In this document: positions 1 through 64,000 of the stretch, piece by piece | How the letters are laid out: every line of letters begins with the position of its first letter | How positions within the stretch are numbered: the first letter of the stretch is position 1 | NCBI GenBank assembly: GCA_002633005.1 | Contig: NMRA01000190.1 | Location: 372,001 to 436,000 of the forward strand | DNA from: Phoronis australis | Lineage: Eukaryota > Animalia > Phoronida | DNA: 64,000 nucleotides | Reading direction: 5' to 3' | Program-made: the position numbers and the translations under genes | The notes under the pieces: generated by a model | Told to the model about the DNA's origin: nothing | The model's database searches: none | The model's input: only the letters and a program-made list of their open reading frames with translations

Positions 1-585
1 CAATAAACCGGACAGGGTCCGCTTCAGCTGGCGCTTCGGCACTTCGGTTATCCGTCGGTGGGATAGCGCTTGGTATAGGTTTGGGTTATAACCAATCTGG
101 GGAAACTTAACATCTCAAATGCTTGCCTTGTGTTAGAACGAAGCACAACACCACACGCCAGACAGATGTTGAATAATCGAAGTGGCTCCATTGGCTTCTA
201 GAGAAAACATGGCTTTGCTGCCGTACCTAGCATTCTTGTTGTCCGAACTGTTTTTTATCATATAAAACATTACGATTTTAAGGACCCTGTTGGCAAATGT
301 GTACATTTAGCCAAATGTCTAGAAAACTGCAGAATTTAACTCAGCGAAAGAATACGTATTCTTAAAGCTGGTAAGTTTTGAGTCCCATTTTTAATAGCCC
401 CTCATGCAAAAGAGAAACGTTTAAAAACAATTTCTAAAAAAGAGAATAGTGCATGACTGTATGTTCCATATAAATCTGATATATGATATTACGAAGGGCC
501 CCATATAACTGCAATTATGTATATTTATGTTTACTTGAAACGTTAATTTATATCTTGCACAGAACTCGATGTATTTCCTATACAG

Positions 586-3500
586 TGATCAGTACCCCTC
601 GCAACCTACAACTTGCGAGTCTGACGACAAAAAAACCGCGTCATCGACATGGGCACACAGTAAAGGTAAGCCCGTCTATCGCGAAACATGTAGTGGCTAC
701 GAGTGGTAGAAAACCTGGTGTCAATGTCCCAAAAATGCGATTTATAGAAAAATAATTGACAAGAGTGTGATCTATGCATCAAATTTTCATTTATAAGCGC
801 GGAAGTATCCCATGCCTGCAGGGTGACAGAGTTTATTTCCTGTTTTCATTTAAAGAATCAAGGCTGAAAATGAACACATGTCAACTTCTACAGTTTTGAA
901 GGTCATGCTTCACTAATGTCTTCCTGGCGCGATTTAAAAACCCCGTTTTATTTCATTACTCAAGTGCTTCGCACATCATGTAGGAACATGCGTCTAAGTA
1001 CTAATATAGGCGCACCTTCTGTTCACATATAGTCTATAGAAGCGTATATCAGGTGTCCCAAAAAAGTGAGCCACTTTTCGTAGCCCGCTGGATTGCAATC
1101 AGGACTGGGCGGAGGCCATTCACCCTTTTTGGTGAATTTTGGTGTGGCCTCCTCCAGATGACCCAGGGTTATCTTGCTCGTGTGGGAAGGAGCCACATCT
1201 TGCTTAAACGCGTATTTGTTTCCAAGATGAATTCGCCTGCAATCCGGGAGAAGATTTTCATACAATAAATGCCTATAGCGTTGATTGTTAATCGGCTCTA
1301 TCAGCGTCAATAAAATGAATATTTTGTTTTTCCATCCCAGGATACTCCAGAGGAAACCATTACTTTTTTGGAAAATCTGGAAGTCTAGTGATAGAGTTCA
1401 AAAGGCTCAATCTCTCATGTTTGTTTCCCATAAAAACGATCGTTTTGACAAGTTTTAGCGATTTCTAGCCTAAAGTCTTTTCCATCAGCGAAAATGATTC
1501 TTTTCACATCAGTGGCTGAATAGCGGTCATGCAAGTATAGACATCGAGTTTTTCTTTTCCTCCTAATATTTTGATCTCTCCGTGATACCCACATTTTTGG
1601 ATGGTTTTACCTCCAATTTTCCGCCATTTTTTGTACAGAGGACTTGTAAATCGCTATTAAATGCTACTTCTCTCAGAGTTTTGTGATTCCCCGGGTTGAC
1701 CTCCTGGCATTGAATGAGTTCCTCAACACGATACTCGTTTTCTTTCTAACATGCAGACTTGGGTCTCCCACTGCCACATTTTCGGGCAACAGACCCTGTG
1801 TTGCGCATTTCAGCAATAAGTCTATTTACTCCACCCTTCTCCTGGGAACTCCCTCACGATTCTTCTTCCACTCCACCAAGTTTCTCCTTGCCGGTTTCAA
1901 TAATAAATTTTTCACGTACATTCAAAGGCATCCTTACAAACCAGGATATTGGACAGAATTGATTTGGATACAGATCTCACAATATAAAAACAACAGACTT
2001 GAGAACCAGGCATGTAATTTTTTTGACTGACAAATGCCAGCACAGCATGGACACGATGAAAGTCACAGTGATATGGCATTTTTCACCTTGTTGTATGGAA
2101 TTTCACAGCACTTCCATATTGTTTTATTTCCTTGAAATAGATTGTACACTTGTTGATGACACCCTGGTGATACAATGTAAAAAATTGACCGAATTCCTTT
2201 GGTCAATTGCTGAGAAATGACTAGTCTAAGTGCCAAAAAAGGCTCGCTTTTGGGGGCACCTGATATATGGCAGAGGCTTACGGTTACACTCAAAGATACC
2301 GCGGAGACTGAATGAAACAGAAGTTGTATCAAGTATGTCAAAATTAGTACGTTTGATATGATGCCAGTTAAAGTTATTTGTATTCTTACGCACCATTTGC
2401 TGGTCCCATCAGGGTTAGTAGATAATTCCGGGTTCGTCCCTTGGGCGGAACAAAGACCTTTTCATATCACGTGACGTGACAAACATATTTGGTGTAAAGA
2501 GACTAATAATTCTTACTTGTACCAATATTACTGTTACAGATGTCAATGTTAATTTGTATTACTCTTATTGTCACTCAGTGACTTTAATTGTTGTAAACCT
2601 GTATCGCAAATCGTTTTTTAAGTCTGGCCAGCACGCCACCTGTTGCCGCAGAGTAGCATTCACACATTCATGAGACGTGACAATTCCGCAACTCAAATGA
2701 ATGCGTACAATTAACGAAAGGTGATGAGTACTGCATGCGCTTTTTCGTGTAGGTTTTTCTGCATTTGATACGAAGACGGGGTTTTGGATGATACATTCCC
2801 TGCCAAACTTCCCGACAAATGAAAGCTACTGCTACCCACATTCGGGTTTAGCGAAAGCACAGACGTTTCTCTGCGTTAGCCTGGCTTACGAAGTACTGGA
2901 TACCTTTGGTGAGAACGTTAATTTCTGTTTCCAAAAAGGTTCATTGAAATTGTGAAATTGAATTCTAGAGATTACATTTCAGCTACCCAAATATCATTAA
3001 TGTCTTCATAACATTTCGGTAAATATTCTGAAACCATGTTCAGTTGACGTTAGCCGCAGGATTGTACCTTTTGAGGGTTAGGGGTAACATGCGCGCACCC
3101 AGGGGGACTGTTTGGCGAAGTGGGCAAAAAGGTCCGCCTCAGAGAAATAAAAACTCTGAAAAAAGTAGAGAACGAGACAAAAGTCCACTAAAAAGGCAGG
3201 AACTACCTAAATTCGGCGAATGCACAATTCATGACTGTGAGCGTATCCCGTTTTGTAGCAAAAGGTCCACATTCTCAAAAATTCGAGCCCCCCATTTTTA
3301 GGCTGGGTGCCCGCTTGGTTAAGTTAGGGTTTGGGTTGGGATTAGAACATAACCAGTTTAGTAGGAGAAAATTTGAAAATTTCCTATTTGGTACAATCCT
3401 ACGCCCTATTCAGCTGACGTATGATCTTAATGAAACGCTGCAATACCATTTCAAGCAATGAGGCTGACCAACATAAGCTGCTCCGGCAAATTGACTTAAC

Positions 3501-6500
3501 TTTCCTCCCACCAACTCGTCAATGAGCAGTACCCGTACTTACGATGAGTATCTGTGGCTGTTAGAAGTCTCTGTGTTTTACGTTGATGAATCTCTAATCC
3601 TATTTCGCAACTGATGACCTCATCTCTAAGTTTTAAGTTCTAATCATAATTTGTAAGCCGAGTTTCTGTAACAGTAAAACAAAAAACGTGGCGGCTCATT
3701 TGGAGTTTGAGATCTACCTCAATTTTGGAGATCAAGCCTTGGGCCATGATCGAGAATGTGATGTTGTCATATGGAGAAGGAATTCGCCTATACTGGACAA
3801 CAACAGTGAGAGAGTACAAACCAGTTGCTTTAAAAACGTTCGAATGTTAATGCAAGACGCAGTGACTTTCATACCCAATTGATCTCATGTATCGTAGGAG
3901 AAACGGGACTACTTACAGGACACGATTCCACAGCCGTGTCTTTATGTTATGTAGGAGCTTATCAACAAGACTATGCAATTAACCAATTATCTACAAAACT
4001 ATCAATTTAACTCAACAAAAGTATACATTTTCTAAAAGTAGAAATTGCGTAGAATTTGATTTTTGACTTTATGCCTATCTGCTATTATTAACTCGCGTGA
4101 CCGTACTTTTTATCACAATTTAGAGAAAAGAAAGGTACATTCATAGCAAAACAACAGGATCAATAACACGAGCAAATTTCGCATGATGTAAATATTCAAG
4201 ATAAAATCTCGTAAATGCTGTTACGGTTTTCTAAATCATCGTTTCGTTTTGGTTTTATACGACATTAATTTTTTATATAAAAATCATAGAAATCCGTATT
4301 TTTGATATCCTTTCATGCAAAAGTGGAACATTTTAAACACATCTTATTTTAATAAAATGTAGTAACTGATCCATCCAGGAAAGTTCGTCGCACTTGAATT
4401 AAATCTAGTTTGCTGAACAATACTCACAAAATTAAACTCCAAGAACATAGGCAACATCACTCCTCCTTCAAAGGGAAGATGGTACTGGTACTACTCGCTG
4501 GTTCTGGTTCCCTACGCACTAGCCAGCACGCAGGTATCACGCAGTGGCACGCGCTTTAGCACTGGTTGTTGTAACCTTAGCGGTCATTGGTTAGCTTTAC
4601 AACACCGTAAAAAATGGCGGACTGTGAACGATTTTTAGCCTTGTCCTGCAAGTGGCGTCGCAGCAACTATTTCGTTTCTGCAGCGATGTTTAATAGCCGC
4701 GTGCTTGAAGCACATACATGTACAATAAACACATATCTGGCCGACTTAACCGGTGTCTTATTCATACTATGAATACAGGACAGTATCGTAAACGAAAGTC
4801 ATCGACAGCAGAAAGATGCACTCCGAAAAGGCGCAACGTCAACCGGGATTCACATGGCTGAACATAAATTTTAAGCACCGATTTGTCTGTACAGCAGAAC
4901 ATATTTACACTTCAGTCCATCAGTCATGCCAATTTGTTTGCGTAAAGCGCAGCCTGTTGAGAATTCGACTAGCCAATCAGAAACGCCAGTGCAAAAAAAT
5001 TTCCCGAGGAAAATTAATAAGTGATACCTGCGTACTGGCTACTGACCACCTGGCGGCACGCATGGAACCAGAGAGGATGGTACTGAAGATTGGAGGGAAC
5101 CGTCGCCTCTCGCTTTCTCACAAGATCACGTCTGGTTAGCAACCTCACGTAACCTCTCATCCCAAGGAGGCGACACTTTGAACCGAGCCCCACCTAGCTT
5201 GTTAAGTGGGAACTTGACTGATTTGGTGAACAAAAGCTCCTGTGAACGATTGCATGAAACAGTCCCTAATACGGACTCAGCTGAGGTTCCTAAATCTTTT
5301 GCATATTTGTGTCGTTTTTTACTCCCAGATGTAATATTTTTTCTATCATTGTATCTTTATTATGAGCTCCCCTTTGACTAATGACATTAATTTTGTTATA
5401 AGATACTCTGAACCCTTAATTCATTGAAAACAAAAAGGAACTTAATCCTTCAATTAGGAGCGTTGCATGAAAAGATGCCTACTTATTTTCAATGATATTG
5501 AGAATTCAACGTGGAATTCACTCTCGCTTTGCATCAAAGCCAAAAATTGACTTACTAATGAAACCAAAACAGTATAAGAAACGACATTCAGTGTTTTCAC
5601 AAGTCCACAAGCATGCATTAGATTTAGGGACCTTAGTTGTCTCCCTATTTGGGACTGCTTCATGCAAAGGGGCACTGAACACTTCTCTGAAACCATTTTT
5701 TGTGCAGGATCTCGACATTGTTATTTTTAAATTCGTGACCTGCGTCCTGGAGGTGATTAAAACAGCAAACGACACACCCTCACCAGCAGCCCTTCTATGT
5801 TGATACATACGCTTTTAACGGTTGTACTGGTTCTCCAACATACATCGCCTCGCAGTTCTCTCCCTCATACTGAACAGCAACTAACGTCCGTCAACGGTGA
5901 CATCGTTTCCGTACATTAAAGGTGTGTTGGAGAAGCTGCTGTTTTAATCACCTCCAGGACACATGTCACGAATTTAAAAATGAAAAAGAAAAAACTGGTT
6001 TCAGAGAGGTCTCCAGGAGGCTTTGGTCATCAAATCACTCGATTCCTCACTTAACATGCAAGGTGGAACTTGGTTCAAATTGTAGTCTGCTTGGGATGAG
6101 AGTTTAAGTGAGGTCATAGATTATAGACAACAGTCTATGGTGAGGTTGCTAACGAGACGAGATCTCTTGAGAAAGCACGAAACAACGTTCCCCGCTAATC
6201 TTCGGTACCACCTTCCCTTTGAAGGAGGCGTGATGCCTCCGAGATTCTTGTCCAGCACACCAGATTTAATTCGAGTACAATACCTTACTATAGCGATTTG
6301 GAGAATCCGATCAGCCTTTCCTGAGATATGGTGTTCCTAAGTTGGCCAAAATTGGAATTTTTCTAGGGTTCTACACAATCTCAACGCAGATCATCACAAT
6401 TGTCTTGAGCATAAATTGGTTTCTGGTCACATGTGTATTTGTTTTCATTTATTCAGGACGACAGCTCAAACAGAATCGCCCGAAAATATACGCCCATCGT

Positions 6501-8291
6501 TATCCCACGGCGTTTGCAGAAGACGAAAAGAATGGTCATATGAACGACTTGATGAAGGACCCGGATGAAAACTGGAAACTGGACGTCGACAGTCGTGTAG
6601 TGGAAATGACGTCACTTGGTGGCATATCGTTTACCAACTTTGCAAAATCAGGAAAACCGGAAAATGGGTTAGGTATGATGTGGAAATTTTGAAATGCTTT
6701 AAATCATTCCGTACACGTAGAAACGTGTATTGGGCTGAATTCTGAAAGTTCAACCTGTGCGTAATCTGTGTGCAATGATAACTGTGTAGCCATTTCCAGA
6801 TATAGTTTTCAAAATATTTAAGGTCTAAGCTGTTTACTAATTGGGTTGTCAATCAATACTTAAAAGACAGTGGCTTTACTTATAATAGCAGTCTTTGTCT
6901 CATCGCGCTAAGAAGACGTGGCAGTCTAAGAATTTACAAATGATTATAACAATGGTTATTTCATATGAAGGGTTATCTGTCCCTTAATATGAATCTTATA
7001 GCATCTTTTTGTAGCAAATTAAGTAGAAACTTTCGTTGTTTAAGGGTGATAAAAGCAGAACTTGCCTTAGAATAGTATAAAATAATGTAAGCCTACCCAG
7101 ATACGAAAGTCAGAATCACAAGCTTACTCACTTAATTTTCGAGCTCCCAGCTCTTGAGTTTAAATCATAACTCTGAAACCAACTACTTCTTACATGTTAT
7201 ATTTTATCGATTTCATTTACCTGTCATTGTTGCTTTTTGGTGCCTAAACTTGATCATTACTTTCAGACTTGTACAAGGATTTGGTTGCTCCAACGTTTCA
7301 GTGTAATTTGCACGTGCAGTCCTGGAAGGGAACCTCCAGTCCAATGGACTCCTTATGCGAAGACGGAATCTTCACGGTATTAAAATCTTTAACATAAACT
7401 AATCTATTACTCTTGGGGCAACTCTATTGAAAACGTTTATTAAAGGGAAACTCAAATTTTAATGAACAGCGTCCGGTGGTCTCCTGTCACTTTGGTGACC
7501 GCATCAAAATATTCTTAAGGTCTCGGTATCACTGAGGAAACATTACAATCATTCATTAAACAGTGTTATTTTTTAACAAAAGTTCTTTCGCTTGCTTATA
7601 GGTTGAGAACGTCAAAAGTATAAAGTTTGGCGAGCTTGAAATTGATTCATATAAACGAGAAGATCATTCCAAGTGGACAATAACGGAGGAGGTTACATGT
7701 GCGGACAGCTGGGTATGCGTTGGGGACATCAACAGAGAGGTTAGTATTGGTTGCGACTGTGTGAAATGCATTCTTCATTACGTTTTCAAGTCTAGAAAAC
7801 CTACGGATAGGTGCTGACGTCAGCAGATATTGTCGGTCACTTAACGTTTTTAAGACATGAGAAAACGTAACGGTAAGATCATGTCTAGTGATAGAAAGCC
7901 AATATAAACTAAGTGCTATTCCTCGTGAACTTTAAGACTGTTTGGTTTTGGCAATTTCGTCGTGTAGTTCGTTAATGTTGAAACTTGTGAGAATTTAAAT
8001 TCCGACCACCTTCATAATGTGATAAAAATCCCTATTTTTGGTCTACTGACTGTTTATTTCCACGAGTCCACAAGGGCGGAACTTTTGATTTCTTTTTCAT
8101 TTCAGGAATCTCAGCGAAAGCGAGGTGGTGGTACGATGTGCTTCAAGCAGCCTGTTGTGCACAGCCAGTTCAACACTATAGTAACAGACCTGGAAGATTG
8201 TGACGAACAGATAGAAGACAACGATAAAGTGAAATTCGACCCAGACACTGATGACATCCATTTGATGCATGCGAATCATGATGAATTCTAA
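586..8291 (+). CDS. DNASE2: Deoxyribonuclease II (acid DNase / plancitoxin family), 5'-incomplete, spliced
   Basis: GT-AG exons 586-665, 2753-2908, 6457-6672, 7267-7376, 7602-7739 and 8106-8291 join in frame. They encode DQYP...AHSKG (first HxK site), GFWMIHSLPNFP, QTFLCVS, SLGGISFTNFAKS, DLYKDLVAP, DHSKW (second HxK site), WVCVGDINR and QRKRGGGTMC, all DNase II hallmarks. N-terminal exons were not resolved. Confidence 0.93.
1049..2263 (-). mobile_element. Decayed, internally deleted Tc1/mariner-superfamily transposon (maT/DD37D-like) in a DNase II intron
   Basis: Terminal inverted repeats (TIRs) TCAGGTGTCCCAAAAAAGTGAGCC (1049) and GGCTCGCTTTTGGGGGCACCTGA (to 2263) are flanked by TA. Broken minus-strand frames read RKCGSGRP, IIFADGKDF, NRQNDRFY, KVMVSSG, FKQDVAPSH and WPPPSPDCNP; the frame is truncated before the last catalytic residue. 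Confidence 0.85.
3054..3405. mobile_element. Short non-autonomous element with short TIRs and GGTTAGGG-like internal motifs
   Basis: GCAGGATTGTACC near 3056 is inverted with GGTACAATCCTAC near 3390; GGGTTAGGGG and GTTAGGGTTTGGGTTGGG occur internally. Confidence 0.4.
4494..5075. mobile_element. MITE, long member of the CTCGCTGGTTCCC family
   Basis: The ends CTCGCTGGTTC...CCCTACGCACTAGCC and CCACCTGGCGGCACGCATGGAACCAGAGAG match the element at 10926-11001. GATGGTACTG occurs on both flanks. Confidence 0.75.
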
Positions 8292-8789
8292 ATCATACAT
8301 TGGTGTCTGTACATATACGTTGAAAGTGTAATGTCCAAAACGCACGTGTACAAGTTAGACATAACATATGTTTTTAGCGTCGTCATTGTGTGTGCAAAAT
8401 TTCTCTTTTCACCGTTTTTAAAATGCTCTTTGTTTCTCATTTATTCCGCTGAGAGCAAACAAACAGCTTGAAACAGCTTGTCGTATACTGAGTATGTAGC
8501 TTCTGGTTTATACATTTAACAGCTCCTTATTTTGTAGGTTTATTTTATGCCTATATTTAGCAATGGTTAACATCAATAAATACACAAAACGTACCGAGAG
8601 TGGCGTAGATGAAGTAATATCCCACGAGACATTATTCCGCATATATATTGTTTTTTTTATATGTTTGCCTCTATATCTTAGGAGTTCGTTAGCTTATTTT
8701 CATGAAATTTGGCAAATAGTTATGTTTTGAAGAGATGACGCCTCCTTCTCAATTCATCGGCTTAATTTGAATTCTGCTGTACTAGCAAA

Positions 8790-10691
8790 TCACGATATGT
8801 CCATCGGCTCAAACAAGAACTTGATGTCTGCTTCCGTTAATTTGTTATTAATCACGTTTTCGTTCAAGATGTCCTTTGCCATTTCCAGCTTTTGCTTCTG
8901 CAACTCCTTAATTTGTTCCTCAATAGTGCCCGAACAAAGGAAGCTATGAATGAACACATCCTTTGTTTGGCCCAGACGATGTATTCGATCACATGCCTGT
9001 TGTTCTACCGCAGGATTCCAGGACAGGTCAAGTAGAAAGAGTTGGTTAGCACCCATTAAGTTCAGTCCGACTCCACCAGCGCGTAATGATAACAGCATTA
9101 CAGATGGCCCAACTGAATTGCTATTAAAATTTTTAACAATACGCATCCTGTCGTTTACAGGTGTTTTGCCATCTAATCTACAAAATGAATGTCTTTCCTT
9201 GGTCAGGTGATATTGAAGGATGTCGAGAAGCTTTGTCCATTGAGAAACCACAATACTCTTTGTGGGTTGACTGCTTTCTCCATCATTGCGTAACCTACGC
9301 AACTCTGCCATGAGAACTTTTATTTTGGAACTTTCGTATTCTTTTTCAAATGCAGATATGTGGCTTGCATTCCTCGAGACTGCTTTGCATTGTGTTTCAC
9401 TCCCTATAGTCAAATCTTGCATACGATCTTCTAAAGATCTGTCTACGTCTTCATGTAGCTCGTCGTATTCAATCACCTCTTTCAATAGATTGGGATGAGT
9501 ACAACATTGTCGAAGACGTAGCAGTTTAACAAAGTGTGTTGTAAACCAGGCACGTTTGCTTGGTTGACAAACCCCCTGCATGACGCTGTTGTAAATTGCC
9601 TTCTCGGTATTAGAAAGCTTTAAATCATGCTCGATCCAGTGTCTTTTCGTTAACATTAGTTCGATTTGAGGGTCACTCTTCGTCCTCCTGAGCACGAGAA
9701 GTTTTGCAAAAGTCTTTAAAAATGTGTGATTTTCGCAGCATTCCTTCATGAAACTGTTACTTATATCAGGCAAGTGCATCAGATAGATCAGCAAAGAAAC
9801 TAAATCAGACTCATAATTTTGAATGGGAGTACCTGTCAGGGCCCAACGATACCTAGCCTTTAATTCAAAAACATTTCCGGCTGTGGCCGTCTTCGGATTC
9901 CTTATGGTGTGTGCTTCATCCAGAATTACTCGATCCCAATCAACTCTTTGTAGGAAAGAATCGCGAGTTCTAAGAATTCCGTAAGTTGTCAACACCAATT
10001 CATTTTCAGTAGGGGTCGACTGCTTTCGTCTTGGTCCATGATAAATGACAACTCTTATTTCGTGTAATTCACTATGTTCAGCAACTTCATTCTCCCATTG
10101 GTGGATGATCGATGCCGGAACAACAACAAGAGTAGGTCCGCAGCCTTTCCCATTGTGTTTTTGATGAAGCAGCAGCGCTATGGCAGTAACTGTCTTACCA
10201 AGTCCCATGTCGTCAGCTAAAATTCCTCCTGGAGGATTCTGTTCCTCTCGCCAAGCCATCCACTTGAGAGCACTAATCTGGTGAGGCCATAGACGAGATT
10301 TTAATCCCTGAAGACGATCTGGTATGGTCATCGAATCCGCACATGATCGTCGCTCAAGTTGAGCAAGGAACGACCTTTCAAGCTCTGCTTTTAACAGGAT
10401 TGGTGAGGGAGGATGTTGGGTTGAAAAGTCCCCAGGACCGATATGACCCGGGAGTGTCGGGGTGAAGAGGTCAGTCTTTACGTCGTAATGAGGAGTCTCT
10501 GTCGATGAGACAGCGTGCCGGGGCGAGGAATTCACACCAAAGCCTCTCAAACATCTGGTCCCTTCCAACTCTTTTAGCTTTCGTTCAAAAAACTTACGCG
10601 TAGTGTCGGTTATCACTGCATCAATACCGTGGCCTCGAAGCCTAAGTCTCAAGTCTCCATCACGGGGATTAGGCCCACGTTTCGGCGGCAT
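8790..10691 (-). CDS. Intronless TTF2/Lodestar-like SNF2-family ATPase with an N-terminal LEM-like domain (633 aa)
   Basis: Single ORF with all SF2 motifs: WMAWREEQNPPGGILADDMGLGKT, VVVPASIIHQWENE, VILDEAH, WALTGTPIQN, LLRLRQCCTHP, KSIVVSQWT, LLSLRAGGVGLNL and WNPAVEQQACDRIHRLGQ. It has a TTF2-type C-terminus (KLTEADIKFLF) and no RING insert. The N-terminus DGDLRLRLRGHGIDAVITDTTRKFFERKLKELE resembles a LEM motif. Confidence 0.93.
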   Translation of the reverse strand: MPPKRGPNPRDGDLRLRLRGHGIDAVITDTTRKFFERKLKELEGTRCLRGFGVNSSPRHAVSSTETPHYDVKTDLFTPTLPGHIGPGDFSTQHPPSPILLKAELERSFLAQLERRSCADSMTIPDRLQGLKSRLWPHQISALKWMAWREEQNPPGGILADDMGLGKTVTAIALLLHQKHNGKGCGPTLVVVPASIIHQWENEVAEHSELHEIRVVIYHGPRRKQSTPTENELVLTTYGILRTRDSFLQRVDWDRVILDEAHTIRNPKTATAGNVFELKARYRWALTGTPIQNYESDLVSLLIYLMHLPDISNSFMKECCENHTFLKTFAKLLVLRRTKSDPQIELMLTKRHWIEHDLKLSNTEKAIYNSVMQGVCQPSKRAWFTTHFVKLLRLRQCCTHPNLLKEVIEYDELHEDVDRSLEDRMQDLTIGSETQCKAVSRNASHISAFEKEYESSKIKVLMAELRRLRNDGESSQPTKSIVVSQWTKLLDILQYHLTKERHSFCRLDGKTPVNDRMRIVKNFNSNSVGPSVMLLSLRAGGVGLNLMGANQLFLLDLSWNPAVEQQACDRIHRLGQTKDVFIHSFLCSGTIEEQIKELQKQKLEMAKDILNENVINNKLTEADIKFLFEPMDIS

Positions 10692-10925
10692 ATTTTGATC
10701 AGGCTGACAGGAATTTTACAGTTGCTGTGTCAAATCAGCATCCCGAGACATTTGGAAGTAAAAATACAAAATATTTCCGATAAGATTTCTAAGAAAAGTG
10801 GTTGCGTTTAGTAACGCTAGGACCTAGATGAAATCTAGCGAAAGTCACGTGTTCTCATTTACGACAATATCTCACATAATCTCGCGAACTCCTGCTTTTA
10901 GCGAGGTCCTTGCGTTACTGAACGG

Positions 10926-11001
10926 CTCGCTGGTTCCCTGCGTGCTTAGCCTTGCTGGCGCGGCTACCGCCCCACCTAGCGGCACGCAGGGAACCAGCGA
11001 G
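10926..11001. mobile_element. 76-bp hairpin mini-MITE with a 10-bp TSD
   Basis: Perfect 20-bp TIR CTCGCTGGTTCCCTGCGTGC / GCACGCAGGGAACCAGCGAG, flanked by TACTGAACGG at 10916-10925 and 11002-11011. Confidence 0.9.
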
Positions 11002-12236
11002 TACTGAACGGAGGACTGTGACAATATTTACGCGATCAAGACGGAACGGTCGGCTCACCGGTCCAGGACTTACACAGAGATTCACATCCGGCGGTGCTGT
11101 AAGATAGGTTTTGGATTGTAACCAAACGTTTTTTTATGAAATTTATAAAATCAATAGGTGACTCAAAAAGTGAACACAGGAATAGAGAATTTAGTATACT
11201 TCGGCAGTAAGAAGTTATCTAACAATCAATGTCGTATCGCAACTTTTTAACTAACTTTACACCAAGAATAGAGAATTTGTCTGCTTCCTGGGCAGAGCTA
11301 TTCTCATGGCGGGAACTGTGTCAATCACGTGTTTCCATGTTGAAATACTCTCAAAAATGTTGAACCTTTGCTTGTTACAGAATTATATTCTTTCAAGTCA
11401 AGTATGGCTGAAAAACTTTTAGTAGATGCAGCTTTTTATCGTTTTACAGTATTACTTATGGTTAAGTCCCAAGACCAATTACATTTATGAAAAAAGCAAC
11501 ATGAATAATAAATGGGTCAACCAATCAAAATGACCGTTTAGTAAGTGACTCGGGTAGCTTTTACGTCATCGTCATCTTTGTTCCACGTTGGGTGATCTGG
11601 CTACCGGCTGCCTCTGGAAGACGTGATTATCTCCACTTTCATACCCAATTTTATTGTGGGATTGGTCACCGTTTAACTGCAGTGTTCACCAGATCATTTT
11701 TTCGAGAAAGTTTCCCTGGTTACCTTATTAGAAATCACTCAACAACAAGACGATGATAGCAGATACGGCCGTCTTTCCAAGCGGGTAAGGCAAGGTTACC
11801 TCACGTCCTCCGACTCAGTCTCTGACTCTGGGCTCGGGAAGAATTGACAATTAACTATTTTTTCATACTTAAGTCATAAAATTTGAGTGAGGTTACGACG
11901 ACCATGCATTGAAAACTCTAGACAATACTCAGCTCTTAAACAGACCAACTCGACTATGAAAGTGTGCGTAAATGCCGTTGCGTTCAGTTCACATTAACTA
12001 AGTTGAGATTGGTGTGCTTTAAGCAACTTAATAGCCAATACTCAGCTCTTAAACAGTGCCGAAGATCCACCTGAGGACTTGGTGAAATGGGTATAAACCA
12101 AAAGAATGGTTGGAAAATTCGTGTTCAGTGTGTTAGTACTAACCAAAACAAATTCCCTTGATACGTTTGGAAAACCGCAAACGGCCTTACTTGTTAGTGT
12201 TATGTTTCGCCTCGTGAAACCGCAAACGGCCTTACC

Positions 12237-14912
12237 CAGTGGCGGATCTAGGGTATCACAAGGGGGGGGCCCAACATGTTGTCTGAAAACATTTGTGCAA
12301 AGCACGATTAGATGCGCATGGCACCGAATGGGGGGAGGTAGGGAGGGGCGTTCGCCCAGGAAAAATTTTCTGTTTTTTCCTCTAAAAATCCAGCATTTTC
12401 CTTGATTCCTGAAGTAATATCCAAGAAAAAAAGGCAAAGAAAAAGAAAAAAAAAACACGGCGAATGTGTCAAACATGAAAAACTACAATTTTCACTGACT
12501 CGAACTCACGACATGGCGGAAATAGCGATAGTACTCTGGAGTTCCGAATAGTAGTAGGGACAGCAATAATAGTATAGACTGGAAAATTTCACGATTTTTG
12601 ATAATAGTAGAGACTAATAATAGTATACACCCAACATTTTTGCCACTAGAAAAGTAGAATAATAGTATAGACCGGAAATTTGTCGGAAAAAATTAATAAT
12701 AGTATAGAATGGAATAATGGTATAGACGGCAAATTTGTGGAAATTTAAACATAGTATAGACTGGAATAATAATATTGATTACAAATTTAGGTAAAATCTA
12801 ATAATGATATAGAAAGGAATATTGCAAAACAGCAAATTCTAAGGAATAATGGAATAGGCGGAAAATTTGTGGAAAATTAAAAATGATATAAACTGGAATA
12901 ATAACATTGATTACAAATTTGCGTAAAATCTAGTAACGGTAGATGGAAATAATAGGAAGTGCAAAATCTAATAATGATGTAAATAGGACTGGAATAATAG
13001 TGCAAAGAAGCATATTCTGTCTGACCACCGCTTTAAAATTGTTTCAAAGAAAAACTTTTAAATTGAACATTAGCATAGTTAAATTATTGCAGTGGTGTAT
13101 CCACCCATAGAACAGTGAAGTGGAATAAAGTGTCATTGCTAAAACAAAGATCATTCGTTTATTCAATAACTTTCAATGGAAGTCTATATAGATGTGTTTC
13201 AAACAGTATGCGTTATTATTTTACTCAAAAAAGAATGTGACATTCATACTAGAGATGCCAATGTCGACTAAGTCCAAAAATTATAACAAGGAGGTAAATA
13301 TTTCAGCAGCAAGGTCCAGTATTCCACAAAGCCGACAATAAAGTGTCTTGGTAAAACGAGTCGCATTTTTATCATACATGTTCCTGACAGTCGAGCCTTT
13401 GTTTCTCTCAATCTCATGTCTTGCACAATGTTCATAGTCAATACCCTCGTAATGTTTGTCAGAATTCGACGTCAAAAAGTCGGTACAGCCAAAATTTTAC
13501 ACGGCCAGAAATTGAGATTTCTTGCAGAATTGCCCAACATTCAAGTCCATGACCACAACTACGTCCACAATCTTGAATATCTAATTAGATATAATAAACA
13601 AACCGATTCACGTGTGTTTCCATTTACTTGGACGGGAGAGCAAGTAGAAATCAATTTCAATAGATATCGACTGGATTGTCGAACGTTAGCAACTATGTCA
13701 TTTTCAAGATTAACCATTAGTCCATTCTTCCTGTTCATAAAAACAATCTATTCTCAAGTTTGGAGCGAATTGTAAAAATGCTGATTTCCGATGTTGTAGG
13801 CAACTTGTTGGTACTTTATTGATTCTAGGAACCTGGTTCCTAGGTAGCCAGCCAGCTAGCTGCCTGTATGAAGGCTAGTTCCTAGGTTGATTGAAAGGTT
13901 CAGCACCATTCATTAACTGCACGGGTATTTGCGCTTCCTTGACTTGCCGCATTATCACCACGGTCCATATCTGTAGCTGGATTATTTGTCGTACCAGCGT
14001 CTGAATCAATGTCTGTATCTGGAACATCTCTCGGTTTGTAAAATAATCCTCGAATTCTTTTAGGCCTTTGCGCGGCAGACGACATGATTAAGTATGTAGA
14101 ATGCGCATGTCAATAATGATGGAAAGCGCAGATGACACTGGCTGTGCAAAATCCCGGAATTATTCCCCCATAAACGCAAACTTTGGGGACAGACACAGTG
14201 AAGAGTTGTTAAGGCTTCCCAGTTTTTCACAGGGTACAATTATTGGATCACCCAAAGAAACTCATCGAAAGCGTTTTTATTTATATGTATATTGAGCTGC
14301 CGTTAACAACGATTTGTGTCACGGGGCGCGCAGAATATTGAAAAATGCACTTTTTGTGCATTAAATTCATCATTTCTGGAGTTACTGATGGCCTATTTCT
14401 TTGAGCGACTGCCGACCAGCCGATAATATTAAGAGAAGTGGTCATTATTTCAAGCTTTTTAAATTTTGCCAACACTTCCTTAATTCTGACCAATCCCGTC
14501 GAACCCGTCCAAAATAACATTCTGGCCTTCCAGCAGACAGCCGCTGCGTAAATCCTTGCTTGGGAGTCCCGTTATTTACGCTTTGAAACATACAGTTGTA
14601 TATTTTAGCGAATAAAATCTTTTAACGTGTATGACATGTGACTTACGTGTGTAACGCGGAGTCGTATATAGATCTTCTAAATTACGAAATTTGAACAGAG
14701 TGTCTCGTGGTCTTGAGGTTTAGAGCAAAGTAAGAGCAATTAAATCATGTCTCACGACCAAGGTATGATACCCGGTGGCAGCAGCTAAGTTTTTGTGTAA
14801 CAAATTTGTAATGAATGAAACAAAAATTGAGAACTTACTCAATCAAATAATCGTGGAGAGTGGAAAAAGGTTAGAAAATTAATAAACGGGCCCCCCCCTA
14901 AATCCGCCTATG
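12237..14912. mobile_element. ~2.7-kb non-autonomous hAT-like DNA transposon with a 5-bp TSD
   Basis: TIRs CAGTGGCGGATCTAGGG and CCCTAAATCCGCCTATG; TTACC on both flanks (12232-12236 and 14913-14917). It interrupts the second copy of a ~45-bp tandem unit whose intact first copy lies at about 12170-12215. Confidence 0.8.
12540..13010. repeat. Degenerate minisatellite (AATAATAGTATAGAC(T/C)GGAAATTT-like)
   Basis: Many imperfect copies of AATAATAGTATAGA and GGAATAAT; it looks like a subterminal array of a nested DNA transposon. Confidence 0.7.
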
Positions 14913-15666
14913 TTACCTGTTAGCGTTATGTTTCGCCTCGTTTTACCTTCCGCTAACAACTTGCTGTGAATCATATGAGCCTCAGTTTGTGTTAGCCACT
15001 CGCTAACACTGTGCAACTCCCTATTTGCTGATTGGTTGCACGCTTTGTGGTTTTATCAGATCCGTGCGTGGTTTGATTCCCGGGTTGGGTAATCTCGGCA
15101 ATTACTAACTACAATACTTCCCATTGGTTTCTTATCTCCATGTATTTGAAGGGAATGGTTGTGCACCCCAGTCATGGAATAAGAGCTTTTCAACTCGTCA
15201 AAAATACATATTTATTATTACACTTAAAATTGTCACTTAAAAAAGCGCTTACTTTCTTTAGCAATCCTTTTTGGTTCTATGCATATCCTTCATGAAACCT
15301 GTGTTTGGGAATTAAGATGACTTAAGCGAAGAATTCCAACTCCACTTTCTTCTTTGCTGTTAACTTTTTCACCGCACGCAATAACCACCAAATGATGTCA
15401 CAAGTTAGGTCACAACAAGAGACTGTGGAGCATGAGACCTGGCGGCTGACACTTGCAAAAAGGAGCATGGGAGGATATCCAAAGGAACTCGAAAGATGTC
15501 TGTCGGACTTTTTATTTGTGAACTGGCGTGATTTCCTTAAAATGGCACCAGGCAATGGAAACTCAAGTGAACCTCCACAGATTTTCATGAATATGTTCAA
15601 ATTATGTAATTGTTGACTAAATTGTCTCCAAAGTCATGGTATGTTTTAATTATAACTCAATGCATA

Positions 15667-15754
15667 TAAATGCATGCATCATTCGATGTTATTCGCTGTA
15701 TTTCAAGATATAAATGCATGCATCATTCGATGTTATTCGCTGTATTTCAAGATA
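15667..15754. repeat. ~43-bp perfect tandem duplication
   Basis: ATAAATGCATGCATCATTCGATGTTATTCGCTGTATTTCAAGAT occurs twice. Confidence 0.85.
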
Positions 15755-16549
15755 AGTAATTTTTTATTGGGATATTATGATATCCATGCGTAACCAAGCA
15801 GGAACAGTTTGCCAAAATAAAGGAAACCCTGTGTAGGGAAAGGGTTGCGAAAGTTCAGGCCCTTACAAGTGCGCATGAAATAAACAAGATAATAGATCCC
15901 TGATGTGAAAAATCGAACTAAGACTGCCAGTGCACCCACATTTGCCTGATCGGCATTTTGTTTAGTCAAACAGAAAGTTGTGACTGTCTCGCGTGCTTTA
16001 TTGCCACTTAGTTTCCCCTCTTTGGTCCAGTGGCCCTCGCAGGTGCACCACATAGGGTAAAATCAGATGATCAGCATGTGACTTATAATCAAAGCCTTCC
16101 CCTTTTTGCAGAGCGATTCCTACCTCTGTTCATTTGATTTCTATACTATATTCAGTGCGTCTGTGGCAACTTCGGGGTGACCTGGGATTTTGACCTTGTT
16201 GCCAAACAAAATCTGCAGTCGCATTGGTAATCTGGAGGTCGCCAAAACGAGTCCTTTCTTCGCTATTTTAGGCCGACCCACGGTTGTTAGGCTCGGTACT
16301 TAATACAAAAATTTTATCAAAAGTGACATGTATCTTTCACTTCAGTCAGTAAGCTACTTGTGTATGACTGAGCTTCAAAACACAAGATGATGCTGGGGAA
16401 ACACCATATCCTTTGCTCACCTTAGCGGGCTTAATTGAACGGCTGAGGTGAACAAGGGCTCTATAGTCACTCTAATGTCACCATCTTGATGAAGCCTTTT
16501 TGCATTAACCCTCGTATCCTATTGAAGTGTAGCTGCTGTTTTTTTCCAG

Positions 16550-19500
16550 CTCGTGGTCTGATCCACCGCTGCCCAAGCTGTATGCAGAAACAGAGACCTT
16601 CCTTGGTGATATAGGTGTGGAATTCATCGAAGTCGGAATAAACAGGTGGGCTTTTGCCTTAGCTTAAAAGTACTAGTCAGTGAACAGCTACTAACTAGCA
16701 CAAGATCTCTGATACTACTAGTTAAAATCTTTGAAAGAAAACCATGGTTGGTTACCATTGTCAGCCATCCTTGATGTGGAGAAGATCTGGGCAATGTTCC
16801 GTAGACACGAGAACATCGTGAAAACACAAGATCACATAGTAGTATTTAGAAAGTCATTTATGGAAGCCCTTAGCTCACTGTCTCCTAGAAAAATCACTAA
16901 GCCTCACTGTTTGCTTGCTTGCTTGCTCTAAGCAATGTGTAAGACGACTCTTCGGCATTACTGCAAAGCATTACTATTGACTACCTGAAGCAGTGGTAGG
17001 ATGGGACAGGGCTGTTCCCCTCTCACTCAAAGAAATTACCTTCAGGAGGCTCAGGCATCTTTCTCCTCCAATGAATGTGGGTCCTGTAATGTCAATAAAT
17101 GATTATTTTTATTTTAAATATTTAATTTATAGTCATTGCTGAAACCCCCACCCCCCAGAAAGTTGGGCTTAAGCTTGATTAGTGTGATAGTCTGATGGTG
17201 CATGCATACCGCTGTTTTCACTTTAATCTTTCCTTGTTCTCCACTCATAACATTGACCACTGTGACACAATAATGATGTTTCAGGGTGAAGCACGACCAC
17301 AAAGAACCATCCATTTTCCACCAGCTTAGCTTCAGTGAGACCTCTAGCAGTACAAGCGTGGCTGGCTCTGAAGTGAGCGATGAAACTTACATCGACGCTG
17401 AAATTGATCTGGAGTCATCCAGGTTTAGTCTGGACACTGATCACGAATACCTGTCGTCGTCGCTGCTCAGCAGTTTTGGAGAGACGAGTAGCTTTTCAGG
17501 TGAGCTTGTAATAATTACCAAATCTGCCCTAGCCTTAAGTGCCCTATGTGTGTATATATACATACTTAGGTATGGGGGATATGGTTGTTCCTTGTTGAGG
17601 CGGTGATGATTATAAGGTTGGATGCTGTTGGCACAGAAAACCCCAGTGGTGCAATGGACATATATGCTGCTGATTGTCTCTGATCCCTGTACTTCTTATT
17701 GTGTCTTGTTCTAGAGTAACAGGATGGGTACCCCAGCCTAGTGTGACAAGCACTGGTGTTAGCAATGTTCTTAAATTGATCTGGCGTATTTTTCAATCGT
17801 GGCTTTAAGGGATTGCGTGTCTTCCATACTCCATCCACCTCTATGATGTGAGATACCCCAGTTGTACTTGTTCTGCAACTGAGCGCGAAGCACCCCGCAT
17901 ATTCCGTGATTGATGTTTAGTTTGGTCTCGGACATAACAGGTGCAAGAGGAAACAAGCAAGTCATAACTACCATTGATTTCTGTAGATCACTGGCTTTAA
18001 TACTTGTTTACAAAAAGTATGTGTAATGCAATTATTCATTGTTAGCTATAGGTTCGTATAGAGAACATGTTTCCATTCATATCACTGTTGTGACCATTCT
18101 TTTGTGTTTTTGCCTTCAGACCACGTCAGCTTTACTGGATTGACGTGGGGTGACGTAGACCTACAACTGTCAGGTGACACCTGTGTAGACGTAAGCAGTC
18201 ATGACACGTCGTCAGAGAAAGTACCTAGTCCCACAAGTTCTCCAGCTCCAAGCCGGGAGGGAGCGTTACCTGTAGACTTCATAGATGACAATGCTCCGTG
18301 GTAGGTGGCAGCATTGTAGTCAGAAAGATGGTCATGTTCTAGTGCTGAGCGTTTAGCTTTCTCATCAAATCTGGTTATAGGAATTGTGTCCGAACTGAAC
18401 TGTAGTTGTTATTAAGTGACGTGGAGATCAGGCAGAAAGTTTTCGGGTCACCGATTCAATTGCGTGCCGTGATAAGGTACTTTGTAAATGTAGAATTGTT
18501 GGCGACAGCGGTAGAACACTCTCAGGGAGACAGTATTTCTCCCTAAAAGTCAGCACAAGTATTCTCAGTAAGGAAACTGTCAAAAAAACGACTTCTGATT
18601 TATCTAACTGCAGTTGTAAAGTGTTGTTCCTTTCTCAGAAAATGAGAAATGATTCCTAGCAATGAGAAGAACTGACAAGTCGTCATTGCTTCAAGCCACG
18701 CCCATTTTGTTGCGCATCACAACTGGTTACAGTGAAGTTCTTATATTTGGGACACGATATGGTGGACAGGGGAAATTTCATTATGTCATATTTCTCAACA
18801 AAATTACTTGCGTAGCTATTACCAAATAACATTTGTTAAAATTTCAGGCATTTGCAACAATGTGGTAAGCCTCTGAAAAATAGAAATATGGCAATTTTAG
18901 CAATTATTTTTGTCCTAAATTGATGAATTTTTACTGTAGTTTCAGTCACCAATGGAGTAAGGCCATCTGTAGAGTTCTAGTCGCGTTATTAAAACCAGCT
19001 GCAGTTGAAACCCAGAAAAATAATGCCGTGAAGTTGTTTTGGAATAGCAAATTTATATCTGTGAAGAAAGTTGTTGTTTTTAACGCTTTGCATGTTGATA
19101 GTGGCTTTTACTGTGTCCATTTCTCAACTACATCTTTTGTGAGTGGTTCTTTTTCTCCGATCTAACTGCATTACATTGAACCTACTTTATAATGTTTGCT
19201 GCCTTATTGCATTCCATTCCACAAGTCCTTAAGGCAGTTAGACTTGTTGAAATTTGATTTAGCTTCGTTCAACTTCTGGTGCAATGAAGGTTTTAGAAAG
19301 CTCCCAGGATGGTTTGTTTGAACGCGGTTTGATTGGAAATTTGTGTTCTCTGAAAAATAAGGCCATTTGTTAAATGTGCTGCTGTTGATGAGGAAAGAAG
19401 TTGGTGTGGGAGAATAGAATTATGGTTCGTGAGAATTAGCTGCAGTACTGAAGAAAGGAAATGTGTTAATGAGAAAATAATGTTGTTAATGAGAATGTTG

Positions 19501-22500
19501 GTGTGAATCTTTATTATTGTATATACGAGAAGTGTGTTATCCAGCACCAGAAGTAGACATAGTGCTGTGTATTCTGTCAGCATTGTGTTTGTATATGGTG
19601 CTAGAGTATTCTATTGACAGTCACTAATCAGCCATGCTTTCAGATTTAGTCTGAAGGCATGCTATTGTCTGTCATGACACTATTTCTTAGCTACATAAGC
19701 AATGTTTCTATAACATCTGTTGTACTTGGGTATTTATTCTGTAGTTCCCCCTTATACTACAATGTGCACTTAAAACCAAAATAACTCCTTCAAAGTTACT
19801 ACCAAAATGTCCAAATGTTAATTTAATGCACTGTCCATGATTCAAATAAAAATTGATTGCTGCGCATACAATGTCCACTGGTAATTTGACCTGCCAGCTA
19901 TCATACAGAGGCTAGATTGGAGGGTCCTTTTCTATGGTCATGAAGTTGTGATGTCCGTTTCAGGAGCAGTATGACGTACAGCGAGCAATTGTCGACAGTT
20001 GAGAAATTAACAAGTCTTGTGAGTACGGATATGGATCTTCGTGACCAGTTGGAGGTCATTAAAATAATCAACAAAGATGCAGCCTTGTCACCAACAGACA
20101 CGGAGTTTGTTATTGGTAAGGCCTTGAGTTTTCTTTTAAGTTTCATTTAGAATATAGGTTTCATTTAGAACATAGGGTTTTTGGAAATATGTCGTCAAAT
20201 CGGACTTTTATCAGAGTCATTGACAAAGATATGGCGGTACGTTGTCACTCTTAGACGCAGAGTTTGTTGTTGGCTGGGGCTTGCAGCACTGTGTTAAAAG
20301 AGATTTCTGGTATTTCTTGGGATTATGTTGATCCACTCTTGTAGTCAAATTAAATATAGATACTGGCAGAATGCTTATTTACATTTTCAAAATCAAAGTG
20401 CAAGTTAGTACATTAGTGAGGTTGTTTTTATGTGGGGTCCAGTGGGTTGGTTGTCATCATCCGAATCCAATTCTGAAAGTGATTGAAATTAGCGTGAATC
20501 CAATCAAGTGTAGTGCTGTTGTCTGAGACTGTTAACATTTTGCTCGGTTTTCAAAGGTACACTGAATCTAGTTTTAGCCTATATATGACTAGACCACTTA
20601 GACTTTTGTAACACAATGATGCTTAGTCAATTTTAAAAACTCTTAACCAGTATAAACTCTTACACATTGGCTGACATGACTTAGTGCTTTGGACGAATTT
20701 GTCAATGGCTTTTGGGTTATGATCACTATCTTCTCTGTGACACGAGAAAGAAGTGTTTTAAGTGAATTGTGCTTGTATGTCTTTGGGGAAAGTCTTCAAA
20801 TGGTTAGTGAAGTGACCAGGACAAGTTTTATGAATTTCCTTACTAACATCGGGAGCATGTTAGACGAGGCAACCTCTTGACTTTGTGTTATGCTCTTTCA
20901 TTGTGTTCTGGTCTATTGTGTATTGCAGACCTGGCCTATCTAAGTGACGAAAAAATCCGACAGGTTCGAGAATATATCAAAAAGCACAAATCAACGACTA
21001 GCTCATCATCGTCCGCCACTGGTTTGAGTCAGCAGAAAAAAGTATGCAAAGTACGTTTGTTTTCAGGTTCTTGATCTCATTGAATTTATTTTCAATATTT
21101 CTGATGAATTTATATCACAAAGGGAGGCTTGTTCCCTCTTAAACAGAGTGTTTGCTCGAAAACCAGTTTTCTCTAGTAGTACTGAAAAGACGGGCATCAA
21201 ATTGGGTCTCAAAATCTGGGACCCTTTTGTGTGACTATTGCCAAATGTTGAGTTTTTCATGTTTCTCATTTGTGAGGTTTTGATGTTCTTAGAATATTTT
21301 GAAAATTGCCAGTTTACATAGCAGGGTCGCGTTGTTAATTTGGCAGCTGGTCACACGGGGCCGGGGACTTCTTGCCTTTTAGTTACTGAGGTCACATTGT
21401 CACGTTGTACAAAATGCGTACTGATAATCTCCTGTTCATGACAGTCTCTATTGGGAAACCAGAATTCAAGCCAAAATTGAATTTTCGTGATTCTGAAGAT
21501 TGAGAAATGGGTGATTTTGGCATTCTTTTTGTAAATCACTTATCTTGTTTTGGTTTTTCTATCAACTGAGTGAAAATAGAATTGGCAGTTGATAAAATTG
21601 TCAAAAATAGCTGCTGGCGCAACTTTTCCATCTATTCTAATAAAGTGTAACATCTAGTGTGAATGATCATTTGTCGTTCATTGTAGTTCTTGAGTTTGGG
21701 ATAGCCTGTTTCCTGTATCTAAATTTGGTTCGTGACCTAATAATACATATTTCACTGTACCATGCTGGAGAATTTTACCACTTCCAACTGATCATGGAAA
21801 ACCCGGACAAAAAATGAATTTCAGGCATGAAAAATCTAGAACAATATGAAAATGTGTTGAAACTTAATTAGTTAAAAAAGTCATTTTGTGAGTCTTATTA
21901 AAACACGTCTTGTTACCATTACATATTGTTTCATGACAGACCATCTGCCATTGGTTAGGGCACCCCGCATATTCCGTGACTGATGTTCAGTTTGGTCTCG
22001 GACATAACAGGTGCAAGAGGAAACAAGCAAGTCATAACTACCATTGATTTCTGTAGATCACTGGCTTTAATACTTGCTTACAAAAAAATTGCATTTCAGT
22101 GTTCTCAACAGATATTGGTTCGTAAAATATCCATTTTCACGTTTGGGGATGTTTGTGCATAAAGCATGATAGGAATTCATACACTGAACAGACGTCGATC
22201 CTCAATAAATGTCCTCAAATGCTTAAGAAACAAGAGACTGAAATAACACATCATTTTCTTGATCAAAACACAACCTAAAACACAGTGGTGTGTCAGTACA
22301 TGAACGCCTCCTTAAGTGTTTTTGGTGAGACTGTAGGTCTTGCAGTATTCTGTAACCTTGTTACTTGTCTTAGTTGTGTCTATGCTCACTGATTATGCTT
22401 AAGGAACAAAGTGAAATGCTCGACAGTTTATGTAAGTTATACTGTAAATGAACGTCAATGTCAAAAGCTCTCTTGTTTCTTTCAGACTGCAGGTTATCAA

Positions 22501-23338
22501 AGCCGCTTGTAACATTTTTCCGAAACTTTAAAGCCTCTTATATGAAGTTAGTAGTTGAGCTTGCCATTGGGACAAATAGCATTTTTCTTGATTCGTTATG
22601 CCCTTCTTTATGCCTCTCATGTGTCAGTAATATTCATGCTCTTTCAAGAACAACAACTGTAATTTTCAAATATTTCGCACTTAATATGGCGAACTAGTGA
22701 AATTTTATTTTGTTAAATTTCGCAACAAAAAATAACTTTAAGAAAACTTTAGTCAGTTGTTAGCTTTGTTTATAGTGGACAAATGTTATAAAAAAATTCA
22801 GTGAAATTTCCAATATTTCCACCTAAGTAACCAGTCATATTATATTTAAACGAAGGTTTACCATGACATTATGCTCAGAATCATTAGATGCCCATCTCAG
22901 TTGATATATGACTCACCAGAGGGACAATAAGCATTGTTGTGTTGTGTTGTGTTGTATCGAGACTCCAATCTGTATTAGATCTTGTGCTTATCAAAGATAC
23001 ATATTAAAAATTTTCAGAATCATTAGACCGCGCAATTTGTAATTTATGATAATCAAAGAAACAACGGACATTTTTTGAAGATCGTTATTAATAGGGTAGT
23101 TGTCTGATATTTGTGTGCATGGAAGGATAATACATTAAAATTATGTTACCTTGATGTTCTTCAGAAACAGGAGAGGAAGACTTACCAGAAGGCTGTAAAG
23201 CAACGACAACGTAAGGAATACCGACAAATGATGAAGGAGCGGCGGAGTGGATTGTTCAAACGGGAAGAGGTACTGGCTCTGTCAAGAGTGGTATCAGAGC
23301 CAGACGACAATTACAGTGACGTAGACATACTAACCTAG
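16550..23338 (+). CDS. FAM199X: FAM199X (CXorf39) homolog, spliced; start exon unresolved
   Basis: In-frame exons 16550-16645, 17285-17499, 18120-18300, 19964-20115, 20929-21050 and 23165-23338. They encode PWSSMTYSEQ...STDMDLRDQLEVIKII...[29 protein letters not shown] and KERRSGLFKREEVLAL...DVDILT*, matching the FAM199X conserved blocks. Confidence 0.9.
17890..18015 (+). ncRNA. Intronic H/ACA box snoRNA, copy 1 (predicted guide for 18S pseudouridine at the human U105 equivalent)
   Basis: Hairpin GCACC...GGTGC, H box AGAGGA, hairpin AAGCAAGT...ACTTGTTT, then ACA (18010-18012) plus 3 nt. The 3' pocket CATAACT/TTTAAT is complementary to 18S AUUAAA-UC-AGUUAUG. Confidence 0.85.
21960..22085 (+). 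ncRNA. Intronic H/ACA box snoRNA, copy 2 (paralog of 17890-18015)
   Basis: Near-identical to copy 1, differing at about three C/T positions; at least two of these are G-U versus G-C swaps in stems. Similarity stops at the predicted RNA ends. Confidence 0.85.
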
Positions 23339-23719
23339 CTGTGGCTACACAGTGTCATTGTTATGTAGTAGTGATATGTCATACCTTGGAGGTTAATTTA
23401 TTCACTAGCTATGCAAAGCTGCATTGCTTGTGTTGAATGGTGAAATTGGTGCGCAACATCGTGTTGTATGTTTTTGTAATGGAGATTGCATAATCTTATC
23501 GCAATGTTTTTACGCTCTTGGTGAGTTGTTTTATTTTAAAACATTTGGCAATGCTGGCCTTATTGTTTTGCGTAAAAGAATCATGTGAGTGGGTGTGTGT
23601 GTTTGTGCAATTTCGACAGCAAAGAATGCAGCTTACTAGCTAATTAATGTATGCCAAGTCTCTTGATAATTACAGTATTTCTACTTTTACTTGTGATCCG
23701 TGGTCTGTACATGCTTACA

Positions 23720-24285
23720 GTGTTACATTGGGTGCACACCCATACAATATGAGGAATGTGTCACTTGCTAACTAGTTCATGGTGTTACATTGGGTGCACA
23801 CCCATCCAATATGAGGAATCTGTCACTTGCTAACTAGTTCATGGTGTTACATTGGGTGCACACACATCCAATATGAGGAATCTGTCACTTGCTATTAACT
23901 AGTTCATGGTGTTACATTGGGTGCACACCTATCCAATAGGAGGAATCTGTCACTTGCTAACTAGTTCATGGTGTTACATTGGGTGCACACCCATCCAATA
24001 TGAGGAATCTGTCACTTGCTAACTAGTTCATGGTGTTACATTGGGTGCACACCTATCCAATAGGAGGAATCTGTCACTTGCTATTAACTAGTTCATGGTG
24101 TTACATTGGGTGCACACCGATCCAATATGAGGAATCTGTCACTTGCTAACTAGTTCATGGTGTTACATTGGGTGCACACCCATCCAATATGAGGAATCTG
24201 TCACTTGCTAACTAGTTCATGGTGTTACATTGGGTGCACACCTATCCAATAGGAGGAATCTGTCACTTGCTAACTAGTTCATGGT
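23720..24285. repeat. 62/65-bp minisatellite, about 9 copies, downstream of the FAM199X stop codon
   Basis: Unit GGTGTTACATTGGGTGCACACCCATCCAATATGAGGAATCTGTCACTTGCTAACTAGTTCAT; two copies carry a 3-bp insertion. Confidence 0.95.
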
Positions 24286-27200
24286 TTTTCAATAACTATG
24301 CACTTGAACCTTGAGTTGCAATCTGTCCATCACAACGAAAAAGTCAAAGCAATCTGCCATCATGACAGAGAAGTAACTCCAACTCACAGAAGCTCATTTA
24401 GTCTGTCTTTTCAAACCTCAGTTCCAAAATACAATGAGATTAACAACCTCAAGTAGGGCTCAATGAACACCCTGCCTTGTACTGATATTTTGTATCCATA
24501 GCTGCACTTATATTGTTGGGGATGTCGAAGATATGGTGATATATCTATATGGAAATAAACAATCATTGTAGAATTAGCAGAATATTTGTGGCCTAAGGGT
24601 GTCCTGAGTTTCACACAGATCGAATGTTGTTGATTTGCCTGTAACTGAAGCCTTTCCTACAATTCATGGGATTTGGCCGCATGAGGAGGAACTAGGCAAA
24701 TGTTGATTATTGTTGGATATGACCAATCTTACTCCTCAGTCATCCTTTATGCTGGTGTCTAAATTGGAAAACGGCTTCCCTTAAGTCACAGCCATGGTAT
24801 GAGAAATAGGCTCAGCAAATATAACGATCACTGGAATACCAGGATGCTCGTTTGGATTTTGGTTTGAATTGTTGTTATTCGCTGTCAGTTCACTGCGCTC
24901 GTCTTAGCATGAAACTGTTCAACGGGAATTTTGAGTGCTGGGGTAGTTATGCATATAGCTGTGCTCCTTTCTCAATTTTTTTGTAGTATGGCGATGCTTC
25001 GACTGCTTTAAGCCTAAACTGTGGTTCTATCAGTGATGTTCCCTGAAAAAAATGTTATTATTGACTTTTGATCTTGGTTATAATTTTGTACTTTTAAACG
25101 AACTTGTCTGGTTACTAAATATTTTAGGAAGGCTTGGTGATTTTTTAATTGTGTCTTTTCAATCATTGGAACGAATGCTCAACTTTTGCCCATTAAGCAG
25201 TTCATGTGGAGTAAACATGCTCCTGCAGTTCTTTACAAAATCTCTTAAAAATCATTGAAATTTTGTTTCTTAGATTGAAGTTAAGGCGAGAATTGTCTGG
25301 TAGGTTCAACTTTTGATGAGAAGTGTCTACAGTTTTTTGGAAGCTATGTACTGTCAACATTTTCACATCGAGTAATGATGTCAAATTTAGTTGATCGAAT
25401 GAAATTTCTGTTAAAGTCTTAATTATTCAACAAGGCATTCATATATGTGATGTTTCTGTTCAGTTGTTCTGCATTTGAGTAGTTTGAATTTCTGTCTCAA
25501 CATCTGCCTACTGTACGAATTGTTCATAATTTTATACTTTACTTCTCGACTTAGTACTTTCCGTGAACAGTAAATGAGGAAGGGTTTCATTGGATGTGAG
25601 GATATTGGTAGTGATCGCATAGGTAACACTTTTGTACTATGTGAATATGTTACGGACATCGTCTACAATACATGAATACAATTTGAAAACATTGCTGTTG
25701 GTTATGAGTGGTCCAGTTAGTAGTTGATCTGGGGTGAAGTCACTAACACAAACTTCACTTGGCAGTATCCTTGGCGATGTCCTGTCATAACTTTGTGAGC
25801 TTGTTCGCTTATGACTATAGCTGCATTGAATGCGAACATCCCCAGGTCTGCACCAATTTTATATGCTCGGGGTTAATTGTAATTTGCATAAGCTAGTCTC
25901 GTAAAAAGGAAGTGATTTCTAAATTTTATTTTACCACATGCAGTACCTACCTCCGAAGCAGTTCAAGGTTTTTTTAATGGGTCAAGTTCTAGGGGTTCAC
26001 ACAATTGTTATGTTGATATTTGTACCCGACTCCTGGCGGATGCTAACTTAACCTTGTTGCTGGATTTGGTTTTGTGTGCTGTAGAAACTTATGATTTAGG
26101 CCAATATTTAATCCGTCTCAACTGAAATGATTTCACAGCCTTCAAATTAGGACAGTTACCGCAATCAGGATTGGTTTAACCTTATGGTTCTCTTTATGCT
26201 GGGAATATGCTTTCAAGCAGTATTGGAACTGTTGCTGCTTTCCAAGAATTCGTCTCATCGGAGCTCTAAACAAGTTCAGGCTGGTTTAAGAATGGGAAAT
26301 GCCCTATTAAAACATTTTTATTAACAGAAAGCAGTTTGTGACACCATCAAGTAAACAAATGTAAAAGGGGTTTTGGTAGTGTTCATTCATTATTGGTTAT
26401 AAACTTTTGTGATTGTGCCAGAGTTGACTAGCCACTTTATTTAAAAACTAGCTTGAGTGAGTTCTATGGGTTTTGAGCAGATCAAAAATGGAATGATGCA
26501 GGTGAAATTGTTTTCCTTTTTGGGCAGCAAGGTGCAAGTTTCAAAATCTGTGGAGGTGCTGACCTTTATCAACTAATATGCAGTTTTGGCCTGATGGGTA
26601 CACAGCCTGATCATACATCATTTCTAGTTTAAAAAGTAAATTAGAAATAACAAACGATGCTATCATTACAACGACCTCTTTATTATAAAAATATATTTTG
26701 ATTCTCAAGCGTCTTATACTATAACAAATACTTAACAAAACAACTTTGAATTTCACAACCTATACAGTTACAGACAACATAAACAAAGGATTTGGCCATT
26801 CAAGCACAGTCCCAATTTTTAAACATACCTGACATTAACAAAAGACCTGGCAACCATTTTAGGAGCAATCTGACAATTCCATTAGCTGATTAAATTGTAG
26901 AGGCAGCAAATAACTTGCCAACTGTTAGAAACGGAGGTTCTGAAACACAAATCACTGCATCTTTACGAATGCAGAACCCGTGATGAACAAAATTTCAAGG
27001 GTATGCCTATCATATGATATCGACAACTAAAGGCGTTTTCCCACATCTTCAACAGGACAGGTTACCGAGAAATTATGGAATTTTTAGACGTTTCAGCAAA
27101 TGCCAGGACGTAAAACTACATTAAATAACTGGCAATCAGTTTGTGGCAAAATACTACTTGAAAATTGCGTATTCCCAGTACCAGAAGTTGATGTCATAGT

Positions 27201-27608
27201 AATTTTTCACTCATCTGTACTTTGCCAATATAAAACTTCTTGTTGTCACCTGTATAGTGATTTGGTTGTCAGTTTTGGTTTGTAAGTCCTTTGCCCAAGA
27301 TTCCTTGAGACAAAAAACAGGAGTTTTTATGACAGCTCTTGGTTTTAGGAAAGGTTTATGTCTGAGTGTGAAGTCTTACAAAAAATAATGTCTAGTTATC
27401 TAAAAGTAATTTTAGGCTCTACCATTTTGATAAACGACTAAAAAATCTCAGAATCAACCTTTTAATTGAAGAAATTGCCCAACCCTAATTAAAACTGACT
27501 ACCCTATTACGGCAAAGCAAAGCAAGCGTATTTATAAAAAGCTCATTGGAGACAGACTAAGAAAGAAATTGATGATGAGTTGATTATGAGCAGAGCCAAT
27601 CACTTGGT

Positions 27609-30600
27609 CTAATCTTCATCTGATGAAACTGCTTCAAATACCTACAATGAAATTAAAAGGAGTGTTACTGTAATCATATCAACCACACAAAAAACATCAG
27701 TCAAACTCAGCATAAGCTAGAGATGACTACTGAAACTGATGTTGTTTCCTTCGAACCTACAATCAAAACATGTAAATCATGAAATTGGCTATATCGCTCT
27801 AACAGAAATTTTCCCCACAATTATAGCCATTCGCTTTCACCTTCAAAAGGATATTGAGAGATTGACATGACTCAGATAAATCTTACATTTTGGGCTTGGA
27901 GGAGGTAACTTATCCACATAGTGGCTTAAAATTTTGTAAAACATGGGTGTCCTTCATGCACAAAGTTCGGTGAAAGCAGTTCTTTGTGAACCCCGTCACA
28001 CAACTGTCCCAGTTGGACTGTGTAACGATCCCAGCTTATGGTCGCGGCTGAGAAGATAAGTGTTAAATTACATATATGGATTCTGAAGTCCAGCAATTTC
28101 TTGAGTAAACCTCTAACGGGAGTTTATTGCTATGTTTGAAGTGTTTTCTGTGTTTCCAAGAGCAGGGTCAATACCTTGACTTAACATCCAGGGTAACTTA
28201 ATATGTGCTACCCACAAATTAAAGCATTAACAAACATCTATCAGATCTAGCCCTATGTCAAAATCTTCACTTACTGAACAAGCCAGCACCAGAATTAAAA
28301 CAGCTGCTAGTGGTTTCTATCAAAGTTTGTCCCTTTGGCTGAGAGCAGGCTCACAGCAGCTTTAAAAAAGAAGTTTAATAAATATCCCTCTTGAAAAGCT
28401 ACAATATTGTGGCTTATTCACAAAGTGCTATTACTGTCACATAACATGGATACAGTGAGCCACTGAATTCAAACTGCAGTGAAAAACATCATCAACCTAA
28501 TTATGTGTCCCATCTCATTGTTTGATAATAGCAGAACAAGACTTGCAGCTCGCGATAGCGTGTCATCACTTACATCGAGCAGATTTTTTGGTCCAATGCT
28601 CAGCCTGGGCTCTTGAAAGACGTCTATTTCATTGTTGACAGGGGTCCTGACTACCTGCGGGGAAGGGGTGGAGGTCGTGGAGCCAGGGGAGAATCTGCCG
28701 TGAGAGAACGGAATCATTTAGCACAGACCAAAAGAATTCTCAAAAACTGAACATTGATTAGAAAAGCCACAAACACTGATTAAAATTCACAGAGACAAAG
28801 ATCATTTTACAAAGCACCACAATGGCCTTTAACTGCGGCTACTTACTCTTGAACTTTTTAAAAAAGATTTTTTTTCGAAAACTGACCGTGTATCTGCATG
28901 AGTCTGAATAAGACGGCTGAAAAATAAGTCTCTGCTAAAGTGTGTTGTAGGAAATGAAGAGTTATAATACATTATGCAATAACTACACGGCATGTTTAGC
29001 ACAAAAGCCAACATCAAGAAAACCTCATGGGATTAGTTTACACAAAATTTCACATTTAAACAAAACCCCTTCGTACTTAATACAAGAGAAAAACTAAAAA
29101 ATGCTTTCAAATCAACAAAAAGGAAAAAAAAGCAGGTTGATGTAACTTTGTCAGGTGTGCCAATCTATGTGATTACACACAATAACTTCAGCACAAGCTA
29201 TACCTGTCAGAGAATCTGAAGCCAGGTGATGCAGACCTTGACGGTGTTTGTGTGCGACAAACACGATTGCGTATGCCTCCTGGAGTGGTCTTGGCAATTC
29301 TTGCTGGAAGACTAAAACAAAAAGCAGCTCATGGATACATTCAAAGTGCTTAGGCTGTCCCTAAATAAATTTCAAGCTAATTTGATCAGACGTAAAATTC
29401 CATGACTAAGAAGTTTTTGAAATTTTTACTTTTTGACTTTTCCTGGTAAAACCAAATTTCAGACTTTTCCCAAAAAGCCCCAAAGTTATATGCCTTTTCC
29501 AGGTTGTACAAACCATGAATGGGTCCATGGCTTGATTTAGAAGTGCTCATAAACTGTGTTGCGCAATTGCATTTAAAGTGGAACTTGCACGCTAATTGAT
29601 TCCTTATCTGTGATTGCTTGGTCAAATTAGTTAGAAACACAACATATAGCGACGAAGCGAATATGAAGTAGGTTGAAAATTGCCAAATGTTTTTAAGAAC
29701 GAGTTTTGTGTCGAAACCGATTCGTCGTAAATCACTCAATTGTATCCAGTATCATGTCGTGGTGTTGGGAATAACACTGCATGACGCGATTTATGTGAGC
29801 CCCCAAGGTACGTCATTAATGCAAAGGTCACCTATTTGCAGAATTTATTGTTTTCACATTTACAAGTTGTCAATGAATACAACTGCACTTTGTTCAGCGT
29901 AGATTGTGTTAAAATAGCATTGCAGTTTAGTTCCTGCTGTACATTAGCATAGTTAGGAGCATGCAAATACTTCTTAAGCATTGACACACAATACTGCCGG
30001 ATATTTCCATAAACACACCCAGCCAAAACACGCCCAGTAAATGAGTGCAAGGAAATTTTCTACAAATACCATGGGAGCATATTTAGGAAAAGGCAGCACT
30101 ATGCAAATTGATGTTCTCCCGCAAAATACCTTTTGCTGAATATACACCTGTCTTATACATGGAAATCTCCAGTACATAAAATAGAAAAGGCAGCCAAATA
30201 TCACAATAACTACCAATTCTTTCAACATGTTTACTGTGATTCATTTTGCAGTATCCATCAGGTTGCCTTCTTAAACAGCTTAGATGAAGACAGTGAAAGT
30301 AAACAAAACCTAGAGGAAAACAGAAAAAAGGACACATATTCTCCTCCAATCTTTGCCAACCTAAGGTGTGACAAGGTTTGGTAAAATTGTTAAGCTAAAA
30401 CGTACACAGATACCGTAATGCTGGAAACTTACAAACATGGAAGGAGTTTGGTCCAAAGAACTGTTCCACCACCAAACAATAAGTGTCCAGCATCACTGAT
30501 CACTGTCCAGCATCACTGACCACTGTCCAGCATCACTGACCACTGAATCATCATTTGAGAAACAAGGTACTCCCTAATATGATTGCAAGCAGAAAGTCTA

Positions 30601-33600
30601 GTAACTCCACTGAAGGCTTATCCAATACATTGAGAGCTACTTACCATGGTTTAGCAAACACAGCGTCAGGTTCACTTGATGTGGATGAATCCAGAGGGGC
30701 ACCCAGTGAGTTGTCTGATATGTTGATGATATCTTCATCAAACACATCATCTATAAAACAACAACAGTTACCTCACACAATGACTTTATAGAATGCTGTT
30801 CTTGGGCCAATAACATTTTGGCAGAATTCAAATTTGGTTAAATAAACATGCATTAAAGGTACCGCAAGACAGCAAAAAGTGTGACCTTTGTGTAAAATGT
30901 CAGCATTTCATCGCAAAAGCATCAATAAAGGACAAAGAAAATCACCTGCAGAGCGTTGAGAAAAACTTAAAATATGTTTAGCACAAAACGAGCACATGGA
31001 CTGTGAACTTGGTGCTTGTCAAATAAAAGTTATGCCTCTGTCGCATGAATTTTTGAACTCTAACCTTTAAGGTGGCTCAGTTTACAGACTAACATGGAGT
31101 GTTTGAAGCACCATTTCTTTAATTCAATGTATATATATACAAATTAGAGTGATACTCTCATATTAACAACTTTGACATTTCATGAATGAAACAAAATTTA
31201 TTGACAAATGCCCTAGCGAACATATAAAAGAGTTGGACCATAAAATTTACCTACAAGACATATGACAAACACGCTTGAAGAAAAAGTATCATACTCAGAA
31301 CATTCCAGAAGTGAGACGGATTGCGTTTCTGCATTTCAGCTTGAGGAACGGAAAAGAACAAACTTAAGATACTACTGAGGATTAACTATAACCAGTGATG
31401 TCCTGGTGAACAGACTGGATAAGCAAGTGTCGTTAAGCCAATGTTACAAACTTATTACAGCACATTACATAATTAATGCACAGACAAACATTTGAAATTC
31501 ACTGAGACCAGCAACTTACTGACCGTCACTAAAACTCTGGTCCCAGTTATGTGTGTAGCCAGTGTGACTCCTGTTGGAAGGTGTACAGCCTCCTTTGGGA
31601 AAAACGCTTCGAAGGGGTGCCGTCACCAGCCACCAGACAAACAGCAACATTGCAACCATCTGTTGCAGAACTTTTAGGAACAAGTATTTCTGGAAAGCCA
31701 GGAGAAAGCCACAACTATGAAGTGAATACAATGACCATGACACAAAAGATGACCCTGACACAAAAGATGACCTTGACATAAAAGATAACCCTGACATTTG
31801 TTTCTACAAATGAAGGGAAATCCTGCAGCAAATTTGGGGACTTTTGTGATGACTTATACCATTGCCATTACAAGTGCCAACGGCTCACTGAGGACATAAA
31901 AACTATGCGCTTTACACAAAATACGAAATTAAAACTTTAAAAGGTTACAGAAAGAAATATTCATATGAGTTTTAAAACAATAACAACAAACATTAAAGAT
32001 ACAAAAATGAACATGTGATTAACGATTTCTAAAAAAGCAGTTTCATTCGTGTTCAAAGCTTGTGAATGTCCCAGCCTGCCCCAACCTTCTGTCTACAAAC
32101 CGATAGTAATTCCAGTCAACTTAACTGGAGTCACTTTTTGGAAGACAGAAACACTTCATCCAAGACATTTTAACTGAAATAACAATAGTTCCAAACAGAT
32201 ATATATGAAGTAGTTACTCAACAAAATTTCGACCTACCACTTTTCTCAGGTAGATTTGTCTCTGCCGTCGTTTCCAAACCTGATTGACAGAAGGAACACT
32301 CAGAAGTCGTTCGGCTGACGGTCGCACAGTGTGGTCAGGCTCCATCATCTGTTGTATGATGTAGCGTAGATCATGGGACATACCTGGGGAGAAAAGGTAA
32401 TGTATACCTGGAGTGAAGACATGTGACATACTGTACATATACTTGGGGGAGTAAAAATATTGTATGCCAGAGGGAAGATATGGGATATACCGTGAATATA
32501 CCTAGGGAGTAGAAATATTGTATACTAGAGGGAATACATGTGATATACAGTAACTATAGATATACTTGGCATATACATGGAATATACAACTCACATATCT
32601 GTCGAGTAGAAATGTATTATGCTTTATGGAAGAAACAGGATTTTCCAGGAGGAAAATTGCATATAATTAGGGGACAGCTGAATCAACCCGAAAGAAGAAA
32701 CAATGCACAAGAAATGGGATGAAACTGGGCAAGATAACATGCACCTGGAGGGAAGGACATATTTGGAGGGAACCCTAGGATATACCTTACTGAGAGGAAC
32801 AGTACATGCCACGGACAACTTAACCTGAGGAACGAAATTGGATATACCTGAGGAAGAAAGATATGCCAGGACAGAAATGGGATATAGCTGGGGTGTAGAA
32901 ATAAGTACCAAGGAATTAAAGTGACACAATTTCGTACCAGGGATGTCCACATATAAGCTGAATATGTGCACAGTGGACGTACATAGGAAACATTGTCACA
33001 AAGCAAATTACGCAGGGCACACATTTGTGAAAAGTGTGCATGGTGGCACATAAAAACTTTCTTGAATTTCACAGGAAATGGGCACTAAACTAGATTTTAC
33101 AGTCCAGTTAAAAGTGAAGAAATATTTCACTAGATAAAGTTATAAAAAACCTCCTTATCAGGCAGTCTGACCATTAAGTCAAATATCTGCAAAACAATCA
33201 AGTTTAAATTTTAGTAAAAAGACTGAGGAACTAAATTTTGCATTTCATACCCATCTATCAATGGGTCACAAAACCATGTCTTTCATTGAACTTAAGCAAA
33301 AAGGAAAGGCATGTTTATAAGAAAACAAAGATAACTAAAACATGACCATATCTATTTTGCTATATACACAAGAAAGACAAAATTTCAGAAATACTATCAC
33401 AGTTTCTAGTTTATCTAACTTAAAAATCATGAATGTCCCAATGTTTGTTTAGACCTAATCAAAAGAGTAAACTGACAGTTTGTTGTTTATTTAGACCACG
33501 CTCTTAAAATTACAGATCATGATGCAAAATCTTGTGAGCTTAGCCTGAAAAATAAACAAACAGTCAGTTCTTGCCGAGTATCAAGATCACATCCAAACTA

Positions 33601-36600
33601 AGTAAGACCAACCTTATGATGGCAAGGGTACTAAAACAAAACTTGTTTTTGATAGAATGCATGGGTTAAATGTTACTTTCAGAAGAATTGCCCTCTCCTC
33701 TAACATCTATCTCTAACAAAAATTCAAACCAGAAAGGAAATTGCACTGGAGTCACAGAATGTACTTGACATTATTTTTCACAGAAATTGGAACATCGACA
33801 GGTTACCTTTTAAAAACGCATCTGGAAGTTTACCCTCCCGTAACTGATGCCATGCGTCACCACCACGGGGAAGGTCAAGGTCACTAGCTAACTCTAGCAC
33901 AGTAATGCCAAGACTGAAATGCATTAGACAAAAAGAACAATGAAATAATACACACTTGTTTGTATATTGAAATTATGACATGTCTCCAAAGCCTTTAACC
34001 AGTACATCTGGTTTAATTTTAGGGGTCTTTACAGGTAATTACTGCTCGTATCAATAGTACAATGCTAAACATAAAACCAACAAATTCAACAATGGCTTGG
34101 TCAAAGTGACATAAGTAGAAAGACGTTTTCATCAAACTGATGTTATTGTCACACAAGATACAAATTTGGTTACGTTGGAGACATTTCTCAATGTTAAGTA
34201 TTGTTACCTGGCCCTCAGTGACTCAGCATGCTATGTTGTGATATAAATGGTGGCCATCTTGTGTCTGGTTCTGCTTTCACTGAGCAGACACACTGACCAT
34301 TTCTCTACTGAACACAGTTTGGGTCAAGGATTTTAGTAATGTTTAATAGTAAAGGTAACATCAATAATGTTAAATTTCCCCTTTCTATTTCTGCATGTGT
34401 TTGCAATTCTAAGAATTAACATATCTTGCAAGAATAGCAATACAATGCTTTGAGCGAATGAAAACAAGTAGCTTGGATGAGCCATCCAATCAATGCATTA
34501 AAGGTGATTTTTTCAGAGCAGCAACAAATGACTACTTTCTCAAATGGAGATTTCTAAGAATCTGAACTTAATGTTTGTCATAAGTCAAAACAAGACTACG
34601 TCAAGTTACTTAAATCTACTTTGCAAGAAAAGCTTTTAATACTACAGGCAAACAAACCTAAAAATGTCAGCTGCCTTTCCAAATGTCCCCTGCATGAGTT
34701 CAGGCGCCAGGTATTTGGGGTCACCCTCTTGGGCTTCAGAGAAGTCTGAACTCTGAAATACACGGAAAGGCATTTTGTAATTCACAAAACACTTTGTATA
34801 GAGAAAGGCATTTTGCAATTCACAATAAACCCTTTTTATAGACCCATTCCAACAGTCTAAGGTAATGCCTTAAAACAAATTTTCCTAAGAGAGGAATAGT
34901 ACAATTCATTCCGATTAGAAATTTTGTATTGGGCCTCGCAAGCTTCCAATTGCAAGAGATCATTTCAGGAGCGCACAAACCATACGCTTTTGGGGGGAGG
35001 GGTCGCGGCTTGTTGTTAACGTGTGCTTTTGATGTTATGAAAATGTCAATGTTAAATAACAGATTAAAATAAAACCATGAGAAACAACTAATATCAGAAA
35101 TGTCACAAAGATCCAACCAGGACAAACAAAAACACAAAGAATTGTGTGAAATTTTTTTACTTTTATACCACGCCACTGTACAAACCAACTCTAAAATTTA
35201 ACTTTGAAGCACACTTGCAGTTCAACAGATACAAAAACATAGACTTCATAAGAATATATCCATTTTTGTACGCTTATGGGAAGGGAGGAGGGGGTCGGCA
35301 AAAGCATACACTTTGTGGACTCGTGAAAATGGCGAAAATTGTGAAAGGTTCCCAATGTGACTTGTGTATCAAATCTGTGATGTACTTTTATAACCGATTT
35401 GAAAAACTGACTGAAGGGACTGCAAAGCTTTGTTTACAACCAGTTGTTTCAACTATAACCACCAAAGTGTTTTTTTGAATTTGTTAGAAATATTTAAAAT
35501 AAAGGGGAAAAACATCAAAAGTTCTACCATTACTTTTTGATGTTTTCTGGCAAAAAAATCCACCACTGGATAATAATTGTCGCAACAGGACGCACATTTT
35601 ACCCAAAAACTTGCAGTTTGCATATTCAAATTGTAGGGATAGTACACAAATTTGTCATGTTTCAACTACAAAAGCTAAAATCCCAAAATATCACACGCTA
35701 ATAAGAACGACACCAATCAATCATTCCACAAATATTACCTTGACTAGAGATAACACCAATCCAAAGTCACCTAGTTTACAGGTTCCATCCTTTGATATGA
35801 AAATATTTTCCGGCTTGATGTCCATGTGCACCAGGTCCTGATCATGCAGGTGTTTCAAAGCCTAACAGGACAAATATTTACAGTAAAGTCTCACCAATTT
35901 AAAACACAATGTGGCAGACAAGTGAAGTTTTGTTGTTTTTTTTTTCGTTGTTTTCATATAAGATAGTTGCACCATATTAACATTTTATCACTGTTTAGCT
36001 CCATACTAACTGATAATGTTATGAGAAATTAGGCACTGTATTCACAACAATGTTAGAAACTTTTGAAAAATTTTAGGGAATTATTTTTTTCCAAAGTCGT
36101 ACTTATTTTGGATACATTGTTTAAATCACAACCACCAATACATGTGTAACATTTTGCTAATAATGCCCCAAGAAAAGTCAATAATAGTACAAGCTGAAAA
36201 CCAATTTAATGCTCACAAGAGTCATCGTTGACATTAACTTTCTTTATAACATTCTTTATCTATAGCCTTACAACTAAATTGAGATCACTATGCAGAGTTC
36301 AATGTTTGTCCCCACAGGACTGGAAACAAGGAAGAAATGCAGTCGGACTTTTTGAAAGCTTGATTTTTTCATTGCAAGAAATGGAGAGTACCTGGTTTGA
36401 GAAGTTCATGCAAATAATTGGGGTGTGCACACTGTGATCAATGCAATCGCAACAGCAAAATTACACTACTGTTGCTAAAACCTGTTCAAATTCCAATGTT
36501 GTTATTGCAAAGAAAATGAGAAGACCATCATTTTAAACTTTCACATTAAACACAATGGTCTCAACAGGGACATGAGAATCAGGAGTCATATCTAATTATA

Positions 36601-39600
36601 GTTTCAGGATGCGCTTCCCTTACTTTTCATTTTCATCTCTCTTTCATCCCATTTACGCATACCTGTTGCAGTCATCGTAATCTTTTCAACCACATGACGA
36701 AGAACTGCACGCCAGCTCAAAGTTAGTGGTTTTACATGTTTTATACCGATGGAGAATACAGGTGCATTTTATACCCTATTTTATCTATACCAGGAATTAA
36801 CAGGTTCCAACAGTAGAAGTAGAGCCACATTGTCAAACAGTATGAGAATGTTTAAATACCAACCAGAAGCAAATCAACCATGTAATTCCACACGAGACTT
36901 TCAGGGATGTCGTGGTTATTTTCTGCAAAAGTGTTCAAGCTGAAAGAAAAACAACAAAACATTAACTGAACTGCAGGTGAATAGCTCGCCACAATGACCA
37001 AACTTTGAAATTATTATTACAGGTAACCCTTATTCACAAACAGCATGATTCACCATTCGATAACTGATCTAGCCTGGCTAACATGGGCCAGTCTCACAGA
37101 GCAGTGATAACTAAGACAATACAAATTTGGAACACAGACTCGAACACAAGCTAAGTCAAGTTTGGTCAACTTTGAAAAGTAAAATGTAAGTCATACACAC
37201 AGTTCATTCAATAACACTACAATGCAAACAAGCAACCAGTGTATAACACAATTCCATGGCCATTGCTAATAGCCCCTTCCCGAAATACCACAACGACGTT
37301 TCAGGTTCTGCAGTATTTACCCACAACGCTGTGCACCTCTAATGCACATGTACCACTACTGCTGTGCCAGTTAGTCATTCTAATGTCAATAATGTACAAA
37401 AACTGAGTGGGGGCATTAAGCTGAGTGGGACATCAAGCTGAGTGGAGCATTACAAACCACGTTCAGGAGTCAAAAACATCAGCTTTCTTTACAGCCATGT
37501 GACCGTCCAAAGAAACGCTACTGCATTCAAATGCTTTGTTTGAAATGAAATCTGGCTACAAATAAACACCTGAAATTCTCGAACGCAATACTACCTTGGT
37601 GATTGAAACTAACCTGTCATGCCAAGCAACTTAAAGGTTCTGGTCTGAAGCAAAAACAACCTTCAGTTCTTTTCAAGCCTAGAAACGATTTTTAATCTAA
37701 GCAAGGAAAGACACGTGTCGATTCTATAACAGGAAGTGGCCTAAATCAAAAGTTGATTTTTTGACAGAAGCCACTAGTTTTTTCCCATTTAATCTGACTC
37801 AGCAGAGAAGTAGGTTAGCAGCCAAAAAGCAGGTCCACAGACAATATAACAAGTTTCTCTACCACCTCAAAGAGGAGAGCTGTGGAGGATGAGGGAATTT
37901 CACTCATACCTGGCTTCACACAGCTCTGTTTGGATGTAGAGATGATGTCTTTCCTCCCAAGCCTTCACAAATCCTACACAGTTTGGGTGTTTAGGGAGAA
38001 ACTCGTGTTTAGCTACCTCCTCTAATTTCCTTTTCCTGAAAAAAAACAAAAACAAAATAGCTTAAGACAGTTTCAAGGATGTTTTAAACTGAGACAATTT
38101 TCATGGCACAGCCACACACAACAGTAATGGCAAATGTATTCAAATGACAAAATTTTCTATAGATTTTAAAAGCAAACCTGTCTGATTCTCCTCGAAATCT
38201 GTCCCGTGATCGTTTCACTGCATAAAGCTTTCCATCTTCCTTGCTTCGGACCTTGAAAACCTGTTGAAAACAGTAAAAAATGAGTGTATTGATGAGGTTC
38301 TTTCAATTGATACTCTGAGTTGCAGCATTCAAAAGGCATTTTTATCCAGGGGAAAAACTAGCTTTTGCAAAACTGTTGACGTTTTCTTCATCTCATACAA
38401 TGCCCCGATTCTGCTACCATATTTCACCCCAGTTTTTAAACAGAACAAGCTACAGTTCATGTTATGTGGAATTCAGATAGTATCATACCTCACCAAATGA
38501 GCCAGCGCCGAGCTTGCTGATAATTTCAAAGCACTGATCAAAGTACAACTCCCTACACTCCTTGTTGTAGTTTGGACTCAGCGCCACGCTCTCCGTAGAG
38601 TCCCTGAAGGAGACAGGTTGGGCGCGATAGTCTTGCTTGATTTGGAACACCCTGCTCACAGGAGGATAACTCTTCACAGGGGGTCGAGGCGGGCAGGGTG
38701 TTGGGGGCGGGTTACCAAGAATTCGTGGACGAAGTTTTTCCTGGAAAAACATTTGTTTTTAAAAATACATCAGTATGTCTCTGCCAGTTGTAACTGGCCC
38801 ATTGTGAAACTGGTATTATTTTTCACAAGACTGTAAGATCCAAGGAACTGATGTGAAACAAAAAAATGAGAATGTGACAATTACCAAGTTCTACAAAGTA
38901 CAAAGGAAATGAGTCAAACATGAGACGTCATTTGTGTTACCAATGACAACAGGCTCATAGTAGTTCTTTAGCTTTATAACAAGACCAGACTCTTGTAAGC
39001 ACAATACAAGTTGTATTGAAGTTCTGTAAAATTAGTGGTTTTGATTATCCCTCACATGTACAGCCCACCAAGATACTAAAGTAACATTAAACCTGCTTTA
39101 TTAGGCCATTTGCTGCTGTACAACATTCAATTCATTCCCTGCTACTCAGATAAGCATTTCAAGGATTGGAAAGAACTAGCAGTTGCTTGCGACAATTCTC
39201 AGCACAAAATTAAAACAATGACAACATCTCGAGTCTGGTGTCAAGTAGTAAACTGTCAGTTTTTGCCTAGCCCTAAAATCACTTCTAATCTTAAGGAGCA
39301 CACCGAGACTAGTTTTATAGTGGTGAATAGTTCATATCAAAAGTTTTTGTTTATTGTTAATTTGCTTTCTACAGCTGTGGTTCAAAATTTGAACTGGTCT
39401 TTAGAAATTTGCAAATGAAACTAAACTGGTCATCATGGAAAATATTGGTGAATTGTACGGAAGTTATTCGGAATTCGTTAGTAGTTGGATATTTTTCATA
39501 ATTGATGATGTACAAATGAAAGTGTTCAAAAGCTTCAGGACTCAAGCTACTTCAAATCAACTAAATTTCACACTTGAAGAATGGAGCTTTACATCAGAAA

Positions 39601-39734
39601 TAATCCAATGCAGGAAACAACAGTAAACCGGTGCGCTACACAGAAAGTTTTACAATCAGTACCTTTTTAGTTGAAAATGTTTGTTGTTCTGTGAAGAACT
39701 TTGGAGTTGGCCGCGGTGTTTTCACAACTGACAT
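27609..39734 (-). CDS. PKMYT1: Membrane-associated Tyr/Thr Cdk1-inhibitory kinase Myt1
   Basis: Exons 39663-39734, 38489-38740, 38178-38260, 37910-38035, 36864-36939, 35739-35861, 34658-34752, 33807-33913, 32238-32383, 31524-31689, 30645-30750, 29204-29311, 28574-28694 and 27609-27641. Motifs: [74 protein letters not shown], a hydrophobic membrane segment and C-terminal PKNLLDVF. Confidence 0.95.
29577..29973 (+). mobile_element. TTAA-flanked non-autonomous element (Kolobok-like), copy A
   Basis: TTAA|AGTGGAACTTGCACGC...GCATGCAAATACTTC|TTAA; homologous in reverse complement along its whole length to 56823-57785. Confidence 0.75.
30484..30546. repeat. 20-bp tandem repeat, 3 copies
   Basis: CACTGTCCAGCATCACTGA(C/T) repeated. 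Confidence 0.85.
31730..31796. repeat. 18-bp tandem repeat, about 3.5 copies
   Basis: GACACAAAAGATGACCCT-like units. Confidence 0.75.
32375..32960 (-). repeat. Degenerate minisatellite resembling the adjacent PKMYT1 splice acceptor
   Basis: Recurrent (G/A)ATATACCTG(G/A)GG(A)G on the + strand, which reads as pyrimidine tract + CAG|GTATAT on the - strand. Confidence 0.65.
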
Positions 39735-40420
39735 TTCAACAATAATTCAAACAAGGAGACAAAATAGATGTATCTCCGACGAAGCTTCTGCTTCAATTGT
39801 CAACATGCACAAATGACAGCGGCTTTAAATGATGGTAACAGGATGCTTGGAGCAAACATCTGCAAAAACATCTTCAACTCCAACAAAGTTTTGGAAATTC
39901 GGCGCCATCTTCTTGACCTACTTCGGGTAATCTTCAAAAAACATCAATCTGTCAATAAATGCTCAAAATTATCCTTAAAACTAAAATACTGTCAATTAAT
40001 AACTAAATTTAATTGTGAAAGTGTAACAAATGTTTACTTTATTGAACATGTGAAGTAAAAATACTTTACAATTGAGGATATTTCGGCCATTTTCTTGACC
40101 TAATTTTGAAGTAAAGCAGCAGTTTGGTACTGAATATTCTTTGTGAGAAAATAATTAGGCCTACGTGTGAAAGCAAAATGAGATCAAGATCGTGAACAGG
40201 TTCGTCAGAAATATCAAGTCGTTTCATTCAGAAGTGCTGTGATGCCTCTAGTTTTTTGTCGTGAGCTACGTGCTAAATGGGAATAAAGTTAGGCTCTCTA
40301 CCACGTTCCGCGTGCTGCCATCTATCTGTCTGGCGTCATGTGATGACGATGCCTGACGATTGGTGGCAGTGACGCGAGCGAACACGCAACGCCATACACT
40401 CGGTAGAGCAAATGAGAGTG

Positions 40421-41019
40421 TAGACAGTGATCACCTTCTCTAGCTGGCCTAGTAGATACGGTGTCTATAGGAGCTTCATACGTCGGAAGCTTTTCGGCGA
40501 ATTATGCCTTACACTGCCAATGTCTCTGACTAAAACATCAAAGTCTCGTTGTTATATTATAACTTATAACTACTTTTGTGCATAGAGCCATAAAGGGACA
40601 CCTTAGGTCCTTAGGAGGCTTTCAACTCGACGAAATACTCCTGTTATCAAACTTTTTCTTCAAGCAACCCCTCATTCAGTTCTCAAAGTCGGTAACTTGC
40701 CATTTTTAACACTTCGTGCGGCAGGTGTTATGACGTCATATCCCCTAGCTTGCGCAGTGTAAATGGTGAGTTAATGATTTTGGGAACTGAACGAGGGACT
40801 GCTCAATGAAAAAGTTTGACAACGGAAGTATTTTGTGGAGTTGGGAGGAATTAAAAACATCCACTGAGCCTCCTAAGGTGTCCCTCTATGCGCTAAAAGG
40901 TATTTGTAACGTGACTTTGTTGTTTTAGTCAGTTTGAGGCATAATTCGCTGAAAAGCTTCTGACTTATAGGAGCTTCACTGTCTCTACTAGAGCAGCTAG
41001 AGACGGTGATCACTGTCTA
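40421..41019. mobile_element. ~600-bp foldback (palindromic) MITE between PKMYT1 and MFAP1
   Basis: TAGACAGTGATCACC...GGTGATCACTGTCTA. The arms pair imperfectly along their whole length, e.g. AAGCTTTTCGGCGAATTATGCCT / AGGCATAATTCGCTGAAAAGCTT and GGGACACCTTAGG / CCTAAGGTGTCCC. Confidence 0.85.
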
Positions 41020-41420
41020 ACGAGAACGTGGCTTCTTCCTGTGGTTGGCTGCATTGTTTATCTTGGCTATATGTTTATACAGCTTTGCACTGATGTTGTT
41101 AAAAAACTGGCTGAATAAAATCTGACTCATAATCAATTGCAGTGAAAACAGCACTCTTCCTTCAGTATATTGAATTAGTAACTGGTGCTAAAGAAATGCT
41201 GTTATGGTTAGTCTGCTGCAAATTGTGGAGCATGATGATGCGCCGCTTTCAGCCCCATGAAATCGGGGTCACTTATTGGCCAGTTTCTTTTTCCGTGATT
41301 TTTAAATCAACTGTTTTTCTTTCACATGGTTGCGTACATGTCACAACAAATTATAGTTTTGGGTATTTTAATTCTTGCAAACTGAATTCCTGAACAAATA
41401 TTGCTTTGGCGAAGTTGTCG

Positions 41421-41466
41421 TCTCCCGAGAGTTGTCGCGAAAATTTTAACAAATGGCGCATGCGCG
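41421..41466 (+). promoter_or_regulatory. Putative MFAP1 promoter motifs (NRF1-like GCGCATGCGC overlapping YY1-like AAATGGCG)
   Basis: TCTCCCGAGA at 41421 and AAATGGCGCATGCGCG at 41451-41466, about 100 bp upstream of a candidate first exon ending AAG|GTGAGT (41576). Confidence 0.5.
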
Positions 41467-41819
41467 TTTCATGAGCATGCTGTTTTCAAGTCCATGACAG
41501 GCTTATAGAGAGTTATGCAAGAAAATGGTGTCTATTAGATTGTTTTTCATGTTTAAAAATGGATGCAACAGACAAGGTGAGTATCAGACTTTGCATGCAC
41601 TCCGCCAGTTGTTAGATGGACTTATGTTAGTTGGGCGCCAATGTTAAAAATTCCGTCATCACGGAGACTTGAACTGGTGTTCCCTGTGTGGAAGTTGAGC
41701 ATTCAAAGCGTTCAGCCAAAAGAGGTTTTTTATGTCCGTAAGTCAAGTGGCAACAAAATGGGTAGACAAAAATGTAAAAGTTTTGAGACATGTAGTTGAG
41801 ATATCAAAATATAGAAAAA

Positions 41820-42150
41820 GACTTAAGTGGAATTTGCTTACTTGAGTTAGCGATGTTTCTGTCACCAACTTCAGCTTGACTAGTTGTGTTACTATCGTTG
41901 TGGCCAATAGGTGGCGTTTTAGCCAGACGACGTGGCATCGAGGTCAGGATACAATCCAGTATGTTTGACTGTTGGAATCTTACTTCACCCTGTTTGCTTG
42001 AGGAGGGGCACTCGTGCAAAGCTTGTTTGACACCCCCTCTGAACCAATCTTCCTCACAGTCTATAATAGAGACATCACCAGTATCAAAATCATGTATGGT
42101 GACCGCTATTTTTAACCACTTGTGAGCCACCGAAATTCCATTGCAGTCAA
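41820..42150 (-). mobile_element. Penelope-like retroelement remnant (GIY-YIG endonuclease C-terminus)
   Basis: HDFDTGDVSIIDCEEDWFRGGVKQALH..PS....RF..SNILDCILTSMPRRL matches the Penelope pattern HxFxxxxVxILDxExxWFxRGVKEAIx..PSLNR. Confidence 0.65.
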
Positions 42151-43220
42151 TATGCTCGGTGTCAAATAGGAACTGGGTTATGATGAGGTCACCCGTCTGC
42201 CAGCCACGCCAAGAGGCGGGGTGCTTGTCTACAGTGTGGGCTGGTTATTATGTTTGCTTGTCTCACTACATTAAATATTGGACTACTATATCCAACCAGT
42301 GCATGGTTTTGCCTTAATCTGCAAGCGTCTCCCTTTGCCTCCCTGTTTTGCGGGTAAAGAACTTGCAGAGTATAGTGGCACAGTTCATTTCCAGCTCTAG
42401 AGCTATCTTTATTGTATATTAGCAAAGAAGTAAAATAGCTTGCGTGCCGTGCTTGTGTTAACTTGGTTCACAGTTCAGTAATTCCCAACGTTTTGCTAAT
42501 ATGTAATGTCAGTACATGTATGGTTATCCTTCTTCTTGTAGATTGAGGAGAAACCAGACCCTGGTTGGATACATTAGTTCACCCCTAGTAACTACACCAA
42601 ATCGGATGTAAACTGTATGATGTTTGTCCATTCGCTTACACTGACAAAATAGTTCAAACCAGCAAAATTCAGCAAAAATTTGATGCTTATGCTACATTTC
42701 TGAACGATTTGGATTAGCATTTTGACCAACGTTTTTTTTTTCTCAAACAGAAATTGGTGATATTCCAGCTACAACATTATTTCTAATGTATTTCCCACTG
42801 AGAAGCAGCAAGTGTTGATACCAAGATGGTGGACTCTCGTGGCTGACTTCAGTATGGTCTCTGTGCCCATTGTTAATTATAGCTTCGAGATTTGCTGTGC
42901 AAATAATGAGCTGATGACTCGTTCTCAAAAGTTTTGCCTAACAGCTGTCATCAATGTATGTTTCCAATCATATCGGTCGAGCTTCAAGTCATGATTATGA
43001 CATGCACTGTTACACATGAGCTATTGTGAGTCTCTTTTTAGGATTGTTGATGACGTCGACTGCGCATCTGACTTCATTGATGTTGCTCAAAAATCAATCA
43101 ATTCAAGGACTCGAGATCTGTTAACACTAAGAGCACAGAATACTGAACAGCAAAAACACCATATTTTTTTCCTAGACATCTTATTGTTTGTGCCATCAGC
43201 TCCCCATTACAACAGTCATC

Positions 43221-46200
43221 ATGGCAGGAATAGTCAGTAAGGCACCTATCCAGTCCACAGCAGGTGCTATTCCTATGAAAAATGATAAAGGTAAGACTTT
43301 TTGTACATCCAGTTGAATTCCAGCCCAGTGTTGCAAATGACACTTTTATCAGTCAATCACTGATATACAATCTTGACCAGAGGGGACAAGGGTGTCTAAA
43401 AATGAATAGGAGTCTCTCTATAGTCATTCATTGGAGCAATACAATCACGACTGAGGAGGGGGGGGGGTGAATGTCCCTTGAACCCCTCTGTATGCATGGC
43501 ATAAGTTCATGCAACTTCTTGATCCAGCTACATGTACTTAAATTCTAGATCCAGTTGCATGTACATATAACAGCCATGTGAGTGACGTTGCCATTATTGA
43601 ACAATGCTTTCTACATCATGTAGATATGCAATTTATCAAAGGGATTAGTTTAATGCTTCTTAGTCCTTTTCATTTGTCTTGATTCCAGTGAATGCTTCTT
43701 GTACTCCAGAGCAGCTTTGCTTCACAAGAGGTATTTGCAGTCTGTGAATTTTGTGAGTTAGACAAAACTGGAGATTTATTTTAGAGACATTCAAGTGGCG
43801 CGTTTCATTAGCTAGATTTTACGATCAAGTCAGAAGTGGATGAGATTCATTTTGCTTTATAGACATAAAAAATTGTTTTTTGCAGGAGAGGTGTACATGC
43901 AAAAGGTCAAAGTAAGCCGATATGTTCCTGGTAAAAGGTAAAGTATTAGGTCTACTGAATAAGATGAATAGTTAAATTGAAAAACATAAGATGAAGCCAC
44001 CGACTTGATTTTCGAAAAAAAAAACAGAGACCAGAACCAGCTATGCTTTTTGGACTTACTGTATGTTACAAAATTGGCGTCAACTTGTATCTTACCTAGA
44101 TTAGAAGTGAGTTCTGGGTTTAGTAAGAATTGTCGAATCATTGTTTCTGAAAATTTGAAAGGTGGAATTCACCGGTCGTTATAAATTTCATTTACCGAAA
44201 GAAATCTGGGTATCAGTCGAATAGGACATAAGCGATTCTATGACCAAACGCAAGATGTAGTAACTGGTAATGACTAGCTTTTGCATTTGTTGTTTAATTT
44301 GAGGTGAGAAAGCTTGAAGAGGATTTGGGTAGCTCTTTTCTCAAACATGTTTCTACTCTCTCTGCAACTACTCACATGTGTTGTGACCTAGCAGTGCATT
44401 GATGATATACCAATGCAGAATGTCGCCTTTCTTGTGTTGCTTTCCCATCAGCAAAACTGTCCTATTGTGAATTCATTGTGACTGCCCTTTCCATTACTCC
44501 TCCTCAGTTGTGATGCAGGAGTTACCACTTGTTCTAAGGATTAAACACCTGATACGTTGATTCACACTCTTGACTCAATACATGTGTTGAATGCCATGAC
44601 TTCTAGTGATTACTTCCATCTCAGTGGTGTTGTGCAACTGCGCAGTTTAATCCACCTGTGTTGAGAGGAGTGGTGATGGCTGTTTAAGTCCAAGCATTGC
44701 GTTCCCTATTCACCAAAAGTCTGCAGAGCTGGGAAGTTGTGGTGTTGGTGGGAAAGCAACTCAAGAAAAATGCCCTATTGTTAATGTAAACAGTGCGTAG
44801 AGTGACCTTTCTGGAGAACAGTAATAACGTATGGCTTGTAAATGAGGTTAAAAGTTGACTAGTATGGCAACTATGGTGAATGAAGCCAATGAACGTAAAG
44901 TTAAGTCAACGAATTCAGATTTGGAAGAATCTGTTCATTTTTTAAAAAGTGCATGTTGTGCAAGAACACATTTTAGAATCAGAAACCTTCATCATCGCAT
45001 TTGTTGTTATTGTTTTGAGCCCCCATGTGCTGAGTAGTGAATTAATGCTTGGTTACTCGTTTGCTAGGCCTGACTACGCTCCGCAGGAGTCCAGTGATGA
45101 GGATGAGGACATGGAAGTGGAGTTTGGCAGGAAGAAGGCCCCACAAGTGGCGCTTCCTGTGGAGGAAACGGAAACTACACAGGTGGAAGACAGGCGTCTC
45201 CGGCGACTTCAGGAGCGGCCAAGGGAAGAGGAATCAGACAGGTTTATTTTTGTGTCTTCACTTGTTGGATCGTAAAATGGTCTGTAGTGCAGCAAAGTCA
45301 TCAAATTTAAGCTTTTGAATCAGGACCTTCTACCATAGATTTTTAATACCAGGATTTTCCATAGATAAGTCCACCTGATGAAACGCCCATAGGCATTTAT
45401 TCAGGAAATTATGCCAAATAAACACCCATGGGCACTTATTTGGTGTTACAACTTCTGGTATCAAGTGTCCAGATACTGGGCCGTTTATTCGCAAAATTTC
45501 TTTTTGAAAGCCCATTCCCAGTCAAATTTTTGCCACAAATTCAGTTTTGTGGAGCATTTATAATTTATAAAAACTAACAAGGTGTTGGTGAACTATGCAT
45601 TTATTAACACAAACATTTGAAAACATAGTTTTAAGTAAATAATCTCAAAGTCAACAAAACTATCAATTTCCCATATTCCGAATAAACGCCCGGGTGTTTA
45701 TTTGGTGTTACTAAAATGCCTGAAAACTTTCATTTTCCAAATACATGCCCATGGCCTTATATACGGAAAATCCCGGTATATTTTGTTGACTAAAAATATC
45801 GGACATTGTGGGCACATATCAACACTGTGTGATGCTGTAGTCATGTGTGATTGTAGACTAGCCCGACACAGACGTCATGTGGCTGAACCAGAGGTGCTGG
45901 GGAAGTCTGATGATGAGCAAATGGAGGAAGAAGAGGAAGAACTAGAGGTCAGGCGTAGGGTCGAGGCCAGCAGTGATGAAGAGGAGGGGGAGGAGCTAGA
46001 TGAAGAGGTGGGCTGTCAATCAATCATCTTGTCAGGGTGGAGTCACATGATAAGCACACTCTGTGGTCCCTTGTTGTTCATTTGGTAACTGAGCACATTT
46101 TAAACTATTGAGGGATTATGTGATAAAAGTTTTTATATGACTTTATATGAATGGTATGTTATTTAGATGTTTTGTTATTACTGAGCAATGATAAGTGAGG

Positions 46201-49200
46201 TTTTCCGTGAATGATGTTCAGACAGATATCGGACTTTGAGGCTGGTGATCATTTATCATCTGCCTGGTATGAATTCATGTCAATTAGAAGGGGGGTGTTT
46301 GCTAAATTATCGTGGCACATAGTTTATTTATATGAACTACGTATAAAGAGTGTCGTTGAATGTGAGTATGGTCTGTGGTCAATTTTACTTTTGTTGCTAT
46401 ATGATATTGTTATGAAAAGACAACATTATGTTCACAGTTGTGTGCTTGACTGGGCATACAACTTTAGTAAAAGGGGTGTCTATTATAGCCATATGTTTAC
46501 TTCCGCAGGAGATTGAGCGTCGGCGTAAGTTACTGCGTGAGCGAGCGCAGCAGCTGCAGAAACAGGAAGAGGTGATGGATTTGGAGGAGGAGAAGTCGGA
46601 AGGGGAGAGTGAAGAGGAATCTGAGTACGAGGAGTATTCAGACAGTGAAGAGGAGGAAACAGGGCCGCGGCTGAAGCCTGTGTTTGTTAGAAAGTGAGTT
46701 AATGTTGAGAGGGAGGGAGGGATTGTTTTGTGAGTGAGAGTGGGGAGTTGTGTGAAGAGTAGAAGGAGTGTACAGATAGTGGAACAGTAGGAAGGGGAAA
46801 CAGGGCTGCAGCTGAAGCCTGTGTTTGTTAGAAAGTGTGTTTGTGTTTAGAGGGAGGAGTGTTTGTTAGTGAGAGTGGGGAGGTGTGTCAGGAGTATGTG
46901 GAGTGTACGGGCAAAGTCTGTGTTTCTTAGTAAATGAGAGAGAAAACTAGCGGGTGCTTTTGCATGTTAGGCACTGGTTTAGTATGGTAAAGTGTGTTTC
47001 AGAGGCAGTGATGTTAGCATAAGATTGAAACTGTCGTGATATGCTGTGATTTTGTACAGTAGTATTTTGCGAATTGTAGAAAAGACCGTATTACGATTCA
47101 GGAACGAGAAAGGAATGAGCGTAAAGAACGAGAATTGGAGGTTGAGGCTAAGAAACTTGCGGAGGAAAGGAAACTCCAAGCCAGACGGGTAAACTTTTTG
47201 GAATGTCCAACAGAGAGGAAAACTGCTTGGAATTTTTTTAAAAATTATACTGAGGCCCTCAAATGTCATTAGGTGGTGCTAGTCAGTCGTAATTGCTATA
47301 TGTGTATAAGTGGACTTTTGATGCTTATTCAATGAATTCGTCCACATGCTGATTGTGACTTAAATGAAGTGTTTTAAAAGAGTTCAAATTTGCTTCGTAA
47401 AATCATGCACCTCAGGTGCCCATGGGGCCAGAAAATGTGGGGCCCAGGATCATCAGAAAACAAAGAAACGCAGTTGGAATAAAAACTTTTCTGGTGTTAA
47501 AGACTGGAGTGTGTCTGGAAGATTTTCAGCAATGGCCAATTTCCGGTATAGCGGTGACATGATAAAATACTTGTTATCGCTTGATGGCGATAGAGTTGTT
47601 AGTGGACTGTGCTCTACATTATTGTGGACTGTGCTCTACATTATTGTGGACTGTGCTTTACATTATTGTGTAAGGATGTAATGTTGTAGGTATTCTTAGA
47701 GTTATTTATAATTTTTTGTGCCATCAAAAAGCCACTGTTGTATGGTATATTCAACTGATTCACACAAAAATGTCCAATGTCTCAAAGTGTCGGTTAATGT
47801 AAGAGATTGTGTTTTTTGTCACAGTCACATCAGCCCACCTTGCACATTATTTGATGAAAGACGTTTTTGTGCTCTCAGAGTGCTTAAGACTTCCATGTCG
47901 TGTGTTTCGTTGATGACCTCACCTGCACTTTGAACTTTTGGCCCGTCGTAATGAAATGGTGCAGTTGTGGCCAAAACACATTTTAGTTTTAACTCTATGT
48001 AATACTATAGTAATGAAGGCACTCTCATGTTTTGAACTTCAGATGGTAGAGGATGTGGCAAGAAAAGAATTTGAAGACGAGAAAGTTGTGGCAGACGCGT
48101 GTGACCTGATAAATACAGACGACGAAAATGATGAAGAGGAGTATGAGGCATGGAAGTTACGTGAATTGAAGCGACTGAAGCGCGACCGTGAAGAGCGGGA
48201 ACAGTAAGTCAGAACTAGATTATCGACAGTATTAAATATTTTCTAAACATTCCGGAGCTGACCTGGGTAAAGCTCTGCTTTGAGTATCGCAAAAATTGGG
48301 ACGCACTCTCATGGTATTTCTGGACAACACCTTCAGAGCCCAGATCCGTGAGTAACTTAAGTGGTTGCAGCTTGCAGACATCAGAGAGTTGGACTTTGGG
48401 GAGAAGTACTCCTGCAGTTTCCACGGCTATTTTTCATTTCGCATTCTCTATTGATACACCGCTCATTAAGCTCACTACTTCTCAATGCATTATGAGGACG
48501 CTGCACTCGTGATTTATAGTATGCCCATGTTCTAAGTCCAGTTGCTGATTAAGCACCTCTAATTTCTCTTCTTCATTAAGATCAAGACTAAATCCAATTA
48601 AGAAGGTGTGTTTTGTGGAGAGCTGAGAAATTCTGTCGGGGGTCTTCAGAAGATTGGCTTGTGAAGAAGTAGACTCCAATCTGTGACCACACAGCTATGT
48701 ATCCATTACTTTAACCACTGATCACCTAGCACTGTCCCTCATTCTGTTGCTTTGTATCTCCCTTCACAAAGTAAATGAGTGTATTTGAGACAACTCTTTT
48801 GACAAACATGTCGAATGTTGCAGAATTGAGAAAGAGCGCCAGGATGTAGAGCGTCTACGCACATTGACGGAAGAAGAGAGGCGTGCCGACCTCAAGGCCA
48901 ACCCCAAAGTCATCACCAATAAGGCATCCAAGGGCAAATACAAGTTTCTTCAAAAGTACTACCACAGGGGCGCTTTCTTCATGGTAATAATAAAATGACA
49001 AATGTCAATTAGGCCAAGTCTCCTCTTGTGGAGTTTTGTTTTCATTGCAGTCTTCTCAGTTGGGGTTTTGTTGTAGTAGTCTAGAAACAAAACTAATAAA
49101 TGTGAAATTTTTAAATTGCTGTTAAATTTAGTACAGATGTTTCAAATGTGGGTTGATTAATATATGTTGTTGCTTTTGTTTAGATCACTTTATTCCTTAT

Positions 49201-50821
49201 TTCTGGACACACCATGGATATTGATGGTTAGAAGTGTTGCACCTATCAACATTTCAGTCTCTCGTGTCTTTCATTAACGTAGTACATTTTTCATAAGATC
49301 TGATGTTGATGTCCTGTGTGTGTTGAATTGATTCTAATCTCGAGGGATTTTTTTACATTCTCAGGGAATTTCTGGTGCTAGAGAGGGAAATTTTGTGTGG
49401 TGTGGCTTTTAAATGTTTTTAGAGAGGAATGAGGTCCCAATATTGAGGCGTTGAGGGCCCAGATATGTTGTTATTTACTGCCGATCGGTGTTCATCATGG
49501 TATTACTCTACAGGATGAAGAAGAGGACGTGTTCAAGAGAGACCACACAAATCCAACCCTGGAGGATCACTTTGACAAGACAATCCTTCCTAAAGTCATG
49601 CAGGTTGGTTCAATGTAATGTTGACCTTGTTAGTCTTCACGTTTATCACAATATGCAGGGTTCTCCTTGCATGTATTCAAACATGGAGCTGAGATATGTT
49701 TAGAAATATTGAACCATATTTGACTACCCCTGAGCAATGTTTGGAAATTCTGAGTAATGTAAGATATTTCTGGGCTATATTTTATGAGAAGATAAGTAAA
49801 TTATTGACACTGATAATTGACCTATTGCAAGCACTGCCCCCTTGCGTAATGTCGACTAATAAACAATAAGTTTTACCCGGCAATGTGTTGTCGGGTAAAA
49901 TGGCAGCTTGGAAACAAAGGTGTGTCAATAATGCTGCGTTCTAGATGGTCAGTTAAGCCGTCACTCAAAATCCTGGCGATAGGTCAATTCTAAGAGCAAT
50001 ATCATTTTAAGGTTGTGAAATCTGACTTGCTAGCACATACATTGGGCCATTTTGACAGTAATTAATGGGCAAGTCATATTTTATCAAAAACCAGTAGTGA
50101 ACAGTGGGTGGTACCATTATAGCTGAATTCGTTCGAAGGTCGATTGGTGTGGTCAGATCATTCCTGCCATATGTACCCAACAAGTTTTTATTCGTTAAGT
50201 TGCTTTTACAGTAGTCAGATGGCCAGGAATATTTGTCAAAAACTAAAGTGGCCAAGATTAATTGCTATTTTACCGGGATTTACTTCATAAGCCAACCCTA
50301 ACATGTATTAAAATGTTAATACCTGATCAGAGTTATCTCCACATGTTACCACCACCACCTGGGTATTTTCATCTTGTATAATGTGGGACATGAAAATCAA
50401 TGTCAAGTGATCATCTATGTTTGATAACTGGACTTCAGTTGTGCTGCTTTCCTTACTTATAATACATTATTCAGTCTCGATTTAAATTGGTTCTTTGCCA
50501 AACTATTTTTCCGATCGTACTCACAAAATCTCCATGTTGTTTGGCAAGTACAGCATAAGCTAATTCACGGTCTTTCCACCTGCCAACTGATTTTGGAAGT
50601 AACTGTTAAAAGTTGTCCCAAATAGGCATTCAATGTACTTCTTATTGCAGGTCAAAAACTTTGGTCGTTCTGGACGCACAAAGTACACTCATCTGGTGGA
50701 CCAAGACACAACGTCATTCGATTCCCCTTGGGCAGGTGACACTGTGCAGAACATTAAGACTAACTCTTACAGAGCGGGTATGAAACAAGTGTTTGTCAGA
50801 CCATCCAACAAGAGACAGTAG
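43221..50821 (+). CDS. MFAP1: Microfibrillar-associated protein 1 (spliceosomal B-complex protein)
   Basis: Exons 43221-43290, 43886-43937, 45068-45241, 45857-46007, 46509-46693, 47080-47188, 48043-48203, 48824-48983, 49514-49603 and 50651-50821. Motifs: [66 protein letters not shown] and [21 protein letters not shown]. An upstream exon at 41559-41576 could add an in-frame extension. Confidence 0.95.
45347..45778. mobile_element. TA-flanked MITE (Tc1/pogo-type) in an MFAP1 intron
   Basis: TACCAGGATTTTCCATAGATAAGTCCA / TGGCCTTATATACGGAAAATCCCGGTA form inverted termini. Confidence 0.7.
46655..46935 (+). repeat. ~141-bp tandem duplication of an MFAP1 exon 3' end and splice donor
   Basis: ACAGGGCCGCGGCTGAAGCCTGTGTTTGTTAGAAAGTGAG (46659) is repeated as ACAGGGCTGCAGCTGAAGCCTGTGTTTGTTAGAAAGTGTG (46800), with a decayed third copy near 46918. 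Confidence 0.8.
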
Positions 50822-50974
50822 ACATCATGGATGTGTGCAGTTATACACAGGCTATAGGAGTGGGCAAAATCTGTTCTTGTTGGAACCCAGGAAAGTTTGG
50901 AGCAAGATTGTTGTATCGTTCCGAATTATCAGACATTTTATCATGTCAATTGCATACCGTTCTCATCTTTGTGT

Positions 50975-51033
50975 TTGGACACTCCCATCTGTGTATTTGG
51001 GCACTTCCATCTGGGTATTTGGATACTCCCGTC
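50975..51033. repeat. 21-bp tandem repeat, about 3 copies, in the MFAP1 3' region
   Basis: TTGG(A/G)(C/T)ACT(C/T)CCATCTG(T/G)GTAT units. Confidence 0.7.
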
Positions 51034-52592
51034 CAATGTCCTTTTTCTCCAGTTTCTTTATTGTACGTGCTGTCTTTATTTTTGTCCTTTTGCTTCAGAA
51101 AATGTCTGAAATGTGGGACATTTAGAAAAATAGTAGTCAGCCATCGCGGCTCCTCTTGGCAGGAACCTTATTTGTGCAGTGTTGAAAACCTGACCAGATG
51201 TATTACGTTTGAAGGGACCGCTACCAAAGTATACAGACTCGTGAAGTCCAGTACCTATGGTATTGTAAACAGGTCTACTCTGGTGAGATTTATTGCCTTC
51301 TGAAGTGCAATGCTAGTGACTCGTTTTCCACGATCATCCCGTCACTTGCTAGATACAGTAAACCTGGCAGAAGTCAGACATACACAAGTGAGATTTTCAC
51401 TCAACTGGGACAAATTGTTCTAAGTTGTGCACTTGGGCCTTCAGATTTTGCCTCTCGCAGTCTGGTAAGGTCAGACTTGTCCGAATTTTACTGTATATGC
51501 AAAGAATGAGGGCATTTGTCTGCGTCAGAACTGAAATTCCTTGAATATTGCTGCCTCATCTCGTTCATCACTCTTAAGCTCAGAAGATCGTGCCCCCACT
51601 CTACAGAAAAAACACGAGTATTTCAGATGGGGTTTGCAAAACAAACAACCTCAAACATTGTATTTGCCCAAAAATGGATTTGCCCAAAAATCACTTCTTT
51701 CTTCAGAACGCAATTTTGGACATTTTTTGGTGAACAATTCGGTGTTAAAGAAAACCTGCTAGAGATCTCGTTTACTTGTGGATGTGTAAATTGATTGCCA
51801 TTGAATAAGAACATAACTCCATGTTAATGTATATTTTGCTTTATAATACAAGTTTTATAACAAAATACATCATTTCACCTGTGAACTTAGAATTCAAGTG
51901 CAAATAAAACCAGTAGTTTTACAGAAAGTCACAATTTACCTCTAAATGCACCACTGGCAATGTTCATTTCCAAGTCAAATTCACTTGACTTGAACTTTAC
52001 GTCGTTGCCAGAGTTACGGAACTTGGAATTGTTTTTCTCTACCTTAAGGCAGTTGACGAAATAAAATTCACTTACAGCAGCCTAAAATTGCCTTGTAACA
52101 AACAAAAAAACTTATTACATTGTCAAGCTAAACAATCGACACCATTGGCAGGAGTTAGGAATGGAAAAGGATGTTTTATTGCAAAAATATTGAGACCACA
52201 GCTTGCATGACAAGACCTAACTGAAAAATGCAGTTGTCATTCTTGGAAAACTTATATTTCAGCTCACACACTTAACAGACAACTGCTGCATTGAAGTAAT
52301 TCAGTGAAAAGTTGAACATAGGTATAGTTTCTGATTGGCTCATGATATCTGGCTGTTAAGTACATGTGACCCGCAATGCTAGAGCTGGAGGTCAGACAGA
52401 ACCATCAGTGTTTTGCACGAGGCATTTCATCAATCCAAATTGCTCAATGAGCAATTCAATGGCACTTTGCTATGTTTAAAAATTTCTGAACCAAATTTAA
52501 AACGTATTTGAACAAGTGAGCCCAACCATCACCAAAAGCTATCTAAATGTTTAGAAATGAAAGCTAAAAGTTTACAGCACTGAAATCTGTAG

Positions 52593-52732
52593 CTCAAAAG
52601 TCATCAGTTCAAGTATGTCTTCCAGTGACTGCATCTACTCAAAAGTCATCAGTTCAAGTATGTCTTCCAGTGACTGCATCTACTCAAAAGTCACCAGTTC
52701 AAGTATGTCTTCCAGTGACTGCAGCTACTCAA
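52593..52732. repeat. 45-bp tandem repeat, 3 copies, overlapping the FKBP3 stop codon
   Basis: CTCAAAAGTCATCAGTTCAAGTATGTCTTCCAGTGACTGCATCTA repeated; the last junction contains the FKBP3 TAG (52725-52727). Confidence 0.9.
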
Positions 52733-55700
52733 TGTTAATCAGCTCCATTTCAAAGATCAAGTTCGAGTTCGGGGGCACCTTGCCAAATCTGAAACTTCTG
52801 TCAAGGAGAATGAACTAGTAAATACAAAATACGGGACAATAATTTATTACATGTGGTAATATAATTCACATTGCCAAACCATCGTCTCGGAGGCTGTCAA
52901 TTTCCTCGGTAATTCATTGTTATTATCGATGTTTTATCTCTTAAAAGGTGAGCACTTAAGTTTCATCTCTAATAGTTTGTACGGTCACTCTTGTCTCTAT
53001 TAATTTGAACACGAAGCTGTCAAGGGAAAAATAGCTCGTACATTAGAGAAAGGACCGTAGTCACCTCGATTAACAACTATTCACTACTATGCAATATTAA
53101 TGCACTTAATAAGTAAGATTTAGTAACAGAAATACCTCACATAATCATGGCCAGAGAGAATGAACTTAAACTTCCTACTAAGGCATACTCATGAGTGCTC
53201 ACTACCGAGTAGGGACAGATAACCAATAATAAGACCCGTGTCTTCAAAATCCTATCAACCCAAGCAAAGATCCATGGGTATGATATATCTTTTTTGTGGC
53301 GTTTAATATTTCTAGAAAGTTTTACTGTTGTACAAGTCCCAACTGTTTTGAAAGGTTACTGGTTTGTCTTCTAACTGCTTTCCCACACTCAAAATACAAC
53401 CGACGTTGACAGCGGCAATGCCGGAATACAGCCTATGCTTTCTTACCTCACATCTCAAAGAGCTTAGATTAATGAAGACAGTGTCACTCTGACAAAGAAA
53501 ACTGAAACAGAACAGAAATAACAACTTTGTTGTCTAAAAAGGATACGGTCCCTCGACTGCCTTTTTGCCGTAAGCCCAGGCAGCTTCAATCTTCACCTCT
53601 GCCTTCTCACCAATACACATGGTCAGCAAGGCTTCATCCCACTGAAATATAAATAACTAAATGCACATCTCTTGTGTTTCAGCTCATCACATGGGTGGTA
53701 ATGTGTTCAATGAATGCAAACCTCCCCCAGCGCATTTTTTCAAGTTGCAACTCTCCAACAAAGGAGACATGAAAAGCAACAACCAGTGTTCTAAATTCAA
53801 ACTCGACAGGAATTACTTCAATCACACACGCATTCAATATTTAATGCCCAAACTGTGGGGTGTGTACGTACACAACCTAGGAACACGTGTACAGACCTTA
53901 CACCAAAAGTAAAAAATACTCCTCGTTTTGGTCTGAACACGTGCGTAATGAGCCATGAGTTCAAAATCATCAAATCCTTTCTTATGCTAAACACAGGCTA
54001 CCAAACCTCATCATGACAAAATCCCAACCTTTTAGGGAGCATTCAAATATTAGTCATCCAAAATTTGCCCCCCCCCATTCGTCACCCATCAGTGATGGAT
54101 TGGGGCTGTCATTTGTGTAGTACATGTTTACAGAAAGCCAAGTGAAATGTGACCAAATCATGGAAGGATGAAACGGTGGCTCCCAGTTTTGGAATTAGTC
54201 ATTCTGCTCAGACAGGTGAATCAGTTTCGCAACAATATGTAGTGTGATGGGGATCTTCTAATATACCACATGAAAATGTCACCATGAGCCTAACCCTCCC
54301 GCCCCCGTCTTTCCAAATTCCGCCTTGGGTGATGATGTAATGGGTGAACTCTCCCATAACACAAGTCAATACATGTGATGGAGACATGGTTAACTCTGGA
54401 AGAATGTTGAAATATTCATGATCAAGCAATGGCTAAATAACCAGTTTCACTCACCCCTCTAATGACCTTTCCCTGCCCGACCTTGAACTTGAGGGGCTGG
54501 GCCTTGTGCTTGCTTTTAACGTTCAGCTTCTTGCCTGAGAAAACAACTAATAGATATACTAAACACTGCCAACTGGTTGAATTACACAAACCGGTCCATT
54601 ATTAGTCACCACAATAAATGAATCTGGTTTGTAAGAATATCAACGACATGTTACAAATTCATTAGTCACAACATTCCCACATCTTAAGAACCAATTAGAT
54701 GACCGGAGCATGCGTCCCATGTTGATGCTGTTCCCAGCTGTATTGAAGCACGTCATCAATATGCTGTCTTGAATACTCAAGACAGGGACTAGATCTACTG
54801 TTCTGACATGGGGATAGAATATACAAACTTTCTCCTCTCTCCCCTGGTTCCAATAACTTTCTCATCTCTTCAACCAAAGAGTACACGATTACCCTACTTA
54901 GGGGGATTTCCGAGGGCCAACTTAAAAAGATTGCCACTGGCATGCCATTCTTAAGCGCTACCTGAACACTTTCCTTGAAAAATTGTGCGTTGGGCTACCC
55001 CTCAGTGACATTTTAGATAAGACTAATGTAGAATAATGAACCTGTTGCCCATTACCCTGATACAACATAGTGATGAGCAGTAACCATGGTTACCATACAT
55101 ATAGCATTTTCACTTTCCATGAGGTTCCAGGATGTAATGCCCATTCTTCACAATTTATTTTAGCCCGAGGAAATGCAGACACACTAACTTTTGGTAATGC
55201 CAATAAGGAGTGCTCGACACCTAGCTTGACACCAAGTCGCATACTGCGATAATCCCAGGTCACCCAATGAAATCTGAGGTCGCCAAAACTGACGTCGAAA
55301 TCGTCAAGTTAAAAAAAAAATTGTGCCGCTAACACTCCATTCTCAGAACTTACACATACCTCTTCAATTTCCCCCCTTAAAAAAGAAGTACTATTCAATC
55401 CATTCAATTCCTTCTGCCAACAAAAATATAATGCAGTCAACTGCATACACTGGAGGTGTGTGTTTCATCTATCTTGCCCGATTTCTGTCGAGCAATTCTG
55501 ACTTCCATCTGTTTACTTTCTATTTTAATTTAAGCACATGTATTTGATGCATGCTGACTGCTGGCAAATGCGCTGATTTCATGAAATAAATGGAGCAATT
55601 GTGAACCAAAAGTATTATATCTAGGAAAGCTGTTACTAATTTAAAGTTTGAAAGTCAACACCAACTTTGAAACGAATTTCAGGGGAATTACTGTCACACT

Positions 55701-58700
55701 TTGATACTCACAGTGGCGACTTCTTGGTAACTTGGGATTATTCCCAGGTCACCAAACACAACCTGAGGTCACATTGGTGACCTGCAGGTCGCCAAATAGA
55801 GAACTGATAAGTGAATGCACAAAGTTACATTTCCTTTTCACTTAATAAAATTTTCGTGAATTTTCCCTGAAGTTTTAACGTTTTTATATTCTCCGTAAGT
55901 TTTCTACCAATATAAGCTACTTTTGCCATTTTCCAGGTTTCCATGACTGGTGACCCTTCTTTTATTAATTACACAAGAAGCACATCACTGTTACCCTGAG
56001 GCAGTGTAGTGTCGAACATTGTCCCATCTTCCAGGGTACCCGTGTAGTGGACGCAGACTGTGTCTCCCTTGACCGGCTTGTTCTTGCCCGTCCCCTTCTG
56101 CAACACCCTCTTGGTGTACTTGGGTGGCTCCTAAAGCAGACAAGTTTAAATCCAATGAGACAGCAGTATGTTTCCATCAGTTCATCCCATATGGCCATAC
56201 ACAGCCCAAACCATAATATTTTCAAATACAGTAAAATCTCACACAATATGGCAAACAAGTGAGATTTTAGTTTTTCATTTTTAATGGATAAGTAATAACA
56301 AATAAATATTCTCATTTTTAAGTTCTATACTACAGCTACAATCAGAAAATGATTTAAGAAACTATGGACATTTGCAATTTAGTTGGTAAATTTCTATCAA
56401 TATACCATCTAAAACTCCACCTGGAAAAAGTTCAAAACCTATAACCGCAGACTGTGCAGTCATTGAAAACAAGCAAGAAGTGTTACTGAAATTCAATCTC
56501 ATTTAAGTCGCACCATACACACCAGGTAGAAAGCAATGAAACCATAATACACAAATGATGGACAGATGTAAACTCCTTTTTGTCCAAAAATAAGCAAGTT
56601 ATGACCGCAAGTCATACATTGGCTGCAGCGGCGGCCGGCTTCTCCTTCACTTCCAACTTCTCAGTCTCTTCCACAACTTTTTCCACCTTTTTAGCTTGGT
56701 ACTCCTCCTCCTCACCATCTTTCTTGAATGCCTGCAACACAGAGCGACATCTATTGAGGTAACAACAAATTACATATACACATGCATAAGTACCATAAAA
56801 CAGAGTGCCGCTGAGCATTTAAAGATGTATTTGCATGCTCCTAACTATACTAAGGGCTGTTCCAGCAAAATCTGTGTGGGAGGGGGGGGAAGGCAACTGA
56901 AATAAAAATTTATGGGTGGTTGCGTTTGATTTAAATTCAAAATGGCTGGTGGTCGTACTTCAAAAAAATAAAAATTTACAGGTCGTTGTTGTTTCATTGG
57001 GCCATAAATGTTTGATGGTGGGTAATTTTAGTAAATTTTATAAACAATCCGCACAGAATCAAAAACTGAAACAAAAATGCAACTTGCAAAAAGCTCCGAC
57101 TTTTTCACTCCCTACGATCTCCTCATCGGCATGCCCAAACACCATTTAACCACAGGTGCTCGAATTTCTCGATGGCTAATAACAATGTATAAGAAACATA
57201 TGCTTTCTTAGTAATGAATGACGTTAGTGGTGATGGAGGAACAGATAAACTCAAGCGCCTGTGCAGTCAACCACAAGAACAAAAAAAAAATTACGGGTGG
57301 TTGCATTTCAAACTTATAAAAAAATTACGGGTGGTAGGCTGAAGAAATAAATTAAAAATATGGGTGGTGGGTGCGAAAAAAAGGTGCCTTCCCCCCCCTC
57401 CCATACAGATTTTACTGGAACAGCCCTAATGTATAACAGGAATTAACGACAATGCTATTTGAACATCATCTACACTAAACAAAGTGTAGTTGGATTCATT
57501 GAAAGCTTGTAAATGTGAAAACATAAAATTCTGCAAGTAGACCATTGTACTAATAACGTACCTTGGGGGCTCACATAACCAGCATCATGCAGTGTTATTT
57601 CCCCAACACCACATCACGATACTTACTGAGTGACTTACGGAGGATCATTTTCGACAAAAAATTGTTCTTAAAAACATTTGGGAATTTTCAACCTACTTCA
57701 TATTCACATTATCGCTATATGTTGTGTTTCTAATTAATTTGGCCACGCAATCACAGAGATAAGGAATTAGCATGCAAGTTTCATTTTAAGGTCATGACAT
57801 GCCTCCAATAGTAAGCCTCAGAACAGACACCGGCACTTAGTCTCCAAGATACACTTGGCCATACTACAGAGAAAGGGTACCTAACAAATGAATGTTTTGC
57901 AGGGGTGCTAAAATGGCTCAAAAGTGATGGGAAAAGCCCAGACATCTTTTTGTTGAATTGAATCTATGATTCTGTGTCACAAACACTTGATTTATCCTTT
58001 TTCATAAATTGCAGAAACCATACTTGACAATTGTGTTCCAAACATGAACAAGTGCTCTATACTTGAAAACTAACTTAAAGGGAAATCATCAGACAGGTGA
58101 TGTAGATGTACAGGTGATGTAGATGTACAGGTGATGTAGATGTACAGGTGATGTAGATGTACAGGTGATGTACCTTTTGCTTACATCTGGTTCTCACAAT
58201 AGTGCATCGGTGTTGATTTGTAGGATTACTTTTGCAGTGTACTGAAAATGGTCAAACTCCCCTAAGCTGGGTTCTCCATGGGTCATTTAATTAGGGTGCT
58301 GTGCACTCTCATAATTTCCGCGGTTGACTTTGCAGCCTCATTGAATTCTCATTACCTCTTTTCAGCATTTGTTAATGTTTATGCTGCTCTTCATAGCCTT
58401 AATATCTGTGCGTATTGTGCAAAACACATTCTGCATTCAGGTTAGCAAAACAAGATATTTTATCAAAATGCATGAAATGAGTTCTCAATTACAAAAATTT
58501 CCCAATGATATGGGACACTCCCTCCCATGCCAACTCCCAAACTATCTTTAGTCATTTCTTCGCCCACATCTTTATTTCTTCTCTTTAAATTTTAGGAAGT
58601 GGAGAACCCAGGTAAATAGTCCCAAAGTTAAAAAAACAAGAAACAGCAACTGAAACAACTGAAAAAGGAACTTTGATCTTAGCTGTCACTCCGTGTCCAT

Positions 58701-60283
58701 TACCTTGGTTTCAAACAGGTCGTTGTAGAGAGCAATGAGTTGATCCTTAGTCTTATTCTTGGTTACATTTTTCAAGCTCATCTTTAGCATGTTGTCCATC
58801 TGGAACTAGAGATTTAACAAAACAAATATACTGGGGTCCACATACACTGAATGTTTCAACACAGTAAGTCAAAATATAACAAAGGACCAGTGCCTTGAGT
58901 AACTGTTGTTTGAAATGGTATCACTCGAGTAAAAATGAATACATTTAAGATAGCAAAATGATACTAAAACTTGGTCAATATTACATTGTTCCTCACTCAT
59001 ATTGCCATTATATTTGAAAATAAGTTTTACGGGATATTGTTATCCTAGAAAACGTCAATAACTCCAACCACAACAAAGTGACCCTTGTGAACATTCACAT
59101 TATTGGAGTTTTTGCTACTAGCCAAAGTGCTAGCCAAAATGCTAGCCTTTAAGCTAGCATGTGAACTGGGTATTAGAGTGGTTCGGACCATAGAGGTGGA
59201 TGCTAGTAAAACCACATTAGAAAATAACAAAAATGACCACTGCCAAGGAACTCCAAAGCTACAGAGGAAAACGTAAATAATTAAATTGCCACAAGGAGGT
59301 GCAGCAGTTGTTAGATCCAAAAGTCACAGTCATTCATTGTCATATTCAAAGAAATATACTTGGCAAATTTAACTAAGATCTAGTAGGGGTTTTGGAAGAA
59401 CGGTCATGGACGAAAAGTGCAGTGGGAGCCGGATCCGAAATTAATCAGTTCTGCTCTTCATATAACAAAAACAACTTTCATAATGGTTCTTTGAACAGTT
59501 TGCCAGATAGATAGGTGGATTACAAAAAGACACAAAATCACTAAAAATGGTCACTATTATTAGTAGGGTGAGCAAACCAATATGGCGGAAATTCAGCAAG
59601 AGCGAAATTTTGCCATTTTTCATGATTTTCACAAGCTCATATCTATTAGCATACTAAGTGGTGGAAAATGAAAAGTATGCCAGTAAAATATTTAATTTTT
59701 CTTCTTTCTAATGATATCCATTACAAATAACTTGGACATTAATGAGNCGCCAACATAGGCTAAATATGTGGGTGCATAAAATAGCAACTAGTTTATTGCA
59801 TTTGCTTTGGAAATGCACAAGTCTTTATCAAAACAAAATCGCTAAAATTGAAAATAAACACAAACAATATCAACAAGACAATTGTATGCATGTGCGACGA
59901 TATGGTATTTAGTAATATTTTCAACAGGTGTCGCTATCTTGTTATTCCCCTGACCTTGCTAATGTTTTTGACGAAACATCAAATCGTATTATTCTATCAT
60001 TTTTGACAGTAAAGTGTAAAAAAGCAATTTGCTTACAGAACCTCCAAGCTTATTTGTGAATATTCGACGTGTCAAATGTCAGTCGATAAATTGAAAATAA
60101 ACATTCGATAGTTAGATGAACCGAAATCTCCACCCATGTTAAGAAAACCACGAACTTCGACGCGTGCGAAATGAATAGTACCTGGATGCTAGCATTTTCC
60201 TGGAGGAAGCTTGCAATGTCTTTTTTTGTCACAGCATCCGCTTGAATTTCTTCGTCGCTCCATGATCTTGTTGGTTCCGTCAT
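52725..60283 (-). CDS. FKBP3: FKBP25 peptidyl-prolyl isomerase (BTHB + FKBP domains)
   Basis: Exons 60182-60283, 58704-58805, 56618-56731, 55995-56130, 54455-54534, 53547-53641 and 52725-52788. Motifs: WSDEEI..VTKKDIASFLQEN, KNVTK..TKDQLIALYNDLFETK, PPKYTK, GDTVCVHYTGTLEDGTMFDT, PLKFKVGQGKVIRGWDEAL, WAYGKK and VPPNSNLIFEMEL. Confidence 0.95.
52789..53546 (-). other. U12-type (minor spliceosome) GT-AG intron of FKBP3
   Basis: 5' splice site GTATCCTTTT; branch point TTCTCCTTGAC about 11 nt upstream of the AG; no polypyrimidine tract. Confidence 0.9.
56823..57785 (-). mobile_element. TTAA-flanked Kolobok-like element, copy B, interrupted by a MITE
   Basis: Reverse-complement homolog of 29577-29973, with TTAA at both ends. 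Confidence 0.75.
56854..57426. mobile_element. PIF/Harbinger-like (Tourist-type) MITE with a TAA TSD
   Basis: Long TIRs GGGCTGTTCCAGCAAAATCTGTGTGGGAGGGGGGGAAGGCA / TGCCTTCCCCCCCTCCCATACAGATTTTACTGGAACAGCCC; TAA on both sides; the empty site is seen in copy A. Confidence 0.88.
58093..58153. repeat. 17-bp tandem repeat, about 3.5 copies
   Basis: ACAGGTGATGTAGATGT repeated. Confidence 0.9.
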
Positions 60284-60720
60284 TGTTATTTTTTCGAGAA
60301 ATCAATCGCTATAACTCACAGAAAACGAACATGTGGTTGCCTATGAAATTTATTTTCTAAAGCAGAAGAACACAACTCGATTCTCTCGCCCTCTATTGGG
60401 TGGCGCGGTTTTTGGAAAGATCGTATTGCGGTCCGAATCTTTGGCTCGGCTGTGCTGCGCTAATAATATGCTACGGCAATAGTTGGAGATGGAGACACGC
60501 AGATTTTCAGCGGAAGATGGACAAGAAATTATAGGTGATTTAAGCACCTTTTCATGGGAGAAATCAATTGCTTTAGGTTTGCTGCCATATACCGACAAAC
60601 TGTCATGTCTGTGGTTAATTGCTCAGGATTGCTGTCATGTATTGAGTTTCTAACAGATTCTCTGGCGCAGCTCTAGCCCAAAGCACCAATGGCAAGGAAA
60701 ACAATTCCTGAAGAAGCCAA
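60284..60720. promoter_or_regulatory. Putative bidirectional promoter FKBP3/MCM9
   Basis: The FKBP3 ATG (60283, -) faces away from MCM9, whose candidate ATGs lie at about 60689 and 60722. The interval has local CpG enrichment and an ATTGG (CCAAT) box near 60395. Confidence 0.5.
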
Positions 60721-61864
60721 CATGGAAGTCAACAATGAACCAACCACTTTGCCGGGTCAAGCAATCAAGGCAGTATTACAGCTACCTTCTCATTCTGATC
60801 TGATCCGACCCAACACTCTAATTTAGGGCGGCATAGGATCCAATAAACACATGCCTAGGCACTCTAGCCACTAATTGAATTAGTGGCTCTGATTTTGAGA
60901 ACCAAGCCAACACTGAATAATATGGGCTAGCTTTGCTATTCAGTGGATGAAACATGCTCTCCAAATCAATTAGGACCCATTAATATTTGATTAGTGCCCT
61001 ATATTGTATTTAAAACGTTTTTCATTGCTTTTCGATAATATATTTTAAAAATGGCTAAATCACTTACTAAAAATCGTTGAGAGTCTCGTGAGCCAGACGT
61101 TTCCGCCCTCTCTGAGAGGGCCTTGTTCACTGACTGGATTTCCCAGGTGAGGTTGACCTGGTACTAGAATTACAGTAGGTCTTACACCTCTGTTAGCTAG
61201 AACCCTTTATCCCTGTTCAAACTGGGGGCATCTGGTTCTAATGTAGACAGTATCCTTGACCTTTCTTGAGTACCAGTGTTCCTCTGTGGCAAGGATTCTG
61301 TCGTTACACTTGTCGATGGTGTGTCCAGTGTTGAAGTCAACCAGAGCAATTGTTCAATGGCCAAGTCTCATGTTCCTCCACTTTCAATGGCCTGTTGAGC
61401 AAATGTGTGCAGATAAACATCATGTCTGTGTCAATTCTCTTATTTCGTGTAAAAATAAATGCGAAATTATCATTTTTCTAATTTTTGCCAGATAATGTTT
61501 AATGATATCTACACAGTGGAAATAAAAAGCAAATAAATATCAATAAGTAATTTCATCTGATGAAGTTCACCTGATATAAAGCTGAGAACAGACAAAATAA
61601 ATTTTTCACTTGTCAGCCATATTGTGTGCTAAATATAAGTGAAAAATTACTGTAGTATTGTTTCACCTTTCAAAAATTTATTTCCTTTGCTGACAATGAT
61701 TATATTTGAAAATAGGTTTATGTAGAGATATGTTATGATTGAATCACCCCATGGTGATCGATGTTACTTTCTGGACAAAGCTCCGAGTAAATCATCGTTA
61801 TCATATGGGTGACCGTAATTGTTATTGTTAAACCCTGACAGTTAGTATAGTTATTTTATTACAG

Positions 61865-63410
61865 AGTTTTTCAAGCTGTACAGTATTGAACACCATGCTG
61901 CTGATCTTGAGAACATCTTGTTAGAAGAAGATACTAGTGACCACTATGGAGTTAAGCTGAAGTGAGTTCTGCTCATGTTGCCGGATATACATTTTGTTCC
62001 AAAGTTGCAGTTTAAAGCAACCATCTTTTGCGCTTTCTGCTTAAATGTAAAACTAAGTTCACTTAAACAATTTTTTGACACACTTTACTGTATATGGTAA
62101 ATTACTCCATCACTGCTGACGGCTACTGCGAAGTTGATTTTTGCTTGTGCTTCGTCACAGCTAGTCAGCCTCACACTGTTGTTATTGTAATGTAGACATA
62201 TTGCAATATCCCTAATATACCATGTACACTGAACTGACTGCATGTTTTTATGTCACACAATTCTCAGCTGTCTGTGACGAGCAATTCCAGCTAGGTTGTC
62301 TTGTCAAACATTTGTGCCTGTACAGTACTTGCCGAAAGTAATCAAATAAAATACCCGATCGCTCGTCAAGGTGGGTAATGACCCATCACGACGGGTCATT
62401 CAAGTTGCTTTGATTATGAATTGTACTTGCACTCCGCCATCACTATTAGGAATTTCACTTAATATGCTAAGCTGTCAAGATGTTTTATGGTGCTTTCTGG
62501 GCGTAACTCTTATTAATGTACATTGCGTAACAGGGAATTCTGGGTCATTTTGTCTGAATACTTTTGGCCTTTTGGCATCTAAGTGCAGCTACATGATCAA
62601 GTGCATAAGCATAAGTGTGTACAAATGTGGTACTTCCAATTTTGTCAATTTCCGTTTATGTTCCAGTGCGATGATGATATTTGAAAGCAGTGTTACGGTG
62701 GGTGATACATTACTGTCACGCCCCCTGGAGATGTTGCCTTTTCTGGACAAAGCTCTGGTGTTGGCCCAAGAACAGATCTATCATCAACAGAATCAGCCAG
62801 CTCATATGGTAGGGTGATATTAGGGTGGTGGACAGAGGACAAATAGCTGGACATAATGTTTATACACATTTTAGAAAGTTACTGAATCTGGCCTGAAGAT
62901 GAAAATCGTTAAGTAAAGTGATTGACTTGCCATGACAGGAAGTTTTTTTCACCGTCAAAACGATTGAATGTAAAACAAATTTGTGAACTTCTTGTATTGT
63001 TCACTCATTAGTTTGCAATTGCTCTGAGCAATCAGTTTGGTAACGGAAATCATTTTATTTTGCCCGGGTATGCGACGAGATATGTTGCAGAGTAAAACAA
63101 GGTGAGGTTGTAGAATATTGTCATTTATTGCGACGTAAGTACGAAAGTGATAAAGAAAACTGCAAGATGGGTAATAGTGTTTTGTGTAGCTTCAGAAACT
63201 GCTTCGTTATTATTGCCTTTCATATTACCTCTTTAATATGTTTATGTGGTGAATGTAGTGTGGTAAAATATTCTGAGTTGTGTCATGTTAATCTACAGTC
63301 TGTGAAGGTACACAGCCATGCCAGGATCACTGCTCTTCCTGTCTGTCCAGAGCTAGTCAGAGACACTTTACCAAGGAGCAGCGATGTCAACAGCTTATTA
63401 TCAATCACAG
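61865..63410 (+). CDS. MCM9: DNA helicase MCM9, N-terminal exons (first exon uncertain; gene continues past the window)
   Basis: Exons 61865-61961, 62667-62808 and 63299-63410 give ILLEEDTSDHYGVKLNAMMIFE..VGD....P.E.L..LDKAL...HARITALPVCPELVRDTLPRSSDV..LLSITG, matching the MCM9 N-terminus (HARISGLPVCPELVR). Confidence 0.9.
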
Positions 63411-64000
63411 GTAAATCTCAACATTGTACAAGATTTAAGGAGACATTTTCATCTCATTCACTACCTGTATTGCAGTTTTTTTAAATTTTGTTACTAAGCT
63501 GTACGATACATATCACAAACATTCCCAAATGATGATATTTTCCGGTGTCACATGCAACCCAGTTGTATTGCACCACACAATAAGTTCCGAAATTAGGCAA
63601 CTTGACTAGTTTTCCATGATTGAGCTTTGTCCATGGAAGAAGCTTGTGGGCAGTAGCTTTGTACTGTTAAGAGTGTCAAGTACATTTTGAGGTTGCAAAG
63701 TTGTGTCTGTCTGTCTGTCTGAAACAAGGCTTTGAAGCTGCATTTTGCCCTGTTTTTCTGACTGCAAATTTAAAACAAAAATTGAATTAGGCATTTTATT
63801 CACATAACTTGATATCATGATATTCCTTACTGTGATATCATTCTATTTCAATTACCAATTCATGTCAAAGCAATGTGTACATGGGCCATTTTCAAATTGA
63901 CAAGTTTAGGGTTAATTGGGGATTGACCAATACCAAAACTACGAACCCGAATGTGGAGCATGTACACATTGCCTGTGACTCTAGTTGGTAAAGGAAACGG

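Follow-up and report, generated by a model that had tools for sequence, protein, structure and literature searches.

A single-exon gene of Phoronis australis joins a putative degenerate LEM domain to a TTF2-type SNF2 motor

A single-exon gene in a 64,000-nucleotide stretch of the Phoronis australis genome (hereafter the window, meaning that stretch at its full length) is a real, selected chimera of a short N-terminal module and a TTF2-type SNF2 motor. The N-terminal module has good odds of being LEM-derived, and we refer to the gene and its product as LEM-TTF2. In our preferred reading, to which we assign a probability of about 45%, the TTF2 motor has been re-addressed to BAF-coated chromatin by this degenerate LEM in a chimeric, likely retroposed gene.

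Translation of positions 8790-10691 on the minus strand (from 10691 to 8790) gives a stop-free ORF of 633 codons, and the plus strand of the same interval is riddled with stops. The LEM-TTF2 frame, 641 aa from stop to stop, is the longest in the 64-kb window, where the runner-up reaches 179 aa, and an in-frame TAA is located at 10716-10718, upstream of the ATG. The first-pass annotation had described a 633-aa single-exon ORF amid multi-intron genes. This description was borne out. The matches of the neighbouring genes are split over separate frames (four for DNase II, three for FAM199X, two for MFAP1, and one for a BTHB domain of the FKBP25-like type). Its reading of residues 11-44 also matches the translation as quoted. 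The gene is laid out as follows.

8790-10691, minus strand: single-exon ORF of 633 aa with LEM, linker, and TTF2-type SNF2 motor (translation, Pfam, DNA contig, and sense-only RNA)
10692-10800, minus strand: unspliced 5' leader with the in-frame TAA (sense reads at a depth of ~2, in run X5 only)
10662-10691, minus strand: basic and proline-containing N-terminal tail, aa 1-10 (sequence; predicted to be disordered)
10560-10661, minus strand: degenerate LEM domain, aa 11-44 (Pfam PF03020; predicted helix)
10407-10559, minus strand: S/T/P-rich linker, aa 45-95 (composition; low pLDDT; no Pfam family)
10332-10406, minus strand: pre-ATPase helix, aa 96-120 (alignment to the helix preceding the ATPase in TTF2; helix predicted at 97-114)
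9477-10331, minus strand: SNF2 N-terminal RecA lobe and protrusions, aa 121-405 (Pfam; alignment)
8793-9476, minus strand: RING-less inter-lobe segment, helicase C-terminal lobe, and TTF2-type tail, aa 406-633 (Pfam; AF2 model; alignment)

On the whole protein, Pfam detects SNF2-rel_dom at residues 137-402 and Helicase_C at residues 456-574. The ATPase motifs, which had been claimed to be intact, are all present (SNF2 motifs I-VI): GGILADDMGLGKT at residue 155, DEAH at 258, LTGTPIQN at 285, LRRTK at 334, LRLRQ at 391, VSQW at 482, LSLRAGGVGLNL at 534, and WNPAVEQQACDRIHRLGQ at 558. The AF2 model of the full protein (pLDDT 81.5, pTM 0.79) has a confident two-lobe motor that includes the TTF2 pre-ATPase helix. 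The linker following the LEM is rich in S, P, and T, as originally proposed (37% S+T+P over aa 45-95). It is predicted to be disordered, with pLDDT values below 50 at aa 45-84, and the fusion junction appears to lie within it. The protein begins with Met-Pro-Pro-Lys (10680-10691), a start that presumably fits the X-Pro-Lys signal for N-terminal methylation known from chromatin proteins.

A DNA contig spanning 8692-10860 shows no difference from the window, although the DNA run behind it may be the source sample, and its depth (41.9) is comparable with that of the flanks (36.6-45.4). The matching depth and the difference-free contig indicate a single-copy locus and not an assembly join. Three stranded RNA runs with the same species label (X5, X6, and X7) were used, ~18-19% of each. 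Over 27 bins covering 8798-10795, RNA is sense-only in all three runs, with no antisense signal in 27 of 27 bins. Sense bins are non-zero in 23, 15, and 11 of the 27 in the individual runs and in all 27 when the runs are pooled. The DNase II exons exhibit the opposite mate orientation at a similar depth, which fixes the strand of the LEM-TTF2 transcript. A further run, X8, gave no contig over the ORF, an outcome that carries no information either way.

Coverage in X5 is unbroken from 10278 to 10795 and includes the motor start, the linker, the LEM, and ~100 nt of unspliced leader with its in-frame stop. RNA across the junction was one of the checks proposed for the claimed gene, and sense reads over the LEM, linker, and leader were observed in X5 only: the LEM and the junction are covered at a depth of 2-9 in this one of the three runs, with no such reads in X6 or X7, and no single RNA molecule was seen to span both the LEM and the motor. 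At a threshold of 3 reads, no splice joint within the ORF was found in the RNA reads. A transcript that splices upstream GRF-finger exons onto this ORF, raised beforehand as a possible refutation, is opposed by the unspliced leader and by a tblastn search of the window with 269 matched proteins, which found no GRF-finger exon outside the ORF.

Residues ~97-633 constitute the TTF2 motor. A careful 21-row tree places it inside the TTF2 clade with a support of 100/99, on a branch of 2.36 as compared with a median of 0.54. A quick tree of 46 rows agrees with the TTF2 grouping (SH-aLRT 97), and in both trees the motor branch is ~2 changes per site long. A FastTree of 169 rows places the protein near the base, beside another long branch. 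The rows of all three trees were hand-picked from the database matches. The join to arthropods within TTF2 in the 21-row tree (88/81) is probably due to long-branch attraction. The best 120 of 7929 database matches are either named TTF2 or unnamed, and no match stood out as an orthologue in a search of 50%-identity clusters. Pfam detects no RING between the lobes, in contrast to the RING-bearing RAD5/16/HLTF-like proteins. The proposed TTF2 source of the motor is therefore upheld by the clade, the best named matches, and the lack of a RING.

The motor is ~42% identical to each TTF2, and the TTF2s of Owenia, Lineus, Liolophura, and Anneissia are 60-65% identical among themselves. In 42 TTF2 rows, 135 columns reach a conservation of 95% or more, and the motor retains 117 of them; the match to TTF2 is 89% at invariant columns versus 14-35% at variable ones. 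Three loop deletions of 22, 24, and 48 columns, located after aa 183, 240, and 372, are all in frame. The retention of invariant columns, the divergence of variable ones, and the in-frame nature of the large deletions point to a motor that evolves fast under lasting purifying selection. A dN/dS check had been suggested, and the part of it that stands is purifying selection as seen from motor conservation. The read variants of the ORF point in the same direction only weakly: among those listed, 15 comprise 7 synonymous and 8 non-synonymous changes (pN/pS 0.33-0.42), a weak test with p = 0.03 unweighted and 0.06-0.08 with transition weighting.

As had been claimed, the protein has no GRF finger: Pfam finds no PF06839 in it, no such exon is located in the window, and the upstream in-frame stop is within unspliced RNA. 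Judged by its predicted domains, LEM-TTF2 is not a canonical TTF2 and resembles an N-terminally deleted form. It shares with TTF2/Lodestar the motor clade, the motifs, the pre-ATPase helix, the lack of a RING, and the C-terminal tail. In contrast, TTF2/Lodestar proteins are ~1000-1200 aa long with a GRF finger and a long N-terminal region, whereas LEM-TTF2 has 633 aa and lacks both. Its three deleted loops, ~42% identity, single exon, and N-terminal LEM also set it apart.

The N-terminus matches Pfam LEM (PF03020) at aa 11-42, corresponding to profile positions 7-39 of 40. With 24,736 models scanned and a cut-off of 24 bits for this family, the whole protein scores 23.9 bits (E = 3.1e-5), 0.1 bit below the cut-off, whereas aa 1-60 score 29.5 bits (E = 5.5e-7) and two other N-terminal cuts score 27.8 and 30.7 bits. 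The first-pass assignment of a LEM-class N-terminus is thus supported by scores above the cut-off on three fragments (E-values of 2e-7 to 2e-6). Apart from LEM, no Pfam family matches aa 1-60 at E ≤ 10, including LEM-like, HeH, and SAP. The helix-2 half is well kept, and the Gly-Pro loop is altered and approximately one residue shorter. A helix is predicted at aa 23-44 in the full AF2 model, in which aa 1-24 have pLDDT values below 50, and at aa 29-44 in a single-sequence model; helix 1 is absent from both predictions. The single-sequence model of aa 4-50 (strand-strand-helix, pTM 0.44) contains the second LEM helix only and is weak evidence because no alignment was used. It gave no LEM match against PDB folds. 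With aa 1-60, phmmer against the PDB returned one chance match and no solved LEM, and the ESM Atlas returned no usable match. A region search with the same residues, word-based and weak, gave 13 candidates (lengths of 348-1108), none of which reached E ≤ 10.

Canonical LEM domains are confined to animals and their close kin and bind BAF, whereas LEM-like domains bind DNA (PMC5630835). The emerin residues that touch BAF are T13, G24, P25, V27, S29, T30, L33, Y34, K36, and K37 (PMC6459885, PMC6212729). We set the register between emerin and LEM-TTF2 by hand, placing TR30 and YEKK34 of emerin (PMC3810338) on T31-R32 and F35-E36-R37-K38; the register over helix 1 and the loss of about one residue from the loop are provisional. 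In this hand register, 7 of the 10 contacts are identical or similar. Two are identical (T30 to T31 and K37 to K38), five are similar (S29 to T30, L33 to F34, Y34 to F35, K36 to R37, and V27 to T28), and three are changed (G24 to A25, P25 to V26, and T13 to Arg). Replacement of emerin residues 24-27 with alanines abolished BAF binding (PMC6212729, PMC3810338). An early caveat that the altered Gly-Pro dipeptide leaves BAF binding uncertain is therefore serious, since the dipeptide lies within the mapped BAF surface of emerin (PMC6212729, PMC6459885). Judging from the sequence, we consider the odds that the degenerate LEM binds BAF to be about even, and the odds that the motor is tethered through BAF are likewise roughly even.

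Several observations on TTF2 and BAF bear on what such a protein might do. Studies in Xenopus extracts and human cells found that the zinc finger and the POLE2 motif of TTF2 are needed for replisome removal, whereas the ATPase by itself is enough to clear Pol II from mitotic chromosomes and to sustain viability; TTF2 without its N-terminus rescues Pol II eviction (PMC11623681). Lodestar helps chromatid resolution and transcript removal (PMC10481674). In late mitosis, BAF collects on chromosome cores, and the emerin LEM alone is enough for localization there (PMC6212729). In the proposed mechanism, the LEM and flexible linker would stand in for the whole regulatory N-terminus of TTF2. Helix 2 would still dock on the BAF dimer, probably more weakly, and would thereby hold a DNA translocase powered by ATP on chromatin coated with BAF; there the motor would remove transcripts and RNA polymerases that have stalled. 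Since BAF gathers on chromosomes and bridges in late mitosis, the docking would concentrate the motor at these sites. The motor would hydrolyse ATP on DNA and evict Pol II as N-terminally deleted TTF2 does. Because replisome removal needs the TTF2 N-terminus, LEM-TTF2 would be unable to do the TRAIP/POLE2 replisome job and would keep only the Pol II and transcript-stripping activity.

A bolder version, which we regard as doubtful, is a new mitotic machine in which a BAF-docking LEM replaces the TRAIP/POLE2-binding N-terminus and a soluble motor clears polymerases, transcripts, or BAF itself. Such a protein may act on chromosomes and bridges during envelope re-formation or on BAF-coated foreign DNA.

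No second protein with this architecture was found among the matches scanned, in line with the claim that a LEM-SNF2 architecture is undescribed. PF03020 is in none of the best 120 of 7929 matches according to precomputed domains, and LEM at E ≤ 0.001 occurs in 0 of 149 further representative matches, taken from the top of sets of 7929 and 96,690 and thus from part of all SNF2 proteins. In one of the scanned alignments, only families with at least two members were counted, and LEM is not among them. In searches of open-access literature, no title or abstract start among the papers listed described a LEM-SNF2 or LEM-TTF2 fusion. The pairing of a LEM with the TTF2 motor appears to be new, and chimeric intronless genes are already known as a class. 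If their gene models are right, other TTF2-like matches carry unusual extra domains: cold-shock (two), Ulp1 protease (one), and RNase H (one). One database protein of 1833 aa (P0124) contains two complete tandem SNF2 ATPase units, each after a similar short segment; it may reflect a genuine tandem fusion or the merging of two gene models.

Among known LEM proteins, emerin, LAP2, MAN1, and LEM2 also have an N-terminal LEM followed by an S/T/P-rich linker, and their helix-2 contacts are mostly kept in LEM-TTF2. In contrast, LEM-TTF2 has no detected membrane anchor or MSC domain, its Gly-Pro loop is altered, and an ATPase is fused. ANKLE1/LEM-3 is likewise a soluble LEM-bearing DNA-processing enzyme, which acts on chromatin bridges (PMC12686533, PMC7610144). 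However, ANKLE1 has a GIY-YIG nuclease, ankyrin repeats, and an internal LEM, whereas LEM-TTF2 has an SNF2 motor, so the analogy is functional only. Like the chimeric retrogenes jingwei and TRIMCyp, LEM-TTF2 would be a copy without introns that became attached to a module from elsewhere and is driven by a borrowed promoter; the partners are different, and both modules of LEM-TTF2 are in one exon. Short insect TTF2-like proteins of 584-633 aa (P0113, P0185, and P0227) resemble LEM-TTF2 in being N-terminally reduced and fast-evolving (Tenebrio, 584 aa; Phyllotreta, 633 aa; Drosophila busckii, 618 aa), but they have no LEM match and no supported grouping with it. They suggest that motor-only TTF2 copies were born repeatedly in insects.

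The existence of these LEM-less proteins in Tenebrio, Phyllotreta, and Drosophila busckii bears on the main rival explanation, which we consider unlikely. The chimera would be real, but its LEM would be a decaying passenger that gives a start codon and leader, and the selected part would be a trimmed TTF2 acting as a second Pol II release factor, perhaps in the germline or embryo. The changed Gly-Pro contacts and the unpredicted helix 1 are consistent with such decay, and the ATPase alone suffices for Pol II eviction and viability (PMC11623681). The LEM of human ANKLE1 is dispensable for several activities, including midbody targeting and in vitro cutting (PMC12686533), which implies that a LEM may ride along without a targeting role. 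However, 34 neutral residues are expected to fade or to be deleted over ~2 changes per site, whereas the fragment still passes the LEM cut-off and has kept its BAF-facing helix 2. This argument fails if the LEM is recent.

The same altered loop might instead mean that the LEM was repurposed and now helps to anchor the motor on DNA, through direct binding of DNA or of some other partner. The segment is basic, with several Arg in helices 1 and 2, the BAF-specific Gly-Pro is gone, and LEM-like domains contact DNA directly (PMC5630835). Pfam gives the canonical LEM only, with no LEM-like, HeH, or SAP match at E ≤ 10, and we regard this possibility as improbable. It is still less probable that LEM-TTF2 is the sole TTF2 orthologue of the animal, a resident gene whose introns and N-terminus disappeared and to which a LEM was added at the original locus. 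The single-copy depth at 90% likeness agrees with a sole gene, but an identity of ~42% to all TTF2s, as compared with 60-65% among the four species named above, fits a freed duplicate, and the neighbours retained their introns.

A chance resemblance to LEM, the N-terminus being eroded TTF2 or captured non-coding sequence, would explain the borderline whole-protein score, the lack of a LEM fold or of a phmmer match to solved LEMs, the empty region search, and the missing Atlas match; one insect-type TTF2 alignment also extends weakly across the region. It is nevertheless very improbable given the E-values of three fragments (2e-7 to 2e-6, over profile positions 7-39 of 40), the N-terminal place ahead of an S/T/P linker, and the absence of LEM at E ≤ 0.001 from all 149 related proteins. 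An endogenised viral SNF2 helicase would also be intronless, compact, and fast-evolving, but it is hardly credible, since viral contigs match at 23-39% in the best segment and 23-34% near full length (at least 79 loci), phages at ~30%, and BFVD folds at 13-26%, pattern searches of viral and metagenome contigs gave 11 and 74 matches, none confirmed as a close relative, and the protein nests in animal TTF2 in a tree that did not specifically include TTF2-like genes of baculovirus type. The gene also has no viral neighbours.

Returning to the preferred reading of a LEM-addressed motor, we consider that the gene probably arose by retroposition because it is an intronless copy among genes that are split by introns. 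No direct repeat was found flanking the gene as a target-site duplication, and no poly(A) tail was identified; neither would be expected to outlast such divergence. An A8 run is located ~135 nt past the stop, within a repeat-rich flank. Most simply, a processed, 5'-truncated copy of TTF2 would have been joined to LEM-coding sequence during reverse transcription. The distance of ~500 bp between the stops of LEM-TTF2 and DNase II leaves no room for the rest of a LEM gene, which argues for joining before landing and against a landing inside an intact LEM gene here. Pack-type transposon capture was also considered and rejected: the flanking repeats are unlike each other by blastn, the gene is single-copy, and of the 13 inverted pairs only one spans it, with 18 nt matching at 83%. 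Neither a close annotated relative of the host nor the protein itself is in the protein collection, so the absence of orthologues says little about the age of the gene.

The flanks contain the following features, none of the repeats being assigned a strand.

8575-8725: high-copy repeats in the 3' flank, before the convergent DNase II (read depth)
10805-10925: high-copy repeat that adjoins the leader on its upstream side, with imperfect inverted ends of 29 nt (very high DNA depth)
10926-11001: MITE-like element of 76 bp with 20-nt perfect inverted ends (10-nt direct repeat at 10916-10925 and 11002-11011)
11418-11786, plus strand: divergent transcript start (CCAAT at 11521, ATG at 11753, GT donor at 11785; RNA depth of 3-4.6 in three runs)

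The DNase II gene (~2700-8291, plus strand, stop at 8289-8291) is arranged tail-to-tail with LEM-TTF2, and its last exon encodes an acidic C-terminal extension. On the other side, LEM-TTF2 is head-to-head with a plus-strand gene; the gap of less than 1 kb contains two high-copy repeats. The 76-bp hairpin element has a very high copy number and is inserted at the edge of the other repeat; by the target-site length rule, we take it to be a Mutator-type MITE. The divergent start is single-copy; besides the ATG, its sequence has CCAAT boxes and a CRE-like site, and its GT donor is strong. From its sequence and RNA, it is likely the first exon of FAM199X, and no RNA was detected in the adjacent bin (11117-11417) in the three runs. 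The arrangement suggests a shared promoter in the gap between the leader and the plus-strand transcript, and the LEM-TTF2 copy would have been switched on by its insertion head-to-head with this existing promoter.

A decayed mid-copy repeat at 12600-15000 (DNA depth of ~1000-4500 versus 40, broken frames, reads on both strands) gave no Pfam match for the frames tried and likely lies within the first intron of the plus-strand gene. The genes after LEM-TTF2 are, in order, FAM199X, PKMYT1 (by homology), MFAP1, and the BTHB-domain gene. A PKMYT1 exon has its best named matches in proteins of molluscs, annelids, and brachiopods (60-65%), which points to a host that is likely an invertebrate of lophotrochozoan type.

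The ATPase and the N-terminus of TTF2 have separate mitotic jobs, and LEM-TTF2 represents a natural swap in which the motor alone bears a new address label. Should the LEM fail to bind BAF, the gene would remain a clear example of an old chimeric gene, in one species so far. If it does bind BAF, LEM-TTF2 would give structural biologists a small TTF2 motor that is free of loops and would link mitotic transcript clearance to nuclear envelope re-formation. In the literature cited, the described LEM proteins are envelope tethers or a nuclease (ANKLE1), and none is a DNA motor; if its LEM docks on BAF, LEM-TTF2 would be the first remodeller powered by ATP to have a direct link to the BAF-LEM system.

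Follow-up and report, generated by a model that had tools for sequence, protein, structure and literature searches.

The window analysed here, a 64,000-nt stretch of genomic DNA, carries on its forward strand part of a FAM199X gene (16600-23338), delineated through Pfam matches, splice joints and junction letters. The exons comprise one that ends at 16645, those at 17285-17499, 18120-18300, 19964-20115 and 20929-21050, and one running from 23165 to the stop codon at 23338; the 5′ end of the gene is not defined. Two exons matched the family PF15814 (E = 1.7e-12 and 8.4e-11) and a third exon remained below the cut-off, with matches in three out of five candidate pieces of the FAM199X region. When we looked for homologues of the exons, ten candidates were obtained, none of them significant. 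The initial annotation had proposed that this gene hosts a duplicated snoRNA, and the PF15814 exons bear this out, with both snoRNA copies placed in sense orientation inside GT-AG introns of this Pol II host (17500-18119 and 21051-23164) whose splicing is attested by RNA-seq joints.

Copy 1 (17890-18015) and copy 2 (21960-22085), both on the plus strand, are the 126-nt elements described in the initial annotation, and end 104 and 1079 nt, respectively, ahead of the next 3′ splice site. They are identical at 123 of 126 positions (97.6%), the three differences being U/C changes in the RNA (T/C at 17910/21980, 17918/21988 and 18007/22077). The likeness stops at the predicted RNA ends, on the 3′ side 4 nt past the ACA: compared with 2000 shuffles, the flanks gave no above-chance alignment, either over 100 nt downstream (p = 0.13) or over 150 nt upstream (p = 0.99), and a motif common to both copies some 30 nt downstream was dismissed as not significant (p = 0.13). 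No further copy was found in the 64 kb. This pattern is likely the outcome of a recent duplication, or of gene conversion, confined to the snoRNA and to one host gene (cis-duplication).

Both copies folded into the arrangement that had been claimed for them, namely a hairpin, a hinge with the box AGAGGA, a second hairpin and an ACA followed by 3 nt. The hinge box (17946-17951 in copy 1, 22016-22021 in copy 2) is of the ANANNA type and falls on the SNORA50 model's H box in an alignment, while the ACA boxes occupy 18010-18012 and 22080-22082. The fold of copy 1 has a z-score of -1.97 (4 of 200 shuffles were equally stable) and a folding energy of -31.1 kcal/mol, as compared to -3.40 (0 of 200) and -35.9 kcal/mol for copy 2. 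Two of the differences between the copies face a G with a probability of at least 0.98 (U-G vs C-G), and a loop contains the third, so that, as previously noted, none disrupts a pair. This compatibility provides weak support, because there are only three changes, a transition is tolerated at 38 of the 70 paired positions, and 56 positions are unpaired.

The strands of the 3′ pocket, CATAACT (17963-17969 and 22033-22039) and TTTAAT (17996-18001 and 22066-22071), complement, respectively, the 7 nt after the U105-N dinucleotide of 18S rRNA and the 6 nt before U105. Target scans were run on proxy rRNAs; an H/ACA guide pocket is expected to form 8 or more base pairs, in two parts flanking U-N, at 14-16 nt from its box. 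Against the proxy 18S, the pocket formed 6 + 7 Watson-Crick pairs around U105, 14 nt before the ACA; the pocket is thus where the initial annotation had put it, except that the distance is 14 nt and not about 15. Thirteen strict pairs never occurred in 1000 shuffles of 6.4 kb of rRNA (12 occurred once), which upholds the pairing originally proposed, and position 105 was the top match of the pocket in all five long rDNA loci. The fit also exceeds the minimum of 8 pairs that PMC6049503 gives for an H/ACA guide pocket. It was seen in 38/38 18S loci, a circular result since these loci had been fetched with the U105 motif.

U105 is a highly conserved pseudouridine, for which the supplement to PMC6984369 lists SNORA36, SNORA50 and SNORA76 as guides, and SNORA24 in Xenopus, which is without SNORA50 and SNORA76. 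The attribution of this site to the SNORA36/SNORA50/snR44 group was confirmed in papers (ACA36/ACA50/ACA62, snR44); in Table 2 of PMC2653536, chicken GGgACA3, located in CNOT1, appears as a guide for 18S-34 and 18S-105 and as a homologue of snR44.

An Rfam search, which had been recommended as a check, returned no match at gathering score in the whole window. Below the cut-off, the RF00407 model (SNORA50) hit the copies at 18.3 bits (E = 0.44; gathering cut-off 90), with its first stem, H box, ACA and the letters of the two strands of its 3′ pocket aligned onto the FAM199X RNA. The latter thus resembles SNORA50/ACA50 and SNORA76/ACA62 (RF00407, clan CL00034) and GGgACA3 in its H/ACA layout and in the U105 guide in the 3′ pocket, but differs from them in its score, in its host (FAM199X and not CNOT1) and in the 5′ pocket, which offers U34 at best 4 contiguous pairs in both proxy 18S sequences. 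Membership in RF00407 was accordingly rejected. SNORA36/ACA36, whose host is DKC1 in species ranging from human to pufferfish (PMC1687206), shares the U105 target (human assignment) but not the second one: the 5′ pocket formed at best 3 pairs with U1244 in both proxy 18S sequences. Its Rfam model gave no match even at E values as high as 10, and the host differs. Yeast snR44 is listed as a functional homologue for the 18S-105 site, but again there was no Rfam match, and no match to its second, large-subunit target stood out in the 28S scan. Another precedent is Xenopus SNORA24 (PMC6984369), a non-orthologous snoRNA in which a U105 pocket stands beside an unrelated second pocket through shuffling of antisense elements; its partner pocket and host are different, however, and no sequence match was found. 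A search of metagenome contigs for orthologues that could show covariation gave none, which says little because the pattern was strict, demanding 12 identical bases. An 18S search of the genomes behind the 18S fragments added only bacterial 16S sequences and repeats of locus L004.

The initial annotation had also considered the host to be unlike those known for such guides. Published hosts of U105 guides indeed include DKC1 and CNOT1, but the departure is not surprising, since host switching and pocket shuffling, like cis-duplication, are well-documented behaviors of snoRNAs. We found no report of FAM199X as a snoRNA host, its name being met alongside snoRNAs only in gene lists, nor of CXorf39 in this role. 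Neither name occurs in PMC2653536, FAM199X does not occur in PMC6984369 or its supplement, and a search for invertebrate guide catalogues yielded nothing relevant among the matches listed.

The 5′ pocket, delimited in the predicted fold by a 5′ strand at 17895-17902 (copy 1) or 21965-21972 (copy 2) and a 3′ strand at 17933-17939 or 22003-22009, forms a clean internal loop at 13-15 nt from the H box. No target in the proxy rRNAs rose above chance: strict scoring gave at most 7, where shuffles had a median of 8, and relaxed scoring at most 10.5, where their mean was 10.4. The equivalents of U34, U36, U1244 and U1248 were discarded with only 4, 6, 3 and 3 pairs, as was 28S position 908 of locus L034 (3 + 8 pairs with a mismatch in 5 of 8 long loci), which is within chance. 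The best conserved candidate, again no better than chance, was 18S U60, where 32 of the 38 18S loci allowed 8 or more contiguous pairs and 29 gave 5 + 4 pairs including one G-U. It is possible, though less likely than not, that the pocket is an active guide outside the known set of U105 partners, directed to U60, to a species-specific rRNA position or to a spliceosomal snRNA. The clean loop at that distance from the H box and the recurrent pairing with U60 would favor such a role, and so would the statement, in PMC6984369, that orphan domains frequently have taxon-specific targets and that domains evolve independently. On the other hand, apart from the chance-level scores, the U60 register requires that two pairs of the upper stem open, the Xenopus supplement of PMC6984369 contains no 18S-U59 or U60 site (the matches were U592 and U609), and no CAB-like motif was evident by eye in the terminal loop. 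An inspection by eye against snRNA sequences, which we do not count as a test, gave nothing convincing. The term ‘orphan’ suggested for this pocket therefore holds only in the sense that no target was found in the proxy rRNAs, to which the scans were confined. Most likely, the pocket either addresses a lineage-specific site absent from these rRNAs or is idle.

FAM199X likely contains another H/ACA RNA, overlooked previously. An H/ACA scan of 15000-23400 produced 18 candidates, the best of which lies at 19541-19682 (plus strand) in the intron 18301-19963, with an H box at 19603-19608 and an ACA at 19677-19679. Its sequence is unrelated to those of copies 1 and 2, and its fold has a z-score of -6.16, with none of 200 shuffles equally stable. 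The window and the reads differ at 5 positions in 142 nt, and the fold is kept by all five read variants. In the proxy rRNA no canonical target emerged for its 3′ pocket (top score 11.5, with shuffles averaging 11.2), and the 5′ pocket scores 11.5 against a shuffle mean of 10.8, not significant alone; the third RNA forms 6 + 6 pairs with 18S U132. FAM199X is likely a host of three snoRNAs in this lineage.

The RNA data comprised three raw runs, selected on their species label, plus a contig set (0.06 share), the libraries being 151-nt RNA-seq, poorly suited to mature snoRNAs; in such material no pile-up of molecule starts or ends appeared at the copies. Copy 2 had sense reads in runs X2 and X3 and none in X4. 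These were few (depth 4-11). In X2 the depth jumped where copy 2 begins (from 1.1 to 8.9), but in X3 it did not (from 5.3 to 4.3). Copy 1 had depth 0 in all four data sets (bin 17770-18003), and neither copy had antisense reads.

The lack of reads on copy 1, set against those on copy 2 and on the third RNA in two of three raw runs, raises the question of whether only copy 2 works, with copy 1 either duplicated recently and silent or inserted in one haplotype only; the guide would then be real and its duplication functionless. All three differences render the fold of copy 1 less stable, and the 2.4% divergence of the copies is below that between window and reads in the third RNA, so there may not have been enough time since the duplication for selection to leave a trace. 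Yet copy 1 retains every box and pocket with no pair disrupted, and its intron is short (620 nt) and without reads throughout the bins 17536-18003, in libraries that catch mature snoRNAs poorly. We regard a silent copy 1 as somewhat unlikely; for copy 2, in any case, it agrees with the main reading. Far less probable is that the copies represent a short dispersed repeat (a SINE, a MITE or a family of snoRNA retroposons) merely resembling a guide. SnoRNA retroposons do exist (PMC1687206), and an insertion templated by RNA could produce sharp edges of this kind as well as the few A residues that follow the ACA (4 in copy 1, 6 in copy 2). We looked for an A-rich tail with a target-site duplication of about 14 bp, or for terminal inverted repeats, and found at both copies just those A residues; no duplication abuts the copies, as the longest words common to the flanks (5 and 7 nt) are away from the ends. 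Moreover, there are two copies in 64 kb, both sense and in one gene, and a repeat would not be expected to form 13 pairs at an established pseudouridine site. Nor do reads pile up on both strands at the copies, whereas true repeats in FAM199X (bin 18706-18939) reach up to ~50x on each strand.

Given their anatomy, their sense placement in spliced introns and the 13 Watson-Crick pairs at canonical spacing in proxy 18S, we conclude with considerable confidence that introns of FAM199X hold a duplicated H/ACA snoRNA with a predicted guide pocket for 18S U105. By analogy with established H/ACA biology, the RNA would be trimmed to ~126 nt, be loaded with dyskerin, NOP10, NHP2 and GAR1, and direct modification of U105. 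The copies are real, lack Rfam annotation, and belong to a common type of gene, although we found no report of such a gene in this host. They leave the understanding of snoRNAs unchanged; what they add is a set of unannotated invertebrate H/ACA guides that Rfam cut-offs miss, and a further case of a U105 pocket with a different partner pocket and a different host, which supports independent shuffling of pockets and hosts. Judging from the habits of host genes, it would also hint that the expression of FAM199X, whose function is little known, resembles that of growth or housekeeping genes in this lineage.

The main points of interest are the 5′ pocket and the 3′-extended transcripts. At the third RNA, sense reads start at the 5′ end and extend to the next exon in X2 and X3 (two of three runs). 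This profile, and that at 21960 in X2, is reminiscent of the 3′ snoRT/cSPA RNAs, which are truncated at or near a snoRNA and continue through the remainder of the intron into downstream exons (PMC9394076). A more ambitious reading, which we consider improbable, is that FAM199X hosts three snoRNAs whose guides target the 5′ domain of 18S rRNA (U105, a lineage-specific U132 through the third RNA and an undescribed U60 through the 5′ pocket), and that it also yields sample-dependent long RNAs, which would carry an H/ACA snoRNP as a 5′ cap and extend into downstream exons, as an invertebrate counterpart of cSPA/3′ snoRT RNAs. Unlike the latter, the transcripts suggested here are deduced from ~10 reads per site; furthermore, the EIF4A1 fragment described in PMC9394076 begins at the end of the preceding exon, whereas the reads in FAM199X begin at the snoRNA.

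The two copies of the duplicated H/ACA snoRNA lie where the initial annotation had placed them (17890–18015 and 21960–22085, + strand) and are identical at 123 of 126 positions; BLAST found no third copy in the 64-kb window. Identity runs from base 1 of the first stem to 4 nt past the ACA, and alignment of the flanks does not exceed that of shuffled sequence (downstream p = 0.13, upstream p = 0.99). As had been proposed, both copies are predicted to fold into a hairpin, a hinge with AGAGGA, a second hairpin and an ACA followed by 3 nt (z = –1.97 and –3.40 against shuffles). The three T/C differences (17910/21980, 17918/21988, 18007/22077) had been described as compatible with pairing, and two are indeed U-G/C-G exchanges while one falls in a loop; with n = 3, the changes are too few for covariation to be claimed.

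Splicing was assessed in three raw RNA-seq runs bearing the same species label (X2, X3 and X4), about 18–19% of each being read. Junctions defined the GT-AG introns 16646–17284, 17500–18119, 18301–19963, 20116–20928 and 21051–23164 on the + strand, from which the exon reads originated, and Pfam assigned three exons to FAM199X, two of them over the cut-off. Copy 1 sits in the second of the five introns and copy 2 in the fifth; they end 104 nt and 1079 nt, respectively, upstream of the 3′ splice sites. The proposed host gene is borne out by both the exon matches and the enclosing introns. We found no report of FAM199X as a snoRNA host in a search outside which lay most subscription papers, bioRxiv supplements and snoRNA databases.

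The FAM199X introns contain dispersed-repeat fragments (18706–18939, 21190–21700 and 22684–22917) that draw reads from elsewhere on both strands, and a tandem array of ~62-nt units (23720–24291) follows right after the 3′ end of the gene. Further upstream in the intron that holds copy 1 is a weak C/D-like candidate (17602–17684, +; GTGATGA ... CTGA), which had no reads and, in an antisense scan, no long rRNA antisense element.

As stand-in targets we used proxy animal-type rRNA, comprising 8 genome-contig loci, 6 of them verified as 18S by Rfam, and 32 metagenome loci. Of the eight long loci, two were scanned with Rfam, which recognized a full 18S-5.8S-28S unit in L034, and full 18S and 5.8S in L047. 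Position 105 of 18S was the top site for the 3′ pocket in 5/5 long loci, with 6 + 7 Watson–Crick pairs, and none of 1000 shuffles of 6.4 kb of proxy rRNA reached 13 pairs (strict pairing, all registers), which upholds the claimed guide pocket for U105. The spacing is canonical, with the ACA 14 nt away rather than about 15 as first noted. The fit held in 38/38 proxy loci, a circular count because these loci were fetched with that motif; it leaves aside three matches that are not rRNA, three repeats of locus L004 and five additional loci that lack the motif. For comparison, PMC6049503 gives a guide minimum of 8 pairs over both sides, pseudouridine has been measured at human U105 (PMC6776443), and the supplement of PMC6984369 lists the site as highly conserved and shows that in Xenopus it has passed to SNORA24.

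In its predicted action at U105 the duplicated snoRNA resembles SNORA50, SNORA36 and snR44. Rfam gave no match over the window at gathering score; at a relaxed threshold SNORA50 reached 18.3 bits (E 0.44, cut-off 90), its boxes and 3′ pocket letters aligning on the duplicated snoRNA, so that the Rfam check suggested earlier supports these elements and not a family match. The duplicated snoRNA does not fall within the SNORA50, SNORA36 and snR44 families on score, second pocket or host. Table 2 of PMC2653536 lists ACA36, ACA50, ACA62 and snR44 as guides for 18S-105, with CNOT1 as the chicken host, and according to PMC1687206 ACA36 resides in DKC1 and snoRNA host switching is documented. As noted initially, the FAM199X host is unlike CNOT1 and DKC1, in which known U105 guides are placed. 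The duplicated snoRNA is a newly found candidate of an already known kind of guide.

As to its working, the FAM199X pre-mRNA undergoes splicing; the snoRNAs would then be trimmed from the introns and loaded with H/ACA proteins. The 3′ pocket would grip 18S on either side of U105, as in the pairing on the proxies, presumably presenting it to dyskerin for catalysis.

The 5′ pocket was rejected as a partner of the other sites of known U105 guides, forming only 4, 6, 3 and 3 pairs at the equivalents of U34, U36, U1244 and U1248 (human numbering). Against the whole proxy rRNA, its best value was 7 in strict mode (shuffle median 8) and 10.5 in relaxed mode (shuffle mean 10.4), meaning that no target stood above chance, in agreement with the initial annotation. 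U60 of 18S is a conserved candidate, with at least 8 pairs in 32/38 proxy loci, but the pairing is barely at the minimum, within chance, and requires two stem pairs to open. Because the search was confined to rRNA and its chance tests used a single full 28S (L034), from an animal whose distance from Phoronis australis is not established, the 5′ pocket is without an assigned target within proxy rRNA, and the label of orphan does not follow. Taxon-specific targets are described as common for orphan guide domains (PMC6984369).

Intronic reads led to a third H/ACA-like RNA (19541–19682, +; H box 19603, ACA 19677), with a textbook H/ACA fold (z = –6.16) and no Rfam family name. A mechanical H/ACA scan of 15000–23400 ranked it first among 18 candidates, with copy 2 second and copy 1 the next locus. 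Three 105-nt bins upstream were empty in all runs; at the predicted 5′ end, depth climbs to 6.1 (X2) and 4.3 (X3) and extends to the next exon, while X4 had no reads. All five read variants were compatible with the fold (two yield G-U pairs, three are unpaired). Its 5′ pocket forms 6 + 6 pairs around 18S U132, with the H box 14 nt off, in 17/38 proxy loci (a partly circular count); the match is not significant by itself, and the RNA is a possible candidate guide for U132. The supplement of PMC6984369 reports a lineage-specific 18S-132 pseudouridine in amphibians, whose position may correspond to U132 here. The 3′ pocket of the third RNA is without an assigned target.

At 105-nt resolution, copy 2 showed sense-only depths of 8.9–10.7 in X2 (1.1 just upstream), 4.3–5.6 in X3 (5.3 upstream) and 0 in X4, with no letter differences from the window listed inside it; X2 and X3 coverage goes on downstream along the intron. 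In these libraries, which are unsuited to a mature 126-nt RNA, the copy 1 bin (17770–18003) had zero depth in 4/4 runs (88% likeness), and mapping reported no clustered molecule starts or ends. Sense reads running from snoRNA to next exon (19541–19963 and 21960–23164, +) occurred in X2 and X3 and were absent or scant in X4; they may represent 5′-snoRNP-protected, 3′-extended, sample-dependent RNAs. The profile of the third RNA is similar, on ~10 reads per site, to the 5′-truncated, 3′-extended RNAs described in PMC9394076.

Were the copies dispersed repeats, they might be expected to behave like the true repeats in the same gene, which attract reads on both strands (up to ~50x each at 18706–18939); in contrast, RNA-seq mapping placed no antisense reads on the snoRNA copies, which speaks against this reading. 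The copies are less divergent than the alleles of the third RNA, yet share no flank, suggesting that the duplication, or its latest homogenisation, was recent and confined to the RNA. PMC2653536 describes cis-duplication to a neighbouring intron as the common route in chicken. At the copies, no target-site duplication was found and retroposition is not indicated, but the routes are not distinguishable.

A further C/D-like element (46183–46275, +), with a C-box-like motif, lies in an intron of what we take to be an MFAP1-like gene, for which Pfam gave no match on the single exon tried. Fifteen of its nucleotides, followed by a D′-like motif, are complementary to L034 18S 1318–1332 (one G-U), although complementarities as long also arise by chance in the window. 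Rfam was weak only (snoZ30, E 7.5), the fold gave no signal (z = –0.02), and over 32 nt the element is 81% identical to the upper part of the duplicated snoRNA's 5′ stem (E 0.002).

Among the fetched sequences, a 3.6-kb viral-collection contig terminates (L001:3586–3604) in a stretch like the 5′ part of animal 18S, with no Rfam match. On the – strand of the window, an uninterrupted frame of 641 codons (8790–10715) encodes an SNF2 helicase (Pfam SNF2 E 2.6e-63, Helicase_C E 1.2e-18) with a LEM-like N-terminus (23.9 bits, cut-off 24); its nearest solved relatives are SMARCA5 and RAD5, and we assume it to be TTF2-like. Because it is intronless amid an intron-rich region, it is possibly a retrocopy or a mobile-element gene. 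The window also holds a 600-nt inverted-repeat element (40421–41019), as well as two 380-nt repeats in opposite orientation (29573–29947 and 57426–57789) that are 83% identical.
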